In this document: piece after piece, positions 1-64,000 of the stretch
Layout: each line of letters begins with the position of its first letter
How positions within the stretch are numbered: the first letter of the stretch is position 1
Origin: Thalia democratica
Lineage: Eukaryota
Direction of reading: 5' to 3'
Length of the DNA stretch: 64,000 bases
NCBI GenBank assembly: GCA_965202585.1
Contig: OZ241829.1
Coordinates: forward strand, 29,202,001-29,266,000
The notes under the pieces: model-generated
Databases searched by the model: none
Seen by the model: only the letters and a program-made list of their open reading frames with translations
What the model was told of the DNA's origin: nothing
Translations under genes and position numbers: made by a program

Positions 1-3000
1 CCAAAATTTTTTCAAAAGACTTTAAATAAGATTTAAAAAGTTTACGTTTTATCATCAGTTTTTAATAACTTTGCACTAAACAATTAGTTTAATAATATTA
101 TGTTCTATACTTCTCAAACTTTCTAAATATCAAGACAGTTTGACACTAAACATTAACCTATTTCATAAACATAAACTTGATACTTCCACACAAGTAACAA
201 AATTTAAAACGCTCTTGTTAAACTGAACGGTTTTATTATCTTGATTGGAGTACGATTTACAATTAAATTTGTAGCAGTTTGAGCAAAAAAGTTTTAGTAT
301 TAAACATAAAATAATACATGGCTTTATTACTGTTTTTGCAGTGAAATATGTTTAAAGAAATAGCTTTAATGTATTAATGCCTCATTAACTGACGTGCTCT
401 AAAAGTAATTGAATAATAAAAAGGCTTAGTTTTGCATTTAGATGTTTACGCTATTATTAAGTTGTTAAGCTAGTAATAACTTTGGCAACATACATTTTAT
501 GAGAAGTACTTTAAAAACAAATTTCCTAGGATCTGTCTTTAGATATTAGAAAAATGTATAGTTTTGTATTAAAGTGTTTATATGATTTTGCAATAAATTG
601 ATCGAGAAATGGGATATAATATTTAACTGGAAATGATATAAATGAGTTAGTTTTTGATAAGTAAAATGTTGAACAGTTACTTTGAAAGTTTTAAACGCTA
701 CTATTTGTTTTTAAGATAACTTTTTAAAAGTAAAATTTTGACTTGTTTGAAAAAACCACACAAATTAATGTAAAAAATGTTGGATGTTAAGTAATTTTTG
801 AAAACGTATTAACTTTAGACTAAAACTTTTACATCAAACAGGATTAATTTACTACTTAAGTTTTTAAACTAACCATGAACTTAAGTTTATTTCTAACTAA
901 AAATCGTTAAAATTCCATATTACAAAGTATTTTAAGTAGCTGCTTTAAGTACAACATTATAACTACTTTTCTACTAACTTGAAATAAATTTAGTTTCAGA
1001 TAGATATAACTTTTGAGACCTAAAACAGTTTATTCTGTCAAAGGTTAATTTACGTACGTAAAAAAAAGCTTTATTATTTATATACAAATTTTAGTTTTTC
1101 TCAGCTTAGTTTGTATTTTTAAGGAAAATTAGAATTAAGAAAACAAAAAGAATAAGTTTGTGAAAAAAACAAATACAGCGACAATAAAGTCATATGTCTG
1201 GTATACATAAAATACAAAATATATACAAATGTGTACAAAATACGCGTGTGGTTTTGATTGTTGTGACATAAACAGAGTTGCGTTTAAACGAAGACAAATT
1301 TAACCAGACTTTCTGATGAAACCCTCGTCAGTTTTTGTATTTAAATTAGTGTTTAGTCCTGAGTTCATCTGATTAAATTACATAAGCGTTCATCAAACAT
1401 TATGTGTTAAGGTGATTGAAATTCATTTTTCGACTGTTATAGAATATTTTTAAATTTTGAACTAATAAGCCATGAAATAAAAATTATCCGTGTTAAGCTA
1501 TAGAATATAGATAGATAAATTCTTATCACTTTACACAGTTCACTACAAAAAGTTAATTGTCTCCGTTGGTACAAAATAGAACAAATAATGGCATGTTACA
1601 ACACAAGTGATTATCACAACATGCTTTTAAAAAAATCTGCAGTGCTAAGCTTTGGTTTATATCAGTAACAATAAAAATTAACCATGTTAAATCGATCTAG
1701 TTTAGTTTTAGTTTGACCAAACAAAAAATTTCATTTGTAAAAATTTATTTTTGATTACTAACTGATATACCAATTAAAGAAATCGTATAATGACTTAAGT
1801 TTTTATCAAACTTGTTTATTATACTAACTTGTTTTTCGTAAGTAATTTGTTTGTAATTTTAAAATAAATTAACTTTTATAGACGTAATCAAATTCTCTTA
1901 CTACTTAAATTTCAAAATTATATTCTTTAAAGTTTCTTCAAACTACTCTTATTTCTGATAAAATTTTATTTATTTTGCAAGTGGAATTGTTAGTGCGTAC
2001 AAAAACTATTTTATTGATTTAGAAAACTGTAGTTTTGCTGCTTGTTTTAAAGCTTTTGTAATAAGCGTTAGGGATAAAAATTAAATATTAAAATTTTGCT
2101 TTATTAAGATATAACAATTAGACTAATTTTTAACTTCGTACATTTGTCTAAAAATTCGTCAGACTATCATAATGCTTTCTACTCTATTTCCTTTAAAACT
2201 AAAATCTTATTTATCAAACAAACTTTTTTGTTCTATTTTGTACTGACAAGTAGTTATACCTAGAAATAAATTAATACTTAAATATTCACTTGAATTTTTA
2301 TTATATTTTTCTATTTAATATTAAATGGTATAAATATTAAATAAAAACTGTACTTATTGTTTAAATGTAACAGAATAATTTATTTTATTACAAAAAGTTT
2401 TTTTTTAATAACCATAATTACGTAATGACAATCAAAAATTTTAAGTAGCTGTTCAAAAATTTAAGAATCAAAAAGAAAAACTGTTTATTTAAGTTCGTTT
2501 TCTTAAACATACTTATAAAAAAGTTTATGTGTGCTAGATAGAGAAGTACAAGTTTGATAATTCATCGTTGAAACATTACAAAAATGTTTTTCAACTTATT
2601 TTACTCGTATTCTTTAGTTTGAAATTATGTTTTGTCCTGTAGTATATCTACAACTAATTGTATTTTAAAAATTATGAAAACCTCAACCAAGTTTATTAAA
2701 ATAGAATAAGTTGTATTGTACAACGAAATGAAGTCAGAGCAAATATAAAGTTACAACAGTAAAGATAACAAAACCACAAAACTATGATAAGCATCAAAAC
2801 TTTACGTCTTAGCTTTATTTGTTTCGTACGAACAAAGTGAGTGTTTAAGTACTTCTGAACTTATACTTGTTATTTAATAGATATATAATTATTTATTTAA
2901 CGTTTGATTTTGTCGTATAAACTTGAAGTGTTAACTATAATCGAATACTTATTTATTCAATTCTAAAATGCCTATTGTTTCAAATACTTTTTTTGGTAAA

Positions 3001-5975
3001 TTTTGCTTAATTCACGACTTATGTAAGAAAAAACTCAAACAGTGTAAATATAATTTTACGATTTTTGCTTAAAACTTAATCAAACCATATGCAGTTCTTA
3101 GGTGACATTTTTTTTTATTTGTTAAACAAAACTAACTTTATTGTTTGTAGAACTTAAAATAAACGTTGAATACGACATTGATCTATTAGACCAAGATATT
3201 TATAAAACTTGCTTTCAATGGAGAATACTGTACTTTTATGCTATTTATCGCAAAAATGTGTAATGTATTTGTAAATATTATGTAATAAGCTTTAAGTTTG
3301 TTTTAGCATAGCGCATTAATAAATTAGTATTGTTGTCATATTTTTTTGGTGATAAAGTAGTTTAATATATTAATCCGTTAAGATGAATTACTTTTAATAG
3401 AAGATTATATTTAGAATTTATTTTTAATCAGAAGAATTACGTATTTTTATAATAATATTACTAATTTAGTGTAATATACACACTCCACGAATTTTCTTGA
3501 AATCAAATCTTTACAAATGAGTGTGATAGATACAACTTTTTAAAACTATTTAGTTTTATAGTATTAATAAATTTCTAGAAGTTAGTTAGATACATTATAA
3601 AACAGTTTAACAATCAAAAATATTTCCATGCTTTACCCTAATACAATATTTATAAAAATATGAACAAATGTAGCTGAATATTTACTAAAGACTACAGTTT
3701 TCAATATATTTATTGTTTGTTATTTATTACATTTAAAAATTATACTTTAATAGAAAAACCTTAGTCTATAAACATTGTACTATTATTGAATTAAACATGT
3801 AAAATAAGAATTTTATATATCGAAAACTTGCACTTTTTCTAATACCCAGACAGCTTAGTTTTTTTTATGAAAGTTATATATACATATTTAAATTTATACT
3901 TATAGTTAAGAGTTTAAATTAAACTTAAAAACAATTAAAAACTAAATTTCACTTAAGTTTGAGTTTACAAATACAACGTAAGCTTTTCAGATTACTTGAG
4001 CCTAATAAACTAACTTTTATGTTTATTAAACTTTTATTTACGTTACAAATGTACTTTTTTCTTGTGATTTAAGTTTTTTTGTATACAATTTATTTAGTCA
4101 AACCATACTAAGTCAAAAAAAACTTAAAAAAACAATCTACAATGTAACTTACAAAAAAACCATAAAATTTACTGAACTTAAGGTTAAATTTTATAACCTT
4201 TGTAATTGCAATAATAACCTTTAAATTAAAGTGAAATTTGAGAAAAAATATGCTTTATGTAGTCTAAAATTTAATTTAGATGACATATTTTAAATGAATG
4301 CATTAAAATCTTATTTAAAAATTTTTAAACATTACTTGGTTTTTGAAGTGAGCTATCATAATTTGACTTAGAAATACAGATAAAAGTTAATGAAAATCAT
4401 TGTTTATGACATAGGACAGATTTTAGGTTTCTGAAACATTACATGATTTGTAGTTAAGTAAAACCTATTTTACTTGAAAAAAAAGTTTATATAAGTTTTA
4501 ACTATAATAATTTTTGTCGATATAATTATTTACACATAATGGTAATTTTACAGAAATTAAAAAAATAACAAGTTACTATGTTTAGTCTTTTAAAGGTTTA
4601 TTGTTAACTTATATTAATTTAATAAATACCAAAACTAAGTAAGATAATAATAATAATAAAGTATGTACATTACAAATACTTGTATTTAAAGCATATTAAT
4701 TAACACAGGCTTTGTCTGTGTTCATGTTTAGGATCTGCAATCTAAGTTTGATTGTTTATAACGCAACTTTTAAATCCGTTTTCATAAATTTTTTATCTAA
4801 CAAGGATTAGTTAACTTTGAAGTGTACTTAATCGATTACTTAAAGTAGTTTGTGATTTTTAAAATTAGCGCAACCTCTAAAGTGAAGCTTATAGTTAATT
4901 GGGTTTTTGTTGTAACCAACAAATTAAATGTGAATACCCATAAACCTTTTACAAAAAAATATTCAAAATAGGATTAGGCTCACAAAATATTCTTATTACC
5001 TTTTGAAATTAATTTTCTCAGTTTACAACAGCTAGCTTTAAACTTCTTTAAATAAAATTGACTACTGTTTATGGTACTCGATGGCACACACCACACAACG
5101 GTTTTCACAAATGACGCTTAATCTTATAACGACCAAAATATTCACCAGCCGTCATTTAGTTTTAACTCATAAACTGATAAATCACACTTATCACCCGGTC
5201 TGCGCCGAACGAAGGCATATATTAATCCTGCCACGACCGTAAAACCACAGGGTTTTCACACAAAGATTATTGATGCCTCCGCCATTGCAGCAGAAAAAGT
5301 CTTCGAAAAAAGCCACAAATGTGAGACCGGTGCAAATCTATTTTTTTCAGTACACACGTGCAACCTTTTTGTTCATTGCACGTTATGGCGTTCAACTTAC
5401 CGAATACGCAGTGCTACTGATTTTTAACACTATTTGATTCGCCCCGCGGCCTTTTGTTATCAATACATATACGGACAATGGGTGCAAGTTTTATCAGATA
5501 AGCATAAGCGAGCAGTACAGGTGTTTAAAGCTTTCTAGCAGCCGAGTATGAACTGTGCAATAGAACAGAGGTTCTCAAGCTAAAGTTCTTGAAGTTTCAA
5601 GACGCGCCCGTTTTTAATAAACGTCATTTGAGCTCCGGTCTTAATTAGTTTAAAAAACGAAGCTTTGCGAAATAAAAGCATTAACATGTTAAATACTTTA
5701 ATAACTTTTATTTTTCAATTGTAAAAAACTTTGGTAGTTATTCAATTAAACTAACATCATCAGTATTGCGTTGTTGAAATAAATTTTGGCGTTTTATTCG
5801 GTAAAGTTTAAGAAAAACTGTTTAACTTCATTTAGTGTTAAACAAACCGCGTATTTAAAATCAGGTAACATGAAAACAAAAACTAAGTACGCACGGTTTC
5901 AATAAGTAGTTTAAAGTATTGGTAACAAGTAACAATCGCAAATAAATTCAGGGTTTTAATACCAAGTTATTCAAT

Positions 5976-6021
5976 ATGAGACTGCCACTCCTGCTGTGTA
6001 CCATTGCACTGCTCTTTGTAG
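5976..6021 (+). CDS. Exon 1: signal-peptide-like MRLPLLLCTIALLFV
   Basis: ATG, then Arg and a hydrophobic run, ending at a consensus G|GTAAGT donor (phase 1). This matches the phase needed by the first stefin exon, which has no in-frame ATG of its own. Confidence 0.7.
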
Positions 6022-9000
6022 GTAAGTTGTTTATTTTGTTTTCATTTATTGGCCAAATATAAAAAAAGGTTCTTATAAATGGTCCTTGGACCAAGTGTAC
6101 GAAAAAACCTTTTGGCTGTTGAATTTACACCGCTTGGATGCAGTTTAACGTCTTGTCCAGAACAAGACTTATATAAATATTAATACATAACCGTAAATTG
6201 ATCTTGCTTGGTTAATTATTTAACAATTTTTTTTATTTAAAAGATTGGTATCCTAAAGAATTTTATTGAAAACGTTTTTAAATTGCAGACATGAAAAACT
6301 TTGTTGCAAAATTAAATTATATAAATTTGATAAAAGAAAAATTCTTTAAATCGTAAATAACTTTAATTAACCATTTAAAATACAGCTCTAAGCTTATCTG
6401 AGCATATTATGTATTTCCTTATACGTAAGTTAAGATCAAATAGAAACTGTCTGTTTACAATACGTTTTTGTTTGTAAAAAGAAGTTTAGGTGTTTTTAGA
6501 GCTGGTTTTAAAAAAGCTTAAGAAAGCATGATAATTTTTCTATTTTATGAACTAAATTGGTATAAACTTTATATGAATTAAAGTTTTTACCAATGTAAAC
6601 TTTTGATTTTTTTTTGCATAAGGCGTTTTTGCCTATATTCTAACTATCAATTTTGAAAAAAAAAAATTGTATTTTCAGTCTTCAGCCTATGTTTTTTTTA
6701 ACTGCAGCCATATTAATTTTAACGTTAGTAAAACAATTTTTTTTTAAACTTTAGTTGCTCATTTAAACTCTTTATCGCAGGATTTAGTAGTGTTTAAAAA
6801 TTGATGTATATGTTAGGAATTTGCAACTTTTTTAGTTAAAAATTCATGATTTTTTTAAAACAAAACCGCAATAAAATAAAGTATAATAAGCATTACTGAG
6901 TATTGAAAGACAAATTTGTAATAACCATCAAAGTGTTAATAAATTACAGAAGGAACAAAATTATTGTTAATAAGTTACCGAGAAGCAAAAAAAAAATTAT
7001 CGTTTTAAATTTATAGCTATAAGTATACTTGTCTACGATTATACATTTAAATAAAAAGTTTTTTCGGCTTGTAATTTTGCTAATTTCTTAATACAAAAAC
7101 TATTAATTTCATCAGAAATTAAAGATCAGTCCTTAACTCATTGTAATATTTTACTTTTAAGCACTATATTCAGTCGTTAAAACAGATAGAGATATCATTT
7201 GTTGTAATTTAAAACGCAACACTAACAAAAGTGTAAAGTTATTTAAACCTAATATTGCATAATTCTTGAAACGTTTAAGTTTAAGTTTGAAACGATGAAA
7301 ATTCGCTTAATATCATAAAAACCATAAATGATACATTTGTATTTTTTTTTCATAAGATAAATAAACTTAAAATGTCGATGGTATAATGTTACATTTGTCA
7401 AAGTTTGTGGAAATATTTATGAGATTACTAGATTTTATCTAAGCCCTAATAAGATAAACTAGGCCAAATTTGTTTTTATGGTATGCAATTACCCGACTAT
7501 TATTACGTCATACACTATCTCGCTTTTTAACTGTACCTTGAAGTACATGGCATTCAACTTTTTATTTATTTCCAGAAAACACTTTCAACATTTTAAGGAA
7601 ACAAGAAAACAATCTTAGTAACTCGGTTTAATTTTTCAATAAATACTTTTAGCTCATTTTATTCTTTTTTTGAAATCACAAAGCAGCTATCTACAACAGC
7701 AAATTATTATTTTCCGGATAGCTGTTAACTACTTGAGCAAACGTCATTTCTTGCATAACTAAACTTTCAATAAACGACACTGCAAACGTGTCCTTGAGTC
7801 AGCGAAATTATCAGCAATCAAGAACTTGCACGTTTTTCGAACTAACACTTGTAACAAACGAACAGCATGCCGGCCGGAAAGTCCGCCCATCAAGCCGCTC
7901 CGCCCCTTCGCCTGGCTGTGGTCGGGGGTGCTGCCCGCCACCAGGGAAGTTCAGAAGGTCGCCGATGACGTGAGTGATTGGTTGCATTAGTTTGTTAAAG
8001 TTGTGATACAAGAAATTTTTCAACGGTAAAGTTTATTTTTTGTATATTTTTAAAGTCACTATGGAAACCAGTCTTGTTTTTTATTTTTAAGTTTTTTAAG
8101 ACAAGGTCTGTCGAAAGACCAAGTTATGTTTATATTGTATGTAAAGTTACTATTAAATCAGTCTTGCCTATTTGGTGCTTTAATTTTGACAGTTAAATGT
8201 TTGCTTCTGTAGTGTTAATTTAATTCATGTTTAACAAATAACGTGTTAAAACAAAAACATACAAACCTAGATAGTTTTGGGGCAAAATTTTGTCATGTTA
8301 AGAGTTAAAAAAAGTCTTTGTACCTTAATTTTCCAGGTAAAATGCGTGGTCGACTGGAGGTACAAAAACAGGATAAGAATGTACAAAGCCATCGAATTTC
8401 AAAGGCAAATTGTCGGCGGTACCAACTACAGAATAAAAGTAAGTTTTGAAAAGTTGCATGAACTGAAAAACATTTTACGTTACAAAAGGGGAAAAAAGTA
8501 TGTTATAACCATAGCTTAATAAAAGTAGCATGTGAGAGACTATAGACGGTAAAGGTAATTTAATTTATTTAAAAGCAAGGAATGATTAATTTTGAATACT
8601 TTTAAAAGACTAAGTATCTTTTTATATACTCTGAGCAACTTTTTTCAACTATTATCAAGTATGAAGCAACATCAAACTTAGAACAAAACTTTTATATAAA
8701 TTACTTCAACTAAGAACCATTAAGACTTAAAACATCGAATTCGTTTATAAACTTCAGCAACTAGTGAAGTTTACCAAGTTTGTTTTAATAACATCAAAAT
8801 CACCCAAAACATAAAATCTCAGCTTTAAGCGTTGATAATGGGTTTACTGTTCGCTCGTATTATTTACAAAATAACCAATTTTGAAAGTTTAATGCTTTTT
8901 TGCCATGCTAATCAAAGCATGCAGATGACCATAAGCACTAACCAGAAACAAAGTTGATCTGACTACCTTTAACAGTGTTTTACAAAAATACAATGCTACG

Positions 9001-12000
9001 ATGTTATCTTGTTTTATATGTTACGCTCTTATTGTAGCTTAAGTTTGAAACAAAAAACTAAAAATAATTTATAAATAGACTTTTACGCGTAGTTTTGGTT
9101 TACCGATGTTTCGATATGTCAATATGTGCAATGATATAAAAAACAAATATTGCAAGTTTCATGCACCCGACAAGTTTCAATAACCTCCGACAAAATCTAT
9201 CACAATTACAGTTTATTTTGTTAAACACCTATTTTCTATATTTTACAAAGAAAATATTTTTTGTTCATATCAAGTCATTTAAGTATTGTCTTTCATACAG
9301 CTTAAGATTATTGAAAGTTACTTTATTTATTTTTTCAATTTAAGTATGTTTGATGTTTTATTTGACAAAATCAAGCTTAATATAAATACGTATTCTAAAA
9401 TAATTTTGGAATTAACTAAAATTAAAATCTTATTTATTTAAAATCTTTTTTTTTAAATTACTTGAAAAACTTCAACACCATACCAAGGTTGCAATATTTT
9501 TTTTATCGATGCAAGTTTTAAATATTTCTAAATATTTATTTAAAACATTAATAACTTATAAAACAACTTATTCTCGAAAAACCACACTTTTAACAAGTTG
9601 ATCGTTTTGTCAATAATAATTCGTATCCAAACTTTACAAAAGATTTATTAGTTTTGAAACTCCTTTCAAAGTTAAAGTTTTTCATATTTAAATCCGATAA
9701 AACTTGTAAAAGCTGATGAGCTATATATTACCCTTTTTTAAATTGCTTGACTAAATTTTAATAAGTTAGAAAAATTTGTCGTGTCTCTTACCAAACTAGA
9801 CTAATAATTTACTGCCTCAAGATCAAAAGTTAATACATGCGTTTTTGAGACATATCAAAAGACTTTTAAACAAACAAAATGTTGAAATTAAAACAAATAA
9901 TGTAAAATGGTTCTATGTTTCTTATCAAAAGAAAGAAAAGTACAAAAAGTTCTAAAATTAAACTTTAACGAACTAATTATAAAGTTAAGCAAAAGAGGAG
10001 TTATGACAAAGCATATTAAAGTTATTGTATTCTCAACTATGATATAAATGAAAAAAAGTTTATAAAATTTAGTTATGATACTTTAGTAGAGCGACAATAA
10101 GAACTTTAAGGTTAAACTTAAAACTTATTTTGATAAACATTTTGTGCTTTGCGTCTAAAATTAATTTTAAAATAAACTTTAGTTTTAAATTAACCTTAAT
10201 AGTGGTTATGAAAAGTTTAATTTCATTTTGAAAGTTTAAACAAGATATTCCTTCTATTAAAAAAAATTATAAGAAGAACAGTGAAGGCTATAATATATAA
10301 TATTATTATTACATTTAGGTAAGAAACTAAGTTGATTTAAAAATAATTTTTTTGATAAGAAAAAAAAACAATCAATAGTTATAAATAAAACTGTTAGAAA
10401 CTTTAATAAATAATGAAATATACTAAAACATATATAAAACAAAAAAGTGTTTATAAATAAAAATAAGTAACTACACGCCACCAAATACATTTGTAAGCTT
10501 TAAAAAAACAATTCACAAAAACAACTTGATTTTAACAGATACAAATTGATGACGGTCTGTTTATAGCAGTTAGGGCTTTCAGATCGTTCCCGGGGGTTAA
10601 AGCCCAATTCAGGGGTTTCATGAAAAGAAACAAAATAGGCAAGAGACCTAGGAAATGCAAAGGAAAAGGAAGAGGTAAAGGTAAAGGAAAGTGCAAGCCA
10701 TCTGCAGGTGGTGACTTAGACGAAGAATTTGTAGATGTTATAGTTGGCCCTGGTGGTGAATCTCCTATTCCTATTGATACTTCTGTTGATATCGACGCTT
10801 CAGTTGATGTCGATGCTTCTGTTGATGTAGATGCTTCTGTTGATGTAGATGCTTCTGTTGATGTAGACGCTTCGGTTGATTTAGATGCTTCTGTAGATGT
10901 CGATGCTTCTGTTGATGTCGATGCTTCAGTTGATTTAGATGCTTCAGTTGATGTCGACGCTTCAGTTGATTTAGATGCTTCAGTTGATTTAGATGCTTCT
11001 GTTGATGTCGATGCTTCAGTTGATGTCGATGCTTCTGTTGATGTAGGAGCCTCAGTTGATTTAGATGCTTCTGTTGATGTAGACGCTTCAGTTGATGTCG
11101 ATGCTTCAGCTGATGTCGACGCTTCAGTTGATGTCGACGCTTCAGTTGATGTAGGCGCTTCAGTTGATTTAGATGCTTCAGTTGATGTAGGAGCTTCAGT
11201 TGATGTCGACGCTTCAGTTGATGTCGATGCTTCAGTTGATGTCGACGCTTCAGTTGATGTCGATGCTTCAGTTGATGTAGGAGCTTCAGTTGATTTAGAT
11301 GCTTCAGTTGATGTAGACGCTTCAGTTGATGTAGGAGCTTCAGTTGATGTCGACGCTTCGGTTGATGTCGATGCTTTTGTTGATTTAGATGCTTCTGTTG
11401 ATGTCGATGCTTCAGTTGATGTCGATGCTTCAGTCGATGTAGATGCTTCAGTTGATGTAGGAGCTTCAGTTGATGTCGATGCTTCAGTTGATGTCGACGC
11501 TTCAGTTGATGTCGATTCTTCTCTTGATGTAGGAGCTTCAGTTGATTTAGATGCTTCAGTTGATGCAGATGCTTCAGTTGATTTAGGAGCTTCAGTTGAT
11601 GTAGGAGCTTCAGTTGATTTAGATGCTTCAGTTGATGTCGATGCTTCAGTTGACGTAGATGCTTCAGTTGAAGTAGATGCTTCTGTTGATGTAGATGCTT
11701 CAGTTGATGTAGGAGCTTCAGTTGATGTCGATGCTTCTGTTGATGTAGATGCTTCTCTTGATATAGGAGCTTCAGTTGATGTAGATGCTTCTGTTGATTT
11801 AGATGCTTCAGTTGATGTAGACGCTTCAGTTGATTTAGATGCTTCTGTTGATTTAGATGCTTCAGTTGATGTCGACGCTTCAGTTGATATCGATGCTTCA
11901 GCTGATGTCGACGCTTCAGTTGATGTAGGCGCTTCAGTTGATTTAGATGCTTCTGTTGATGTCGATGCTTCTGTTGATGTAGATGCTTCAGTTGATGTAG

Positions 12001-15000
12001 GAGCTTCAGTTGATTTAGGTGCTTCTGTTGATGTCGATGCTTCTGTTGATGTCGACGCTTCTCTTGATGTAGGAGCTTCAGTTGATTTCGACGCTTCAGT
12101 TGATGTCGACGCTTCTCTTGATATAGGAGCTTCAGTTGATTTAGATGCTTCTGTTGACGTAGATGCTTCTGTTGATGTCGATGCTTCAGCTGATGTCGAT
12201 GCTTCAGTTGATGTAGGCGCTTCAGTTGATTTAGATGCTTCTGTTGATGTCGATGCTTATGTTGATGTAGATGCTTCAGTTGATGTAGGAGCTTCAGTTG
12301 ATTTAGATGCTTCTGTTGATGTCGATGCTTCTTTTGATGTCGACGCTTCAGTTGATTTAGATGCTTCAGTTGATGTAGGAGCTTCAGTTGATGTCGACGC
12401 TTCTCTTGATGTAGGAGCTTCAGTTGATTTAGATGCTTCTGTTGACGTAGATGCTTCTGTTGATGTCGATGCTTCAGCTGATGTCGATGCTTCAGTTGAT
12501 GTAGATGCTTCAGTTGATGTCGACGCTTCAGTTGATGTCGATGCTTCAGCTGATGTCGACACTTCAGTTAATATAGGCGCTTCAGTTGATTTAGATGCTT
12601 CTGTTGATTTAGATGCTTCTGTTGATGTAGATGCTTCAGTTGATGTAGGAGCTTCAATTGATTTAGATGCTTCAGCTGATGTAGATGCTTCAGTTGATGT
12701 AGGCGCTTCAGTTGATTTAGATGCTTCTGTTGATGTCGATGCTTCTGTTGATGTCGATGCTTCAGTTGATGTAGGAGCTTCAGTTGATTTAGATGCTTCT
12801 GTTGACGTAGATGCTTCTGTTGATTTAGATGCTTCAGTTGATGTAGACACTTCAGTTGATTTAGATGCTTCTGTTGATGTCGATGCTTCTGTTGATGTCG
12901 ACGCTTCTGTTGATGTAGATGCTTCAGTTGATGTCGACGCTTCTCTTGATGTAGGAGCTTCAGTTGATTTAGATGCTTCCGTTGACGTAGAGGCTTCTGT
13001 TGATTTAGATGCTTCAGTTGATGTAGGAGCTTCAGTTGATGTAGATGCTTCAGTTGATGTAGGAGCTTCAGTTGATTTAGATGCTTCAGCTGATGTAGAT
13101 GCTTCAGTTGATTTAGATGCTTCAGTTGATGTCGACGCTTCAGTTGATGTCGATGCTTCAGCTGATGTCGACACTTCAGTTGATGTAGGCGCTTCAGTTG
13201 ATTTAGATGCTTCAGTTGATGTCGATGCTTCTGTTGATGTAGATGCTTCAGTTGATGTAGGAGCTTCAGTTGATTTAGATGCTTCTGTTGACGTAGATGC
13301 TTCTGTTGATTTAGATGCTTCAGTTGATGTAGACGCTTCAGTTGATTTAGATGCTTCTGTTGATGTCGATGCTTCTGTTGATGTCGACGCTTCAGTTGAT
13401 GTAGATGCTTCAGTTGATGTCGACGCTTCTCTTGATGTAGGAGCTTCAGTTGATTTAGATGCTTCAGTTGATGTAGGAGCTTCAGTTGATTTAGATACTT
13501 CTGTTGATGTCGATGCTTCTGTTGATGTCGACGCTTCAGTTGATGTCGATGCTTCAGTTGATGTCGACGCTTCAGTTGATGTCGATGCTTCTCTTGATGT
13601 AGATGCTTCTGTTGACGTAGATGCTTCTGTTGATTTCGATGCTTCAGTTGATGTAGGAGCTTCAGTTGATGTCGACGCTTCAGTTGATGTAGGCGCTTCA
13701 GTTGATTTAGATGCTTCAGTTGATTTAGATGCTTCAGTTGATGTAGGAGCTTCAGTTGATTTAGAAGCTTCAGTTGATTTAGATGCTTCTGTTGATGTAG
13801 GAGCTTCAGTTGATGTCGACGCTTTAGTTGATGTAGATGCTTCTCTTGATTTAGATGCTTCAGTTGATGTCGACGCTTCAGTTGATGTCGATGCTTCAGC
13901 TGATGTCGACGCTTCAGTTGATGTAGGCGCTTCAGTTGATTTAGACGCTTCTGTTGATTTAGATGCTTCTGTTGATTTAGATGCTTCTGTTGATGTCGAT
14001 GCTTCTGTTGATGTAGATGCTTCAGTTGATGTAGGAGCTTCAGTTGATTTAGATGCTTCTGTTGATGTCGATGCTTCTGTTGATGTCGATGCTTCTCTTG
14101 ATGTAAGAGGTTCAGTTGATTTAGATGCTTCTGTTGACGTAGATGCTTCAGTTGACGTAGATGCTTCAGTTGATGTCGATGCTTCAGTTGATGTAGGAGC
14201 TTCAGTTGATGTAGATTCTTCTGTTGACGTAGATGCTTCAGTTGACGTAGATGCTTCAGTTGATGTCGATGCTTCAGTTGATGTAGGAGCTTCAGTTGAT
14301 GTAGATGCTTCTGTTGACGTAGATGCTTCAGTTGACGTAGATGCTTCAGTTGATGTCGATGCTTCTGTTGACGTAGATGCTTCAGTTGATGTAGGAGCTT
14401 CTGTTGACGTAGGAGCTTCAGTTGATTTAGGCGCTTCTGTTGATGTAGGCGCTTCTGTTGATGTAGATATCGATGCTGGTTTAGATATTGATGCCGGTTT
14501 AGATATTGATGCTGGTTTAGATGTTGATGCCGGTTTAGATATTAATGCTGGTTTAGACATTGATGCTGGTTTAGATATTGATGCAGGTTTAGATATTGAT
14601 GCAGGTTTAGACCTTGAAGCTGGTTTAAATGTTGATGCTGGTTTAGATGTTGATGCTGGTTTAGATATTGATGTTTCTGTCAATGTTGATGCTGGTTTAG
14701 ATATTGATGCTGGTTTGGATATCGATGCCGGTCTAGATATTGATGCAGGTTTAGATATTGATGCAGGTTTGGACCTTGACGCTGGTTTAGATGTTGATGC
14801 TGGTTTAGATATTGATGCTGGTTTAGATATTGATGCTGGTTTGGATATCGATGCCGGTCTAGATATTGATGCTGGTTTAGATGTTGATGCCGGTTTAGAT
14901 ATTGATGCTGGTTTAGACATTGAAGCTGGTTTAGATATTGATGCAGGTTTAGATATTAATGCAGGTTTAGACCTTGACGCTGGTTTAGATGTTGATGCTG

Positions 15001-18000
15001 GTTTAGATGTTGATGCTGGTTTAGATATTGATGTTTCTGTCAATGTTGATGCTGGTTTAGATGTTGGCGCTGGTTTAGATATCGATGCCGGTCTAGACAT
15101 TGATGCTGGTTTAAATGTTGAAGCTGGTTTAGATATCGATGCCGGTTTAGATATTGATGCCGGTTTAGATATTGATGCTGGTTTAAATATTGATGCCGGT
15201 TTAGATGTTGATGCTGGTCTAGATATCGATGCTGGTTTAGATATCGATGCTGGTTTAGATATTGATGCAGGTTTAGACCTTGACGCTGGTTTAGATGTTG
15301 ATGCCGGTTTAGATATTGATGCTGGTTTAGATATTGATGTTTCTGTCAATGTTGACGCTGGTTTAGATATTGACGCTGGTTTAGATATTGATGCCGGTTT
15401 AGATATTGATGCAGGTTTAGACATTGACGCTGGTTTAGATGTTGATGCTGGTTTAGATGTTGATGCTGGTTTAGATATCGATTCTGGTTTAGATGTTGAT
15501 GCCGATTTAAATATTGATGCTGGATTAGATATTGATGCAGGTTTAGACATTGACGCTGGTTTAGATATCGATGCCGGTTTAGATATTGATGCTGGTTTAG
15601 ATATCGATGCTGGTTTAGATATTGATGCCGGTTTAGATGTTGATGCAGGTTTAGATGTTGATGCTGGTTTAGACCTTAACGCTGGTTTAGATATCGATGT
15701 TTCCGTTAATGTTGATGCCGGCTTAGATATTGATGCTGGTTTAGACATTGACGCTGGTTTAGATATCGATGCTGGTTTAGATATTGATGCCGGTCTAGAT
15801 GTTGATGCTGGTTTAGATATTAATGCAGGTTTAGATGTTGATGCTGGTATAGATATTGATGCAGGTTTAGACCTTGACGCTGGTTTAGATATTGATGCTG
15901 GTTTAGATGTTGATGCTGGTTTAGACCTTAACGCTGGTTTAGATATCGATGTTTCCGTTAATGTTGATGCCGGCTTAGATGTTGATGCCGGTTTAGATAT
16001 CGATGCTGGTTTAGATATTGATGCCGGTTTAGATGTTGATGCCGGTTTAGATTTTAATGCAGGTTTTGATGTTGATGCTGGTTTAGATATTGATGCAGGT
16101 TTAGACCTTGATGCTGGTTTAGATGTTAATGCTGGTTTAGATGTTGATGCTGGTTTAGATGTTGATGCCAGTTTAGATATTGATGCTGGTTTAGATATCG
16201 ATGCTGGTTTAGATATTGATGCCGGTTTAGATGTTGACGCTGGTTTAGATATCGATGCCGGTCTAGATATTGATGCTGGTTTAGATATTGATGCAGGTTT
16301 AGACCTCGACGCTGGTTTAGATATTGATGCTGGTTTAGATGTTGATGCAGGTTTAGACCTTGACGCTGGTTTAGATGTTGATGCTGGTTTAGACATTGAT
16401 GCTGGTTTAGATATTGATGTTTCTGTAAATGTTGATGCTGGTTTAGATCTTGACGCTGGTTTAGATATTGATGCCGGTTTAGATATTGATGCAGGTTTAG
16501 ACCTTGACGCTGGTTTAGATATCGATGCCGGTATAGATATTGATGCCGGTTTAGATATTGATGCTGGTTTAGATGTTGATGCTGGTTTGGATCTTGCTGC
16601 TGGTTTAGATATTGATGCCGGTTTAGATATTGATGCCGGTTTAGATATCGATGCTGGTTTAGATGTTGATGCTGGTTTAGATATTGATGCCGGTTTAGAC
16701 ATCGATGCTGGTTTAGATATTGATGTTTCAGTTAATGTTGATGCCGGTTTAGATATTGATGCCGGTTTAGATATTGATGCTGGTTTAGATATCGATGCTG
16801 GTTTAGATATTGATGCCGGTTTAGATATTGATGCCAGTTTAGATATTGATGCCGGTTTAGATATTGATGCTGGTTTAGATATTGATGCCGGTTTAAATAT
16901 CGATGGTGATTTAGATATTGATGCAGGTTTAGACATTGACGCTGGTTTAGATATTGACGCTGGTTTAGATATTGATGCTGGTTTAGACATTGATGGTGGT
17001 TTAGATATCGATGGTGGTCTTGATGTAGTTGGCGGATTCAGTGCAGTTATGAAAGCCACTGCAGACATCCAGAGCATCTGCGATGAAGTCAGTTTCTTTT
17101 ATTTTATTCTATCTTGTAGATCAATTTGTTTAAGCTTTTAACGTATTTTTAAAATTTGATTGCATTTAGATACTAGGTTTATACAAACTTTATTTCTTTT
17201 TCTAATTTTAAAACTTATATTATGAATTTAAATACTAGCTGATACAAGTTCAGTATTCGAAAATGTAAAATTTCACAACTGACGTATCACAAAAATTTTA
17301 ATCTAATATAAACCATATTTTTTTTCATAATTTAATCTATAATTCTCAAGGTCAAATCTCAAGTTGAATTTCACATGGGAACAAGTTTTGACATGTTCAA
17401 AGCAGTAGAATTTTCAACCCAAGTTGTAGCCGGGTTGAACTACAAAATAAAGGTTCATAGCTAATCGTGCTTTTATAACTTATAAGTTTACAATTTTACA
17501 AAAAAGTTCACTGATGTTTGTTTTACACCTCTAAATGCTGTTTATAAAACTCTCATTTAAGTTAGTTAAAACATGTAATATTCGAATATTAAATAACATT
17601 TTTGTTAGTTATATTGCTTCTTTTATATTAAAATATTAAAGATGATGTTTTATCAAACACCATTCTCAACTTTGAAATTATCTTTAGATTTTTTTTTTGT
17701 CATTAATCTGAGATTAAAAGTATTAATTGTTGTTAACAACTCAAGCTATACATTAACTTAAAACTAAAGTTGTTTCTTTGTATAAAAACTAAACTCAGTC
17801 TGTGAAAAAAAAGTCAACATTTTAAACGCTCAGAACATTTTATTATGTGACATTAAAATATTTATTGGTGTATGCAATAAATTTCATACATTGCTTATCA
17901 GTTCAATAAAAAGCAACCATTTCAGAATCTGCTTATACTCTTTCACACAGAAAGTAGTCATATAGACATCATTAGTTTTCAACTCAAACCGTTTTTTTTC

Positions 18001-19682
18001 TGATTCAGGTCCAGATCGGCATGAAGGCCTTCCTTACCGTCGTCGTCTACTCCTCGCTGGACGGCTCCCTCTCCCTCATGGAGATCTACGACGGACCCTT
18101 CAAGGTTTATTTAAACAAATACGTATTCAAAAATCCGATGCTTATCTATTGGGACGTAAAAAGCCAGTAAAATATAAAAAAGATATTAAAAAATGTTCTA
18201 TTCTTACAACTTATATTTTCACACTCCCACAAACTTTTTAATACCAACGCATTCCACAGAGTGTATAGCATTGCATTATTATCAATTTTAATTACTCCCT
18301 TCAAGGTCCCGATGATCATGGTGGACCCGACGGAAGTGGGACTTCCCGAGCTGGTCGTCAGGGAAATTCCCGACTTCGGAATCCAGATCCAGCCCGCCAG
18401 GTTGGGTGATGACGTTGTGGGCGGATTCGGAGCTGTCGCGAAGGCCACCTCGGGAATCCAGCAGATCTGCAACCAGGTTTCGTGTTTACTCGAGCGTACG
18501 GTTTTTCAGCTTTTTAAAATTAAACTTTGTTTTTGATTTTCACTCTCGTAGATCGTATTGTTGGTGCAACTTGGCAACGAAAAAAGAAAGTTGGTGTAGC
18601 TTGATTCACCGCGTTTTTTATTTATAGTTAAATAATTTTTTTTGTCGAGCTTTAAGGTTTGTTTACTGATAAAAGTTTTTGTTGCGCAAAATTGCTTTTA
18701 GATAGTAAATATAAGCGAGTGAATAGTTGTTGCGTATAAACCGTTTATCTATATTTTTTGATACCACTTGAAACAAAGTCTCAGTTTTGTACACTTAATG
18801 TTTTAAACAACAGCAAAGTTCTGTTTTTCAACTCAAAACTATAGAAACATCTTGTTGCAGCTGAAATCCGCCGTTGAAGCTAGCGCCGGTACAGTTTACG
18901 GAATGTTCAAAGCAGTGGAATACTCCACACAGGTTGTAGCTGGAATGAACTACGAAATAAAGGTAATAAGTTATACAGTTTTTTTTTTTAAGCACTCAGT
19001 GAAATAAAATATACGCTTAAAGAACTCCCATGATAAATAACGCTGCACACAAACAAACAAATATCTAATTTTCTGACCAAAAATAATAATAAAAATTTCA
19101 AACAAAAATTTCAGTATTAAAAGATATAAATTGAAGAAAAAAACGGGTTCAAGTACATTATTATTTATACTTTGATTTCATGATGTAAAAGTATTATTAT
19201 TTATACTGTTTATTCATGATTACAAGTGCATTACTATAATTATTATTTTTTTCATAAATACAAGTGTAACATTATTTATATTACTTTTCCATGATTACAA
19301 GTGTATTGCTAATAATAATATGAATTATACTATTGTTCCGCAGGTGCAAGTTGGCGACGGCTCCTTCATCACCTTCACCTGCTTCGAGGGCTTCGACGGC
19401 TCCCTCTCCTTCACCTCGCTGGTGTCCGGCAGCGTGGACGTCGACACGGACAACGCCCAGCTGGACGGATCCGTCAACGTGGACGCGGACGCGGGAAAGG
19501 CCGGCGGCAAGCTGAGCCTGAGCCTGGACGGGCCGGGCAAGATCGGCGGCGGGCTGAGCTTGAGCTTGGGCGGCGGAAAGGCCGAGGGCAAGGTCGGCGT
19601 GTCGGCGGGCGGGGAGACGAAGGCCGAGGTGGGGGTGAAGCAGGAGAAGAAGAGGGGAAAGTTCTTCGGTTTCTTCGGATGA
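5976..19682 (+). CDS. Secreted triple-stefin (type-1 cystatin-like) protein with giant acidic hexapeptide repeat; join(5976-6021,7866-7969,8337-8438,10539-17087,17351-17452,18009-18104,18306-18476,18861-18962,19344-19682), about 2,536 aa
   Basis: All introns are GT-AG and phase-compatible. There are three QxVxG motifs (QIVGG, QVVAG, QVVAG), each in a 102-nt exon bounded by phase-0 introns as in vertebrate CSTA/CSTB exon 2. Stefin N-terminal helix motifs are present (PATREVQKVADDV, GGFSAVMKATADIQSICDEV, GGFGAVAKATSGIQQICNQL). The exon-2 acceptor is uncertain: 7803, 7815 and 7866 are all phase-compatible. Confidence 0.88.
8337..8438 (+). CDS. Stefin domain 1 middle exon (VKCVVDWRYKNRIRMYKAIEFQRQIVGGTNYRIK)
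   Basis: ttttccag acceptor, GTAAGT donor, 102 nt, QxVxG motif. Confidence 0.9.
10539..17087 (+). CDS. Giant 6,549-nt exon: end of stefin domain 1, basic K/G/C segment, 347 acidic hexapeptide repeats, start of stefin domain 2
   Basis: The tttaacag acceptor is in frame with the ORF at 10620. IQIDDGLFIAVRAFRSFPG resembles the third stefin exon. The exon ends ICDE|GTCAGT, at the conserved stefin intron-1 position. Confidence 0.9.
10776..14465 (+). repeat. Coding tandem repeat block A: 205 x 18 bp, consensus (D/G)ASVD(V/L)
   Basis: GAT GCT TCW GTT GAT GTM units. The 18-bp register holds at 10776, 12558 and 14448. Confidence 0.97.
14472..17027 (+). repeat. Coding tandem repeat block B: 142 x 18 bp, consensus DAGLD(I/V/L), with seven DVSVNV variant units
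   Basis: GAT GCT GGT TTA GAT ATT units; 2556 nt = 142 x 18. Confidence 0.97.
17351..17452 (+). CDS. Stefin domain 2 middle exon (VKSQVEFHMGTSFDMFKAVEFSTQVVAGLNYKIK)
   Basis: 102 nt, AG/GT bounded, QVVAG motif. Confidence 0.92.
18861..18962 (+). CDS. Stefin domain 3 middle exon (LKSAVEASAGTVYGMFKAVEYSTQVVAGMNYEIK)
   Basis: 102 nt, ttgttgcag acceptor, GTAATA donor, QVVAG motif. Confidence 0.92.
19344..19682 (+). CDS. Terminal exon: end of stefin domain 3 plus Gly-rich tail ending KKRGKFFGFFG*
   Basis: ttccgcag acceptor; VQVGDG start like the third stefin exon; strongly G/C-ending codons; TGA stop; AATAAA at 19899-19904. Confidence 0.88.
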   Translation: MQVGDGSFITFTCFEGFDGSLSFTSLVSGSVDVDTDNAQLDGSVNVDADAGKAGGKLSLSLDGPGKIGGGLSLSLGGGKAEGKVGVSAGGETKAEVGVKQEKKRGKFFGFFG

Positions 19683-21250
19683 GGGGTTTTCCCTTTTAAA
19701 GCTTCCCGGTTTTCCCCCTGAGTGAAAATTTGTTTCTTATACGCAGCTTTTCTCAACAAGTCAAAAAATATTTTTCTTAGATAGATTGTGTGTGTGTTGT
19801 TTAGCTTTTGTGTTTAAATGAACTATAAATAACCTTGCTTTTTATTTTAACATTATCGTTTTCCTGTGACATTAGTTCAAAATATATTTAATTGCTTCAA
19901 TAAAACATTAGTCAAACTACTTGTTTTTACTTTAATTTAATATTAAAGCATCTGATGATCCTAAAAACTACATTGTGTGTCAGACACAAATGTCCTAAAC
20001 TTTATTCTGAATTCCAAAACTGTTTACTAAACTTTCCATACACTTAGTGATGTACTTTAACCAGCTAAATATTTTAAACTCTTCAATATTCCTTCTTTTT
20101 TTATCTATGTTAAATATAAAAAACATAAATTAGCTTAATTAGTTGTATGATCAGTTTTTAAGTGTGAAAACATGTCAACAATCGAAATCATAGACTTAAA
20201 ATATTCAAGTTTTTAAAACTAGTTAAACTTTTAACCTAAACTTAAAATAAATCCAAAGTCATATTTTCAAATTAAGCCTACTTTAAAACAAAAAAAAATT
20301 CTATATTCTATTTTTAAACCAGAAGTAGTAAATTAAATTTTTGGTTAAGTTTTAAAAAATGAATCAAAGTTAATAGTAGTTTTATAGTAGACTCATTGTG
20401 AAACACTCAAAGATCAAAAAATTTTAGAAATTTGCATAAGAAAGTTTAAAAGTACTGCTGTGAAATTACACTATTTAAAAAGTATAAAATATTTTGTAAT
20501 ACATGTGGGTAAAATAATAGTCATTAGAATTACCTTTGAAAACTAGTTAATAAGTATACATTTTTTTTAATAGTATAGTAACCTTTTGTAAGCAGCTAAA
20601 AATATAAACAGGTATAAAAGTTATAAATAACAAAATAAGCCTTTAAATTAAAAAAATTGCGAAAATATTTAAAGTTTGAAATATAGGAACAAAATAATAG
20701 TTCTATAAATCTTCGTTTAACTGTGTCTAGTATGAGCTTAAAATCTCCCGTAAATTTTACCTAAGACATTTATTTGTTCTTCTTTTTAAATCCCAGTTTT
20801 AAGATTTAGAATTTTACTTAGGTTTACATGATCGCAGCCCAGTAGCAGGCCGGATTTCAATTACTTTTTTAACATTAGCGGCTCGGTCACTTTCTTTTTG
20901 CGGGCCGTACGTTGCTCACCTTTGTATAAAATGCACTTACTATAAATTTTTGTATCAATAACTACAAAATTACTAAAAAAAGTTATCCATAATAAATTAT
21001 CTAAGATTCATTTAAATACTATTTATCTAAGCTTGAGTTCAATAACATCAAAATAATTTTATATTTATACTTTTTATGAATAAATCTGAAAAAGGTGAGC
21101 TTTAAGAATTCATTTCTTAGATATCATATTGGTCACAAGAAGCTAAATCAAACTTAAATTATTTTAATTATAAAGATATTTATAATATTTAAGAATTCCA
21201 ACTGACAGAAAAACCTTATCAAAAAAAGCACAAACATTTTTATCTAGACT

Positions 21251-23738
21251 CTATTTAATTCTCCTGCCCAAATAAACCAGAGGGTTTCTGCTCTTGTTAA
21301 TGAAACTCTCGCCCATCAGTGTTTTGCACTCTTCCTCCATCTCGTACATGCTGCGCACTTTCACCGTGGCAATGTTCGAGTTGGCCTGACACAAAAGCCG
21401 GCAAAGACCGATTTTCCACTCTTTGAAGCCCAAGTCGATCTGTTTTTGTTGACAAGTATCGTTGTGTTAAGTAATTAGTAGGAAAAGAATGCAGAGGTTG
21501 TGTGTATTGTAAGTTCAAGTTTGGTAAATAAAAAAAGTTTGATTGCCATTTTTTCTTTTAAGACTACTGTGGCATACTTTCCTGTTTTTTTGATAGAAGA
21601 AGTACTGAAAAATAATACAGATTTTAACTAAATATTTGTATGTTTTATAGTTTTTCGAGTAAATTTTAATACTCTTTGTTCGAATAACCATTGTAAAACA
21701 AGTTTCAACCTTTTTGTGGATAAAAACAGAACTATATTAAACTTAATTAAAAAAAGATCCCGTTTTTCAAACTTTTTGTAACAAACAAAACTGTTAAAAA
21801 GACTAAAGGCTGATCAAAACTGTTTAAACAATAAAACAAAATCACAAACGTGTTCCAACTTCGCGTTGTTTTTCAGCAGCTGAATGACGTCATGGCAGCT
21901 GAGTACCTCTTCGTCGAAAATCACCGCGTTCCTGACGACCAGCGACGCGTTGAAGACGTTTATCTGCCGCAGCTCCCTGCACCTCGCCGTGACGTCGTTC
22001 AAAATTTCCCCCGAGATGTCGGCGCCGCTCAAGCGTATCGTTTCGAATTGAGAAAGGAGCGGGCGGAAGGCTCGGAAGATTTTCTCCGTTTTCTCGCAGC
22101 ACTCGGCAAAGTTGAACTTCAACTTTCCCTCGCCGACGTCCAAGTCGAGAAAGAAGTTCTCCTCCTCGCAGTGGAACTTGAGCGCGCTGAGGCCGGGGCA
22201 GCCGGCCATGATGTCGGCGATGACGGTGACGTCATCGACGTCCTCCGGGTCGGTGACGCGCAAGTGACGCAGGAAGCAGCAGTTTTCGGGGACGAGCTTC
22301 AAACAGCCGCCGGACACCGTCGTGTTCGTCAGGTCCAGCCTCTCGATCTGGGGGTTTTCCAAAACGAACCGGCGCAGCTCCGCATCGTCCAACGAGCAGT
22401 CGATGAGGTCGAGGCTGTTGAGCTTCATCTCGCTGACGACTCTCAGGCACTCGTCGGTCACGTGCTCCTTCACTCTAAGTTCTTTGAGGTGAGGGCAGTT
22501 TTTCTGCAGGTTCGCGTAGAAGCGCAGAGCGGCTTCGGGCTCGGGGTCGCACAGACTGCAGTCGACGAGGTGCAGTGACGTCAGCGAACGCAGGTTGCTG
22601 ACGTCATCGAGCATTCGCTCATCAAGGTCGTGGTAGGTTTTCAGTTGCAAGCGTTGTAGGTTGCTGTTGTTTCTGATGAAGCTGGAAAATAATAGAAGTT
22701 GTTGAGTCAAGTTTAAAGTAATTGATATGTTGTTTTTTTTTACACCTAGGTTTGTAGTTTTCAAACAACTTTTAGCTTTAAAGTCAAACCTTTAGTTTAA
22801 TATGAAGTGTAGCACTAGTTTTTAAGTTAAGTTTAAAACATTGATTCATGGGATATAGTTTAACACAATTTAGATTTTTTGTTTATTTATTGATAAAATA
22901 AGTAAATATATGTTACTTGACACAAAGTATAATAAGGAAACCTCATTATTAGAACTCTTTTACTTACTGGAACTAAATTATGGATTTGTAATGGTTATAA
23001 AATATCTTTTCAAAATTTAAAAACAGAATCGATATTTTCAATGTAAGCAACTAAATAAACAAAAAGCTGTTAAAGTTTATTTTTTCCGTAAAAGTAAAAG
23101 AGGTATTGTGCAAGACAATAAAAAAACTATCAAAGTTTTAGTGGTATTTTATCATGTTTCAACGACAAACGCCTACAGCAAAAAACTAACAAAAAAGTAC
23201 TTAAATCGATTAATTTTCGGTTTCTAAGCTCAAAGTTAGAACCTCAACTGCAAATTATATGGCTCCTTGGTTTAGTTTAGGATTTATCGCCCGAAGACCA
23301 CAAATTTGTTTAATCCAAAAGCTCCTTGTTTTTTTTTTAAATTATACAAAAACTAAAACTTGTTTAAAGCCACAACTTAGAAAACGATTTTTTTCAAAAA
23401 AACATACTCAGATTCAAAATTACTACATTTTAATTAAATTTCAGAACAAACCAGCATAAGGCCGACATGGCGGTTTCGTCCTGCGATCCGTCGATGACGA
23501 CGCTCAAGTGCCGCAGGTCGGTGTTTCCCGCCAAAAACGAGTTCACGCGCTCCCTGCCCCGCTCGCAAAACTTGGAAAAGACGATTTTCATGGACTTCAA
23601 GCGCCGCAGGTAGCCGGTTGCCGATTGACGGCACGCGATGCTGGCCTGTGAAAAGCTGATCAGCTCCTGAAAGCTCAGCTGGGCGAATATTTTCTCGGCA
23701 ATGTGCCGTTGACACATGACGAACTCAACTAGATCCAT
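21251..23738 (-). CDS. F-box/leucine-rich-repeat (FBXL-like) protein; complement(join(21251-21439,21850-22681,23452-23738)), about 435 aa
   Basis: N-terminal F-box-like motif RHIAEKIFAQLSFQELISFSQASIAC; LRR-type segments (LRSLTSLHLVDC, CPHLKELRV, LNSLDLIDC, IERLDLTNT); GC-rich exons; both introns GT-AG with matching phases (2, 0). Confidence 0.82.
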
Positions 23739-24249
23739 GGCTGAATGTTCACACAGGTCAAAGGACAAAACAAACGAATAAAACAAAAAGTAGTGTTTAA
23801 AAGTTATATGTTGTACTACATTGAGAACTTAGGTAAAGAAAAAAACTTTTTTTAGTTATTATTTTTAAAACATTGTTGTCAAGGTTATTAGTAATTGAAA
23901 AAAGCAAAAATATAAATTAGTAAAAAATACAATTGTTTTTACTAAACTATAATGTTGTCAAACTACAATTATTTTAAGAAAATATACTTAAACATTTTTT
24001 ATTTGTAAGAAAAAATAAAGTTTTATCGAGTTTAGTTTTTTTGAGAAGACCTAAAAATCTAATTCATTATTTAATAAAATGTTGTAAAACCTTGTTCTAC
24101 TAGGTTTATATTTATAATGGAGTAAAATAAAATTATTAACATTGTAAATTTATATGTTTTATTTGAAAAGAGGAACAAAAATTTAGCATGAAGAAACTGT
24201 TAAATTACTTAAAACAGCTAAAACTCGGTGTTAATAGGAAACTGACAAA

Positions 24250-25236
24250 CTATCTCTTGAATGAGATTAAACTTGAAGTTAGTGAGTCTACTGACGATTT
24301 ACTTGACACTGACTGCGTTGGCAAGTTGAAAGTATAAAACTCAAAAGTGTCGCTTGAATCTTTTGAGTCGTGGTTTTTGTGCAAATTTTTCATCTTGTAA
24401 GTTTTTTCTGTAACTTTGTTCCTGTTGAACCTAACATGCTTTTTTCTTTCAGAAACGTCTTCAAACTGATGTTCATTACTTTTCCTAACACTCTTTTCTA
24501 CTGGTTTTAATTTTCTTTCACGATTTTTAGTTTTCCTGTATACGTCTTCCAAAAACTTTATCTTGTCTAACAGAACATCTATTGCTTTCTTCTTCTCCTT
24601 ACCCAAGCCCTTCGAGTTGTTTTTGTTCTTTAGCCAGTTGTAGTGCATTTCCAGTTCGCTGCTCTTCACTCCGAAGCTGTTTTCACTTCGCTGCAATCTT
24701 GCAACGCTGCTGCAATCGCTGTTATTGCTGCAACCGCTGTTTTGGCGGGAAAGATTGTTTTCATTCTGCCTGCTCTCAGAGTTACAGTTCACTTTTTCTT
24801 CTAACAGCGACAGTATTTTTTTGAGCAGCGATATTTCGCTCGTGGTATCCTCAGCAATTTCCAAACTTCCGCCTCTTTTAAAACGCTCCTCTGAACCAAC
24901 GTTGATATTAGTGGTTTTAGACTTGTTCAGTTTATTAAAATGCAACTTTTTGCGTTTTTTATCGTTGTTTTTCTTTATTCGTAGTACTTTGTTTATGTTT
25001 TTGAACTCGTCATCTAAAAACTCTTTAAAGTTCGGAACTTTTTTCTCGGAAATGTCTTTTTTATTCAACATGATTCTATTTCTTCTTTTAACTCTTTGTT
25101 CTTTTACAAATTGCAATTTATTGACAAGGTTGTTCAAGTTTCCAGACAAGTTTTCCACTGCACTTTCTACTTTGTCTTTTCTTTCATTGCCAACAGACTT
25201 TTTTGGTTGGTGAAGTCTAAAGCCAGTTCTGTCCAT
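24250..25236 (-). CDS. Hypothetical 328-aa Lys/Asn/Ser-rich single-exon protein, likely coiled-coil/disordered
   Basis: A 987-nt open frame in very AT-rich DNA where random ORFs are short; ATG to TAG; no family motif recognised. Confidence 0.6.
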   Translation of the reverse strand: MDRTGFRLHQPKKSVGNERKDKVESAVENLSGNLNNLVNKLQFVKEQRVKRRNRIMLNKKDISEKKVPNFKEFLDDEFKNINKVLRIKKNNDKKRKKLHFNKLNKSKTTNINVGSEERFKRGGSLEIAEDTTSEISLLKKILSLLEEKVNCNSESRQNENNLSRQNSGCSNNSDCSSVARLQRSENSFGVKSSELEMHYNWLKNKNNSKGLGKEKKKAIDVLLDKIKFLEDVYRKTKNRERKLKPVEKSVRKSNEHQFEDVSERKKHVRFNRNKVTEKTYKMKNLHKNHDSKDSSDTFEFYTFNLPTQSVSSKSSVDSLTSSLISFKR

Positions 25237-28200
25237 TTTTCAAAGAACTTTTCACTGTTTACGAACGAACGCGTTGTGATTAAAAAACAATTTACTTAAG
25301 ATCAGTAGATCTCTAAACAATAACAAACATATAAACAAACATTATGTCAAATTTTTACGCCATCAAGTCCTCATTATTTTGCTTCTCATATGACAAAACT
25401 ATTAAATAATGTGAAGTAAGATAAAACAAACTTTTAAGTAACTATAGAAACCAATATTTTTTCTGCCACTTTGTAATGATTTTATATCGATGCTTTATTG
25501 AATGATAATTTGGTTTTTAGACATTTCATTTTTATTTTGATTTATTTCAAGATTAAAATCATATCTTTGTAAGTCATTTAAATAAAGTGATATTGATAGT
25601 AAAACATCATTTTAAATCTTTTAAGTTCTTAACTTTGAAATTAAACTTTAAACTAGATTTAAGAGTCAAATCAGAAGTAATTTTATTTTTAGTCGATACT
25701 TTGCCTAAAAAATTCTTCTCTTGAGCTAAAACAACAATAAAGATAGCTTATTGCTTGAGCTGATTGCAGCAGTATGTAAGTCAAAATTTATAATCTTGCA
25801 TTGTTGAAAACTCACTACAACGCAAAAACAATAAAAGAGGTAGTGACAAGTTGAACTCGAGCAGAAGAAATTCGAAAAGGACCAGCATATTTTATATTTT
25901 TTTATATCTTTTTTAAATATTTTTTCTGATCGCTGTTGTTTTTTTTAATGATTGTTTTTATAAACCGAATCGTTTTTCTCAAATAATAAACTTTTAAAAA
26001 AATATCTAATATTAATTTAATTCTCTTATTTAGGTGCTTTTCTGAAATTTTTCGGAATAAATATAAAAAAAAAGGATTTTTTGTTGTAACTACACAGACA
26101 TAAGTTATATTATGCTATTCACTTTTTTAGAATTTAAGTCTAAAAATTTTCATTTATTTTAACTTCCAAACAGTTAGAATGATATTTTCAATAATTTTTA
26201 GTAAAATTTGTTTCTGTTTTACAAACTGTTCTACAAAGTTTTGACTTCATTTTTAATTTAACTTAAGTTTTTAATTTTAATATATTTACAAAAATCTAGC
26301 AATAGAAATCTTTCAAACTGTTCAATAAATGTTCCTGCGTTTTTAAGCTCATAGATAAAAAGGCAGCCACAATTTTAGTGAACTTACAAAAGTTCCTAGC
26401 AATATAATTTTAATTAAAAATAAAATAACAACAAAAAAAAGTAATAAAATAAATAAAAACAAAATAAAAAAATAGTAAAATGTCGATTAAAATTGCGAAC
26501 ATCGTTTTGAAATTAGTACATCAGCTCTATATTCTAAGTCATTTTAGTTATAGCTGTTGTGAATGTAAAACAAGTATAATATACTTGAACAATAAGAAAG
26601 AAAAACATAATAATTGTTTTAACTTAATTAATTTCAATAGTTGCATAACACACAGAATTTTATAAACAGTAAATTGTTGTGCGCAGTATGACAAACTTTC
26701 GTGCGAGAACAATTGAAATCAGTTTTTCGTGTCGGCAGCATTTTGCAAGTCACGGGTCATGTTTCCTAAAAATTTTTTAAATAATTTTTTAAATAATCTT
26801 TCGACAGCCGCACTGCATAGAAAAAGCAGCTTAAAACAATGGTGTTGATCAATAAAATAGTAGCAACTATAGTCCACAAATTAATGAATTAGTAACAATA
26901 AACTATATAAGTAACTACTAATTTTCAAACTTAAGACCTAATTGTGGAATTTAGCTGCAAAACTTTGTTTTTTCTCTTTTAAAAAGGTATAGTTTTAGTT
27001 AAAAAGTACATCGCGGGCCTCATTTTGCCTACCCCTGTTTTGAGCGATTAACCTCAATGTATTTTGAAAACAAGTTCACACTAGTGCGGTTATCACACAG
27101 TAATTTTTTTAAAGATTGTAACACTTCATTATCTTTTAATAAATTGCTTTAACTGAATTTTTGCGTATATTTATCTTTAATATCAATGTTTTTTGTCACA
27201 GAGTGCAGCAATATTCTTTCAAAAGGTCGTGCCACGGCAGTAGTAAATGGATCACTAACTGATCTACCAATTGAATACGGTACTCAGGTTGAGTTTGAAT
27301 AGAAGAGTTGTTGTAACGGTACATCAAATTGTTTTTGAAACCGTTTTGTGTTTTAGAGAAATCCAAGAATGTAACGCATGAAAATACTAATGCATTTTTA
27401 ACACGGTAAAGATAAGGAGAAAATAAAAAGAAGATAGGAAGTTCCTGATGTAATGTTGAATAAAATTGAGAACAAAGCTATATAAAGAAGCCACAGAGAG
27501 TTGTGGAGAGATTCTAGCAAGGGCTTGCTGCAGTAAATATGTAATTTAAGGATAGACATTTATATTGCTTGATGTAAAGTTTTTTATTTAAGAATTTTCT
27601 TCTCATAAGTATTTTATAATTCTAAATTTAAGCAGTCAATTCGCGTTATAACTCTATCACTCTCAAAGTATAATTCATTTAGATATAATTGTGTTTAAAG
27701 GTTTTAATAACAATCAAAACAATATCTAATGCATATTTTTTTTTGTATTGTATGGTTCTTTATATTTGTTAGTATCTTAAACCGTTCTTTAATACAATAT
27801 GTTCATTCATAGTCATGCCTAGTTTTATATAAAGTGGCCCTAAATATTAATTAATATCAGTGATAGTTAGGTTAATGTTAATATTTATCATGGTTTATAA
27901 TGTAGATTAAAAGTACACTATAACCATACAACTATCTTAAGTAACCCATACAACACTTTTGTTTACACTGTGCAAAACTTAGATTTACATTGGAAACTAC
28001 TATAGTGTGCATTAACAAAAATTTTTCAATGACTTTAACAGTTTATTCAATAATAAATTATAACTTACAAAATCCAAGAAGAACCCAAGATCGCACAGTT
28101 TTCCATAGTCTTAACTAATTAACACTTGTAGATGAAGAAAAAGACCCTGATTTTTCTACTGCAAAAAAATACTCATTAGAAGACAATCTGACTTTTTAAC

Positions 28201-28329
28201 TTATTAAGTTTAAGCGGTAGAATATAAGGGACATAAATTTATCAGGGACATAAAATTGAATAAGTCAAAATATAAAAACTTTAACCAACTTAAATCAAAA
28301 AATCAATTTAAAATATAATTTTTAGTGTG

Positions 28330-28467
28330 CCAGATCAACATGCTCGAGTGCCACAGAAAAACCTTTCGCGGGCCGCATCCCATTAAAAATAAAAACCTGC
28401 TCGCAGGCCGCAGAAATGCTCTTCGACGGCCGCAGTCGGCCCGCAGGCCACGTGTTGCCTACCCTTG
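28330..28467. mobile_element. hAT-like terminal remnant (GCGGGCCGCA subterminal motifs, ends GCCTACCCTTG); related ends at 27010-27037 and about 20850-20924
   Basis: GC-rich islands in AT-rich DNA ending in GCCTACCCCTG-like termini typical of hAT MITEs; partner ends not found. Confidence 0.55.
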
Positions 28468-28764
28468 AACTATATAAATGATTTTTAAAATACTAAAACG
28501 AACACATATGAAAACGGAAACTTTTGGTTTAAAACTATTGACCAATTGGTGTACTGTTTTTTTATTTGTATAACATTAGAAAAACAGTAGTTTTACAATT
28601 GTTATTTAATCAAGTTGTAGATAAATTATTAATGTCTGCTACTAGTAAAGTTTATTTTTAATAATATAATTTGATATCAATTTCTAGCTAAATTGTTTTA
28701 ACTAGAACTGTTTGACTAGGTAACTTGCTAATATAGTTCCTGAACTAGTAACCTGCGTACTGAA

Positions 28765-28880
28765 CATGACGTTAAACTGTTCTGGTGTATGACTTATTAA
28801 CCGAAAGATTTTCTTGTACACAAGGATTTTGGACCCAACATTTTAAGTGTTTTTTTTTGTTGTTCAACAAACAATATACA
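28765..28880 (+). repeat. Dispersed repeat family copy (CATGACGTTAAACTGTTCTGGTGTATGAC...AACCGAAAG...GTACAC)
   Basis: Similar to 62684-62803, 44283-44370 and a diverged inverted copy at about 6065-6165. Confidence 0.8.
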
Positions 28881-31279
28881 TCGTCGAATATGTTTTTTTT
28901 GTTATTAAGAAAAGGTTATTGTAAATAAACGTTTAAACAAAATGGTATAATTTACATTTTAATCTTTTGTTCGTTTTAAAATTATCAAATGTAAGTTGTA
29001 ATAATATGAATGAAAATTATAGTGATTTTTAACTCTTATCTATATTTCAGGTTTACTGTTTTTAGTTTTTGTTTGTTAATAGTGCTAATAGCACTTTTTA
29101 ACCTAAAACAATTGAAAAAAGTATAGATGGGTTTAAAAAATTATTTACGTTTTTTAATTAGTTTGGATACATCTTACTGTCTTTATGGTATTAAATAAGT
29201 TTATTAAAACTAAGCTAATTTGCATCTTAAAAATCTTTATATAAGTTTCACTGCAAGTATAGTGCAAGTTTTTTAAACTTCATCTAAATTAATAACTTGA
29301 GAAGTATAAAACGCTGAGTATGAATAAAATGTAGTTATTAATTTTTCATAACTGAAAAGAAAAATAAACTATCAAAAAAATTGCTATGTTGCATTAAATA
29401 ATTGGTTTTAAACTAAAAATAATAAAGTTAAACTAACATATTAAAATATAAACCTTTAAAAATTGCAAGTTGTTGAAAAAACGGGATTTTTCGTAATAAG
29501 AGAACTTTTTAATAAATAAAAGACATTTCATTCTGTTTTATACACATACAGCAAAAGTATTTCACTTTATTATTAGTGTTGAAGAAGAATGTATGCTTGC
29601 AAATAGTTTAATAAGGATTAAATCTTTGTAGATGTAGACTTACTCACAAAATAAAAGTTTAGTTTTTCTTTAAAAAGTAGAAACATAATAAAAAGTAAGG
29701 AGAGTTTCTGATTATTTTCACAGTTAATAAATATTTCTAACTTAAAAACTTTAAATTATAGCTAATAGATGGTCAAATGCCCATTTTTAAAAATTTATAA
29801 ATAATGTGTTTATATAATAATCAATGCAGTGGGGAAAATGTGAACAGAACTAAATAACTTCTGGTGTCTATTATAGCCTTTAGATATTGTTTATTGGAAG
29901 TTAGAATATGTTTTTAATTTATACCTGTCAATTGCAACAGTCTATAAAGTAACCAACTATTTTAGCGTTAAATAAATTCAATTCTGTTTAGTTGAGTAGT
30001 ATAATATAACAAAAAGCTTCAGAATATTTTTTTAAACTAAGTTTAACACCTCCTTTAAATTTAAATTCCTTTATTTGGTAATAGCTCAAAAATTTTTACC
30101 CAAACCTAATAAACTTGTGGTATATGATTTTGAATATTAAGTTTACAAAAAATAAATATAAAACTATAATAGTTTTCAGCTCATGAATAGATAGATTTAA
30201 ATACTTTAGTTTTAATGTTTGAAATCTACCTTCAAAATAAATTATAACAATTTTGTATAATGTTTTCAACTAATAAAACAACATTAGCTCACAAAATTCT
30301 GCGCTAAAGTATAACATTGCATGACAAACATAAAATGCTTAATGTTTTTTAAATAGTTATTTCACCATAATCCTTATAGATCATAAAGTATTATGGTCAT
30401 TAGCAAAATAATTTCTGAGTCAAAAAAGAAGTCTTTATGTAGTTTTACTTAATAACTATAAATTTTACTATTTAAAAAGTAAGTTTTAGTATTTTCTAAC
30501 TTTAACAAACAAAATATCTGATTATTTCTAAATCAGTTACTCTAATAAGATATTAGTTTTTTGTTCTACGATAGCATTAGTGTTGATTTTAAAATCTAAT
30601 TTGTTCCTGGACTGCATTTCATTGAAAATGCTAAAGTTGTATAATTTAAAACTTAACAATTTATTCTTTTTTATGCAAAATAACAATACAATAGATAATT
30701 TTTTAAACATAAATTTACTAAACTTGTAAATTTTACTTTGTTTTATGATACCTTAATAAGTTTTTTAGCTTGTTAACAGATTTTGTTTAAAGTTCTAAAT
30801 GATAATAAATTTAACTTATTTATGATAAAAATAGTAGTTAGAAAAAAGTATCAATTTAAAGTAAACTTGGTAAAGATAAAAGCTATTAATACCTATTACT
30901 CAGCATAAAATAATACTTATAAAGAGTATAGTAAAATAAACCAAAAAACTTCTTATAGTTTAACGCTTTTTTTTTTAAATTAAATGCATATATAGTTATA
31001 AGTATAAAGTTTACTTTCAATCAAGTATGCTTTATTTTGTCTTAACATGTTTGATAACAAGTTTTTAAACCAGCAGTAAAACTAAGCATATAATTTTCTG
31101 AGTTGTTTCACTGGTTTCGTTAAGTTAGAAATTATATTTGTTATTTTATATACTATATACCCAAGGAACGTGCTCGTTTTTTTTTGTGTAGATTTATAAA
31201 AACGAACCCTAGTAAAATGTACGACTTTATTATAGTAATAGATTTTATTTTTCAGCATTAACAAATTATCAATCAGATT

Positions 31280-34200
31280 ATGTCCAGCTACAACAATGAC
31301 AGTTATTTGCAAAACAGCTTTGTCTTTCCTAACTCTAATTACACGGCTCCAGACAATGTAAGTGAAAATAATTTGACAAAATACGTTTTGAAAAGTAAAT
31401 TTGAATTGAATGCAGCTTTACACAAACAGGTTTAAATTGGTCTATTAGTGAAGCATGTTAAAAAAACCATCAAAAAATTTTGCTCTAAAAGTAGTTTACT
31501 TTAGTTTGTCTTATAAGTACAAAGTTGTATTTAAATATAAAAAACCTGTCATTTTATATTAAAGCAATTAAGTTTGAAAATTGTGCTTAAAACTACTTTA
31601 ATATCTCAAATGCTTATTGTTCGGAAAAAAGTATGTTTTTTTTTGAACAAGCAAAATTTATATGTGCTTATCGAACTTATTGTACTTTTGTAGACTTATA
31701 ATGTACATTAAGCTTAATTTCAATCTTTTATGAATTCATCTAAAAATTTTAAACAAAATTTCCTGAAACAGGTTCGTAGTGCGTATCCTCAGCGGAACCA
31801 ACAAAATGGGATGAACGATTTCGTGAATACTCCAGTTCCTACGAACACAAATTCTGCTTTACCAGTTTGTTTTTGTACCAATCAGCATTGTTATTGTATG
31901 CCAGTTAACTCTAACTCGAACAGCTCTGTTGTGCAAGGTTACAACCTACCATCACAGTTAAACAGAAACGGTGGTGTTTATTTAGCTAGTAGATCTAAAC
32001 AAATGCGTACTTGTGATTTTCAAAACGACATGGTTAGAATTAATTAAATTTAATTTTGCTATGAAATATAACTTTTTAAACTATTATTATTATACTGTTT
32101 GTAGTGGAATGTTAGACTCAGTCATTAAAACCCGAGCCACTTAAACAGAACACATAAGAAGAAAAATGAAAACAAATAAGTTTATTTAAGATAAAATTAA
32201 ATAAATAAGAAGTAGAAAAAAATTAAATTTATAAAGAGTTAATCAATAAATCTAAACTTATTTGTTTAATATAAAAGGCGATAGCTTCGTACATACAAAA
32301 AAATGTAAGTCCATACCTAAAAAAAAGTACAACTGAATAGATGATTTTCCAAGAGCATTGTTTATAGGACATAATGCAATTGTACAAAACCATTAAAAGT
32401 AAATTACTTAGTCTGTTAAGGTGGAGGCGTAAGAAAATAAAATTAATTCCTAAAATAAATACTAAATAGAATAATGAAAGAACCAATAAATTATTTAGAT
32501 GAGACAAATACAATATTAAGTTTTTATTTATTTATGCTTTTTGTTTTTAATGGAAATTTATTGAATTTAACTTATATTTGAAGTATCTAAATAAAATAAT
32601 TTTAGTTCTAAGCGAAAATGATCCACTTTCTCGCACGACACGACATCCTGTGGTAACTTGTACCACATAGTCTTTTCTCTGTGAAAAAATTAATCTTGTG
32701 ACTGACTGTTGTTTAAGTTATTTATATATTTTAATTTTCTATTATTTCCTTTTAAGTGAAAAAGCTAATGAATGATTGGAAAAATCTTTATATTTGCTAT
32801 AGATAGTTTCATAAAGAGTAAACAAATCAAATTCCCATTTTCCATGTACTAGAGACTTCAATTCAAGCTTACTTAATCTATCATTATAAAACGTAATCAA
32901 TATGTTACAACGATAACATATAAAACGGGTAAAATTTATTTGCACAGATTTAATTTTATCAATGTCGTTTTTTAAATAGGGGAACCGTATTTGGGTATTC
33001 TACTCAAGCTAATGACGAACGTATATTCTAAATAGTTTTGTAAGAACAGTAGCTGAATTAGTTTTAAAACTGTTTAGTATTTTAAAAGATGAAATTTGTG
33101 CAACTTTATGTAAAAATAATTTATGTGTTCATTCCATTTTAAATTTTCAAAGATATATGTTTCCAAATATTTAAAAATTAAATGTTGTTAACTTAGTGTT
33201 ATTGATTAATAAGTCGTTTTGTTTTTCTTATTGGTTAGAATTTTACATTTTTTAAGAGTCTAATCACGTTTTCTTGATTTTAGCCATTTGTAAATATTAT
33301 CTAGAGTAAGTTGTAAAATAATATTTGACACACCAAAAATTTTTGCATCATCTGCAAATAAATTCATATTTATTTGAATATCAATGTTTGAATTAACATC
33401 GTTTACGTACAAAAAAAAAGAAGGGGACCAATTACACTACCTTCTTGTCTTCCGCTGTATATTTTAGAGTCTGATAGAGTATCATCAACGATTAATCTTG
33501 TGATCTTTTAATTAAAAAATATTAAACCAATTTAGTAAGGATTCATTTAGTCCATTCTGACTCAAAATTTCAATAATTGTTTGTGTGATATTGAATCAAA
33601 GGCTTTTGTAATATCAGTGTAAACAACTATAACATATTCGTTTTCGAGATAAGGAACTATCTATGAATGTAAACATATTAACATTTGGATGTTTTACGAG
33701 TGGTTAGGGACTAAACCAAATTGATTATTAGATAGCAGGGGCGTCGCGTTGGGTGTTGCACTGCCGCAATTGCACCACCTTAAAGTTATGTAAGAAAAAA
33801 TTAAGTATCCATAATGTTTTCGTTAATTTTTAGAACAAAATCTCTTATAAAACTCCAATTTAGAAAACGACCATTTTGCTCACTTCACTACCGCAAACTC
33901 TTAGCTGACTGCCGCAAATGAACTCAAAACAGCAAAATTTCTTCAAGAATTACCGCAAAATCAATATCTTGCGGTAATTAAGCTAAGTTGAAAATTCCCT
34001 TAAACAGTACAGGTTTAAGTATCATTCTTCAAGTTATTGTAAACAAAAAATGAAAACAAAGCCAAGCAGAGCACAGGCGATTCAAGCAGAGGCAACTCCA
34101 GCAGAAGCAACTCGAGAAGAGGCAACTCGAGAAGAAGCAACTCGAGAAGAAGCAACTCGAGAAGAAGCAACTCAAAAAGAGGTAACTCGAGAAAAAGCAA

Positions 34201-37200
34201 CTCGAGAATAAGCAACTGGAGAAGAAGAAACTCGAGAATAAGCAACTCAAGAAGAAGCAACTCGAGAAAAAGCAACTCGAGAAGAAGCAACTCGAGAAGA
34301 AGCAACTCAAGCAGAAGCAACTCGAGAAGAGGCAACTCGAGCAGAAGCAACTCGAACAGAAGCAACTCTAGCAGAGGCAACTCGAGCAGGGACAACTCAA
34401 GTAGGGGCAAATCGATCACCTTCAAATCGGATTTTTTTTTTCTGCACCACCTAAGAAAAATACCACGCGACGCCACTGGTAGATAGTAAATTATAGTCAA
34501 ATAAAAAGGTGATTAAATTTTTTTTTTAGGTACAATGTGTTAAAAAATTCCAGAAAAGCAACTATTTAAAGATATTTGCCTATAGTTTAATGCTTTGTGT
34601 TTGTTATAGTTCATACAGACTGAAATGACAAAAGAAGTTTCCATCGTTTTAGTATTTTAGCTTATTCCATATAGCAATTGAAAACTAACGAAAATGAAAA
34701 ATTTATTGATGGAATTGCATACTTAAAAAAAAAATAAGGCGAGATATTTTTCGGGGTTCTAATTCAATTTCAATGTCTTCATAAATAATAAAACAGTTTT
34801 CCAATTTACTATTTTTTTGAGCTAGTTTAAAACTTTGGTAGTTATCATCTTTATCAAATAATTTTTGAAAACTTCTGTAAAAAAGTGAGGCTATTTAATT
34901 ATTTGAGTTTACTGTTTTATCTTTATCATTGTCAAATAAAAGTCGTATTGCAGTACTTAATTTAAGTATAGATTTTACGTAACAAAATAACTTTTTAAAG
35001 TTTGGTTTATTGCAAAGTTTTTCTTCATAACCTAATATAGATTTTTAACTGCTAGTTGATATTCTTATGACTTGTTTTTATAATCTTTAGAATATGATTT
35101 ATTTGTCTTACTTATTTTTTCAGAATAAGTATTTCTTTTAAAGTTTTTTTTTATGTGAAATGTTTTTTACATAGTGATTTTTAGAATAAAATGCTTTAAA
35201 ACTTTTAATCGAGGTTAGAATTGAGCTGATCAATTTGTTATAAAAATGTTGAAGATATTTTGACTTGTTAAACAATGAGGTCTAATTATTTTTAGACTTG
35301 TAATTATTGATGTTTTCAAAGTATGCCTTTTTAAAAACACATGAATCGTTTTTATTATTATGTAATTTTTGGATTTCTTTTTTAATTTAAAACAAAATCA
35401 AGTTATGGTCACACGTATTTGTTAATGGAAAAGTAGTAGAAAAAGATAGGATTCTACCTAGTGCTAGACGAAAATTATTGCAAATTAAGAAATTAAGTTT
35501 GATTCTATTTTTATGAGTTGGACTTTTGATTACCTGAGTTAAAAAAATATCCGTGCAAAAGTTAAGAAAACACTTATGGAATTCATTGTAGTGTGCGCTA
35601 GGAATTGTTCAATTTATGTTTGGCAGATTAAAGTCCCCAAGAACATTAAAAGAAAAGTTATTTGGAAAAAAACATTTTAAATATCTTAATTACATTTTTA
35701 ACAGTCTGTGCACATTTTGCAGACAGTGGGGGAAGGTAGACAACAAAAAACTTTGTTTTAATTCTTTAGAGTTGTTTATAGAGATTAAATCTTTTTTTAT
35801 TTTGAATACTTAAAGGTTGAAAGGACAGCAACACCTCCACCCCTACTTGTCTTATCGTTTCGGATTATATTATAGTTAGAAGTACAGGCTATGACATCGT
35901 TTACTTTAAGAATCAACCATGTTTCAGTAAGAAAAACAAATCAATACTATTCATGTATTAATAATTAAAAAGAAATCAACTTTATTCAAAACAGATCTTA
36001 TATTAGTGTATTCATTTCTAAATGTTTACTGCTACAATTTTTGTAACTATTTGAAGAAATCATATTGTATATTTTATTCTTTCAAAACTTTATTATGCAA
36101 ACTAAGTTTCGGTCGAAGAACTCGTCAGTGCTTCAATTATATTATTTCTCCTCTTATAGTTAAGATCTCTTAATTTGGTTTTTAAAATTAAAACATATAA
36201 TAAGAAAACTTATTATGATCAAAACTAAATTTATCAGATAATTTTAAATGTTAAGAAGAATTTAGAAATGTTGACTCACAGTTTTTGTAACTAATCCCAG
36301 AGCTATTGGGAGTTTAAACGAAACGGCTGTCTTGTTGATTCGACAATTTTGTTATTCCTGATTACCTATTTTACGTTTAAAGTATTCTGGTCTACTGTGG
36401 CTTGCTTTAGTTTAACTTATTTTCTCAAGATTCTGAATGCTTCTAGCTCTAATATGGTTTTGTCAGTGTTAATATAAACATTTGTTTCACTTCCATCATT
36501 CATAACTTTCATGTTTCTCTACTTTAACAGTCTGTGTTTAGAGGCAACATCATTAAGCTTGACTATGATCGGTCTGTTTTCGTCTTTCGTTATCTTACCA
36601 ACACGATGTAGTGACTTTAACAAATCTTTTTTAATTTTGTTTTCTCTTAAAACTTTTTGATAATTTGGAAATCATTTTTAGAGTTTCCAAGGGAAAGTTT
36701 TCAAGTGAATAAATTTCTCCACTCAGAAATGTTAAATACAATATCATTTATTGCTTTCTTTTCTTTTAACTTTTGTTCGTTTTGTGATTTAACTTCTCCG
36801 GCAAATACACTTAATTTAGTATTTATATTGGTTATAATATATGTTTGTTTGCTTGTTTCTATTGCATCAGCATATGTAGAAAATTTTTGATTCAAAGTTT
36901 TGAATTTAGAAGAAAACTCTGTTTCAAACTTACAAAAAACTTTTTGTTACTCATTTTTTTTTCCAAGGAAGTAGCTCTATAACTAAGCATCAACCTTTTG
37001 TCACAACTGAACTCATCTTTCTGAATTTCAATGATACTCTTCTTACTGCTTTTACTTTTCTTTTTATACTCAATCTAGAAATACCAGCTTGTAATGTACT
37101 GAGTTCATTGTCTTTTGTACTTCAATGGTAATACAATTTTCTTTCAATAGTTGTATATCTATTTTATAACTTATAGTCAAGGCTTTGTACTCAGCTTCTG

Positions 37201-40200
37201 TTCAATCAAATCCGATCAACTAAAAACAATTTTCACTAAAGGTTAAAGCTAATTTAACATAAAAAAAAAAAGATTTGATGACTACATACTTAATTTTCAA
37301 AATTTTTTTGTAAGGCGTTCACTTTTTATATATATTTTTTAAATTTATACTTTGGAAATGTAACTTAAATCAGAGAAGTCTTTTATTTTCAACAAAAAAC
37401 GTTTTTATTCGCTTTAAAAAAATCTGTTCTAAAAAAGGGTATGGACCTTTTATAAACCTATAGTTTATTTAATTTTATTTTTTGTTTAACAGATGACAAT
37501 ACTTCTTTAAAGTATTTTATATATAACAACAGTTTTTGCTAATTATGTAAATAACTTACGAAACAACTGTTCAAACAGGTTTACAACAGAAGTCAACAAC
37601 AGAACCAACAAGGTATGGTACACAACAACGTGAATGTAAACGTCCCAGCTCCTACAACTAATGTTTCAGCCATGCAAGATAATTCAAGTCTGAACACCAA
37701 TCACCAATGTTGCTATAATCCAGCTAATATGAGCACTAACTTGAAAGGATCATTTGTAGATGCTGACATATCATCGCAGTTTAAGGGTAATCAGATTCTT
37801 CGTTCAGCTGGTACATATAAACCGATGGGCAGTTATGTTGTTAATCAGGTTAGAACTAATCAGGAAGTTACGTAACGGATTTTTCTTGATAACAATATTG
37901 TTTTAGTTTCATCAAGCAAAGTTTGTATTGGTAATCTATATTTAGTAAATTTTTTATAGTGAATAAATAAACATTATAGGACTACCGTTAGCAATCTACA
38001 ATTAATTAATAGTTTAACAGTTTAATATGTTCTTTGTTATAGTATTGTGTTGTAACTAATTTGAAACCTACCAATTTAAACATTATGTGTTTTAAATCAA
38101 CTGGTATTTACTTTTCTTAAAATTATAAGTATAAGTAGTTTGTTTAATCAAAAAATGTATATTTGAAGCAAAAATAACCGAAAACTAATAACGAAAATTT
38201 TGCTCCAGTAAATAAAACTTCTTTAATTCTTTACTATAGTATTATTTTTTAAAAACAGAACGGACATGCAAAGCAACAACAAAAGCAAAGCTTCCATCGA
38301 CCAAATAACATCGTTGATAATTGTTACATGAACAAACCGTCTTGTTCATTTACAACCAACTCCGATTCACGCGGTGATTTAGATAAAAACTCTAATTCGT
38401 ATGATTGTTTTTCTTCACAAGTTTCTACATTACCCCAGCCTGGTATGAGCGGAAGTTACTGTTCAGACATGTTGCCTCCACAATTGCAAAAAATCGGAGC
38501 TAAAAGGAAATCATACGACCTACAGGTTCAAAAATTTGATAGTTTATTTAATCTTAGCCTGTACTTAATTTGGCATCTTGTTTCAAAATAACACATAAAA
38601 CGTAAAGTTTAAGATTTTATATTTTGCATAAACGTTAAATATATATTTTATGTCACTTAAAAAAAATTCAAAGCTAAATACATGTTATAAATTAAAAACT
38701 GAAATAAATTATCATACAGAAACATCAAGATATATTTCCTTGTCAAAAAAATATCAAATACGATGAGACGCGATCACGTTCAAAAATGATCAGAAATAGT
38801 TTTAATAGTTGTACTTTTTTGTCAAATAGTCCTGATTCGGAAACAGCAGTAGATGATCATCCATTACCGATTGTTCTGAACAAACGGGAAGTTTTAGATG
38901 AATTGTGCCAACAAACAGTCTTGTACGCTGTTTCGATTGGAATTTATAAGAAAGAGGTTGAATAGTAAATATTAAGCAAAATATCCAGAGTAATAACGAT
39001 GTTATAACACTTTTTTTGATATTATTTAACAATTTTTATCACATAACTGCTTAACTATAACTAAATTTAAAAATGTGTTTTTTTTTTGTTCTAAAATTAT
39101 TAAAAAACCGAAAAACAAATGCAGTTTGAAATGTATAAAAAGTTGCAAATAAAAATTACTTTCATTGTTTTTACCAAAAGATTAATTTAAAACTAGTTTT
39201 TAACTGAATGAAACATGAAACAATGTTATATTTTATTACTGAGATTTTAGTTTACACAAAAGATAGTTGTTTAATTTTTTAAAAGTAATATATGTTAATT
39301 TAATGTTAAACATACTTTTATCTATTTTTATTAGTTTGGTACAAGTTATAACTACATTAAAATCTTAATTTAAACCAAAAAATTAGTAGTTTATTATAAC
39401 AAAGGTTTTATAAGTATTTTTGTTTTTTGATTAACACACTAAAGTTATAATTTAAAAAGTATTTTTATCATTAAACAACCTAATTATACTAAACAAACAT
39501 AAGAGTGTTGACGCTTTTTAATTTCAAAGTTTATTTTAATGTTTTGCTTCTAAAATACTTATTGATAATAGTAATAGTCCAGTTTAATAAACAGTATTAG
39601 TTTATAAAAGTGTTCAATTCATTGATTAACTAATTATCGTAACATAAATGTCATCAACTCTTGACATGTTTTTTTTTATAATTTGTTGACTTTTAGTACA
39701 ATATGTTCTTTTAATATGTATGTGAGCTCACCAGTTACTTACTAGTTTGTAAAAACTACAAACTAGTAAGTATAGAATGAATACTGTGATTTGAAAGACT
39801 TTCTATGATGTAAAGATTACTATTTGTAAGTATAGTTTGCAAATAATTAAAATAGTTTATACCACAAGTTATTTAAACAAAAAAAATTTTTTTTTAGGAT
39901 TTCCCGGATTGTCAAGACCAATTAACGTATTCTCTAATTGGAAATAAAAGCCTAGTAAAAACTATAAAAGATGTGATAAAAAAATTGAAACGGCCTAACT
40001 CGTTCCATTTATTCTGCAAAGAGTATAAAGCTAACAGTACAGTCAGTTTAAGTTTTTGTTACAGTTATAGATAAACATTTAAAAAAAAACTTTATTCTAT
40101 TTTTATTTAAAATGCTTGTCTCACGACATACGAAAGTTTAGCCCTCTGCTATGCTGACTTTCGCCGATGTTTTTGTTGATAACTTTATTTAAATGAAAAT

Positions 40201-40795
40201 TTAGATGAAAATTTATTTCTTTGGTAAAAGTTCTTCACAATTCGATTCTTTATAACCTTTTTTAGCAAACTTTTGGACTTATTCTATAACCTTACACTTA
40301 CAAAAAGTTTTGCTACATTAAAAATTTATTTAAAATAGTAAAATTTGTATTCTTTTTTTCAAGTAGTTATATTACTGCATAGTTGTTTGTTACTTACCAT
40401 ATTGATATTTATAAGTATAACTAAAAAGTAATATAAAAGACCTTAAGTACTGTTACTACAAACATTCATGTTAGATTCGTGTAACTTATCAGGAAAAACC
40501 CAAGACGAATCTGCGAGCTATTTGGAACGATCTACCAACTGTTGATCGGCATCGTTATTTTGAGAGAACCACAACATTTCTGAAAGATTACAACGAACTT
40601 GTTGAGGTTGGTTTTGTAACTTTAACTTAAACGTTTTGGTTCCTAAGTATAAAAATTTAAATTAACTTTTTATAATAACGCTTGTCGCACATAACTAGAA
40701 TGAGAAAAATACTGAAAATTAAGACTTATGTTAAAGTCAATACATTTATTTTGTGTATACTTTTGTGACGTTTGCATTTTGTTTTATGAATTATA

Positions 40796-40836
<41 letters not shown>

Positions 40837-41113
40837 GTTATTAACAATTAATTTTGCAATATGATAATTGTTGTTAGAAAAAATATTTATATTTGTTGTT
40901 AAAATATAACATTTTAAATGTAGTATTAATTTATATACTTTAAGTATTTCTTGAGGGAAAATATACGATTAAAAAAAAAACACCTAGCTAGTGTTTGAAA
41001 ACTATTTTAATACGTAAAGACTGACTTGGTTACTTTTATAACAGAAAATAAAGCTGGCAATTGAAACCTACCCTGAGTTTGCAGAGTTCAAAAACGACAA
41101 GAAGTTCAAATAA
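31280..41113 (+). CDS. N/Q/S-rich protein with divergent C-terminal HMG box; join(31280-31357,31772-32032,37579-37848,38259-38525,39898-40041,40475-40606,41045-41113), about 406 aa
   Basis: Seven exons, all lengths multiples of 3, GT-AG, with an in-frame stop upstream of the ATG. The spliced C-terminus LKRPNSFHLFCKEYK...LRAIWNDLPTVDRHRYFE...ETYPEF matches the HMG-box pattern KRP-x-(S/N)AF-x-LF-x-KE...W-x-x-L...Y...YP-x-Y. Confidence 0.7.
33736..34478. mobile_element. Non-autonomous hAT-type DNA transposon (743 bp) inserted in the LINE RT
   Basis: TIRs CAGGGGCGTCGCGT ... ACGCGACGCCACTG; 8-bp TSD TTAGATAG/GTAGATAG (7 of 8 identical); the RT peptide DYNLLS|NNQFG rejoins across it. Confidence 0.88.
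34077..34412. repeat. 15-bp tandem repeat (GCAACTCGAGAAGAA), 22 full units, inside the hAT MITE
   Basis: Units start every 15 nt from 34077 to 34407 with no indel. Confidence 0.95.
36095..36133 (-). ncRNA. Minimal type-I hammerhead-ribozyme-like motif (possibly a Penelope-like pLTR remnant), probably degenerate
   Basis: The minus strand reads AAGCA-CUGACGA-GUUC-UUC-GACC-GAAA-CUUAG-UU-UGCAU: complete catalytic core, stem II with one mismatch, GUU cleavage triplet, followed by AATAAA. Confidence 0.5.
40802..40832. repeat. (AT)n microsatellite
   Basis: About 15 AT units. Confidence 0.95.
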
Positions 41114-44100
41114 AAACTGGTTTGATTTAATGCCTGATCTTATAACGTTTATCATAAAAGATAAACGATTTAACACATTTTATATTTTATTAAAACAAAT
41201 ACTAGTTTTACTAATGTTTCTTTTATAATGTTTATGTCATCAAATGATCTTAAGAAACTGATACAGTTTGTAAAATAAATAACTTTGTTGTTGTTTAATT
41301 ATTATAAATTTATTTCAATTCGTTTCAATGAAACAGAAACTCATTTTTTTAACTAAGTATTTTATATTGAATTTTTTTTTTGTCCTGTTGTGCTATGTAA
41401 CTTAAAATTATAAAGTACTTATGTAGCCGTTTTTAATATTTACTATGTATTATATAAAATAATGTTTGGTATACAATTACAAAGCCTTTGTTTAAAACTG
41501 GGTACATTAATGTTTCTTGATAAAATAATGTACTTGCTTTAAAAACATAGTTAAAATTAGTTTGAATCTATAACAGTAATTCAAAGCCAATAGATTTCTA
41601 TTTGTTGAGTAAAGTTACAACTATGAATTGTTTAATAATTTTACAGATGCTATAAAACTTTTGTCATAGATGAATTGAACGCATATTTCTTTACATATTT
41701 TTTTTGTTAAAACGTTTTTTTATAAACTATATATACTTTTAAGAACTCACACATAGTTTTTAGTCATATTTTAGTCCTTGAACTATATATACGCAAAGTT
41801 TTATTTGCTATAAAGTTTAGTTTATGTTTTATGTTTTATCATTAAATAAAGTTTTACGAAAATAAAATTTTTATTATTTTATTAGTTATAGCACTTAAAC
41901 TTTTAGTTCGACATTTTGAAGTAAAAACATACGTGACTTTAGGCTTCATAAGTATTTTTTGAATAAATTAAAGTTTTCAACGTTTATTTTTTAATTCAAA
42001 TTTATTTTAAGAGGGTAAAGTTTATTTATATACTTATATATTTCCTGACAGTTTGAATTTCAAAAAGATTTGACATTTTAGTAAATTTTTTTAAGGTGAT
42101 TAAGATTTCAAAACTTTGTTTCTTTTTAAATTTACATTTAAATTACAAAAACTTACAAATTAAAAAAAAAGCTTACTTGTATACTCAGTAAGTCAGTACA
42201 AACTTATATAAAATAGTACCGAGTTTTATAACAAAAAGCGTTTTTGTACAGTTGGTAATATTTTTTTTTGTATCAAACTTTTGAAAATTTAGTTTAAAAC
42301 TTAATAAAATGTTTAAGCAAATTTATTACGGATAAAACGAATAAACGGCACATAAATATATTTTTAATAACTATAAGAAATAAAAATGTAAAACTATAGC
42401 AAGACTAAAAAATAATTTTACTTAATCTTCATAGTAGTCTAGAGATTTTAAAATTGATGGATATATGTGAAGCTATAACTATAACGACTTCAGAAAACAA
42501 AAGAACAAAGATAAAAAATAGCATATAAATTTTATTATTTCTGTATTATAATACATTTAAAACCAAAACATTAATAGTAGAAGAATAGTTTTACCCATCA
42601 AATGTCATTGTGCAAGCCTTTAAAGTTGTTTTACTGATAAGTTATTTTGTTCAGTTTGTTAAAATTTCATGACTTATATGTCTATAAATATAACAAATTT
42701 AAAATCAAAACTTTAAATGTTTTAACAGTATGAATTTTTGAAAAACTTTTAAAAGTTTCTTTACGTATAACTTTAATTATCTTATAAGTCAACTATAAAA
42801 AAAATTAACGCAAATATGTAAACTAAACGATAAGAATATTATGATTAGTTCTATTATAAATGTTGCTAACTTGTTTGGATTTTTAAAAACTTTGAACTTT
42901 AGTTATTAAAAGAAATAAGATTTTAAATAATTTTAAATAGTATCTATGAGTAGTAACGCATATTTTCTACTTGAAAGTCTATCTATCAATTTTTTGCAAC
43001 TTTATTGAAAGAAACTTTTAAATTATGTAATAAAATGTATTACTCTAAAATTTTTGTTAACTTTAAAGTATTTGTCTAATTAAAGTTTTGTAAAAAGATA
43101 ATTTTAAGCTAAAGATGGTAAACTATTAATGATAATATCAAAAAATTATAAATTTGCTAAACACTAACTCTGAGTTTTAAGTCATTAATAAATAAAATAT
43201 TTATAAAAATATACAATATATTTTAAAAATTATTAAAATTAAGTTATTTACGTGATGTCTTTTAAATACAACTAAATTGTACACTTTAAAACATACTTTC
43301 TATGCTAAAAAGAGAAAATGATAAAGTCACCGGTATACTTTAGAAAGTCAAAATTATTACAACCTGTTTTCAAATGCAGCATTCAAAAAGTAAACTTAAA
43401 CAGCAAATAACTTGTATAAAAGTCTAATGCTAAACTGATTGAAACAGCCAGTTTAAAAAATTAAAAAGAGTTTAATATTTCTATTTAAAATAGTAATTAC
43501 CAATATTTTGGTTATACAAAAACTGTTAAACTCTTTTTGAAAAACGCTAACTGTTAATATCAAAACATAAACCATAACTAAACAGCTTGTAGACGTACTT
43601 TTATTATATTTCAAATACAACATGAAAAGTAAAAAACTATCAGTTTAATATTTACATAACCTAAAGTATGCTTTGGTGTCATTAAGCATTCAGAAAAAAT
43701 TAACGCGTTGGTACAGAAATTGAACTTTGTGAGAAAGTTTTTAAATCGGTATGTAAACAATTAAGAGCAAAGCAACAGTACGCTTTATTTTTATCCGATC
43801 TATTCATACTTTGTTAAGATGTTACTGAAGCTTAACAGTTTTTATATGAGTGAAAAGTAATCACATAAAAGACTCAAGATAACTTTTTGAAACCATTTTT
43901 TTTAGCAGATTAAAAGTATTTTAGCTTTTATCACTGTTGTTTTTTTTTTATTTTCTTTTCTTAAAATTTAGAATTTATCCACTAAAAATAAAATTAAAAA
44001 ACGAATTTTAAATTTTAAGTGTATTTGGGTATCATTTTAAAATATTAAAAGCTTGTAGTTTTTCTGAATACATAAAAGAGCTCATTATAGCTTTAGGTGG

Positions 44101-44282
44101 CGCTTCAAAATATGTTAGGGTTTTCATACATAAGTTTTTTGATACATAGTTAATTTTAATACATGTTTAAATTTTGATACATATTTTAGACATAATTGTA
44201 TTAATATAACAAAACTCTTTAAACACTAATTTGTTTTTTGTTACGTGGTAATGATAATTTCAATAATTTTTAATTGTGGTTT

Positions 44283-44370
44283 ACGACTCGATAACCGAAA
44301 GGTTCCTTTGTACACCAGTTCCTTAGACCAAACTTTTTGAGCGCTTTTTTATCGTTCATTAAACAATACT
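44283..44370 (+). repeat. Dispersed repeat family copy (5'-truncated)
   Basis: GACTCGATAACCGAAAGGTT...GTACACCAG...GACCAAAACTTTT matches the 62705-62800 region. Confidence 0.75.
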
Positions 44371-44436
44371 GTTTTTCAAAACTTTTATTTAAGTTATACA
44401 CAGAACTTCAAGCTTAATACTAATATAATATAGCAT

Positions 44437-45420
44437 TTAATTAATTTTTCTAAACAAAGATTTAAATGCTAAACGAAATTTTTTGTTAATAATATAGTAA
44501 ACTAAAATATTCCATATTGAGTGTGTTGACACAAAATATTCAGAAATGTATTCATTGAATCTAATATCTTTGTCATTACAACTAAAAGAATTTTTTCTAA
44601 CATAAAATTGAATGTTATTGTGCAAAGTCTTTAAAAGCTTAAAGTAAAAGCGGCAACCATAAAAATCAAAACTAACGACATTTGTTTTTTCCTATAAACT
44701 TTCTTCTAACCTTACAATTTAGTTTTAATGATCTTTTATAGCTTTTGTAAAAGCTCTTAAGAGTTAACAATGAAAACATCCACAACAATAAAATAAAACA
44801 AATATGAAAACAGCTTCATATGAAAAAGGGTATAAAAAGTAAGTTATATTCTCGAAATCTCTCAATCTATTGGAATTTGTAATAATTGTAACTACTGCAC
44901 TCAGAATCCATATTGTTATTGATAAAACTTTAGCTGTTTTGATAGTATTAGTTTTTTATACTTAAAAGGAAATGCAATTGCCTGTCACTAGCAGCAAACA
45001 CAATTGAAACTAAAGAAACGATATTTTCATTTAGAAGAAGCTTATTTATTCAAACGTTTTTAAGTAAGATGTAAATGAATTACTCAAATATGAAAAGTAA
45101 AAGACACAGCTAAAATTGTTGACATCTTAATCTAAATTGTTGTTTTTTTTCAAAAAAAACGTATCAGCTAGTTTATAAGAATCACATGCCATACGGTATT
45201 TTTAGCTACACAATCAAACAAAATTTTAATTGTATCAAAATATTATAAAAGTGCCCAAATAATATCAGAAACTGCAATTGAAGTTTTGAAAACATATTGG
45301 CTATGTCTAAATTCTTTAGTTTTTAAAATGATAAATATATTTAAAAAGTTTCCAGCTATTGACAACAGAATAATTGAAGTGAAAAAGACAAAATGACAAA
45401 TTGCCCATGCTTTCTTTCTG
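44437..45420 (-). pseudogene. Intronless class-A (rhodopsin-like) GPCR pseudogene
   Basis: Minus-strand fragments in order: TM1 SIAGNFLNIFII, TM2 SIAVSDIIW, TM3 VFAASDR, AIAFPFKY, TM4 ITIWILSAVV, TM5 LLWMFSLL, TM6 MSLVLIFMVAAF, TM7/H8 HSIWNILVYYIINKKFRLAFKSLF. Several stops and frameshifts lie between them; the start was not located. Confidence 0.85.
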
Positions 45421-48400
45421 TTAAAAATCAGTCAAAATGTTTATTATACAGGGTAGTAATAATCCGCTAGTTTTTTAGATTTAGAGGTTGTAAATGCTAC
45501 ATGTTATTACACTTAGACAGTCTGATGTCTATTTTTGACGTTACAAGAGCAAAAAATGCAATTTTTACAACAGCAAGACTTAAAAAACTTTATTTATATT
45601 TACCATACTTTGAAAAATTCCAAGTGCATAACCTTTAGGCCCAATCAACTATAAGTTACACAATAATAATAAGAAAAATCAAAAATTGTTTATTTTAGTA
45701 TGTATTACTATAAATATAATTTATAGAAATTTGTAAAAACTTGTAACTGAAAATATCTATCTTTTAAAAAACACAGTTGTTTTCTTAAAAATAAATTAAA
45801 ACTACTTTTATGTATGTATAAAAGATATAATCTTTTAAGTTTAAAAAATCAGCTATTTATGTAATCTTATCTTCATAAAAGATTGAAACCTTCTAACTGC
45901 TTAAAAACAAAGTATAGTCTAAAAAATGATTTGACACAGACTTTAACCGACCTAAAATTAAAAGTTACAAACAGAGAATTCTTTTCTAAAAAGATATGTC
46001 CTCTGTAGTAAAATTAGTTCCCAATACTTCAACATGGTAAAAGTTTTTAGTTGTTTTGAACTGCAGCAGTTGTTTCATTTGTACTCTGTTCTATGCAAAC
46101 ACCAAAGCCGCCAAGTAAAACCAGAACTACTATTAAATTGTTTTTATGCCAATTTGCTTTAGTTAAACTGTTGTGAAAATTATGTTTTAAGTTTCAATCT
46201 TTCTATTATCTTGTTGATAAAGGTTTTTGAACCGATATCTTCGTACTAAAGCTCACAGATTAAAACTTTGTTAACGTAAGTGTGCTTTCAGAAAGTTTAT
46301 TTAGTTTAAAATATTAAACTGAATTTTAACATATATAAATTAAAAAAATACGTGTATTTTAAATATATTATTTTTTTCTTTAAAATATTATTTTTATTTA
46401 AAGTCATAGCAATGCTTTGATAATTGATATTAGACCTTTTAATATTTACACTAGGTATAAATCACCTTATGTTTGCTAATCCTTTGAACTTTTAAATTTA
46501 CATATACATAACCAACACCTTTTCGGAACTTGGTATAGTTTTAAACATAATGACAAAATTTAAGTTTGTGGAAGCTGTTCTTCATAAACAAAAATAAAAA
46601 TGCAGATCTCACCTAGTATTCAAAGTTTCAAAATATACCCTTATTAATATTATAAATTTAATATTTAATTTCAATAAGGAATTATGAGTTATGACTACTG
46701 TCAAAAAATGCTGATTTTATAATTTAGTAGATAAAATGATAAACAAACTTATCTTAAAAAATGTATTAAGTTATGTAAGTTATCAAAAAAACTTCTATCA
46801 TTAGTACAAGCTACTAAAACTTATTAACTTTTTTTATTTTCATATGTAAAATATTAAATATCTAGTAAGTATTTAGTAAAAAAATTTATTAAAAACCACA
46901 TATATTTTTTTTATTATTTAATTGTCTTAAACAATTTATTTAAACAATTTATTTAAACTAAAACTTTCGAAGTTATCATTATTACTTTATTTCATTATTA
47001 GTTATTTTCAACTTTAAAAGTAGATACAGTATTACTTCGAAATAAAATAAAAGGTAAACTTTAAAATAGAATTAAATTTATATATGGTAGAAATTTAAAA
47101 TCAATATACTTCTACTTGTAAATTATAATACGCTTTGAATACAAATTATTTAATGTCTTTTTTTAAGTTAATAAATTATGCAAGTTACTTTAATTACTAC
47201 GAACTCACATCAAATAATATAATTATAATTTAAAATCTCTAAACAATTATAACAAAGTTTTACTGGCTGGAATTTTATTTTATGTAGTTTAAAGTTTTTA
47301 ATCATAAAGAATATGTATATAGTAAACACTTTAATTTTTATTTATTTTTTAGTTGAAGAGTTTAAAATTGTAGTTAAATAAACTAAAATGGAAAAATATA
47401 CGTGCTTTAAGCTTTAACATGCATCTCTTAAATAATTAAAAGTTATTTACTTATATATTTTCAAGTTTTTTTAAAATAAACAAAGTTATATTACATTATT
47501 GTATAACATATTTTTTTCGTAATATCTCGGCTCTAATGAAAAAGTAACATCTTAAACTGAAAAAAATACTTGTTTTTTTAATGTTAAAATGTCGTTCTTC
47601 ATAAGCTTAAAACTTTAAAGTTAACTTCTGTGACAAATAAATAGCATAACACTTTTACTGGTTTTCAATTACACCTTCCCAAAAAAAGTATTATTTATCA
47701 AAATTCATTTTGTAAACTTGTAAATGTATACTGATTAGTTTGTTTTGGTCATTTTGGTTCTAAAACTTTACTTGAGTAGCTTTTAATAAGTAAAATGTAG
47801 TCACAATTAATGTATAGTATATAAAAATAATTTTTTTATCTATATTCATATAGAAATGAACTGAACCAAGAAGTAATAAGTATACAGTTTATACTTATAT
47901 TTTTTTTTATGTGTTTGTGATTTTTATATGAAAGTTTACTTTATAAAAAAAAGCATATGCTTTCCTTTAAAAAACAACTAAATAACTTATATTTTATCAA
48001 AAATAGATAGAAAAAATATCAAGTATTTTACAACGTATATAAGTAAAAAAAACAGTATATTTTTTAAGTCATTTTACATACCTAACATTAAACACTTTAA
48101 ACGTATTTATTTTAAAAATCTAAAGTTCTATTCTTTAGAGAAAAATCAACAGCATTAAACTCAAAATAATGAAGCAACTATGTTGTTGATTTCTTTACAA
48201 CAGATTTTTCGTTTAATATATTTTCTAAGCTATAAAGTTAAAAAATAGTAATTATCCGATATTTCATTGACATTTGAATTTATTGAGTTTGACTGTGCAG
48301 AACATTAATCATAAGTTTTAGTATTTTTTGTTTTGGTTGTTTTTGCTATAACCAACTATTCATACCTTTTTTTTAAAGTAATCTACTAATACAGTTCTTG

Positions 48401-51400
48401 AAAAGTTTTAAAGCTCTTACTGTTTACTTTCAAAATACTTCCGGTCTACCTTAAGGTCACTGAGAAAAAATTTAATGTTTTTTTAACTACAAATGTTTAC
48501 TTCTAATAACATAAGAAGTTTGTAATTGTACTACTTGTTATTAACTATTATACAATACATCCTCATTTATCCGGCCTCCGCTAATCCATGCTCTCCATAA
48601 TCCGACAGAATTCAGTTGTGAAGTACATTTAATTTACTCATATAAAATCAATGCTTTTTATTTAAAACTTTAAATCCGGTATAAAAAAACAATGTGCTAA
48701 TTATAAATACATGTCTCTTTTATAACTTGAACAGTTCCGTGAGTTTTTTGCTCAAAAACAACTATAAAGATCAACTAAACAAACCTCACTTTTTACCATG
48801 AGTTCAGTATTGATTAAATTATTTACAGATTAACTTAATTTAAGTTTTTAACATTTCAAAAACTTGTTTCCTTTATTTTTGCCTGTTTTAATTGTTTAAT
48901 TCTTTGAAATAATAAAATAAAACTAATGAAAATTTTAGTGTTCGTTCTGTAATATGCTTGTAATAAAAACGAGGTAAATTATCAAAAAAAAGGTTTTATG
49001 TTTTTATCCGGCTAAAGCAGCGTTTCTAAATCCATTTTTTCAAAATTTTTTACCCCTTTTTGGGAAGTAATTACTAAATTTACCCCAACTATACAAAATA
49101 GTGTTTAATTTTGAAGAAAAAAAACTAGATTTTTTGAACTTTAAGCTTTTAAAATGTAAAAAATTGTAAAACTTATAGAGTTTATTTAACTAAAAGTACT
49201 ATACTTTTTAAACTAATTTTTAACAGCAGTTTTCAAAGTATTAAACTTTGGCTTGCAAAAGTTTGAAATTTAAACATATGATATGTTTTCTTTTCATACT
49301 TTCTTTTTCATTATTTAGTTAAGTTTTATAAATAACTTAAGTTTGCGTAAACTAAAACTTAATTTGTTCTGTTAAGGAGATTATATATTTACATCATAAT
49401 CATAAACAACCGCTATATATGTTTTTGCATAAACTATAGAAATCTGTAACTAAAGTTAAGTTGTTTGTCAGATTTGTTTAGTTTTTGTTTATCAATTGTT
49501 TCTGCTTTCTAGAGTGCACTGAAGGTTTAATATTTATGTTTGTCATTAAAATCACGATAAGCATCGTTATTTGTATAAATAAAACATAAATTCTTAAGTT
49601 TTTTATGAATTTGAAGCATTAAAATGTTAATGGATTTGAAATTTGCGTTATATAAATTTTTATAAGCATGCTTAATTACAAGCATCACAAATAAAAATTA
49701 AACAGCTTTTTATTTATGCTTATATTTTACATCGACTAAGCTGCTTTAAGTGTTGAGCTTAAAACTCATACATAATTTAATTTGTTTTCAAAATTCTAGT
49801 TTTTAATATATTTCAGTAAACATTTTAAAATACATTATCAATTAAAATATGAACATATTTAAAACAAAATTAAGTACAAGTACATCTAAAAGCATTTTAT
49901 GAGCAAAATATAAATATAAACTTTCTTAATCCTAAATATTATTATTTTCCCTAAACACTTTAAATTTTTTAGTTTAATTTTTTTTATATACTGTATGATA
50001 TGGCAATAGCTTAGTCTTAAATCATTTGCGTAAAAAACAAGACATATTTTTTTTACAAATAAAAAACACAAATGATTCTTATATTAAAAAATACCCCTAA
50101 TTTCAAATTTTAAAATATTTGCTAGTTTAATAACTTTCTTATTAAGATTTTGCGTAAGCAATGAGCTTTCTTTTGTATTAAATACATAACGTTTAATTTA
50201 TCTACGGTTTATTTTTTTGGAAACCTTTAGACAAACTATGTAATGATATTTAAACTTAAAAGTTTAAAAACAAGCAATTTCACTAAATTTTGGTAAAGTG
50301 ATTTTTTAGATTTAAAAAACATCTGAATAATCTTATTAAAAAAACAATTGATTTATAATGGCTTATATACAATATTAGTTTTCTATCTATTGTTTTGTTT
50401 GTTTATAAACTCATATGTAGCATTTTCTAACGGAATCAGTGTATGTACATTTTTATAAAACTTTTCCTTAAAATTCGAAATGTTATTAGTTATTTAAAAA
50501 AAATTTAAGAAAATAATTCATCAAGTTTGTACAATTTAAGTTAAGAAGTAGTTTTGATCAAAAATAAACTTTTATAGATTGTTTTTAGACATGAGTCTTG
50601 AGCATTTAAATTAACAGTTTATAGACGCCTAATTTAATTTTTATATAAAAACAATCACTTCTGTAGAAATCAAAAAAAAAAAAATGATACAAAAAGTCAG
50701 AAGATAAAACAAATTTTTCTTTGTATTTTTAATCGATCAAACTTTAATAAGTGCTTTTAATATTTTAATTTAAATAAAATCATTAGTAAAATATTGCAAT
50801 TCATAGTTAAAATATATGGAACATTAGAGAATTTTATTTAGTTTATTTCAGCAAAAAAGTACATTACTTTTCTTAAATAGTACAATTTTTTAAATAACTA
50901 TGCATTGAAGACAAATATAAAAACAAATTAGTTTAAACTTTCAAAGGGTGTTATTGTGACTAGAATTTTTACTTATTTCAAGAAATAAAAACAAATATGT
51001 AAGCTTAAGTTAATAAAACAAGTAAAACTAAAACTTCATAACTTAAAAATTTATTTTGTTTCTAAATTTGATTATATTCAAAAATTAATATAATATTTTC
51101 TAGACTTATAAACTTTTTCTTAACAATTAAAACCATATACATCTAAATCGCATATAGTTTTTTTTTCTATTTTGTAAAGGAAATATTATAAAAGTAGTAA
51201 ACATTTTTGTTTTAAGTTTTAGGTTTTTTTTATAAAATACTTTTCAAACCTGTATTGTTATAAGCTTAAAGAGCAAATAAAACTAAAACTATCTTCAAAT
51301 ATTCACTATACTTCTTATTAAATATTTAGCTAAAAGTATAACTTAATTTAAGCGATAAATATTTATTTTTATTTTTAATCGTTAAGAATCGAAAAATAAA

Positions 51401-54400
51401 AAGTTAATTTTGTTTTTCGAGATTTTAATCATAAGTAGAAGGGTAATCAAATACAACTTTTATCAAACTTATGTATTTAAAAATTGTTATTTATTTGTCC
51501 TTTTCAGCTTTTAGTTTAAAACTTTATAATTAGAACAAATTAATTAATAAGTAAAAAATCACTATTCAATTTACCGGTATTCTTTTATTTGAAGTTTATA
51601 GATTGTTTAATTGTTATTTCTATGTTAAAAAGGAAAAAAATAACCATTTATGTTTAGTTATTTATGTTATTGTTTAGGTTTTAATACTTTAATTTCAGCA
51701 TTAAAGAATAAGCATGTTAAGGTAATTAGAACTTTGTTTTAAAACCTTCAAATATATTAAAACTGTCTTAACTTGACTAATTTTCATAAAAATTTAGTTT
51801 TTACACAATTTTACTTCGTTTTTTACTTTACTATAAATTGTTAGGACTTTAGGAAGCTTTTTAAACACAAGTTACTCATTTAAATTACTAATGAAAACAA
51901 CACTTCATATATTACAAGTTCTATTTTTACTGTAAAAAGATCGACTTTGTAATATTTAAATCTTGTATAACCTAAACAGTAAAGGTTAAAGCTAATGTTT
52001 TAACCTTTAACCAATATCTATTTTTGTAACATTTTAAATGCAAATAGCCTAGGTGAGAATGGCGCGTGAAAAAAGCTAGATAAATTGAAATGTCCTTTAA
52101 AGTTATCTCCATTTTGGTTTATAATTTTATTTGTAGATATTAGTTACTGTATTTTAAAAGCTTTTATCAATTCTACTATTTATAAATCTAAAAATTCATA
52201 TAGCGTTAGATTCTAATAAAATATGATTTAAAGCTTTTAAAACAAAGTTCTAATTACCTTAACATGCTTATTAGAGAACTAACTATTTCAAGAGACTATA
52301 AACAAAAACTATTAACTGTTTTTAGTACCTGCTTTTAAACACTTTTCATTTTTTGGAGATTAGTTTAGACAGAAAATCTATTTTTAAGTTTAAAAACAGG
52401 ACAAAAACTTTATTATTAAATATTTCAAAGTTTAATCGAAACATGCTAATAATTTTTTCTATTATACAAACTCTAATAAGTTATAATACAAAATCAAATA
52501 ATTACTTTGTTTAAAAACGTGAAATGCAAAGCTTTAAAAATTTGTTTATAGTAATAAAAATAAATTTATACTACATTTAAATTAGATTTTGAAATATTAT
52601 TGTCAATGATTTTTATGAACGATTTATTAACGAAAGATAGAAAGATCTCAGAATTGTTATTAAAAGTAGAAACTGTTGTATTAACCAATTTATACTGAAG
52701 TATTTTTTGTATACCTAAAACAATAAGATCGATTCAGTTGAATCACAAAAAAATTGTTATAGTTTAAGTTAAAGTTTAAATATTTATCAATGTTTCTGAA
52801 TGTTTAAGTGTTGATTGAAGTACTACTAGGACAATAAATATAGTAATGACTTTTTAAAGTTTAACATATTTTGCTTATACGTTTAGAGTATTTAGTTCAT
52901 TTTAATTAATTTAATTTAGATTTTCTGTCTAAACTAATCTCCAAAAAATGAAAAGTGTTTAAAAGCAGGTACTAAAAACAGTTAACAAAACTGTTGAAAA
53001 ATCATACTTTAAAACTTTGCAAACATTGTGTGTAGTATTTGAGGTTTATGCTTTAAATTTCTCCCTAAATTTGTTTTTTGAACAAATAGCCAAGTTTTAT
53101 TAGTATTTAGAAATATTGAATAAAATACAAACAAACTTACAGTCGTCGGGTAAATATTAGTTTTTTTTTCAGACAATTTTTAAAATACTTGTTGGAGAGT
53201 TAAAAACTTTTAAATATAAACTAATAAAGACAAACCAAAACCTGTAGACAAAACAAAACAAAACCTGTAGACAAACTAATAAAGATTGAAGAAAAAGCTT
53301 AATCAAAACTTTGATGTTTCTTAGTTTAGTAAAAAGTATTTAACGCTTCCTTAAAATCTAATAAGTTTTTCATCGTTAATATGAAACCAAGCTGAAAAAC
53401 TGTTAAAAGCGTAATCATGGAAACGTTTTTATTTTTTGATAACTGTTTTATTATTATCGTCGAAAGTAAGAATAGATGCGTTTAAAACTTTTAAATTAGT
53501 ATTATTAGAAAAAATTTATTGTTTTTATTTATAAAACTTTATAATGTATTGAATTTTGTATCAGAATGTAGAATAAAAAAAACAAAAAAAATATTCAAAT
53601 TGTTAAAAACAGTACAAAATACCTTTGATATAAGTAAAACTTTTCTAATAACTATTTAGTTAGATTTTAAGATGTTAATGAAAAAGCGTTAAGTTATGAA
53701 ACTCGGTGCTTTTTTACTGAAACTAAAAAACAATTGCCTTCTTTTAAATAAATTAACGTTTTTAATATAATTTATATTAAACTGTTTAAGTTTAATTATC
53801 TAGAACCTTATGTTGCAACGTATGTAAGAAATTGATTTTAACTACATTAAAAATTCAAGTTATACTTACTTATTCCTTGCAAAGTTTTATTACTGAAACT
53901 GTTTTTGATTTTTTTTTGTATTTTGATGGAAGATTAAGTGACAGTTTATCAAAATTTATCATTTTATATAGCCAAAATTCTACGGTCAGAATGTTATTTT
54001 TATAAGTTTAATATAGTAGAGTTTTAAACTAGTAAATAAGAGATCTTAAACTGTTGCATAGTTTTATTTTAAAGTTTATACTAACTATACTAGCTTTGCT
54101 TATTTGCATTTATACGTAGACGGTAGTGTTTTTATTAATCATAATTAACTCCATTTTGAAAACTTTTATATTACTAAAATTCATTAAATCTTAATAATGC
54201 TTATATTATATTTATATGATTTAGTAATGTCTTTACTCTTGCTTGTCTTATTTTATCTTTAAGTTTGCTTAAATATAATAAGCCAAGTTTCAGTGACTTT
54301 TTATTAAAAGCTAAAGTTTATCAATTTACAAAACACTCAAAAATTCATTTTTTATCGAATGCTGATCCTTTGAAAAATAATTTTACGACTTCCTGAACTT

Positions 54401-56063
54401 ATATTAAATTTATCATATATATATGAAAGTGGTGTGTCTTTTAATTTTTTTTGTCGTATAATTTATAAAACATATATCTCAAAACTACTAGTTTGACGTC
54501 TTATGTTGAACCTTATCTCTCAAAAACTTTTATTTCGATTTAATTTGAAAATAAATATCTTTTTCTCGATTTGGCCTCACTTTACACCTTGGTTGCTACA
54601 TTTTGAAAACTTTGCAACTTTCCTTCGAGAAGTTAATCGACCGAAAGCTTTCGTAGCTGTCATCGGAAAAATTCCAGTAAGGCGAAAGAAATGCGTTTGT
54701 TTCACGAAAATTACAATGTTGCTTTAGCCGCTGTTGTTTATTGTTGCTTCCGAGTTCGATAAAAAAAAGTTTCTTGAAAGTTGGCCGCTGATTTGCTTCT
54801 CTAGATTTCGTGTAGCTTGCAGGATAACTAAAAACTGGCTGTCTGAAATTCATCAGCTTAAAATGTATTTCTGAAAGTAGTTTTATAAAGTCAGTTAGAA
54901 ATAGTTTCCAGAGTTGCAAAGTGTATTTGTTGCAAAAGTTTAAAGCATAATAATAAAATAGTTTCCAAATTCAAAGACCTCGTCAGTACTTATATAAAAT
55001 CTATAAAGATACATTTAGCAATCATGAAAAGACAAGGTCTTAGACCGAAACTTAGTTTGAAAATTAGTCTTGAAGGAATAGTCTTTCTCCTTTAGAAGTT
55101 GAAGTTTTTGTATTTGTTTTCAAAAATCAAAACATATAACTTAATAGTAATTGTCAAAGCTAGTTTAAATAGTTTTTTGAAAAATAATAAACAGTTTTTT
55201 TAAATTGAAAAATTAATCAACGACTTATAAAGAATAGAGTTTTTAAAAATAATAAATTATAGTTAAATACAAATTATTTGAAATTTTGAATATCATAAAA
55301 TAAACTATTTAAATGCTTTATTCTATAAACTTAAACTTTTAATTAAATAATTGACTAAACTATATTTAATTTCTTTATGGTGTACCTTAAAGAAAATACA
55401 AGTGCAAATTAAGTATTCTATTCATTACTGTATTTCAGTAGTACTTAAACCTAGAAATAAATAAAATAGTTAATTTGAACTTGTATTGTTATTTAAATAA
55501 GTTCTTAATCTTCTAAATTGAGAAATTAACAAATAATTATATGAGTTATACCTTATAATTTATAAAGAGGTTCTAAACTTTTTGTTTTATTTTTTTTAAA
55601 TCAGTTTTTATTATACTGATCATCACATATTCATTATGTTTAACCTCTACAAAAGTTTTATATTAAAAATTTTAAGCAGCATAAAAATTCAGTTTTGCTT
55701 AATAAGAAAAAAGCTAACAATAATCAAAACATTCAAACTTAATTAAAAAGATAAAGTATTTTAGCAAAAAAACAAAAAATTAAAGATAGTTTTGAACAAG
55801 TTTATTTTTTACTACATGTTGGTTGAAATAATTTATTATATTAACTATTTACAGAAGTTATAATGTATACTAGTATCATTAATTAACTTAATTAAATACT
55901 TTGATTTTAAATTTTTATTTATTAAAAGTATTTAAATGTGCTAATTGCTAATCCATAAGTATTAATCAGTTATCAACAAACTAGTAAACAAGTAATTTGT
56001 TCTAATACTTTTAAAACAAATAAATTTAATAATTTCACAGACTAATAAAATTATTAAACTAAA

Positions 56064-59000
56064 ATGAACTTGATTCAGATCGCAGAACCAGCGATGAGAA
56101 ATTTATCTGTGACATCACAAAACATGACAAATGTATCTCTGACGTCACAAAACATGATGTCACAAGTTGATTTCATGTGGTCGGTCATTTTGTTTTTTCG
56201 ATTTCGTACGCAATAATATTTATGGCGGGAATAATCGGTAACTTTCTGGTCATATTCACCATTATTCGCGTGTATTTTCCAAAACCACAAGGTTATTTGT
56301 ACTTCTTTACTAAAATGTAGTTTTATGTGGAAATGAAAACTAAAATTAAACAAAAAATTAATTTTAAATTAACAAAAAAATGAAAAGTGAAAATAAAACT
56401 ATGTAATAGTTTACTAAAAATGATATATATATTGTTCGTTTGCTCTTTGTAAACTCTAAAGAAATTATAAACGAAAAATCATACAGAAAAATAAATTTTA
56501 ACAACATATAATTTATTGTAAAATATTTCGCTATTTAAGCTATCTCAAAAATAAACGATTTAAATTGAAAAAGTAAAGAAAATGAAGTTTTTTAGAAACT
56601 TTTTGCTAATAAAATCTTAATTATAAAGATTGAAATTCAAGTTCAACTACTTCTATTTACTGTGTTTTTCAAGCTTGCAGACGCTGTATTACTAGCTAAG
56701 AATAACTTTTTGCGGGTTTCCGAAACAGTTCTGTAAAAATTAAATGAGGAATTTTTAAACTAAAATACTTGTTTTGAATTTACATAAGTCTGGCAGATGA
56801 ATAATAAATTCAACTCATGCTCAAGTATTTTCTGTTTTTCTGCACATTTTTAAAGGTCAAATGGGTAGTTTCACTAAACAGTTTTATGGATTTTAAAGCT
56901 GTTATAAACAAAAATTAAAATTCTTCTTTAGATTTGATCTTAAACTTTTTAACCTGACTTTACTCTGAAATAGTGACGTATATAGTGAACTTAAATTTTT
57001 AAAATACTCACATGGCTTCAAAATTTAATAAATAACTTCTAAATTTTTAGATAGCAACTGAACACAGTGTTGTTATTATGAATGTAAATAAAAACTTAAA
57101 ACGACAGCTTTTAAATTTGTGCGTAGTATTTTTGGCTTTGTTATTGTTTATCAAGCATTTATTATTCATCAACGTATAGTTGAATAGAAGGAATTTTTCC
57201 AATTGTCATTAATAAATATTAAACTTAACAACTTAAATGATAACTTTATATACTAATCACACGTCTCTGCATCATTAACATATGAAAAATATAATTAACT
57301 TGACATAATTGTTAATAAAATTTTAAAATATATTTTGAAAATATAAATAACAGTTAATATGAAAATTAATATTTTTAACAATAAAATGGTGTTTAAATAA
57401 TTGTAAAACAGGGTTTCCTAAAAGGAATGACATAGCCTCTTGGGGGTTTATTTTGGCTATAAGAGGGGCAAGAACTAATAAGGGACAAAAAAGTCAATAG
57501 GTAGTCAACTATTCTATAGTACTGATAATTGATTACTATACTACAAGAAAAACTTCTATAACTAGTATAGCATAAGGGCAATTTTTAATAAAGTGAGCGA
57601 TATTATTTAAAACTTCTGGTAAGTTGGAGCTAATGAAATGATATCATGAGTCCTGTTGTACAGTAGTAAAACTTTTTTATTTTTAACTTTGAGTAAACAA
57701 CCAGCTAATTCTTACTAATTATTACACCAAAAGACAATTTTAAAGAGCTGCTGTTTTATTTAAATGATTATTTTAATTTGTTTTTCTGAAACTTCCTCCT
57801 TATTTTAGGACTGAACACCACGCAGATGTTTTTGCTGAACCTGGCTTGTGCCGACGTCTTCTTCCTCCTCTTCTACGTTCCCGTCCAACTGGTGGTTTGT
57901 TTGGCGGACAGGTGGGCGCTGGGCAGGTTCATGTGCCACTTCCACGTCTTCTGCGAGACCTGCACCATGTACGCGTCCGCATGGACCCTCGTCGCATTGG
58001 CCATCGACAGGTTGGTTTTAATGGTTTTTTTTTTTCAAATTGTTAGATTGCATAGTTTGTGGCTATGAGCGCATCGCTACGATTAAGCTTGTTTTTAAAG
58101 TTGGACAGTAGTATAAAAAGTTATCTTAGATTTAGCGGTTCTGAAGTTTTTAGATTTTTGAGCTTAGTTTGTTAAGATGAATGCATAAAAGTTTAAAATT
58201 TAAAAATTCAAGAATTTTTTTTATTTAATTTACAAGAACTCTTATTATTAGGCATTACGTTAACCTTTATTATAAACCTTCAACTTTAAATGCTTAAACT
58301 AGTTAGTGTTGTCTGCATTGGCTTGTTTTATTCTTGATAAAGTTTTTTTTATCACAAATATGCTAAAAAAGAGTATATCATACTAGTTTATATACTTTAT
58401 TATGTGAAGTTTTAACATTGTCGCTAGGCTAAGGAGCATTCTATGTCTAAATTTTCTCTGAATGTTGTAGCATTATCACAGTTTGACATTATTTATAAAA
58501 CTATTTTTGTTATTAGATTTATTATTGTAAATAATGGAAGAAACCGTCATAAAACATGTTTTACGTTATAATTTATTTAAAAAATTCCTGAATCTTATTT
58601 TTACATAAGTAATGTATACTGCTCTGAAAATCTTTACATATTGTTAAGTTCTGTTATCACACTTTTATAAATTTTCTTAGCATAATAATACCATAACCAA
58701 CTCTTTTTAACACACTGTATCGAGTGAAAACACAAACAAAATTTGTAAAATTAAAAAGATCTATATCAGGTGTTTTTTAATACTTTCTTTTTTACTTAAA
58801 GGTACTTTGCGATTGTGCACGCCCTCAAGCAAAACAAGTACAGAACGAAGAGAAACGGGTACATTGGCATCGCGGTTGTATGGTTCATTTCAATAAGCTT
58901 TGCAGTTCCCGCTAACTTCACCAAGACATATGTTAGTTCAACCGCACAATCTGTGTTCGTGTTTTGCTTTTATTTTTAAGTTGTTGAAAAGCTTAAAAAA

Positions 59001-60812
59001 AGAAGTTATTAGTAGTGTTGTAAGTTTTACGCTAATTCTTCACTTTGTACTTAAACTTGTTTTTAGAGATCGTTTTAACACAAACTTTCAAGCGGCTTAG
59101 TTCAACAATGTTGAACTTAACTTTTTCGACTTAAGATGCATTTTCTTTGAAATTAAAATTACCTACCATAAGCTAAACAATAATTAAAAAAAAAGAGCTT
59201 ATATGTTTAAATACTAACAGTGCACAACAATTTTCAACAGCTCACTGCAGCTGAATTAAAAACACAACTGAATGAAATAAACATTTCGATGGTATTAAAC
59301 CTAGATGGGAGTTTCTGTTTTGAGACTGAAGATAAATGGAACCGTGGTCAGTTTGTATAGTGTTCAGCTTTATACTATCCTTTGATATTTCATAACACAC
59401 TCAGCGTAATTGAAATTAACTGATTTAACTGGTTAGAAGTTAATTAATTGAAAGTGCTACGTGACAGGTTACATGACAATTCAAATTCGGACAACTCAAA
59501 TTCGGACAATTCAAATTAAAAAAAAATATTTAAAACACTATATCTCAAAAAATAACATAAATTTGAGAAAAATAAAAAAAGTTTATGTAGATCTGATTAA
59601 AACATACAAGCTACTTTTTCTTTTATGCAAAATCTTAAATACTTTTAAGGAAATTTTAAAATTACTAAAAATAACTATATTTTTTATTTAATTTGAGCTA
59701 TATCTCAAAATGTATATAATATTTTGCAAAAAGAAAAAAAAAATGGCTTGTAGATATTAATACGATCTACATATGTATTTTTTATATTAGACAAATATGC
59801 ATTACTTTTTTAGTTGTGGCCCTTTCAATTTTTTTATAAAAATTTGAATTGTCGGAATTTGAGTTGTCCGAATTTGAATTGTCATGTAACCTGTCACGTA
59901 GCACTATCAATTAGTTAACGAATTTAAACAGTCGTGCACCCTACGTGACAATATCAAAGCAAGTTACTAAATCGCTTAGACAACCTATAAAAATATAAAA
60001 ATGTTGCAACTATTCTGCAATTGCTATGATATATCAAAAACGAGAATATAATACTCAAAGGATTAAAGATAGCAAACGCAGTGTACGCGTACTTGGTTCC
60101 AGTACTGATAATTCTGATGTGTTACATGGCAGTCATCAGGAAACTTTATTTGAAACACCGCAACTCCTCAGTCGGCAGACATTCCAAATCCACGTTGAAT
60201 AAAGTCACCAGAACCGTCTGTGTTCTAGTAAGTAAACTTTCAAACTTTAGTTTTTTATTTATCTTGTTTTATTCGTTTTATTTATTTATGTCTCATGAAA
60301 ATTTATAAACATACATCAGAAATCTTTTCTTTACATCCTCATTAATTTCTCATTAGGCTTTTTTCATTTTAAGGAAATAATTATGCCAAAAATTTTAAGT
60401 TTTCTGTTTTTTCAATGAAATCAAAATGTTTTATACGAATAATAGTATTCTAATTACAACTCAAGCTTCAAATTTAATCTTCAAAAATGGTTCAAATCTA
60501 CTTAAAATCCACGTTTTTTCTAAGAAAATTTTCATCCACCAGATAGCGGTGTTCATGGTGGACATGATGATGTACCACGCGATGAAAATTCCCGCCATTT
60601 ACTCACCGCAGATGCTGGACGGCGCGACCCTTATCGTCTTGCAGAGCTTCTCAATCCTCCTCGCCTCCTCCAATTCCGCGGCGAATCCCCTCGTCTACGC
60701 CTTCTACGCCAAAAACTTCCGCGGCGACTTCCGCAAGGCGGCGGGAATCCCCGCGAGCAAAACTTCCAAGCGCTTAAAGTTCCCGAAAAAGACGGCAAAG
60801 GACGTCGCCTGA
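56064..60812 (+). CDS. Class-A neuropeptide GPCR, galanin/allatostatin-A/kisspeptin-receptor-like; join(56064-56291,57809-58010,58802-58931,59980-60227,60543-60812), with two apparent 1-nt deletions (about 56195 and 60038)
   Basis: N-terminal sequons NLS/NMT/NVS; TM1 GIIGNFLV; TM2 LLNLACADVFFLLFYVPVQ; WALGRFMC; DRY split by a phase-2 intron; TM5 AYLVPVLIILMCY; TM7 SNSAANPLVY. Introns are GT-AG and phase-compatible. It could be a pseudogene allele if the frameshifts are real. Confidence 0.82.
59439..59919. mobile_element. MITE/foldback element with about 80-bp terminal inverted repeats in GPCR intron 3
   Basis: Left GTTAATTAATTGAAAGTGCTACGTGACAGGTTACATGACAATTCAAATTCGGACAACTCAAATTCGGACAATTCAAATT matches the reverse complement of the right end with 3 mismatches. 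The TSD is ambiguous (GAA or TTAA). Confidence 0.88.
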
Positions 60813-62683
60813 TTCACGGATCAGTGCGCAACCAACGTCACGTCGCCGGGGATTACCCCAAACTCGCTGTTTGTCGACCCCAGGCGCAGCAGTAATTGTT
60901 TGGGTTTTCCCCCGACTCGAGAATGGACACAGCGGTGTCGTACAAAACCTCAACGAGGCTTTGAAACTTTTTGCGGCTGAATATTAATCAAATTAATTTA
61001 CAATGCTGCTTAAAAAAATGTTTTAGATTTAGAAGCTTTTTCGATAAAAAACTTTAAAGTTTGTTGTTTTTAAAGTATTTTTAAAGGGTAAAGTTTTGTT
61101 AAAACTTTAATTTAATGTAGGTCAGTAATACTTATGTGTTTCTATTATAGTAAACAATAAAATTTTTAAATATATAAAGTACCTATTCTTTTGTATTTTT
61201 AATAATTTTTTAGTTTAAAATAATTTTGATATTTTTTCAATAGAAATAAAAATTATTATATACAATAAATCTTTTAATAAAAAGCCTAAAAATCGGAATT
61301 TTTTACAAAGCTAAGTAATTAGCAATATGTTTTTGTGAAACGTATAAAAATTTTGTTTTGAAGTTATTTAACTTTTAGTTTAATTATTTTATCAATTGAA
61401 TAGTTTGTTTATGTTAAATTATATTAAATCTAATGTTTTACAAAGTAACATTTTCTAAACAGTTTGTACTGCCTACAACAGGTTAAAAAATCCTTAACTT
61501 TACTTTCACAAGTAAATATCTTAATCAGCATTGCTGAAGTCCTTTACATTTGCCAAATTTTTCTTTAGTTGCATCTATTTACCTGTCAGCCATATGATCT
61601 TATTCTACTAAAAATGGGCTAAAATCCTTTTTTCAACCCTCCTTTACTCACCTTTCTTATTTTCGACATAATTCTTCTACAAAAAGCTGTTTAGCTTTTA
61701 TAAAACTTGAGTCAGTTTATTTCAACAAATATTTGTAATTTTTTAGTTTAATCAGCTTCCTCATTATCTGACAAAAGTATTCCCCGTGTTTAAACATTAG
61801 ACCTTCTAATTTTTTTTCAGTTTGGTCAACTTTAAACACAGATTTTGATACGTTTAAGTTTTCAGAATATTTAGTGATATACTTTTATATTCATAACTAT
61901 TTTTAACTTACTGTGGAATTTATTCAAAACATTTGTCTGAACAAGTCTTACTTTTCCTAGTGATATTTTCTCGTTTTTGGTCTACAGTTCCACTTTTTTT
62001 TTCTTTTTTTCCTGAAAATTGTTCGTTGTTTGTGTTTACAGGTTGAAATCTATGATTGTTTTTTCTTTGATGTATGCCGTCAGTGTTTTAAGGCGTTTGT
62101 AAAAGAATAACCATTATTGCCTATTTGTACAGTAACAGGACCATGTTAAACATAGTTTTTCTTTGATGAAATAAGATTTGAATTGAATTACTAATTACTA
62201 TTAACACTTTTCAATTACTTTGTTTATTAGAAACATATTTTGTCCGATGTTTATTATAGTAAGTGCTATCCAACTCATGTATAAAATTGAAAAAAATATT
62301 GGCATACTAAATTTTTAATATGTTTTGTTATTATTGTTATTTTTTTTATAACTAAACTTAATACTTCGATTTGTACTCTTGTATTCTAACTTTACGAAAT
62401 ATATTTTATACATTAAAAAAATAAAGTTGTAAAGACTACATTAGTTTACGAAATCTTTACTCTTTAAAAAAATTGAAACTGAAAAGTATTTTCGTGCACT
62501 AGTTTTTTAAAGTAAATTTTATTTAAGAGATTTTGTTGTTCAATAAGCTAATACGATTATTATTTTGAAATATACATGTTCAAGGACTTAAAATCTTTTA
62601 TCAACTTTTAAATCTACTGGTCTCATTTGTTTAGGTTGATTAATCTTTTTAAAGCTCATCACTACTATTCGATATACTACGAT

Positions 62684-62803
62684 GTCCTGGGCATGACTCT
62701 AAACTGTTCTGGTGTATGACTCGATAACCGAAAGGTTTTTTGTACACCAGGTCCTTTGACCAAAACTTTTAAGCGTATTTTTTGTCGTTCAATAAACAAT
62801 ACT
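62684..62803 (+). repeat. Dispersed repeat family copy
   Basis: Shares AAACTGTTCTGGTGTATGACT and AACCGAAAG blocks with 28765, and GACTCGATAACCGAAAGGTT with 44283. Confidence 0.8.
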
Positions 62804-62900
62804 ACTAAACCTGTTATTTCCTAGTTATTTTTTGAATTTTACAATACAATTTTACAATAAACTTAACATAATACAGTGTGTGACAGAAACAGTTTAATAT

Positions 62901-63231
62901 CAGGGTTTCCCAAAGTGGGCCAAGTGGCCCCCTAGGGGGCCATGAGTAGCAAAGGGGGAAGAGGGGGGGCCATGAGCAGTAAAGGAGCCACAGGGGGGCC
63001 ATGAGGCCATAACTTGAAACTTACACTAGATATTCTTGAGTTGCAGATGAAGAGCAAAACAAAAAGGTCTTATGTTTATTTTATGGCAGTCTAGAAACTT
63101 ACACTAGATAAAAAAAAAAGGTCTTACGTGTTTTATATTGTAGTTTATGAGTAATCTATATGTTGAAGGGGGCCATTACTTTTTCAAACTCTTTAAAGGG
63201 GGCCATTAGCAAAAAAGTTTGGGAAACCCTG
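62901..63231. mobile_element. hAT (Charlie-like) MITE, 331 bp
   Basis: Perfect 14-bp TIRs CAGGGTTTCCCAAA/TTTGGGAAACCCTG; subterminal GGGGGCCAT repeats; imperfect flanks GTTTAATAT/GTTTATAC. A decayed relative of the left end starts at 57409. Confidence 0.88.
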
Positions 63232-64000
63232 GTTTATACTATAAAATTTTGTGTTTTTTTAATAAATTTTAGCACTAAAAATGCATAAAAATAAAAAATA
63301 TGTTAGTTCTAGCAGATTTTAACAGTAAAGTGTTTAAAGTGACAACAATTTTGTAATATATTAAGTATTTCTTTTAATATAGTATATGAGTTTTATTTAA
63401 AATAAAAACCGGTTTTTCATATTTTCACGTAACTTTTCTATGTAGAGTAGTGCTAAAAAAAATTTTAACTGTACATTTTACTAAAAAGTAAGAAATAAAA
63501 ATAAATTCTATAAGCATATTTTCAACTGATTAAACTAAGTTTATTTATATTAAGTTTTTTAGGATGTATACAGATAGATTGCTAAGCCCATGCCTAAATT
63601 TACTAATAGTTTCAATATATCATAATGTTAAATCTGTACAGAAAACATAAATACATAACTTTCTGTTAAACAAATTAGTTTGAGGTTACGTAAGGGACAT
63701 ATAATTATTACTCGTTTAATAAATAATTCAAGCAATTGAAAAAAAACAAAAATTTAGTAGTAAGCAGAGATAATGCAGTAGTTTTGTACTATATTTTATA
63801 ACTTTATATAAATAAAACTGTTTAATTTCTTAATTTTTTCCCTAAAAGTTTGAAAAGTTATCTAAAATCAAATCGAAAATTTTTACTACTTTTAAAATTA
63901 CAACAAGTAAAACATCTAATTAGTGCTTTTTTCTATTGTTTATAACAAAAAAGGAATACATAACGATTTTATTAATAACAGTTTAATAATCGTACTTAAA

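Follow-up and report, generated by a model that had tools for sequence, protein, structure and literature searches.

A tunicate gene joining three stefin domains to a 347-unit acidic hexapeptide array, with a probable origin by expansion of an inter-domain linker

Stefins are textbook single-domain cytosolic proteins. The locus studied here, at positions 5976-19682 on the forward strand of a 64,000-nucleotide window, raises the question of how three domains of this type came to share one chain with a very long acidic repeat, and of what such a chain might do. Rebuilt from the sequence, the locus comprises nine GT..AG exons in which all phases agree, with a single terminal stop and a product of 2,536 residues. 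The initial annotation had proposed one phase-consistent gene, and this holds, since one open exon runs from the final third of stefin 1 through the array into stefin 2, of which it encodes the opening third. This giant exon (exon 4, 10539..17087; 6,549 nt in one open frame) also encodes, ahead of the array, the basic Cys-containing segment that had been annotated there: within 10620..10775, a run of 27 residues contains about 14 Lys/Arg and two Cys, and a short acidic lead-in with Pro and Gly comes after it. In total, the insertion between stefin domains 1 and 2 measures 2,130 residues. Upstream of it lie exon 1 (5976..6021), exon 2 (7866..7969; 69% GC), which encodes an N-terminal extension and then the opening third of stefin 1 (W-S-G-V-L-P-A-T-R-E-V-Q...), and exon 3 (8337..8438), the 102-nt middle exon of stefin 1. 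Downstream, stefin 2 is completed by its own 102-nt middle exon (exon 5, 17351..17452) and by exon 6 (18009..18104), and stefin 3 by exon 7 (18306..18476), which encodes a 36-aa linker and the first third of the domain (V-V-G-G-F-G...), a third 102-nt middle exon (exon 8, 18861..18962) and exon 9 (19344..19682). The last of these exons continues beyond the final third of stefin 3 into a degenerate hexapeptide-like stretch (V-D-V-D / V-N-V-D-A-D-A-G) and a Gly-rich tail that terminates in F-F-G-F-F-G before the stop.

The 3' half of this model is the part covered by transcripts. Contigs from a marine poly-A RNA library contain exact GT..AG joints between exons 5 and 6 (17452>18009), 6 and 7 (18104>18306), 7 and 8, and 8 and 9, these four being the joints covered, and exon 9 is covered by RNA contigs from two runs. 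The intron that splits the bridge between stefins 2 and 3 (18105..18305; 201 nt) is thus seen to be spliced in RNA; it has the 11-nt direct repeat CCCTTCAAGGT on both flanks, and an introner origin was rejected for it on the ground that its sequence is single-copy in the genome. Contigs of a second organism contain the same locus, including the 3' end of the array, at ~93-95% identity, and Tara Oceans contigs contain a counterpart of exon 9 that is 87% identical, with a conserved acceptor and a dN/dS of 0.19, a ratio that places the tail exon under purifying selection across species. Relatives occur in open-ocean plankton samples. In mitochondrial COX1, Gly completes universal motifs (G-G-F-G-N, G-G-G-D-P) at 34 of 34 AGR codons, which indicates the tunicate code, AGR = Gly; an exon-by-exon search for the tunicate cellulose-synthase markers PF03552 and PF01341 gave no match, a result that we judge uninformative.

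That the three domains are of stefin type, as first annotated, is borne out by a Pfam search with each spliced domain: all three score above the curated cut-off of PF00031 (Cystatin), with E values among 6e-7, 1e-10 and 2e-10, the first of these for stefin 1. The middle exon of stefin 1 matches by itself at E 1e-3, and those of stefins 2 and 3 match at E 1e-4 and 1e-5. In the PDB the matches are stefins A and B (E 8e-14 to 1e-10), the best being that of domain 3 to residues 3-77 of human stefin A (E 8e-14), and type-2 cystatins are not the best match. The first hairpin loop, Q-x-V-x-G, is present in all three domains (Q-I-V-G-G, Q-V-V-A-G and Q-V-V-A-G), and the N-terminal Gly pair is found as V-V-G-G in domains 2 and 3, with W-L in domain 1 where the paralogs described below have G-G. 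The domains hold one, one and two Cys, with neither the type-2 disulfide pattern nor a conserved four-Cys pattern; the mature protein has seven Cys, and N-glycosylation sequons are absent from the whole protein.

The array itself (10776-17021) was resolved by Tandem Repeats Finder into two arrays of an 18-nt unit that abut each other, one with 205 copies and the other with 142, and indels at 0%. Array A (10776..14465) consists of 205 units of (D/G)-A-S-V-D-(V/L), and array B (14466..17021) of 142 units of D-(I/V/L)-D-A-G-L, with D-I-D-V-S-V/N-V interspersed seven times. The resulting 347 hexapeptides, the number initially claimed, amount at the length given in the assembly to 2,083 residues, or 82% of the protein. 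Both arrays fit the pattern phi-D-phi-D-A-(S/G) in a single register, and polar and hydrophobic residues alternate at 99.2% of positions. The repeat is, as had been noted, nearly devoid of Lys and Arg: it contains 625 Asp but a single basic residue, and its net charge is near -620. Asp makes up 26% of the whole protein. AlphaFold2, run on 240 residues of array A, returned no structure and no secondary structure (mean pLDDT of 42). A left-handed beta-helix of the bacterial hexapeptide type was rejected, given the absence of PF00132 even at E values up to 10 and of any AlphaFold2 fold, and the Pfam matches that the array does give are to beta-barrel families, matched through the alternation only.

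The source of this array is suggested by a relative in the same genome. At ~75.346 Mb, with a duplicate at ~75.372 Mb, lies a two-domain stefin paralog (C2) that has the same exon plan, including a fused "bridge" exon that encodes the last part of one domain together with the first part of the domain that follows; it differs in having a 9-aa linker, its own ATG, no signal peptide, two domains and no tail. Because the giant exon is homologous to this bridge exon with its 9-aa linker, sequence comparison identifies the array as the expanded inter-domain linker of a multi-stefin gene, and the word "scaffold", which the initial annotation applied to the repeat, may overstate its standing. A dozen or more stefin-like middle exons occur in the genome, most of them weak matches, and neither the Gly-rich tail nor the basic junction has a paralog that we could find there. 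Other 18-nt arrays with long open frames are present elsewhere in the genome, and no stefin exons were found near the other long hexapeptide arrays (C377, C9, C6 and C2) within 10-30 kb per locus (~2-15 kb on each side), so expansion of this kind may be a genomic habit and not an adaptation.

This raises the possibility that the array is a runaway minisatellite of no selective importance, or else an "exitron" that is usually spliced out, with a compact secreted three-domain stefin inhibitor as the working product and no role for the polyanion itself. Such a reading is consistent with the C2 paralog, which does the same job with 9 aa, and with the several other open 18-nt arrays, but it fits poorly with the coding constraint that the array is under: among units, pN/pS is 0.33 in array A and 0.27 in array B, the coding frame contains no stops where the other two forward frames contain 265 and 325, and 6.2 kb have stayed free of stops and indels even though the TCA, TTA and GGA codons of the array are one step from a stop. 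The alternation is moreover held across two diverged subarrays. In-phase donor-like sites at 10675 and 10681 and an AG at 17029 flank the array and could in principle remove it, yet the candidate acceptors have weak pyrimidine tracts. Finally, no RNA contig was found over the giant exon or across its splice to exon 5, but short-read contigs would be unable to assemble such an array anyway. On balance we regard a dispensable or spliced-out array as unlikely.

Whether the chain leaves the cell depends on its 5' end. The reading frame of exon 2 is set by its match to the G-G-W-S-x-x-x-P-A-T motif of the paralogs, with which the W-S-x-V-x-P-A-T frame agrees, and its GC content at third codon positions, counted by hand, is ~88% in this frame compared to 56% in the frame of the ATG at 7867. 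The frame so fixed offers no ATG within exon 2, and an upstream exon is therefore needed. The 46-nt exon 1 is our candidate: it encodes M-R followed by a hydrophobic run of 11 to 13 residues, ends in a phase-1 donor (G|GTAAGT), and forms an island of 50% GC between flanks of ~26%. Only two ATG-started hydrophobic candidates exist in 3000-7865, and the second (6689) lies outside any GC island. A start at ATG 7867 with a "V-V-G-G" reading was rejected, its frame stopping after 33 codons, as was a hybrid frame from the same ATG, which would miss W/F-S-x-V, the four residues that the paralogs have between G-G and x-P-A-T. Secretion via a signal peptide is therefore what this signal-peptide-like exon predicts. 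Exon 1 could instead be a chance ATG with a hydrophobic run, the true start lying elsewhere (for instance at Met 10620, or at a 5' end that is unseen or added by trans-splicing) and the product being an intracellular acidic protein. The closest paralog, with its own ATG and no signal peptide, is compatible with this, as is the fact that no RNA contigs were found for exons 1-3; however, the parts of stefin 1 encoded ahead of Met 10620 are intact and in phase, and they pass PF00031; exon 2 requires an upstream phase-1 exon, and the candidate for it has a consensus donor and stands out as a sharp GC island. We consider a nonsecreted product very improbable.

Searches for a counterpart of this protein support its initial description as an undescribed architecture, none having appeared in the databases and literature searched. 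Neither the N-terminal 95 residues of the giant exon, compared with long proteins, nor the first 111 residues used as a query gave a homolog, and none was found for the basic patch. A HMMER scan of 600 residues against 1.84 billion representatives returned 1,555 matches, all on the array part and at 10-56% identity; among the best 150 of these the highest Asp content was 18%, and none of the 45 matches checked for the motif had a plausible stefin loop. We read these matches as compositional. One metagenome scan found no relative, and a G-L-E-I-D simple repeat from another was discarded as stop-ridden and not a relative. Across the searched protein sets and contig collections, relatives of the array or its 5' junction were not found, and the 3' junction was found in metagenome contigs only. 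No homology to Asp-rich biomineral proteins was detected, and the literature searched held no paper linking a stefin or cystatin domain with an Asp-rich repeat. Judged by these searches, the architecture appears to be a lineage-restricted orphan.

Taken together, the explanation that we favor, and hold to be somewhat probable, is that a single tunicate gene arose from a tandem multi-stefin ancestor when an 18-nt coding minisatellite underwent runaway expansion inside one inter-domain linker, yielding a secreted polyanion with protective stefins. The product would then run from a putative signal peptide through stefin 1, a +14 basic Cys patch and the 2,083-residue array to stefins 2 and 3, closing with a Gly-rich tail that is conserved. 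Once secreted, the array would meet Ca/Mg conditions like those of sea water, bind cations as a highly hydrated polyanionic chain, and build an extracellular gel or matrix (tunic, mucus or coat) or become part of one. Papain-family cysteine proteases, which favor a hydrophobic P2 residue, would be the class best suited to cutting a chain in which every second residue is Val, Leu or Ile and from which Lys, Arg and aromatic residues are missing. The stefins would shield it from these proteases, at least in the case of domains 2 and 3, where the G-G, Q-V-V-A-G and second-loop motifs are intact. This picture gives the protein a putative function as a polyanionic gel or matrix outside the cell to which inhibitors are tethered, and the structural polymer with inhibitor caps that the initial annotation put forward is a plausible proposal.

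Two further readings concern the physical state and the role of the chain. In the first, which we put forward as a speculation of doubtful standing, the array is a cation-switchable amphipathic beta-strand polymer, stored as a soluble or condensed coil and converted by the Ca2+ and Mg2+ of sea water to an Asp-faced cross-beta sheet or fiber with a hydrophobic core, cross-linked through the basic patch and the odd Cys, with three built-in stefins conferring resistance to the one protease class that is suited to cleaving it. If true, pelagic tunicates would possess an extracellular biomaterial of a new kind, one that protects itself. In the second, the protein regulates calcium mineral in the manner of the Asp-rich matrix proteins of shell, coral and dentin, nucleating, templating or inhibiting CaCO3, with stefins that protect the matrix or bind mineral as in fetuin. 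Some ascidians make spicules, and the high Asp content, its placement on one face if the chain adopts a beta-strand, the predicted signal peptide and the compositional nearness of acidic disordered proteins such as Aspein would all suit this role, as would 203 Ser in an S-x-D/E context, which we take to resemble a secretory-kinase consensus. Yet array B has Gly where array A has Ser, sequence homology to any such protein is lacking, the host tunicate gives no sign of calcifying, and the relatives come from open-ocean plankton, so that we rate a mineral regulator as quite unlikely.

If the linker-expansion model holds, the locus offers a clean, datable case of a protein gaining a new physical character: linker minisatellite expansion alone would have given the product of a small-inhibitor gene a net charge of about -620, and the short-linker paralog surviving in the same genome allows comparison. 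It would also add a putatively secreted, multidomain member to the stefins. The strictly alternating, lysine-free sequence of Asp and Val, Leu or Ile is also a counterpart in nature of the beta-sheet peptides that are designed to respond to ions, and it could interest materials and biomineralization researchers.

Compared to classical stefins (cystatin A/B; MEROPS I25A), the tunicate protein shares the PF00031 and stefin A matches, the Q-x-V-x-G loop in every domain, the G-G trunk in domains 2 and 3, the lack of a type-2 disulfide pattern, and a three-piece exon layout per domain with its 102-nt middle exon; the C-terminal 20 residues of classical stefins lie outside the alignment. It differs in its long insertion, in its three domains in one chain and in its predicted signal-peptide exon, and because of these last two features we class it, from its sequence, as stefin-derived and not as a classical stefin. 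The cystatin-like stefins of flukes and myxozoans (FhCyLS-2; PMC9986714) are likewise of stefin type, carry a secretion signal (here predicted) and have lost the classical C-terminal motif. They are single-domain proteins from parasites with an obligatory signal peptide, usually two disulfides and no repeat array (PMC9986714), whereas the tunicate protein is multidomain and lacks a four-Cys pattern. Their existence makes a secreted stefin less unprecedented than initially stated. Kordis and Turk (PMC2784779) described urochordates as having only stefins and cystatins, with no multidomain cystatins, and basal deuterostomes as having a single copy of each gene; the multidomain plasma cystatins are built from type-2 disulfide-bonded domains and restricted to vertebrates (PMC2784779). 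Type 3 cystatins (kininogens, I25C) are tandem type-2 disulfide domains, a build that the tunicate protein does not have. Aspein, Asprich and dentin phosphophoryn resemble it in that their short repeats are extremely rich in Asp, that disorder is predicted for them and that they are secreted (here a putative trait), but they are not homologous and have neither strict hydrophobic alternation nor protease-inhibitor domains, so that the likeness to acidic biomineral matrix proteins appears to be one of composition only. With kininogen, histidine-rich glycoprotein and fetuin, it shares probable secretion and a build in which two to three cystatin-fold domains are accompanied by a long region of low complexity and biased charge, which in those proteins binds surfaces, ions or mineral. 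There, this region spans tens to ~100 residues, compared to 2,083 here.

In this analysis, we rebuilt the stefin gene from splice motifs and obtained nine exons on the forward strand (5976-6021, 7866-7969, 8337-8438, 10539-17087, 17351-17452, 18009-18104, 18306-18476, 18861-18962, and 19344-19682), with all introns GT..AG, consistent phases, and a single terminal stop closing a product of 2,536 aa, which confirms the one phase-consistent gene with a giant repeat exon proposed in the initial annotation. The window is very AT-rich (GC ∼20 to 30%); across 10-18 kb GC is ∼40% and the skew is strong, with G over C and T over A. The only long forward-strand open frame (10620-17141) crosses two 18-nt arrays uninterrupted. 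The giant exon (10539-17087) begins, directly behind an in-frame TAA and an AG acceptor, with the closing third of a stefin (I-Q-I-D-D-G-L-F...F-R-G-F) and ends, ahead of a GT donor, with the opening third of the next stefin (V-V-G-G-F-S-A-V...I-C-D-E). The stefin pieces at both ends share the array's reading frame, and this common frame, written in the DNA itself, is the strongest argument for what would be a single gene. GC varies from 36% to 69% between its exons (exon 2, 69%; exon 9, 66%; exon 5, 36%), with GC3 being very high in the GC-rich ones.

The three spliced domains match Pfam Cystatin with E values of 6e-7, 1e-10, and 2e-10, each passing the curated threshold, and the 102-nt middle exons do so even alone; domain 3 aligns to residues 3-77 of human stefin A (E 8e-14), with stefin B next, so that the stefin identity assigned earlier to all three holds. 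Their loops read Q-I-V-G-G, Q-V-V-A-G, and Q-V-V-A-G, and the N-terminal trunk V-V-G-G is kept in domains 2 and 3. Domain 1 carries W-L at the G-G position of its paralogs; its trunk thus appears altered, and its inhibitory strength is probably the least certain of the three.

The 3' half of the model is documented in RNA from marine plankton libraries. In a marine metatranscriptome made from poly-A RNA (run X1), contigs at 90-99% identity skip exactly 17452>18009, 18104>18306, 18476>18861, and 18962>19344 as GT..AG introns once offsets are allowed for, and exon 9 is also covered by RNA of a second run; one spliced mRNA therefore extends from stefin 2 through the linker and stefin 3 to the tail. 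The entire 3' locus is present in DNA contigs of two organisms (A and B), of which A is probably the source of the gene described here; the contigs of organism B are ∼93-95% identical there and take in the last array units. Tara Oceans metagenome contigs carry exon 9 at 87% identity, with its acceptor conserved and a dN/dS of 0.19. No RNA contig covers exons 1-3, the giant exon, or its joint with exon 5, and such an array would hardly assemble from short reads anyway. That the array is a neutral linker expansion, or one that is spliced out, seems to us unlikely: its coding frame has no stops, versus 265 and 325 in the other forward frames, and variation between units is chiefly synonymous or conservative (pS 0.30-0.375 versus pN 0.10).

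Tandem Repeats Finder divided the coding array into two adjoining stretches of 18-nt units, one with 205 copies (10776-14468) and one with 142 (14464-17018), both with 83-84% matches and 0% indels. Rebuilding reproduced the earlier count of 347 acidic hexapeptides and gave an array length of 2,083 aa (residues 164-2246). In their own repeat frames the sub-arrays read (D/G)-A-S-V-D-(V/L) and D-(I/V/L)-D-A-G-L; in a common register both are phi-D-phi-D-A-(S/G), and the polar/hydrophobic alternation is kept at 2,067 of the 2,083 positions (99.2%). The array holds 625 Asp, 6 Glu, no Lys, and 1 Arg; 203 serines stand in an S-x-D/E context. The complete protein has a net charge of ∼-620, contains 8 Cys (7 without the leader), and lacks N-x-S/T sequons throughout its 2,536 aa. 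The letter pattern fits a bacterial hexapeptide beta-helix, but PF00132 gives no match; the Pfam families that do match are beta-barrels, picked up through the alternation. AlphaFold2, run on 240 aa without an alignment, returned a mean pLDDT of 42 and no secondary structure. The array is most safely described as a strongly charged, probably disordered polyelectrolyte, whose alternation would permit amphipathic beta-strands if the charge were screened. An antisense open frame of 1,606 aa rich in S/T/A/E/K (12257-17077, reverse strand) was put down to the repeat itself and dismissed; its frame contains a single stop codon.

At the 5' end, the frame leading into stefin 1 is set by a match to the paralogs' G-G-W-S-x-x-x-P-A-T-x-x-V-Q, and in this frame exon 2 has no ATG, so that an upstream phase-1 exon is needed; a start at ATG 7867, within exon 2, was discarded, as that frame stops after 33 codons. 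In candidate exon 1 (5976-6021), an A occupies -3 relative to the ATG, M-R leads into a hydrophobic run of 11-13 residues, and the phase of the G|GTAAGT donor fits exon 2; the exon forms a sharp 50% GC island between AT-rich flanks. Of the two ATG-started hydrophobic candidates in 3000-7865, this one alone lies in a GC island. From the hydrophobic leader, the phase-matching donor, and the GC island we infer, reasonably though not as a finding, that the protein would be secreted, and we regard a product that is not secreted as highly improbable. Just upstream, a cluster of GC-rich islands without a convincing ORF (5071-5611) may be a promoter, 5' UTR, or other element.

A secreted product would be a polyanion of ∼250 kDa carrying three tethered inhibitors of papain-family proteases. 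The chain lacks sites for both trypsin and chymotrypsin, and V, L, or I adjoins every Asp. Cathepsin L-like cysteine proteases, of the papain family, prefer a hydrophobic P2. The hydrophobic neighbor of every Asp would suit such enzymes, so that built-in stefins would protect the polymer and its matrix. The basic patch preceding the array (10620-10775 with its lead-in; +14), together with the odd Cys, could supply electrostatic and disulfide cross-links, and Ca/Mg in sea water would shield and link the array carboxylates; that the product is instead a mineral regulator we consider quite unlikely. The polymer with inhibitor caps first proposed is supported in part: the Pfam Cystatin matches bear out the stefin nature of the caps, and the protein would be secreted and may serve in a matrix.

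The paralogs point to how the array arose. Across the genome (802 Mb, 1,833 contigs; the window lies at 29.20 Mb on C5) we found a dozen or more stefin-like middle exons, most of them weak matches. A two-domain stefin on contig C2 (75,345,900-75,348,300), tandemly duplicated ∼26 kb downstream, has its own ATG (M-E-Q-Q-Q-M...) and no leader, and a single bridge exon connects the two domains: it runs from the final third of domain 1 (V-Q-I-D-D...A-E-F-K-G-F) through a linker of 9 aa into the opening third of domain 2 (I-L-G-G-Y-S...I-C-D-Q). In layout the giant exon matches this bridge exon, its ends are recognizably related, and the array with its basic patch therefore arose by insertion and expansion within an inter-domain linker. 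Because degenerate V-D-V-D and V-N-V-D-A-D-A-G motifs occur in the tail that follows stefin 3, the repeat may have been seeded from such a tail. Further related copies on C1468, C7 (an inverted pair), C8, C590, C937, C1, and C9 indicate that the stefin family has expanded in this genome. The bridge between stefins 2 and 3 is split by a 201-nt intron (18105-18305) that is spliced in RNA, is single copy in the genome, and has an 11-nt direct repeat, CCCTTCAAGGT, at donor and acceptor; it resembles a recent intron that divided an ancestral bridge exon. Its interior differs in the contigs of organisms A and B (skips 18113/18115>18225).

Other 18-nt arrays with long open frames lie on C377, C9, C6, and C2, with no stefin exons in the 10-30 kb around each. 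The 7-kb array at C377:37,300-44,750 encodes E-A-N-V-G-V >150 times in one frame (open frames of 1,351 and 707 aa), with no stefin exons within ∼10 kb on either side; its frame ends ...K-E-E-K-G-F-F, recalling the K-R-G-K-F-F-G-F-F-G end of the stefin gene. Two related arrays (C9:17,702,000-17,706,000 and C6:72,963,200-72,966,000) read S-(S/P)-D-P-S-A on one strand and V-R-R-R-R-(W/F) on the other. A 4.6-kb array at C2:60,693,700-60,698,300 has several open frames, one with L-G-K-R-D-V ∼180 times; this resembles G-K-R amidation/dibasic processing sites between tripeptides and could be a giant neuropeptide-like precursor or merely a minisatellite.

Elsewhere in the assembly, C1833 is the mitochondrial genome (14,120 bp, all large ORFs on one strand), with tRNAs Met(UAU) besides Met(CAU) and an anticodon UCU tRNA beside Gly(UCC) and Ser(GCU). 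Its COX1 contains TGA codons, and all 34 of its 34 AGR codons sit where Gly completes universal motifs (G-G-F-G-N, G-G-G-D-P, F-F-G-H-P-E-V, and P-T-G-I-K), hence the ascidian mitochondrial code (NCBI table 13), which makes the host a tunicate; the plankton RNA and the Tara Oceans contigs suggest that it is probably a pelagic one. Stop-rich COX1 fragments at C4:56.84-56.95 Mb and on C757 are nuclear copies of mitochondrial DNA. Neighbors of the stefin gene in the window (21814-23786 and 24250-25236, reverse strand; 34070-34410; 60426-60812, forward strand) include Leu-rich-repeat-looking and F-box-looking ORFs (no Pfam match), an ORF of 328 aa rich in Lys and Asn, a tandem repeat of 15/30/45 nt, and a fragment weakly matching 7tm_1 (E 5e-3).

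The tail and basic junction have no paralogs in this genome, and the array junctions no relatives among 5.8 billion proteins or in JGI metagenome contigs. An exhaustive HMMER scan returned only compositional look-alikes, all on the array part; among the best 150 of 1,555 matches, the richest in Asp reached 18% and was a different kind of protein. In the literature covered by our searches, no stefin or cystatin is fused to an acidic repeat. The architecture thus stands without a counterpart in the proteins, JGI metagenome contigs, and literature searched, as first claimed, whereas secreted stefins have precedents in the "cystatin-like stefins" of flukes and myxozoans (PMC9986714). A published survey (PMC2784779) gives stefins and cystatins alone for urochordates, none of them multidomain, and single-copy genes for both in basal deuterostomes. 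The gene described here resembles known kinds, combining a stefin-derived multidomain inhibitor with an acidic repeat protein.

Follow-up and report, generated by a model that had tools for sequence, protein, structure and literature searches.

Dentin phosphophoryn, an (Asp-Ser-Ser)n protein encoded largely in one big exon, and the mollusc proteins Aspein and Asprich are secreted, very Asp-rich, cation-binding polyanions with short-period repeats. They are without hydrophobic residues and disordered, and (Asp-Y)n is the classical idea for shell proteins. Strict alternation of hydrophobic and acidic residues is found in designed acidic beta-sheet peptides, and the amphiphilic peptide of the Rapaport group is reportedly Pro-Asp-(Phe-Asp)5-Pro. 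Peptides with this alternation, (LE)8 among them, assemble into nanofibre hydrogels as Ca2+ screens their carboxylates (PMC6473879). The acidic repeats of the bacterial RTX beta-roll (GGxGxDxUx) are secreted; lacking Ca2+ they stay unfolded, and they take up their fold extracellularly, only upon Ca2+ binding (PMC6473919). Alternating sequence patterns favour amyloid-like structure, and natural proteins otherwise tend to avoid them (PMC2680634). Among stefins, secreted stefin-like exceptions, the "cystatin-like stefins," exist in flukes and myxozoans (PMC9986714).

The window, a 64,000-nucleotide stretch of DNA from a marine plankton animal that is probably a salp, holds a hexapeptide array at 10776-17027 that is protein coding on the plus strand and forms the centre of one giant exon in an expressed nine-exon gene. 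The features of the locus are as follows:

5976..6021, plus strand: exon 1, with the start codon and the signal-peptide-like MRLPLLLCTIALLFV (judged by eye), then a GT donor
7866..7969, plus strand: exon 2, N-terminal part of stefin 1 (...SGVLPATREVQKVADD); GC3 0.85
8337..8438, plus strand: exon 3, 102 bp, middle part of stefin 1 with the QIVGG loop
10539..17087, plus strand: exon 4, 6,549 bp or 2,183 codons, with AG acceptor and GT donor, phase 0 at both ends and no stop
10620..10697, plus strand: basic linker MKRNKIGKRPRKCKGKGRGKGKGKCK, 26 residues, Lys/Arg/Gly with two Cys, just upstream of the polyanion (known from sequence only)
10776..14465, plus strand: block A, exactly 205 units, cut in register without remainder; consensus GATGCTTCAGTTGATGTA, that is, DASVDV
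14466..14471, plus strand: Asp-Ile step (GATATC) between blocks A and B, preserving the two-residue phase
14472..17027, plus strand: block B, exactly 142 units without remainder; consensus GATGCTGGTTTAGATATT, that is, DAGLDI
12257..17077, minus strand: antisense open reading frame of 1,606 codons, STSTEA / KPASIS, mucin-like
17022..17087, plus strand: N-terminal part of stefin 2 (DVVGGFSAVMKATADIQSICDE), running on directly from the last repeat unit
17351..17452, plus strand: exon 5, 102 bp, middle part of stefin 2, QVVAG
18009..18104, plus strand: exon 6, C-terminal part of stefin 2; GC3 0.94; both joints in RNA
18306..18476, plus strand: exon 7, linker and N-terminal part of stefin 3 (DVVGGFGAVAKATSGIQQICNQ); joints 18104/18306 and 18476/18861 in RNA
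18861..18962, plus strand: exon 8, 102 bp, middle part of stefin 3, QVVAG; joints in RNA
19344..19682, plus strand: exon 9, C-terminal part of stefin 3, then tail and stop; joint 18962/19344 in RNA

All eight predicted introns are GT-AG with compatible phases, and the 7,611 coding bases of the model (~2,536 codons) contain no stop. Within exon 4, a single frame runs from the C-terminal part of stefin 1 through the basic linker and the hexapeptide array into the N-terminal part of stefin 2. The order of the product is signal peptide, stefin 1, basic linker, (DASVDV)x205, Asp-Ile, (DAGLDI)x142, stefin 2, linker, stefin 3, and a Gly/Lys-rich tail. RNA was compared over 16980-19800, with most of exons 1-4 upstream of that range. 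Contigs from a poly-A marine metatranscriptome showed exact GT..AG joints at 17452/18009, 18104/18306, 18476/18861, and 18962/19344, four of the eight predicted introns, with zero RNA depth within introns; the joint of exons 4 and 5 was not seen among the contigs of this range. Those on 16980-17024 cover the repeat end and continue as repeat, and the contig at exon 9 extends to 19707. The sequencing runs containing the sequence are from marine plankton. On Tara Oceans metagenome contigs the exon 9 product has a relative of 87-89% identity, and a DNA run of a second organism spans the locus, its array terminating identically.

The reading of the array could in principle lie elsewhere, in a minus-strand mucin-like gene or a non-coding satellite. 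The antisense frame is open over its 1,606 codons with a piN/piS as low as that of the plus frame, but the third codon positions of the two frames coincide, so that both properties come for free. The antisense frame is also interrupted within the array by a stop at 12257-12259 (one in 345 units), and its replacements are radical (I/T/R/M, S/P/K). Furthermore, the RNA joints are GT..AG on the plus strand, and only the plus frame joins the C-terminal part of stefin 1 and the N-terminal part of stefin 2 in one exon. The mucin reading was rejected on the strand of the introns and the stop inside the array, and we consider the chance that the plus frame is not the one used to be practically negligible. 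The frame in which the first-pass annotation had cut the units was confirmed as coding on the plus strand, transcribed, and part of a secreted-type protein.

Tandem Repeats Finder returned two arrays of 18-bp period, both with 0% indels: 10776-14468 (205.2 copies, 84% matches, score 4738) and 14464-17018 (141.9 copies, 83% matches, score 3361). Together with the in-register cut, this leaves the 6.25 kb without an indel, and the 2,084 residues resolve into 205 DASVDV-type units, Asp-Ile, and 142 DAGLDI-type units. Frequent variants in block A are GASVDL, DASVDL, and GASVDV, while block B contains seven DVSVNV punctuation units, spaced 14-26 units apart, which are a worn higher-order repeat. A unit-lag identity scan gave best lags of 27 units in block A and 20 units in block B, and no three-unit super-period in either. 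The composition is D625 V384 A339 S214 L205 G179 I99 N20 F6 E6 T5 Y1 R1, with Pro, Cys, Trp, Lys, His, Met, and Gln all absent from the repeat. Polar and hydrophobic residues alternate at 2,068 of the 2,084 residues (16 exceptions), with D/S/G/N/E/R at 1,038 of 1,042 odd positions and V/A/L/I/F at 1,030 of 1,042 even ones, and the phase is continuous through the Asp-Ile step. The first-pass annotation had described 347 units of strict alternation in both unit types, an 18-bp register without net indel and with a sole offset of two residues, and a lack of Pro, Cys, Trp, and Lys; each of these held. The 347 units are not 347 independent events, because the alternation belongs to one amplified 6-residue unit. 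With 30% Asp, the repeat carries a net charge of ~-630, and half of its residues are aliphatic (V/L/I/A). Its GRAVY is +0.45, and it falls on the "ordered" side of the charge-hydropathy plot despite this charge. Such a composition sets it apart from typical disordered proteins.

In a protein search of 1.84 billion representatives none carried the repeat, and no paper mentions it in a literature search. The best database matches were two uncharacterised Stegodyphus spider proteins, P0001 and P0002 (E 4.7e-105, 38% identity over matched stretches). These are likewise secreted-looking, with runs of up to 58 residues in which D/N/G alternate with A/V/L/I, but they have 8% Asp, no hexapeptide period, short runs set in 200-residue modules, and no cystatin domain. 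We rejected them as homologues and regard them as compositional look-alikes. Phosphophoryn, Aspein, and Asprich resemble the present protein in secretion, Asp content, short period, and predicted cation binding; the repeat has no sequence homology to them and, unlike them, has V/A/L/I at every second residue. The designed peptides share the strict alternation, although they are synthetic and 10-20 residues long, whereas the present repeat is natural, ~100x longer, and has Ser/Gly at every third polar place. Membership of the RTX beta-rolls, which have a period of 9 and a Gly-rich Ca2+ loop, was rejected given the period of 6 (18 bp) and the lack of a GGxG motif.

The repeat joins stefin (cystatin B-type) domains, a context missing from the original finding. 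Scored on the 34-residue exon pieces only, Pfam Cystatin (PF00031) gave 22.9 bits (E 1e-4) for exon 5 and 25.7 bits (E 1.4e-5) for exon 8, above the 22.2-bit cut-off, and 19.5 bits (E 1.2e-3) for exon 3, just below it. The 34 codons of exon 5 align end to end (1-34) with residues 23-56 of human cystatin B (PDB 2oct; E 5.4e-5). As in stefins and cystatin B (MEROPS I25A), each of the three ~100-residue domains has the QxVxG first hairpin loop (QIVGG, QVVAG, and QVVAG) and the N-terminal Gly before the first helix (SGV, VVGGF, and VVGGF, by eye against cystatin B). There are three exons per domain, the middle ones all of 102 bp, and those of domains 2 and 3 agree at 23 of 34 residues. The introns of human CSTB lie at the same places as these exon borders. 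The gene stems from the triplication of a three-exon stefin gene. It departs from the classical single-domain, signal-peptide-free stefins in having three domains and a signal-peptide-like start, and its predicted signal peptide (by eye) is a likeness to FhCyLS-2. Unlike known stefins and multi-domain cystatins, it places three units on one chain with the 2,084-residue acidic array between units 1 and 2, an architecture found neither in the protein searches nor in the literature search on the repeat.

Substitutions among units are chiefly V/L/I exchanges and D to G/N/E, as the first-pass annotation had stated. Of the 66 variant codon types, 8 are class-changing, fewer than the ~27% expected (binomial P=0.003). 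Each of these is present in at most 5 copies, and they make up 15 of 562 occurrences, a count inflated, as are all counts by occurrence, by concerted evolution. None of the 694 hydrophobic unit positions (V/L at position 4, V/I at 6) has V/L/I replaced by a polar residue, and piN/piS among units is 0.33 in block A and 0.27 in block B. These results, with the comparison of synonymous and non-synonymous variation proposed earlier as a check among them, show that the polar/hydrophobic register is protected by selection, with V/L/I and D/G/N/E swaps tolerated. The constraint is moderate, since the synonymous share by variant types (19/66, 29%) is at the neutral expectation of 27%, and the five radical changes among 28 singleton variants are not clearly depleted. 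Repeat GC3 is 0.11-0.13, equal to the neutral AT-rich background (other exons, 0.38-0.94), which fits a fast-evolving, weakly constrained segment.

AlphaFold2 predicted no secondary structure for either repeat fragment, 216 residues of block A (pLDDT 41.5, pTM 0.11) or 180 residues of block B with a 10-row self-alignment (pLDDT 34.4, pTM 0.10). No beta-helix family reached its Pfam threshold; the best, LbH_EIF2B, scored 14 bits against a cut-off of 54, and Hexapep was unlisted. The earlier claim of a beta-solenoid was thus not borne out, and of the claimed selection for amphipathic beta-strands, the protected register stood while the strands were not predicted. A self-folding monomeric rod, for example a left-handed beta-helix of ~56 nm with three hexapeptides per turn and Asp ladders on its faces, would suit the period of 6 and the small and aliphatic residues at alternate places, shared with Hexapep / LbH repeats (aliphatic i, small i+4). 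As a lead, V-D-A-S-V-D fits the hexapeptide-transferase motif [LIV]-[GAED]-X2-[STAV]-X, and there are sub-threshold Pfam matches to LbH_EIF2B (E 0.052) and the T4 gp5 beta-helix (E 0.13). AlphaFold2, however, readily builds beta-helices from repeats, yet neither of its two runs produced one. Unless cations were bound, the six Asp in each 4.8-Angstrom turn would repel one another strongly, and the three-unit super-period is missing from both blocks. We consider such a rod very unlikely.

The Pfam beta-barrel matches are compositional and not discrete domains. DNAJC11_beta-barrel, Porin_3, and DUF481 reached their whole-exon bit cut-offs by summation only, none through an individual stretch. When a 120-residue piece was scored, DNAJC11_beta-barrel fell to 19 bits (cut-off 27), and Porin_3 and DUF481 dropped off the list. 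DUF7223 had seven passing stretches on the whole exon, yet 15.5 bits on the 120-residue piece (cut-off 27).

Without secondary structure in two AlphaFold2 runs, a self-folding solenoid is unsupported, but ions and intermolecular sheets are beyond AlphaFold2, and its outcome is therefore weak evidence against beta-assembly, for which no result speaks positively either. The pattern and hydropathy of the repeat are compatible with cross-beta or stacked strands. The same low pLDDT would also suit a permanently disordered polyanionic spacer or cation buffer, acting as a long and strongly charged protease-resistant tether or a Ca2+/Mg2+ sponge between inhibitor domains, with the alternation, inherent in the amplified unit, mostly a by-product. 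The neutral synonymous share, the singleton radical changes, and the background GC3 agree with this, and Asp-rich matrix proteins such as Aspein are acidic and intrinsically disordered (bioRxiv 10.64898/2026.06.03.729799). Known disordered polyanions, however, lack the aliphatic half and the GRAVY of +0.45 of this repeat, which lies on the "ordered" side in charge-hydropathy, and depletion of class-changing variants, with 0 of 694 V/L/I positions polar, would be unnecessary for a mere charged spacer. A disordered spacer is possible, if on the unlikely side.

We favour, with a probability of about one half, a secreted polyanionic scaffold that presents cystatin domains and, in seawater, probably condenses with Ca2+/Mg2+. 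The secreted chain of 2,084 residues, half of them aliphatic, has a surplus of ~630 negative charges and would be unfolded through charge repulsion when alone and without counter-ions, which is consistent with the AlphaFold result. Ca2+/Mg2+ of seawater or of the secretory pathway would neutralise the Asp face, and the two-residue alternation would then favour amphipathic beta-strands packing into sheets or a gel, the proposed mechanism being that of the Ca2+-driven beta-sheet hydrogels of designed peptides. The outcome would be a long cation-loaded scaffold holding three cysteine-protease-inhibitor domains in the extracellular matrix (mucus net, tunic, or gut lining), in which selection would maintain the hydrophobic/polar register yet permit V/L/I and D/G/N/E exchange. 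More doubtful is a natural cation-switched beta-sheet material, soluble in the cell by virtue of its ~630 charges and assembling in seawater Ca2+/Mg2+ into amphipathic sheets or fibres of the feeding net, tunic, or gut lining, where domain-swapping stefin units would cross-link or cap it and their inhibitor activity would guard it. If true, no natural sequence with a longer polar/non-polar alternation would be known, such patterns being otherwise selected against as amyloid-prone (PMC2680634), and a thaliacean secreted matrix would have its first known molecular component.

The Asp lattice might instead nucleate or inhibit a mineral, CaCO3 or some other, the role suggested for dentin phosphophoryn and the Asp-rich proteins of molluscs. 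The 30% Asp, the Asp/Ser/Gly at alternate residues, the secretion signal (by eye), and the resemblance to the (Asp-Y)n idea speak for a biomineral matrix protein. Against it, we know of no mineralised structure in salps, which makes a mineral role unlikely if the animal is a salp; the genome looks salp-like, with a window GC of ~25% and GC-rich exons, and the sequence-bearing runs are marine plankton. Fusion to three cystatin domains is also without parallel among matrix proteins, and we hold this role to be very unlikely indeed. The GC of the window and of its exons fits Thalia democratica, in which genome GC is 25.3%, with CDS ~17% higher (PMC13746493).

Finally, the exon 9 tail (VDVDTDNAQLDGSVNVDADAG..KLSLSLDG..GLSLSLGG..KVGVSAGG..KAEVGVKQ..GKFFGFFG) is Gly/Lys-rich and has short alternating segments. 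The hexapeptide unit is similar to the VDVD..SVNVDADAG tail after stefin 3, and this tail may be the source of the unit.

The hexapeptide array lies at the centre of an expressed, secreted-type triple-stefin gene and is a constrained, alternating polyanion of 2,084 residues without known relatives. Tandem Repeats Finder resolved it into a pair of adjacent arrays, both with an 18-bp period and 0% indels:

10776-14468, array 1, 205.2 copies with 84% matches
14464-17018, array 2, 141.9 copies with 83% matches

Cut in register, block A (10776-14465) yielded exactly 205 units with the consensus DASVDV and block B (14472-17027) exactly 142 units with the consensus DAGLDI, separated by GATATC at 14466-14471, which encodes Asp-Ile. 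The residue composition was D625 V384 A339 S214 L205 G179 I99 N20 F6 E6 T5 Y1 R1, and Pro, Cys, Trp, Lys, His, Met, and Gln were all absent from the 2,084 residues. Odd positions were occupied by D/S/G/N/E/R in 1,038 of 1,042 cases and even positions by V/A/L/I/F in 1,030 of 1,042, with no indels across the 6.25 kb. The alternating repeat of two unit types described in the first-pass annotation was therefore borne out in all its elements by the register cut, the composition, and the position counts. The alternation is nonetheless a property of one amplified hexapeptide, and the array units are not independent trials. Block B is additionally a worn higher-order repeat with a period of about 17-20 units: its DAGLDI units are interrupted by seven DVSVNV units, spaced 20, 17, 20, 14, 26, and 17 units apart, and units that lie equally far from such a marker resemble one another somewhat more closely (about 0.88 vs 0.83).

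On the + strand, a single open frame of 2,173 codons covers the array (10620-17141). Its end and two downstream exons together spell out a stefin, in the order GGFSAVMKATADIQSICDE, VKSQVEFHMGTSFDMFKAVEFSTQVVAGLNYKIK, and VQIGMKAF... The resulting nine-exon model, in which every intron is GT-AG and every phase matches, spans 7,611 coding bases with one terminal stop:

5976-6021, + strand, exon 1, signal-peptide-like
7866-7969, + strand, exon 2
8337-8438, + strand, exon 3
10539-17087, + strand, exon 4, the giant exon
17351-17452, + strand, exon 5
18009-18104, + strand, exon 6, flanking joints seen in RNA
18306-18476, + strand, exon 7, flanking joints seen in RNA
18861-18962, + strand, exon 8, flanking joints seen in RNA
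19344-19682, + strand, exon 9, upstream joint seen in RNA

The minus strand also carries a long open reading frame (12257-17077, 1,606 codons), which reads STSTEA/KPASIS, resembles mucin, and meets a stop in just 1 of 345 units. What keeps this frame open is that its third codon positions fall on those of the + coding frame; for gene callers it is a pitfall. Choosing the strand by synonymous versus non-synonymous variation failed for the same reason: with shared wobble positions, both frames show excess third-position variation and low piN/piS, and both appear constrained. The strand was instead settled as + by splicing, the stefin frames, and gene structure. The first part of exon 4 encodes the C-terminal third of stefin 1, the first of the three cystatin B-type domains (IQIDDGLFIAVRAFRSFPG...), and its last part the N-terminal fifth of stefin 2; joining the two requires that the intervening repeat be read in the + frame. 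Since only this frame links the two stefin parts, and the gene structure fits the + strand, an antisense or non-coding origin of the array has next to no probability. A polyprotein spacer, with the basic linker as a convertase site, was also rejected: the linker lacks a clear R-x-K/R-R site, and the repeat, at 2,084 residues, greatly exceeds the length of a spacer.

Pfam Cystatin matched all three 102-bp middle exons, searched one by one as separate pieces (E 1.2e-3, 1e-4, and 1.4e-5), and the full 34 residues of exon 5 aligned with residues 23-56 of human cystatin B (E 5.4e-5). Stefins 2 and 3 are the closest domain pair, with 15/22, 23/34, and 11/32 identical residues in the three parts. From these sequence matches, we read the gene as a triplicated three-exon stefin gene with an added signal-peptide exon. 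Secreted stefin-like inhibitors exist in flukes and myxozoans (PMC9986714). No multi-stefin carrying an acidic array was found in protein or literature searches. The tail following stefin 3 (VDVDTDNAQLDGSVNVDADAG...) resembles the hexapeptide as well as block B's DVSVNV punctuation units, making the stefin tail a plausible seed of the array. This tail, in exon 9 (19434-19679), comprises four short alternating segments, KLSLSLDG, GLSLSLGG, KVGVSAGG, and KAEVGVKQ, with Gly-rich turns between them, and terminates in GKFFGFFG. A 109-residue product on Tara Oceans metagenome contigs is 87-89% identical to exon 9, and the tail is 89% conserved in the Tara Oceans relative P0158.

A search of public sequence runs returned matches in two poly-A marine metatranscriptomes and in DNA runs of two coded organisms; the runs with matching sequence are marine plankton. 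Contigs were compared over 16980-19800, which takes in the end of exon 4 and exons 5-9. RNA contigs carried GT..AG joints at exactly 17452/18009, 18104/18306, 18476/18861, and 18962/19344, with zero depth in intron bins; the 17087/17351 joint was not seen in them. These contigs span 16980-17024 and then go on as repeat sequence, which places the end of the array in poly-A RNA; the gene model is confirmed in its downstream half. DNA of the second coded organism spans the locus at about 90-97% identity, with the array ending in the same DVSVNV/DAGLD units. One contig from RNA run X1 matches the last repeat units (16980-17025) and continues with 233 letters (CCAATCGCTCAGCAGCC...) unlike the window; it may derive from a paralogue or from a different species, in a transcript that shares the repeat but differs downstream of it. 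Intron 8 contains an AT-rich tandem repeat (19157-19305, unit 36-37 bp) of variable copy number, as shown by skips and back-joins at this site in DNA contigs from both coded organisms.

The Thalia democratica genome has a reported GC content of 25.3%, with coding sequence about 17% higher (PMC13746493); the window, at about 25% GC with much GC-richer exons, fits that species. Third-position GC varies wildly across the exons of this one gene (5976-19682), from 0.11-0.13 in the repeat, equal to the AT-rich background, through 0.30-0.56 in exons 1, 3, 5, and 8 and in the part of exon 4 that precedes the repeat, to 0.77-0.94 in exons 2, 6, 7, and 9, which resemble GC islands.

Variation among units indicates what is maintained in the array. 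Among-unit piS was 0.30 in block A and 0.375 in block B, with piN about 0.10, giving piN/piS of 0.33 and 0.27, respectively. Concerted evolution within the array inflates per-occurrence variant counts; among 66 distinct codon variants, 19 were synonymous (29% vs 27% under neutrality), 39 were non-synonymous within the same polar/hydrophobic class, and 8 changed class (12% vs about 27% expected including stops; binomial P=0.003). Class-changing variants had at most 5 copies each, whereas synonymous and conservative ones reached 30-70 copies (class-changing vs synonymous, Mann-Whitney P=0.02). Nowhere in the array units did a polar residue take the place of V, L, or I, and D to G was common while D to V or A was almost absent. 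The piN/piS values agree with constraint, but synonymous variant types stand at the neutral level, and radical changes were not clearly depleted among the 28 singletons. The register is protected; the exact side chains are not.

Searches for relatives of the array returned look-alikes. A word search of 5.8 billion proteins gave only matches of 24-41% identity, and the window's own protein was absent from that collection. Exhaustive phmmer against 1.84 billion representatives yielded 1,294 matches at E<=1e-3, none with more than 2 motif copies or Asp near 30%, all low-complexity look-alikes. In JGI metagenomes, the exact DNA pattern had 0 matches and protein patterns reached only 30-31% identity; a PDB sequence search with repeat pieces gave only a VGPEAG repeat and CFAP91, both uninformative. 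A literature search on the hexapeptides found few papers bearing the strings, all unrelated, and no description of the repeat. The best array matches were two uncharacterised Stegodyphus spider proteins (P0001 and P0002), about 3,000 residues long and built from modules of roughly 200 residues that each carry a D/N/G-A/V/L/I alternating run of up to 58 residues; a signal peptide is present in one of them. Both are a natural instance of the same alternating pattern, but shorter.

AlphaFold2 models of 216 residues of block A (single sequence; mean pLDDT 41.5, pTM 0.11) and 180 residues of block B (ten aligned array segments as input; pLDDT 34.4, pTM 0.10) contained no secondary structure by DSSP. 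Whole-exon Pfam matches to beta-barrel families were judged compositional after re-scanning 120-residue pieces, which gave only sub-threshold hits (DNAJC11 barrel at 19 bits, LbH_EIF2B at 14 bits where the cut-off is 54, and T4 gp5 also listed). These negative results do not support a self-folding beta-solenoid, and a monomeric solenoid is very unlikely. With a GRAVY of +0.45, a scaled hydropathy of 0.55, and a net charge per residue of 0.30, below the charge-hydropathy boundary of 0.38, the array falls on the "ordered" side and is unlike the usual disordered polyanion. A permanently disordered spacer, with which the featureless models would be consistent, is possible though the less probable reading; even so, the array would be an unusually hydrophobic polyanion, testing the limits of charge-hydropathy rules.

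Judging from its composition, the conformation of the array should depend strongly on counter-ions. Alternating patterns are under-represented among natural sequences and favour amyloid-like structure (PMC2680634). Ca2+ turns designed alternating acidic peptides into gels (PMC6473879), and RTX repeats require it to fold (PMC6473919). We propose that divalent cations probably push the array into beta-rich sheets or a gel, and that it would act as a cation-loaded extracellular scaffold displaying the cystatin domains; a mineral-matrix protein is a minor rival of very low probability. If ordered by divalent cations, the array would be a naturally occurring analogue of designed acidic beta-sheet hydrogel peptides and a genetically encoded, seawater-triggered material. 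In a wild animal, 2,084 residues are near-perfectly alternating, held in frame, and transcribed, with pattern-breaking changes purged. The predicted secretion of three stefins on a single giant polyanionic tether would be a new use of these domains, and the protein is a candidate component of salp secretions.

Other features were noted in the window. A single-exon ORF of 316 codons on the minus strand (21814-22764) appears leucine-rich by eye; it had no Pfam match and has relatives in public marine assemblies at 85% (ENA ERZ17174914) and 64% identity (Logan ERR1719427). At 34070-34410, a 15/30/45-bp tandem repeat (AGAAGCAACTCGAGA...) of about 23 copies without indels may belong to a coding exon of a different gene. 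The + strand carries two exons of a rhodopsin-family GPCR at 57826-58068 and 60426-60812 (Pfam 7tm_1, E 9e-14 and 5e-3).
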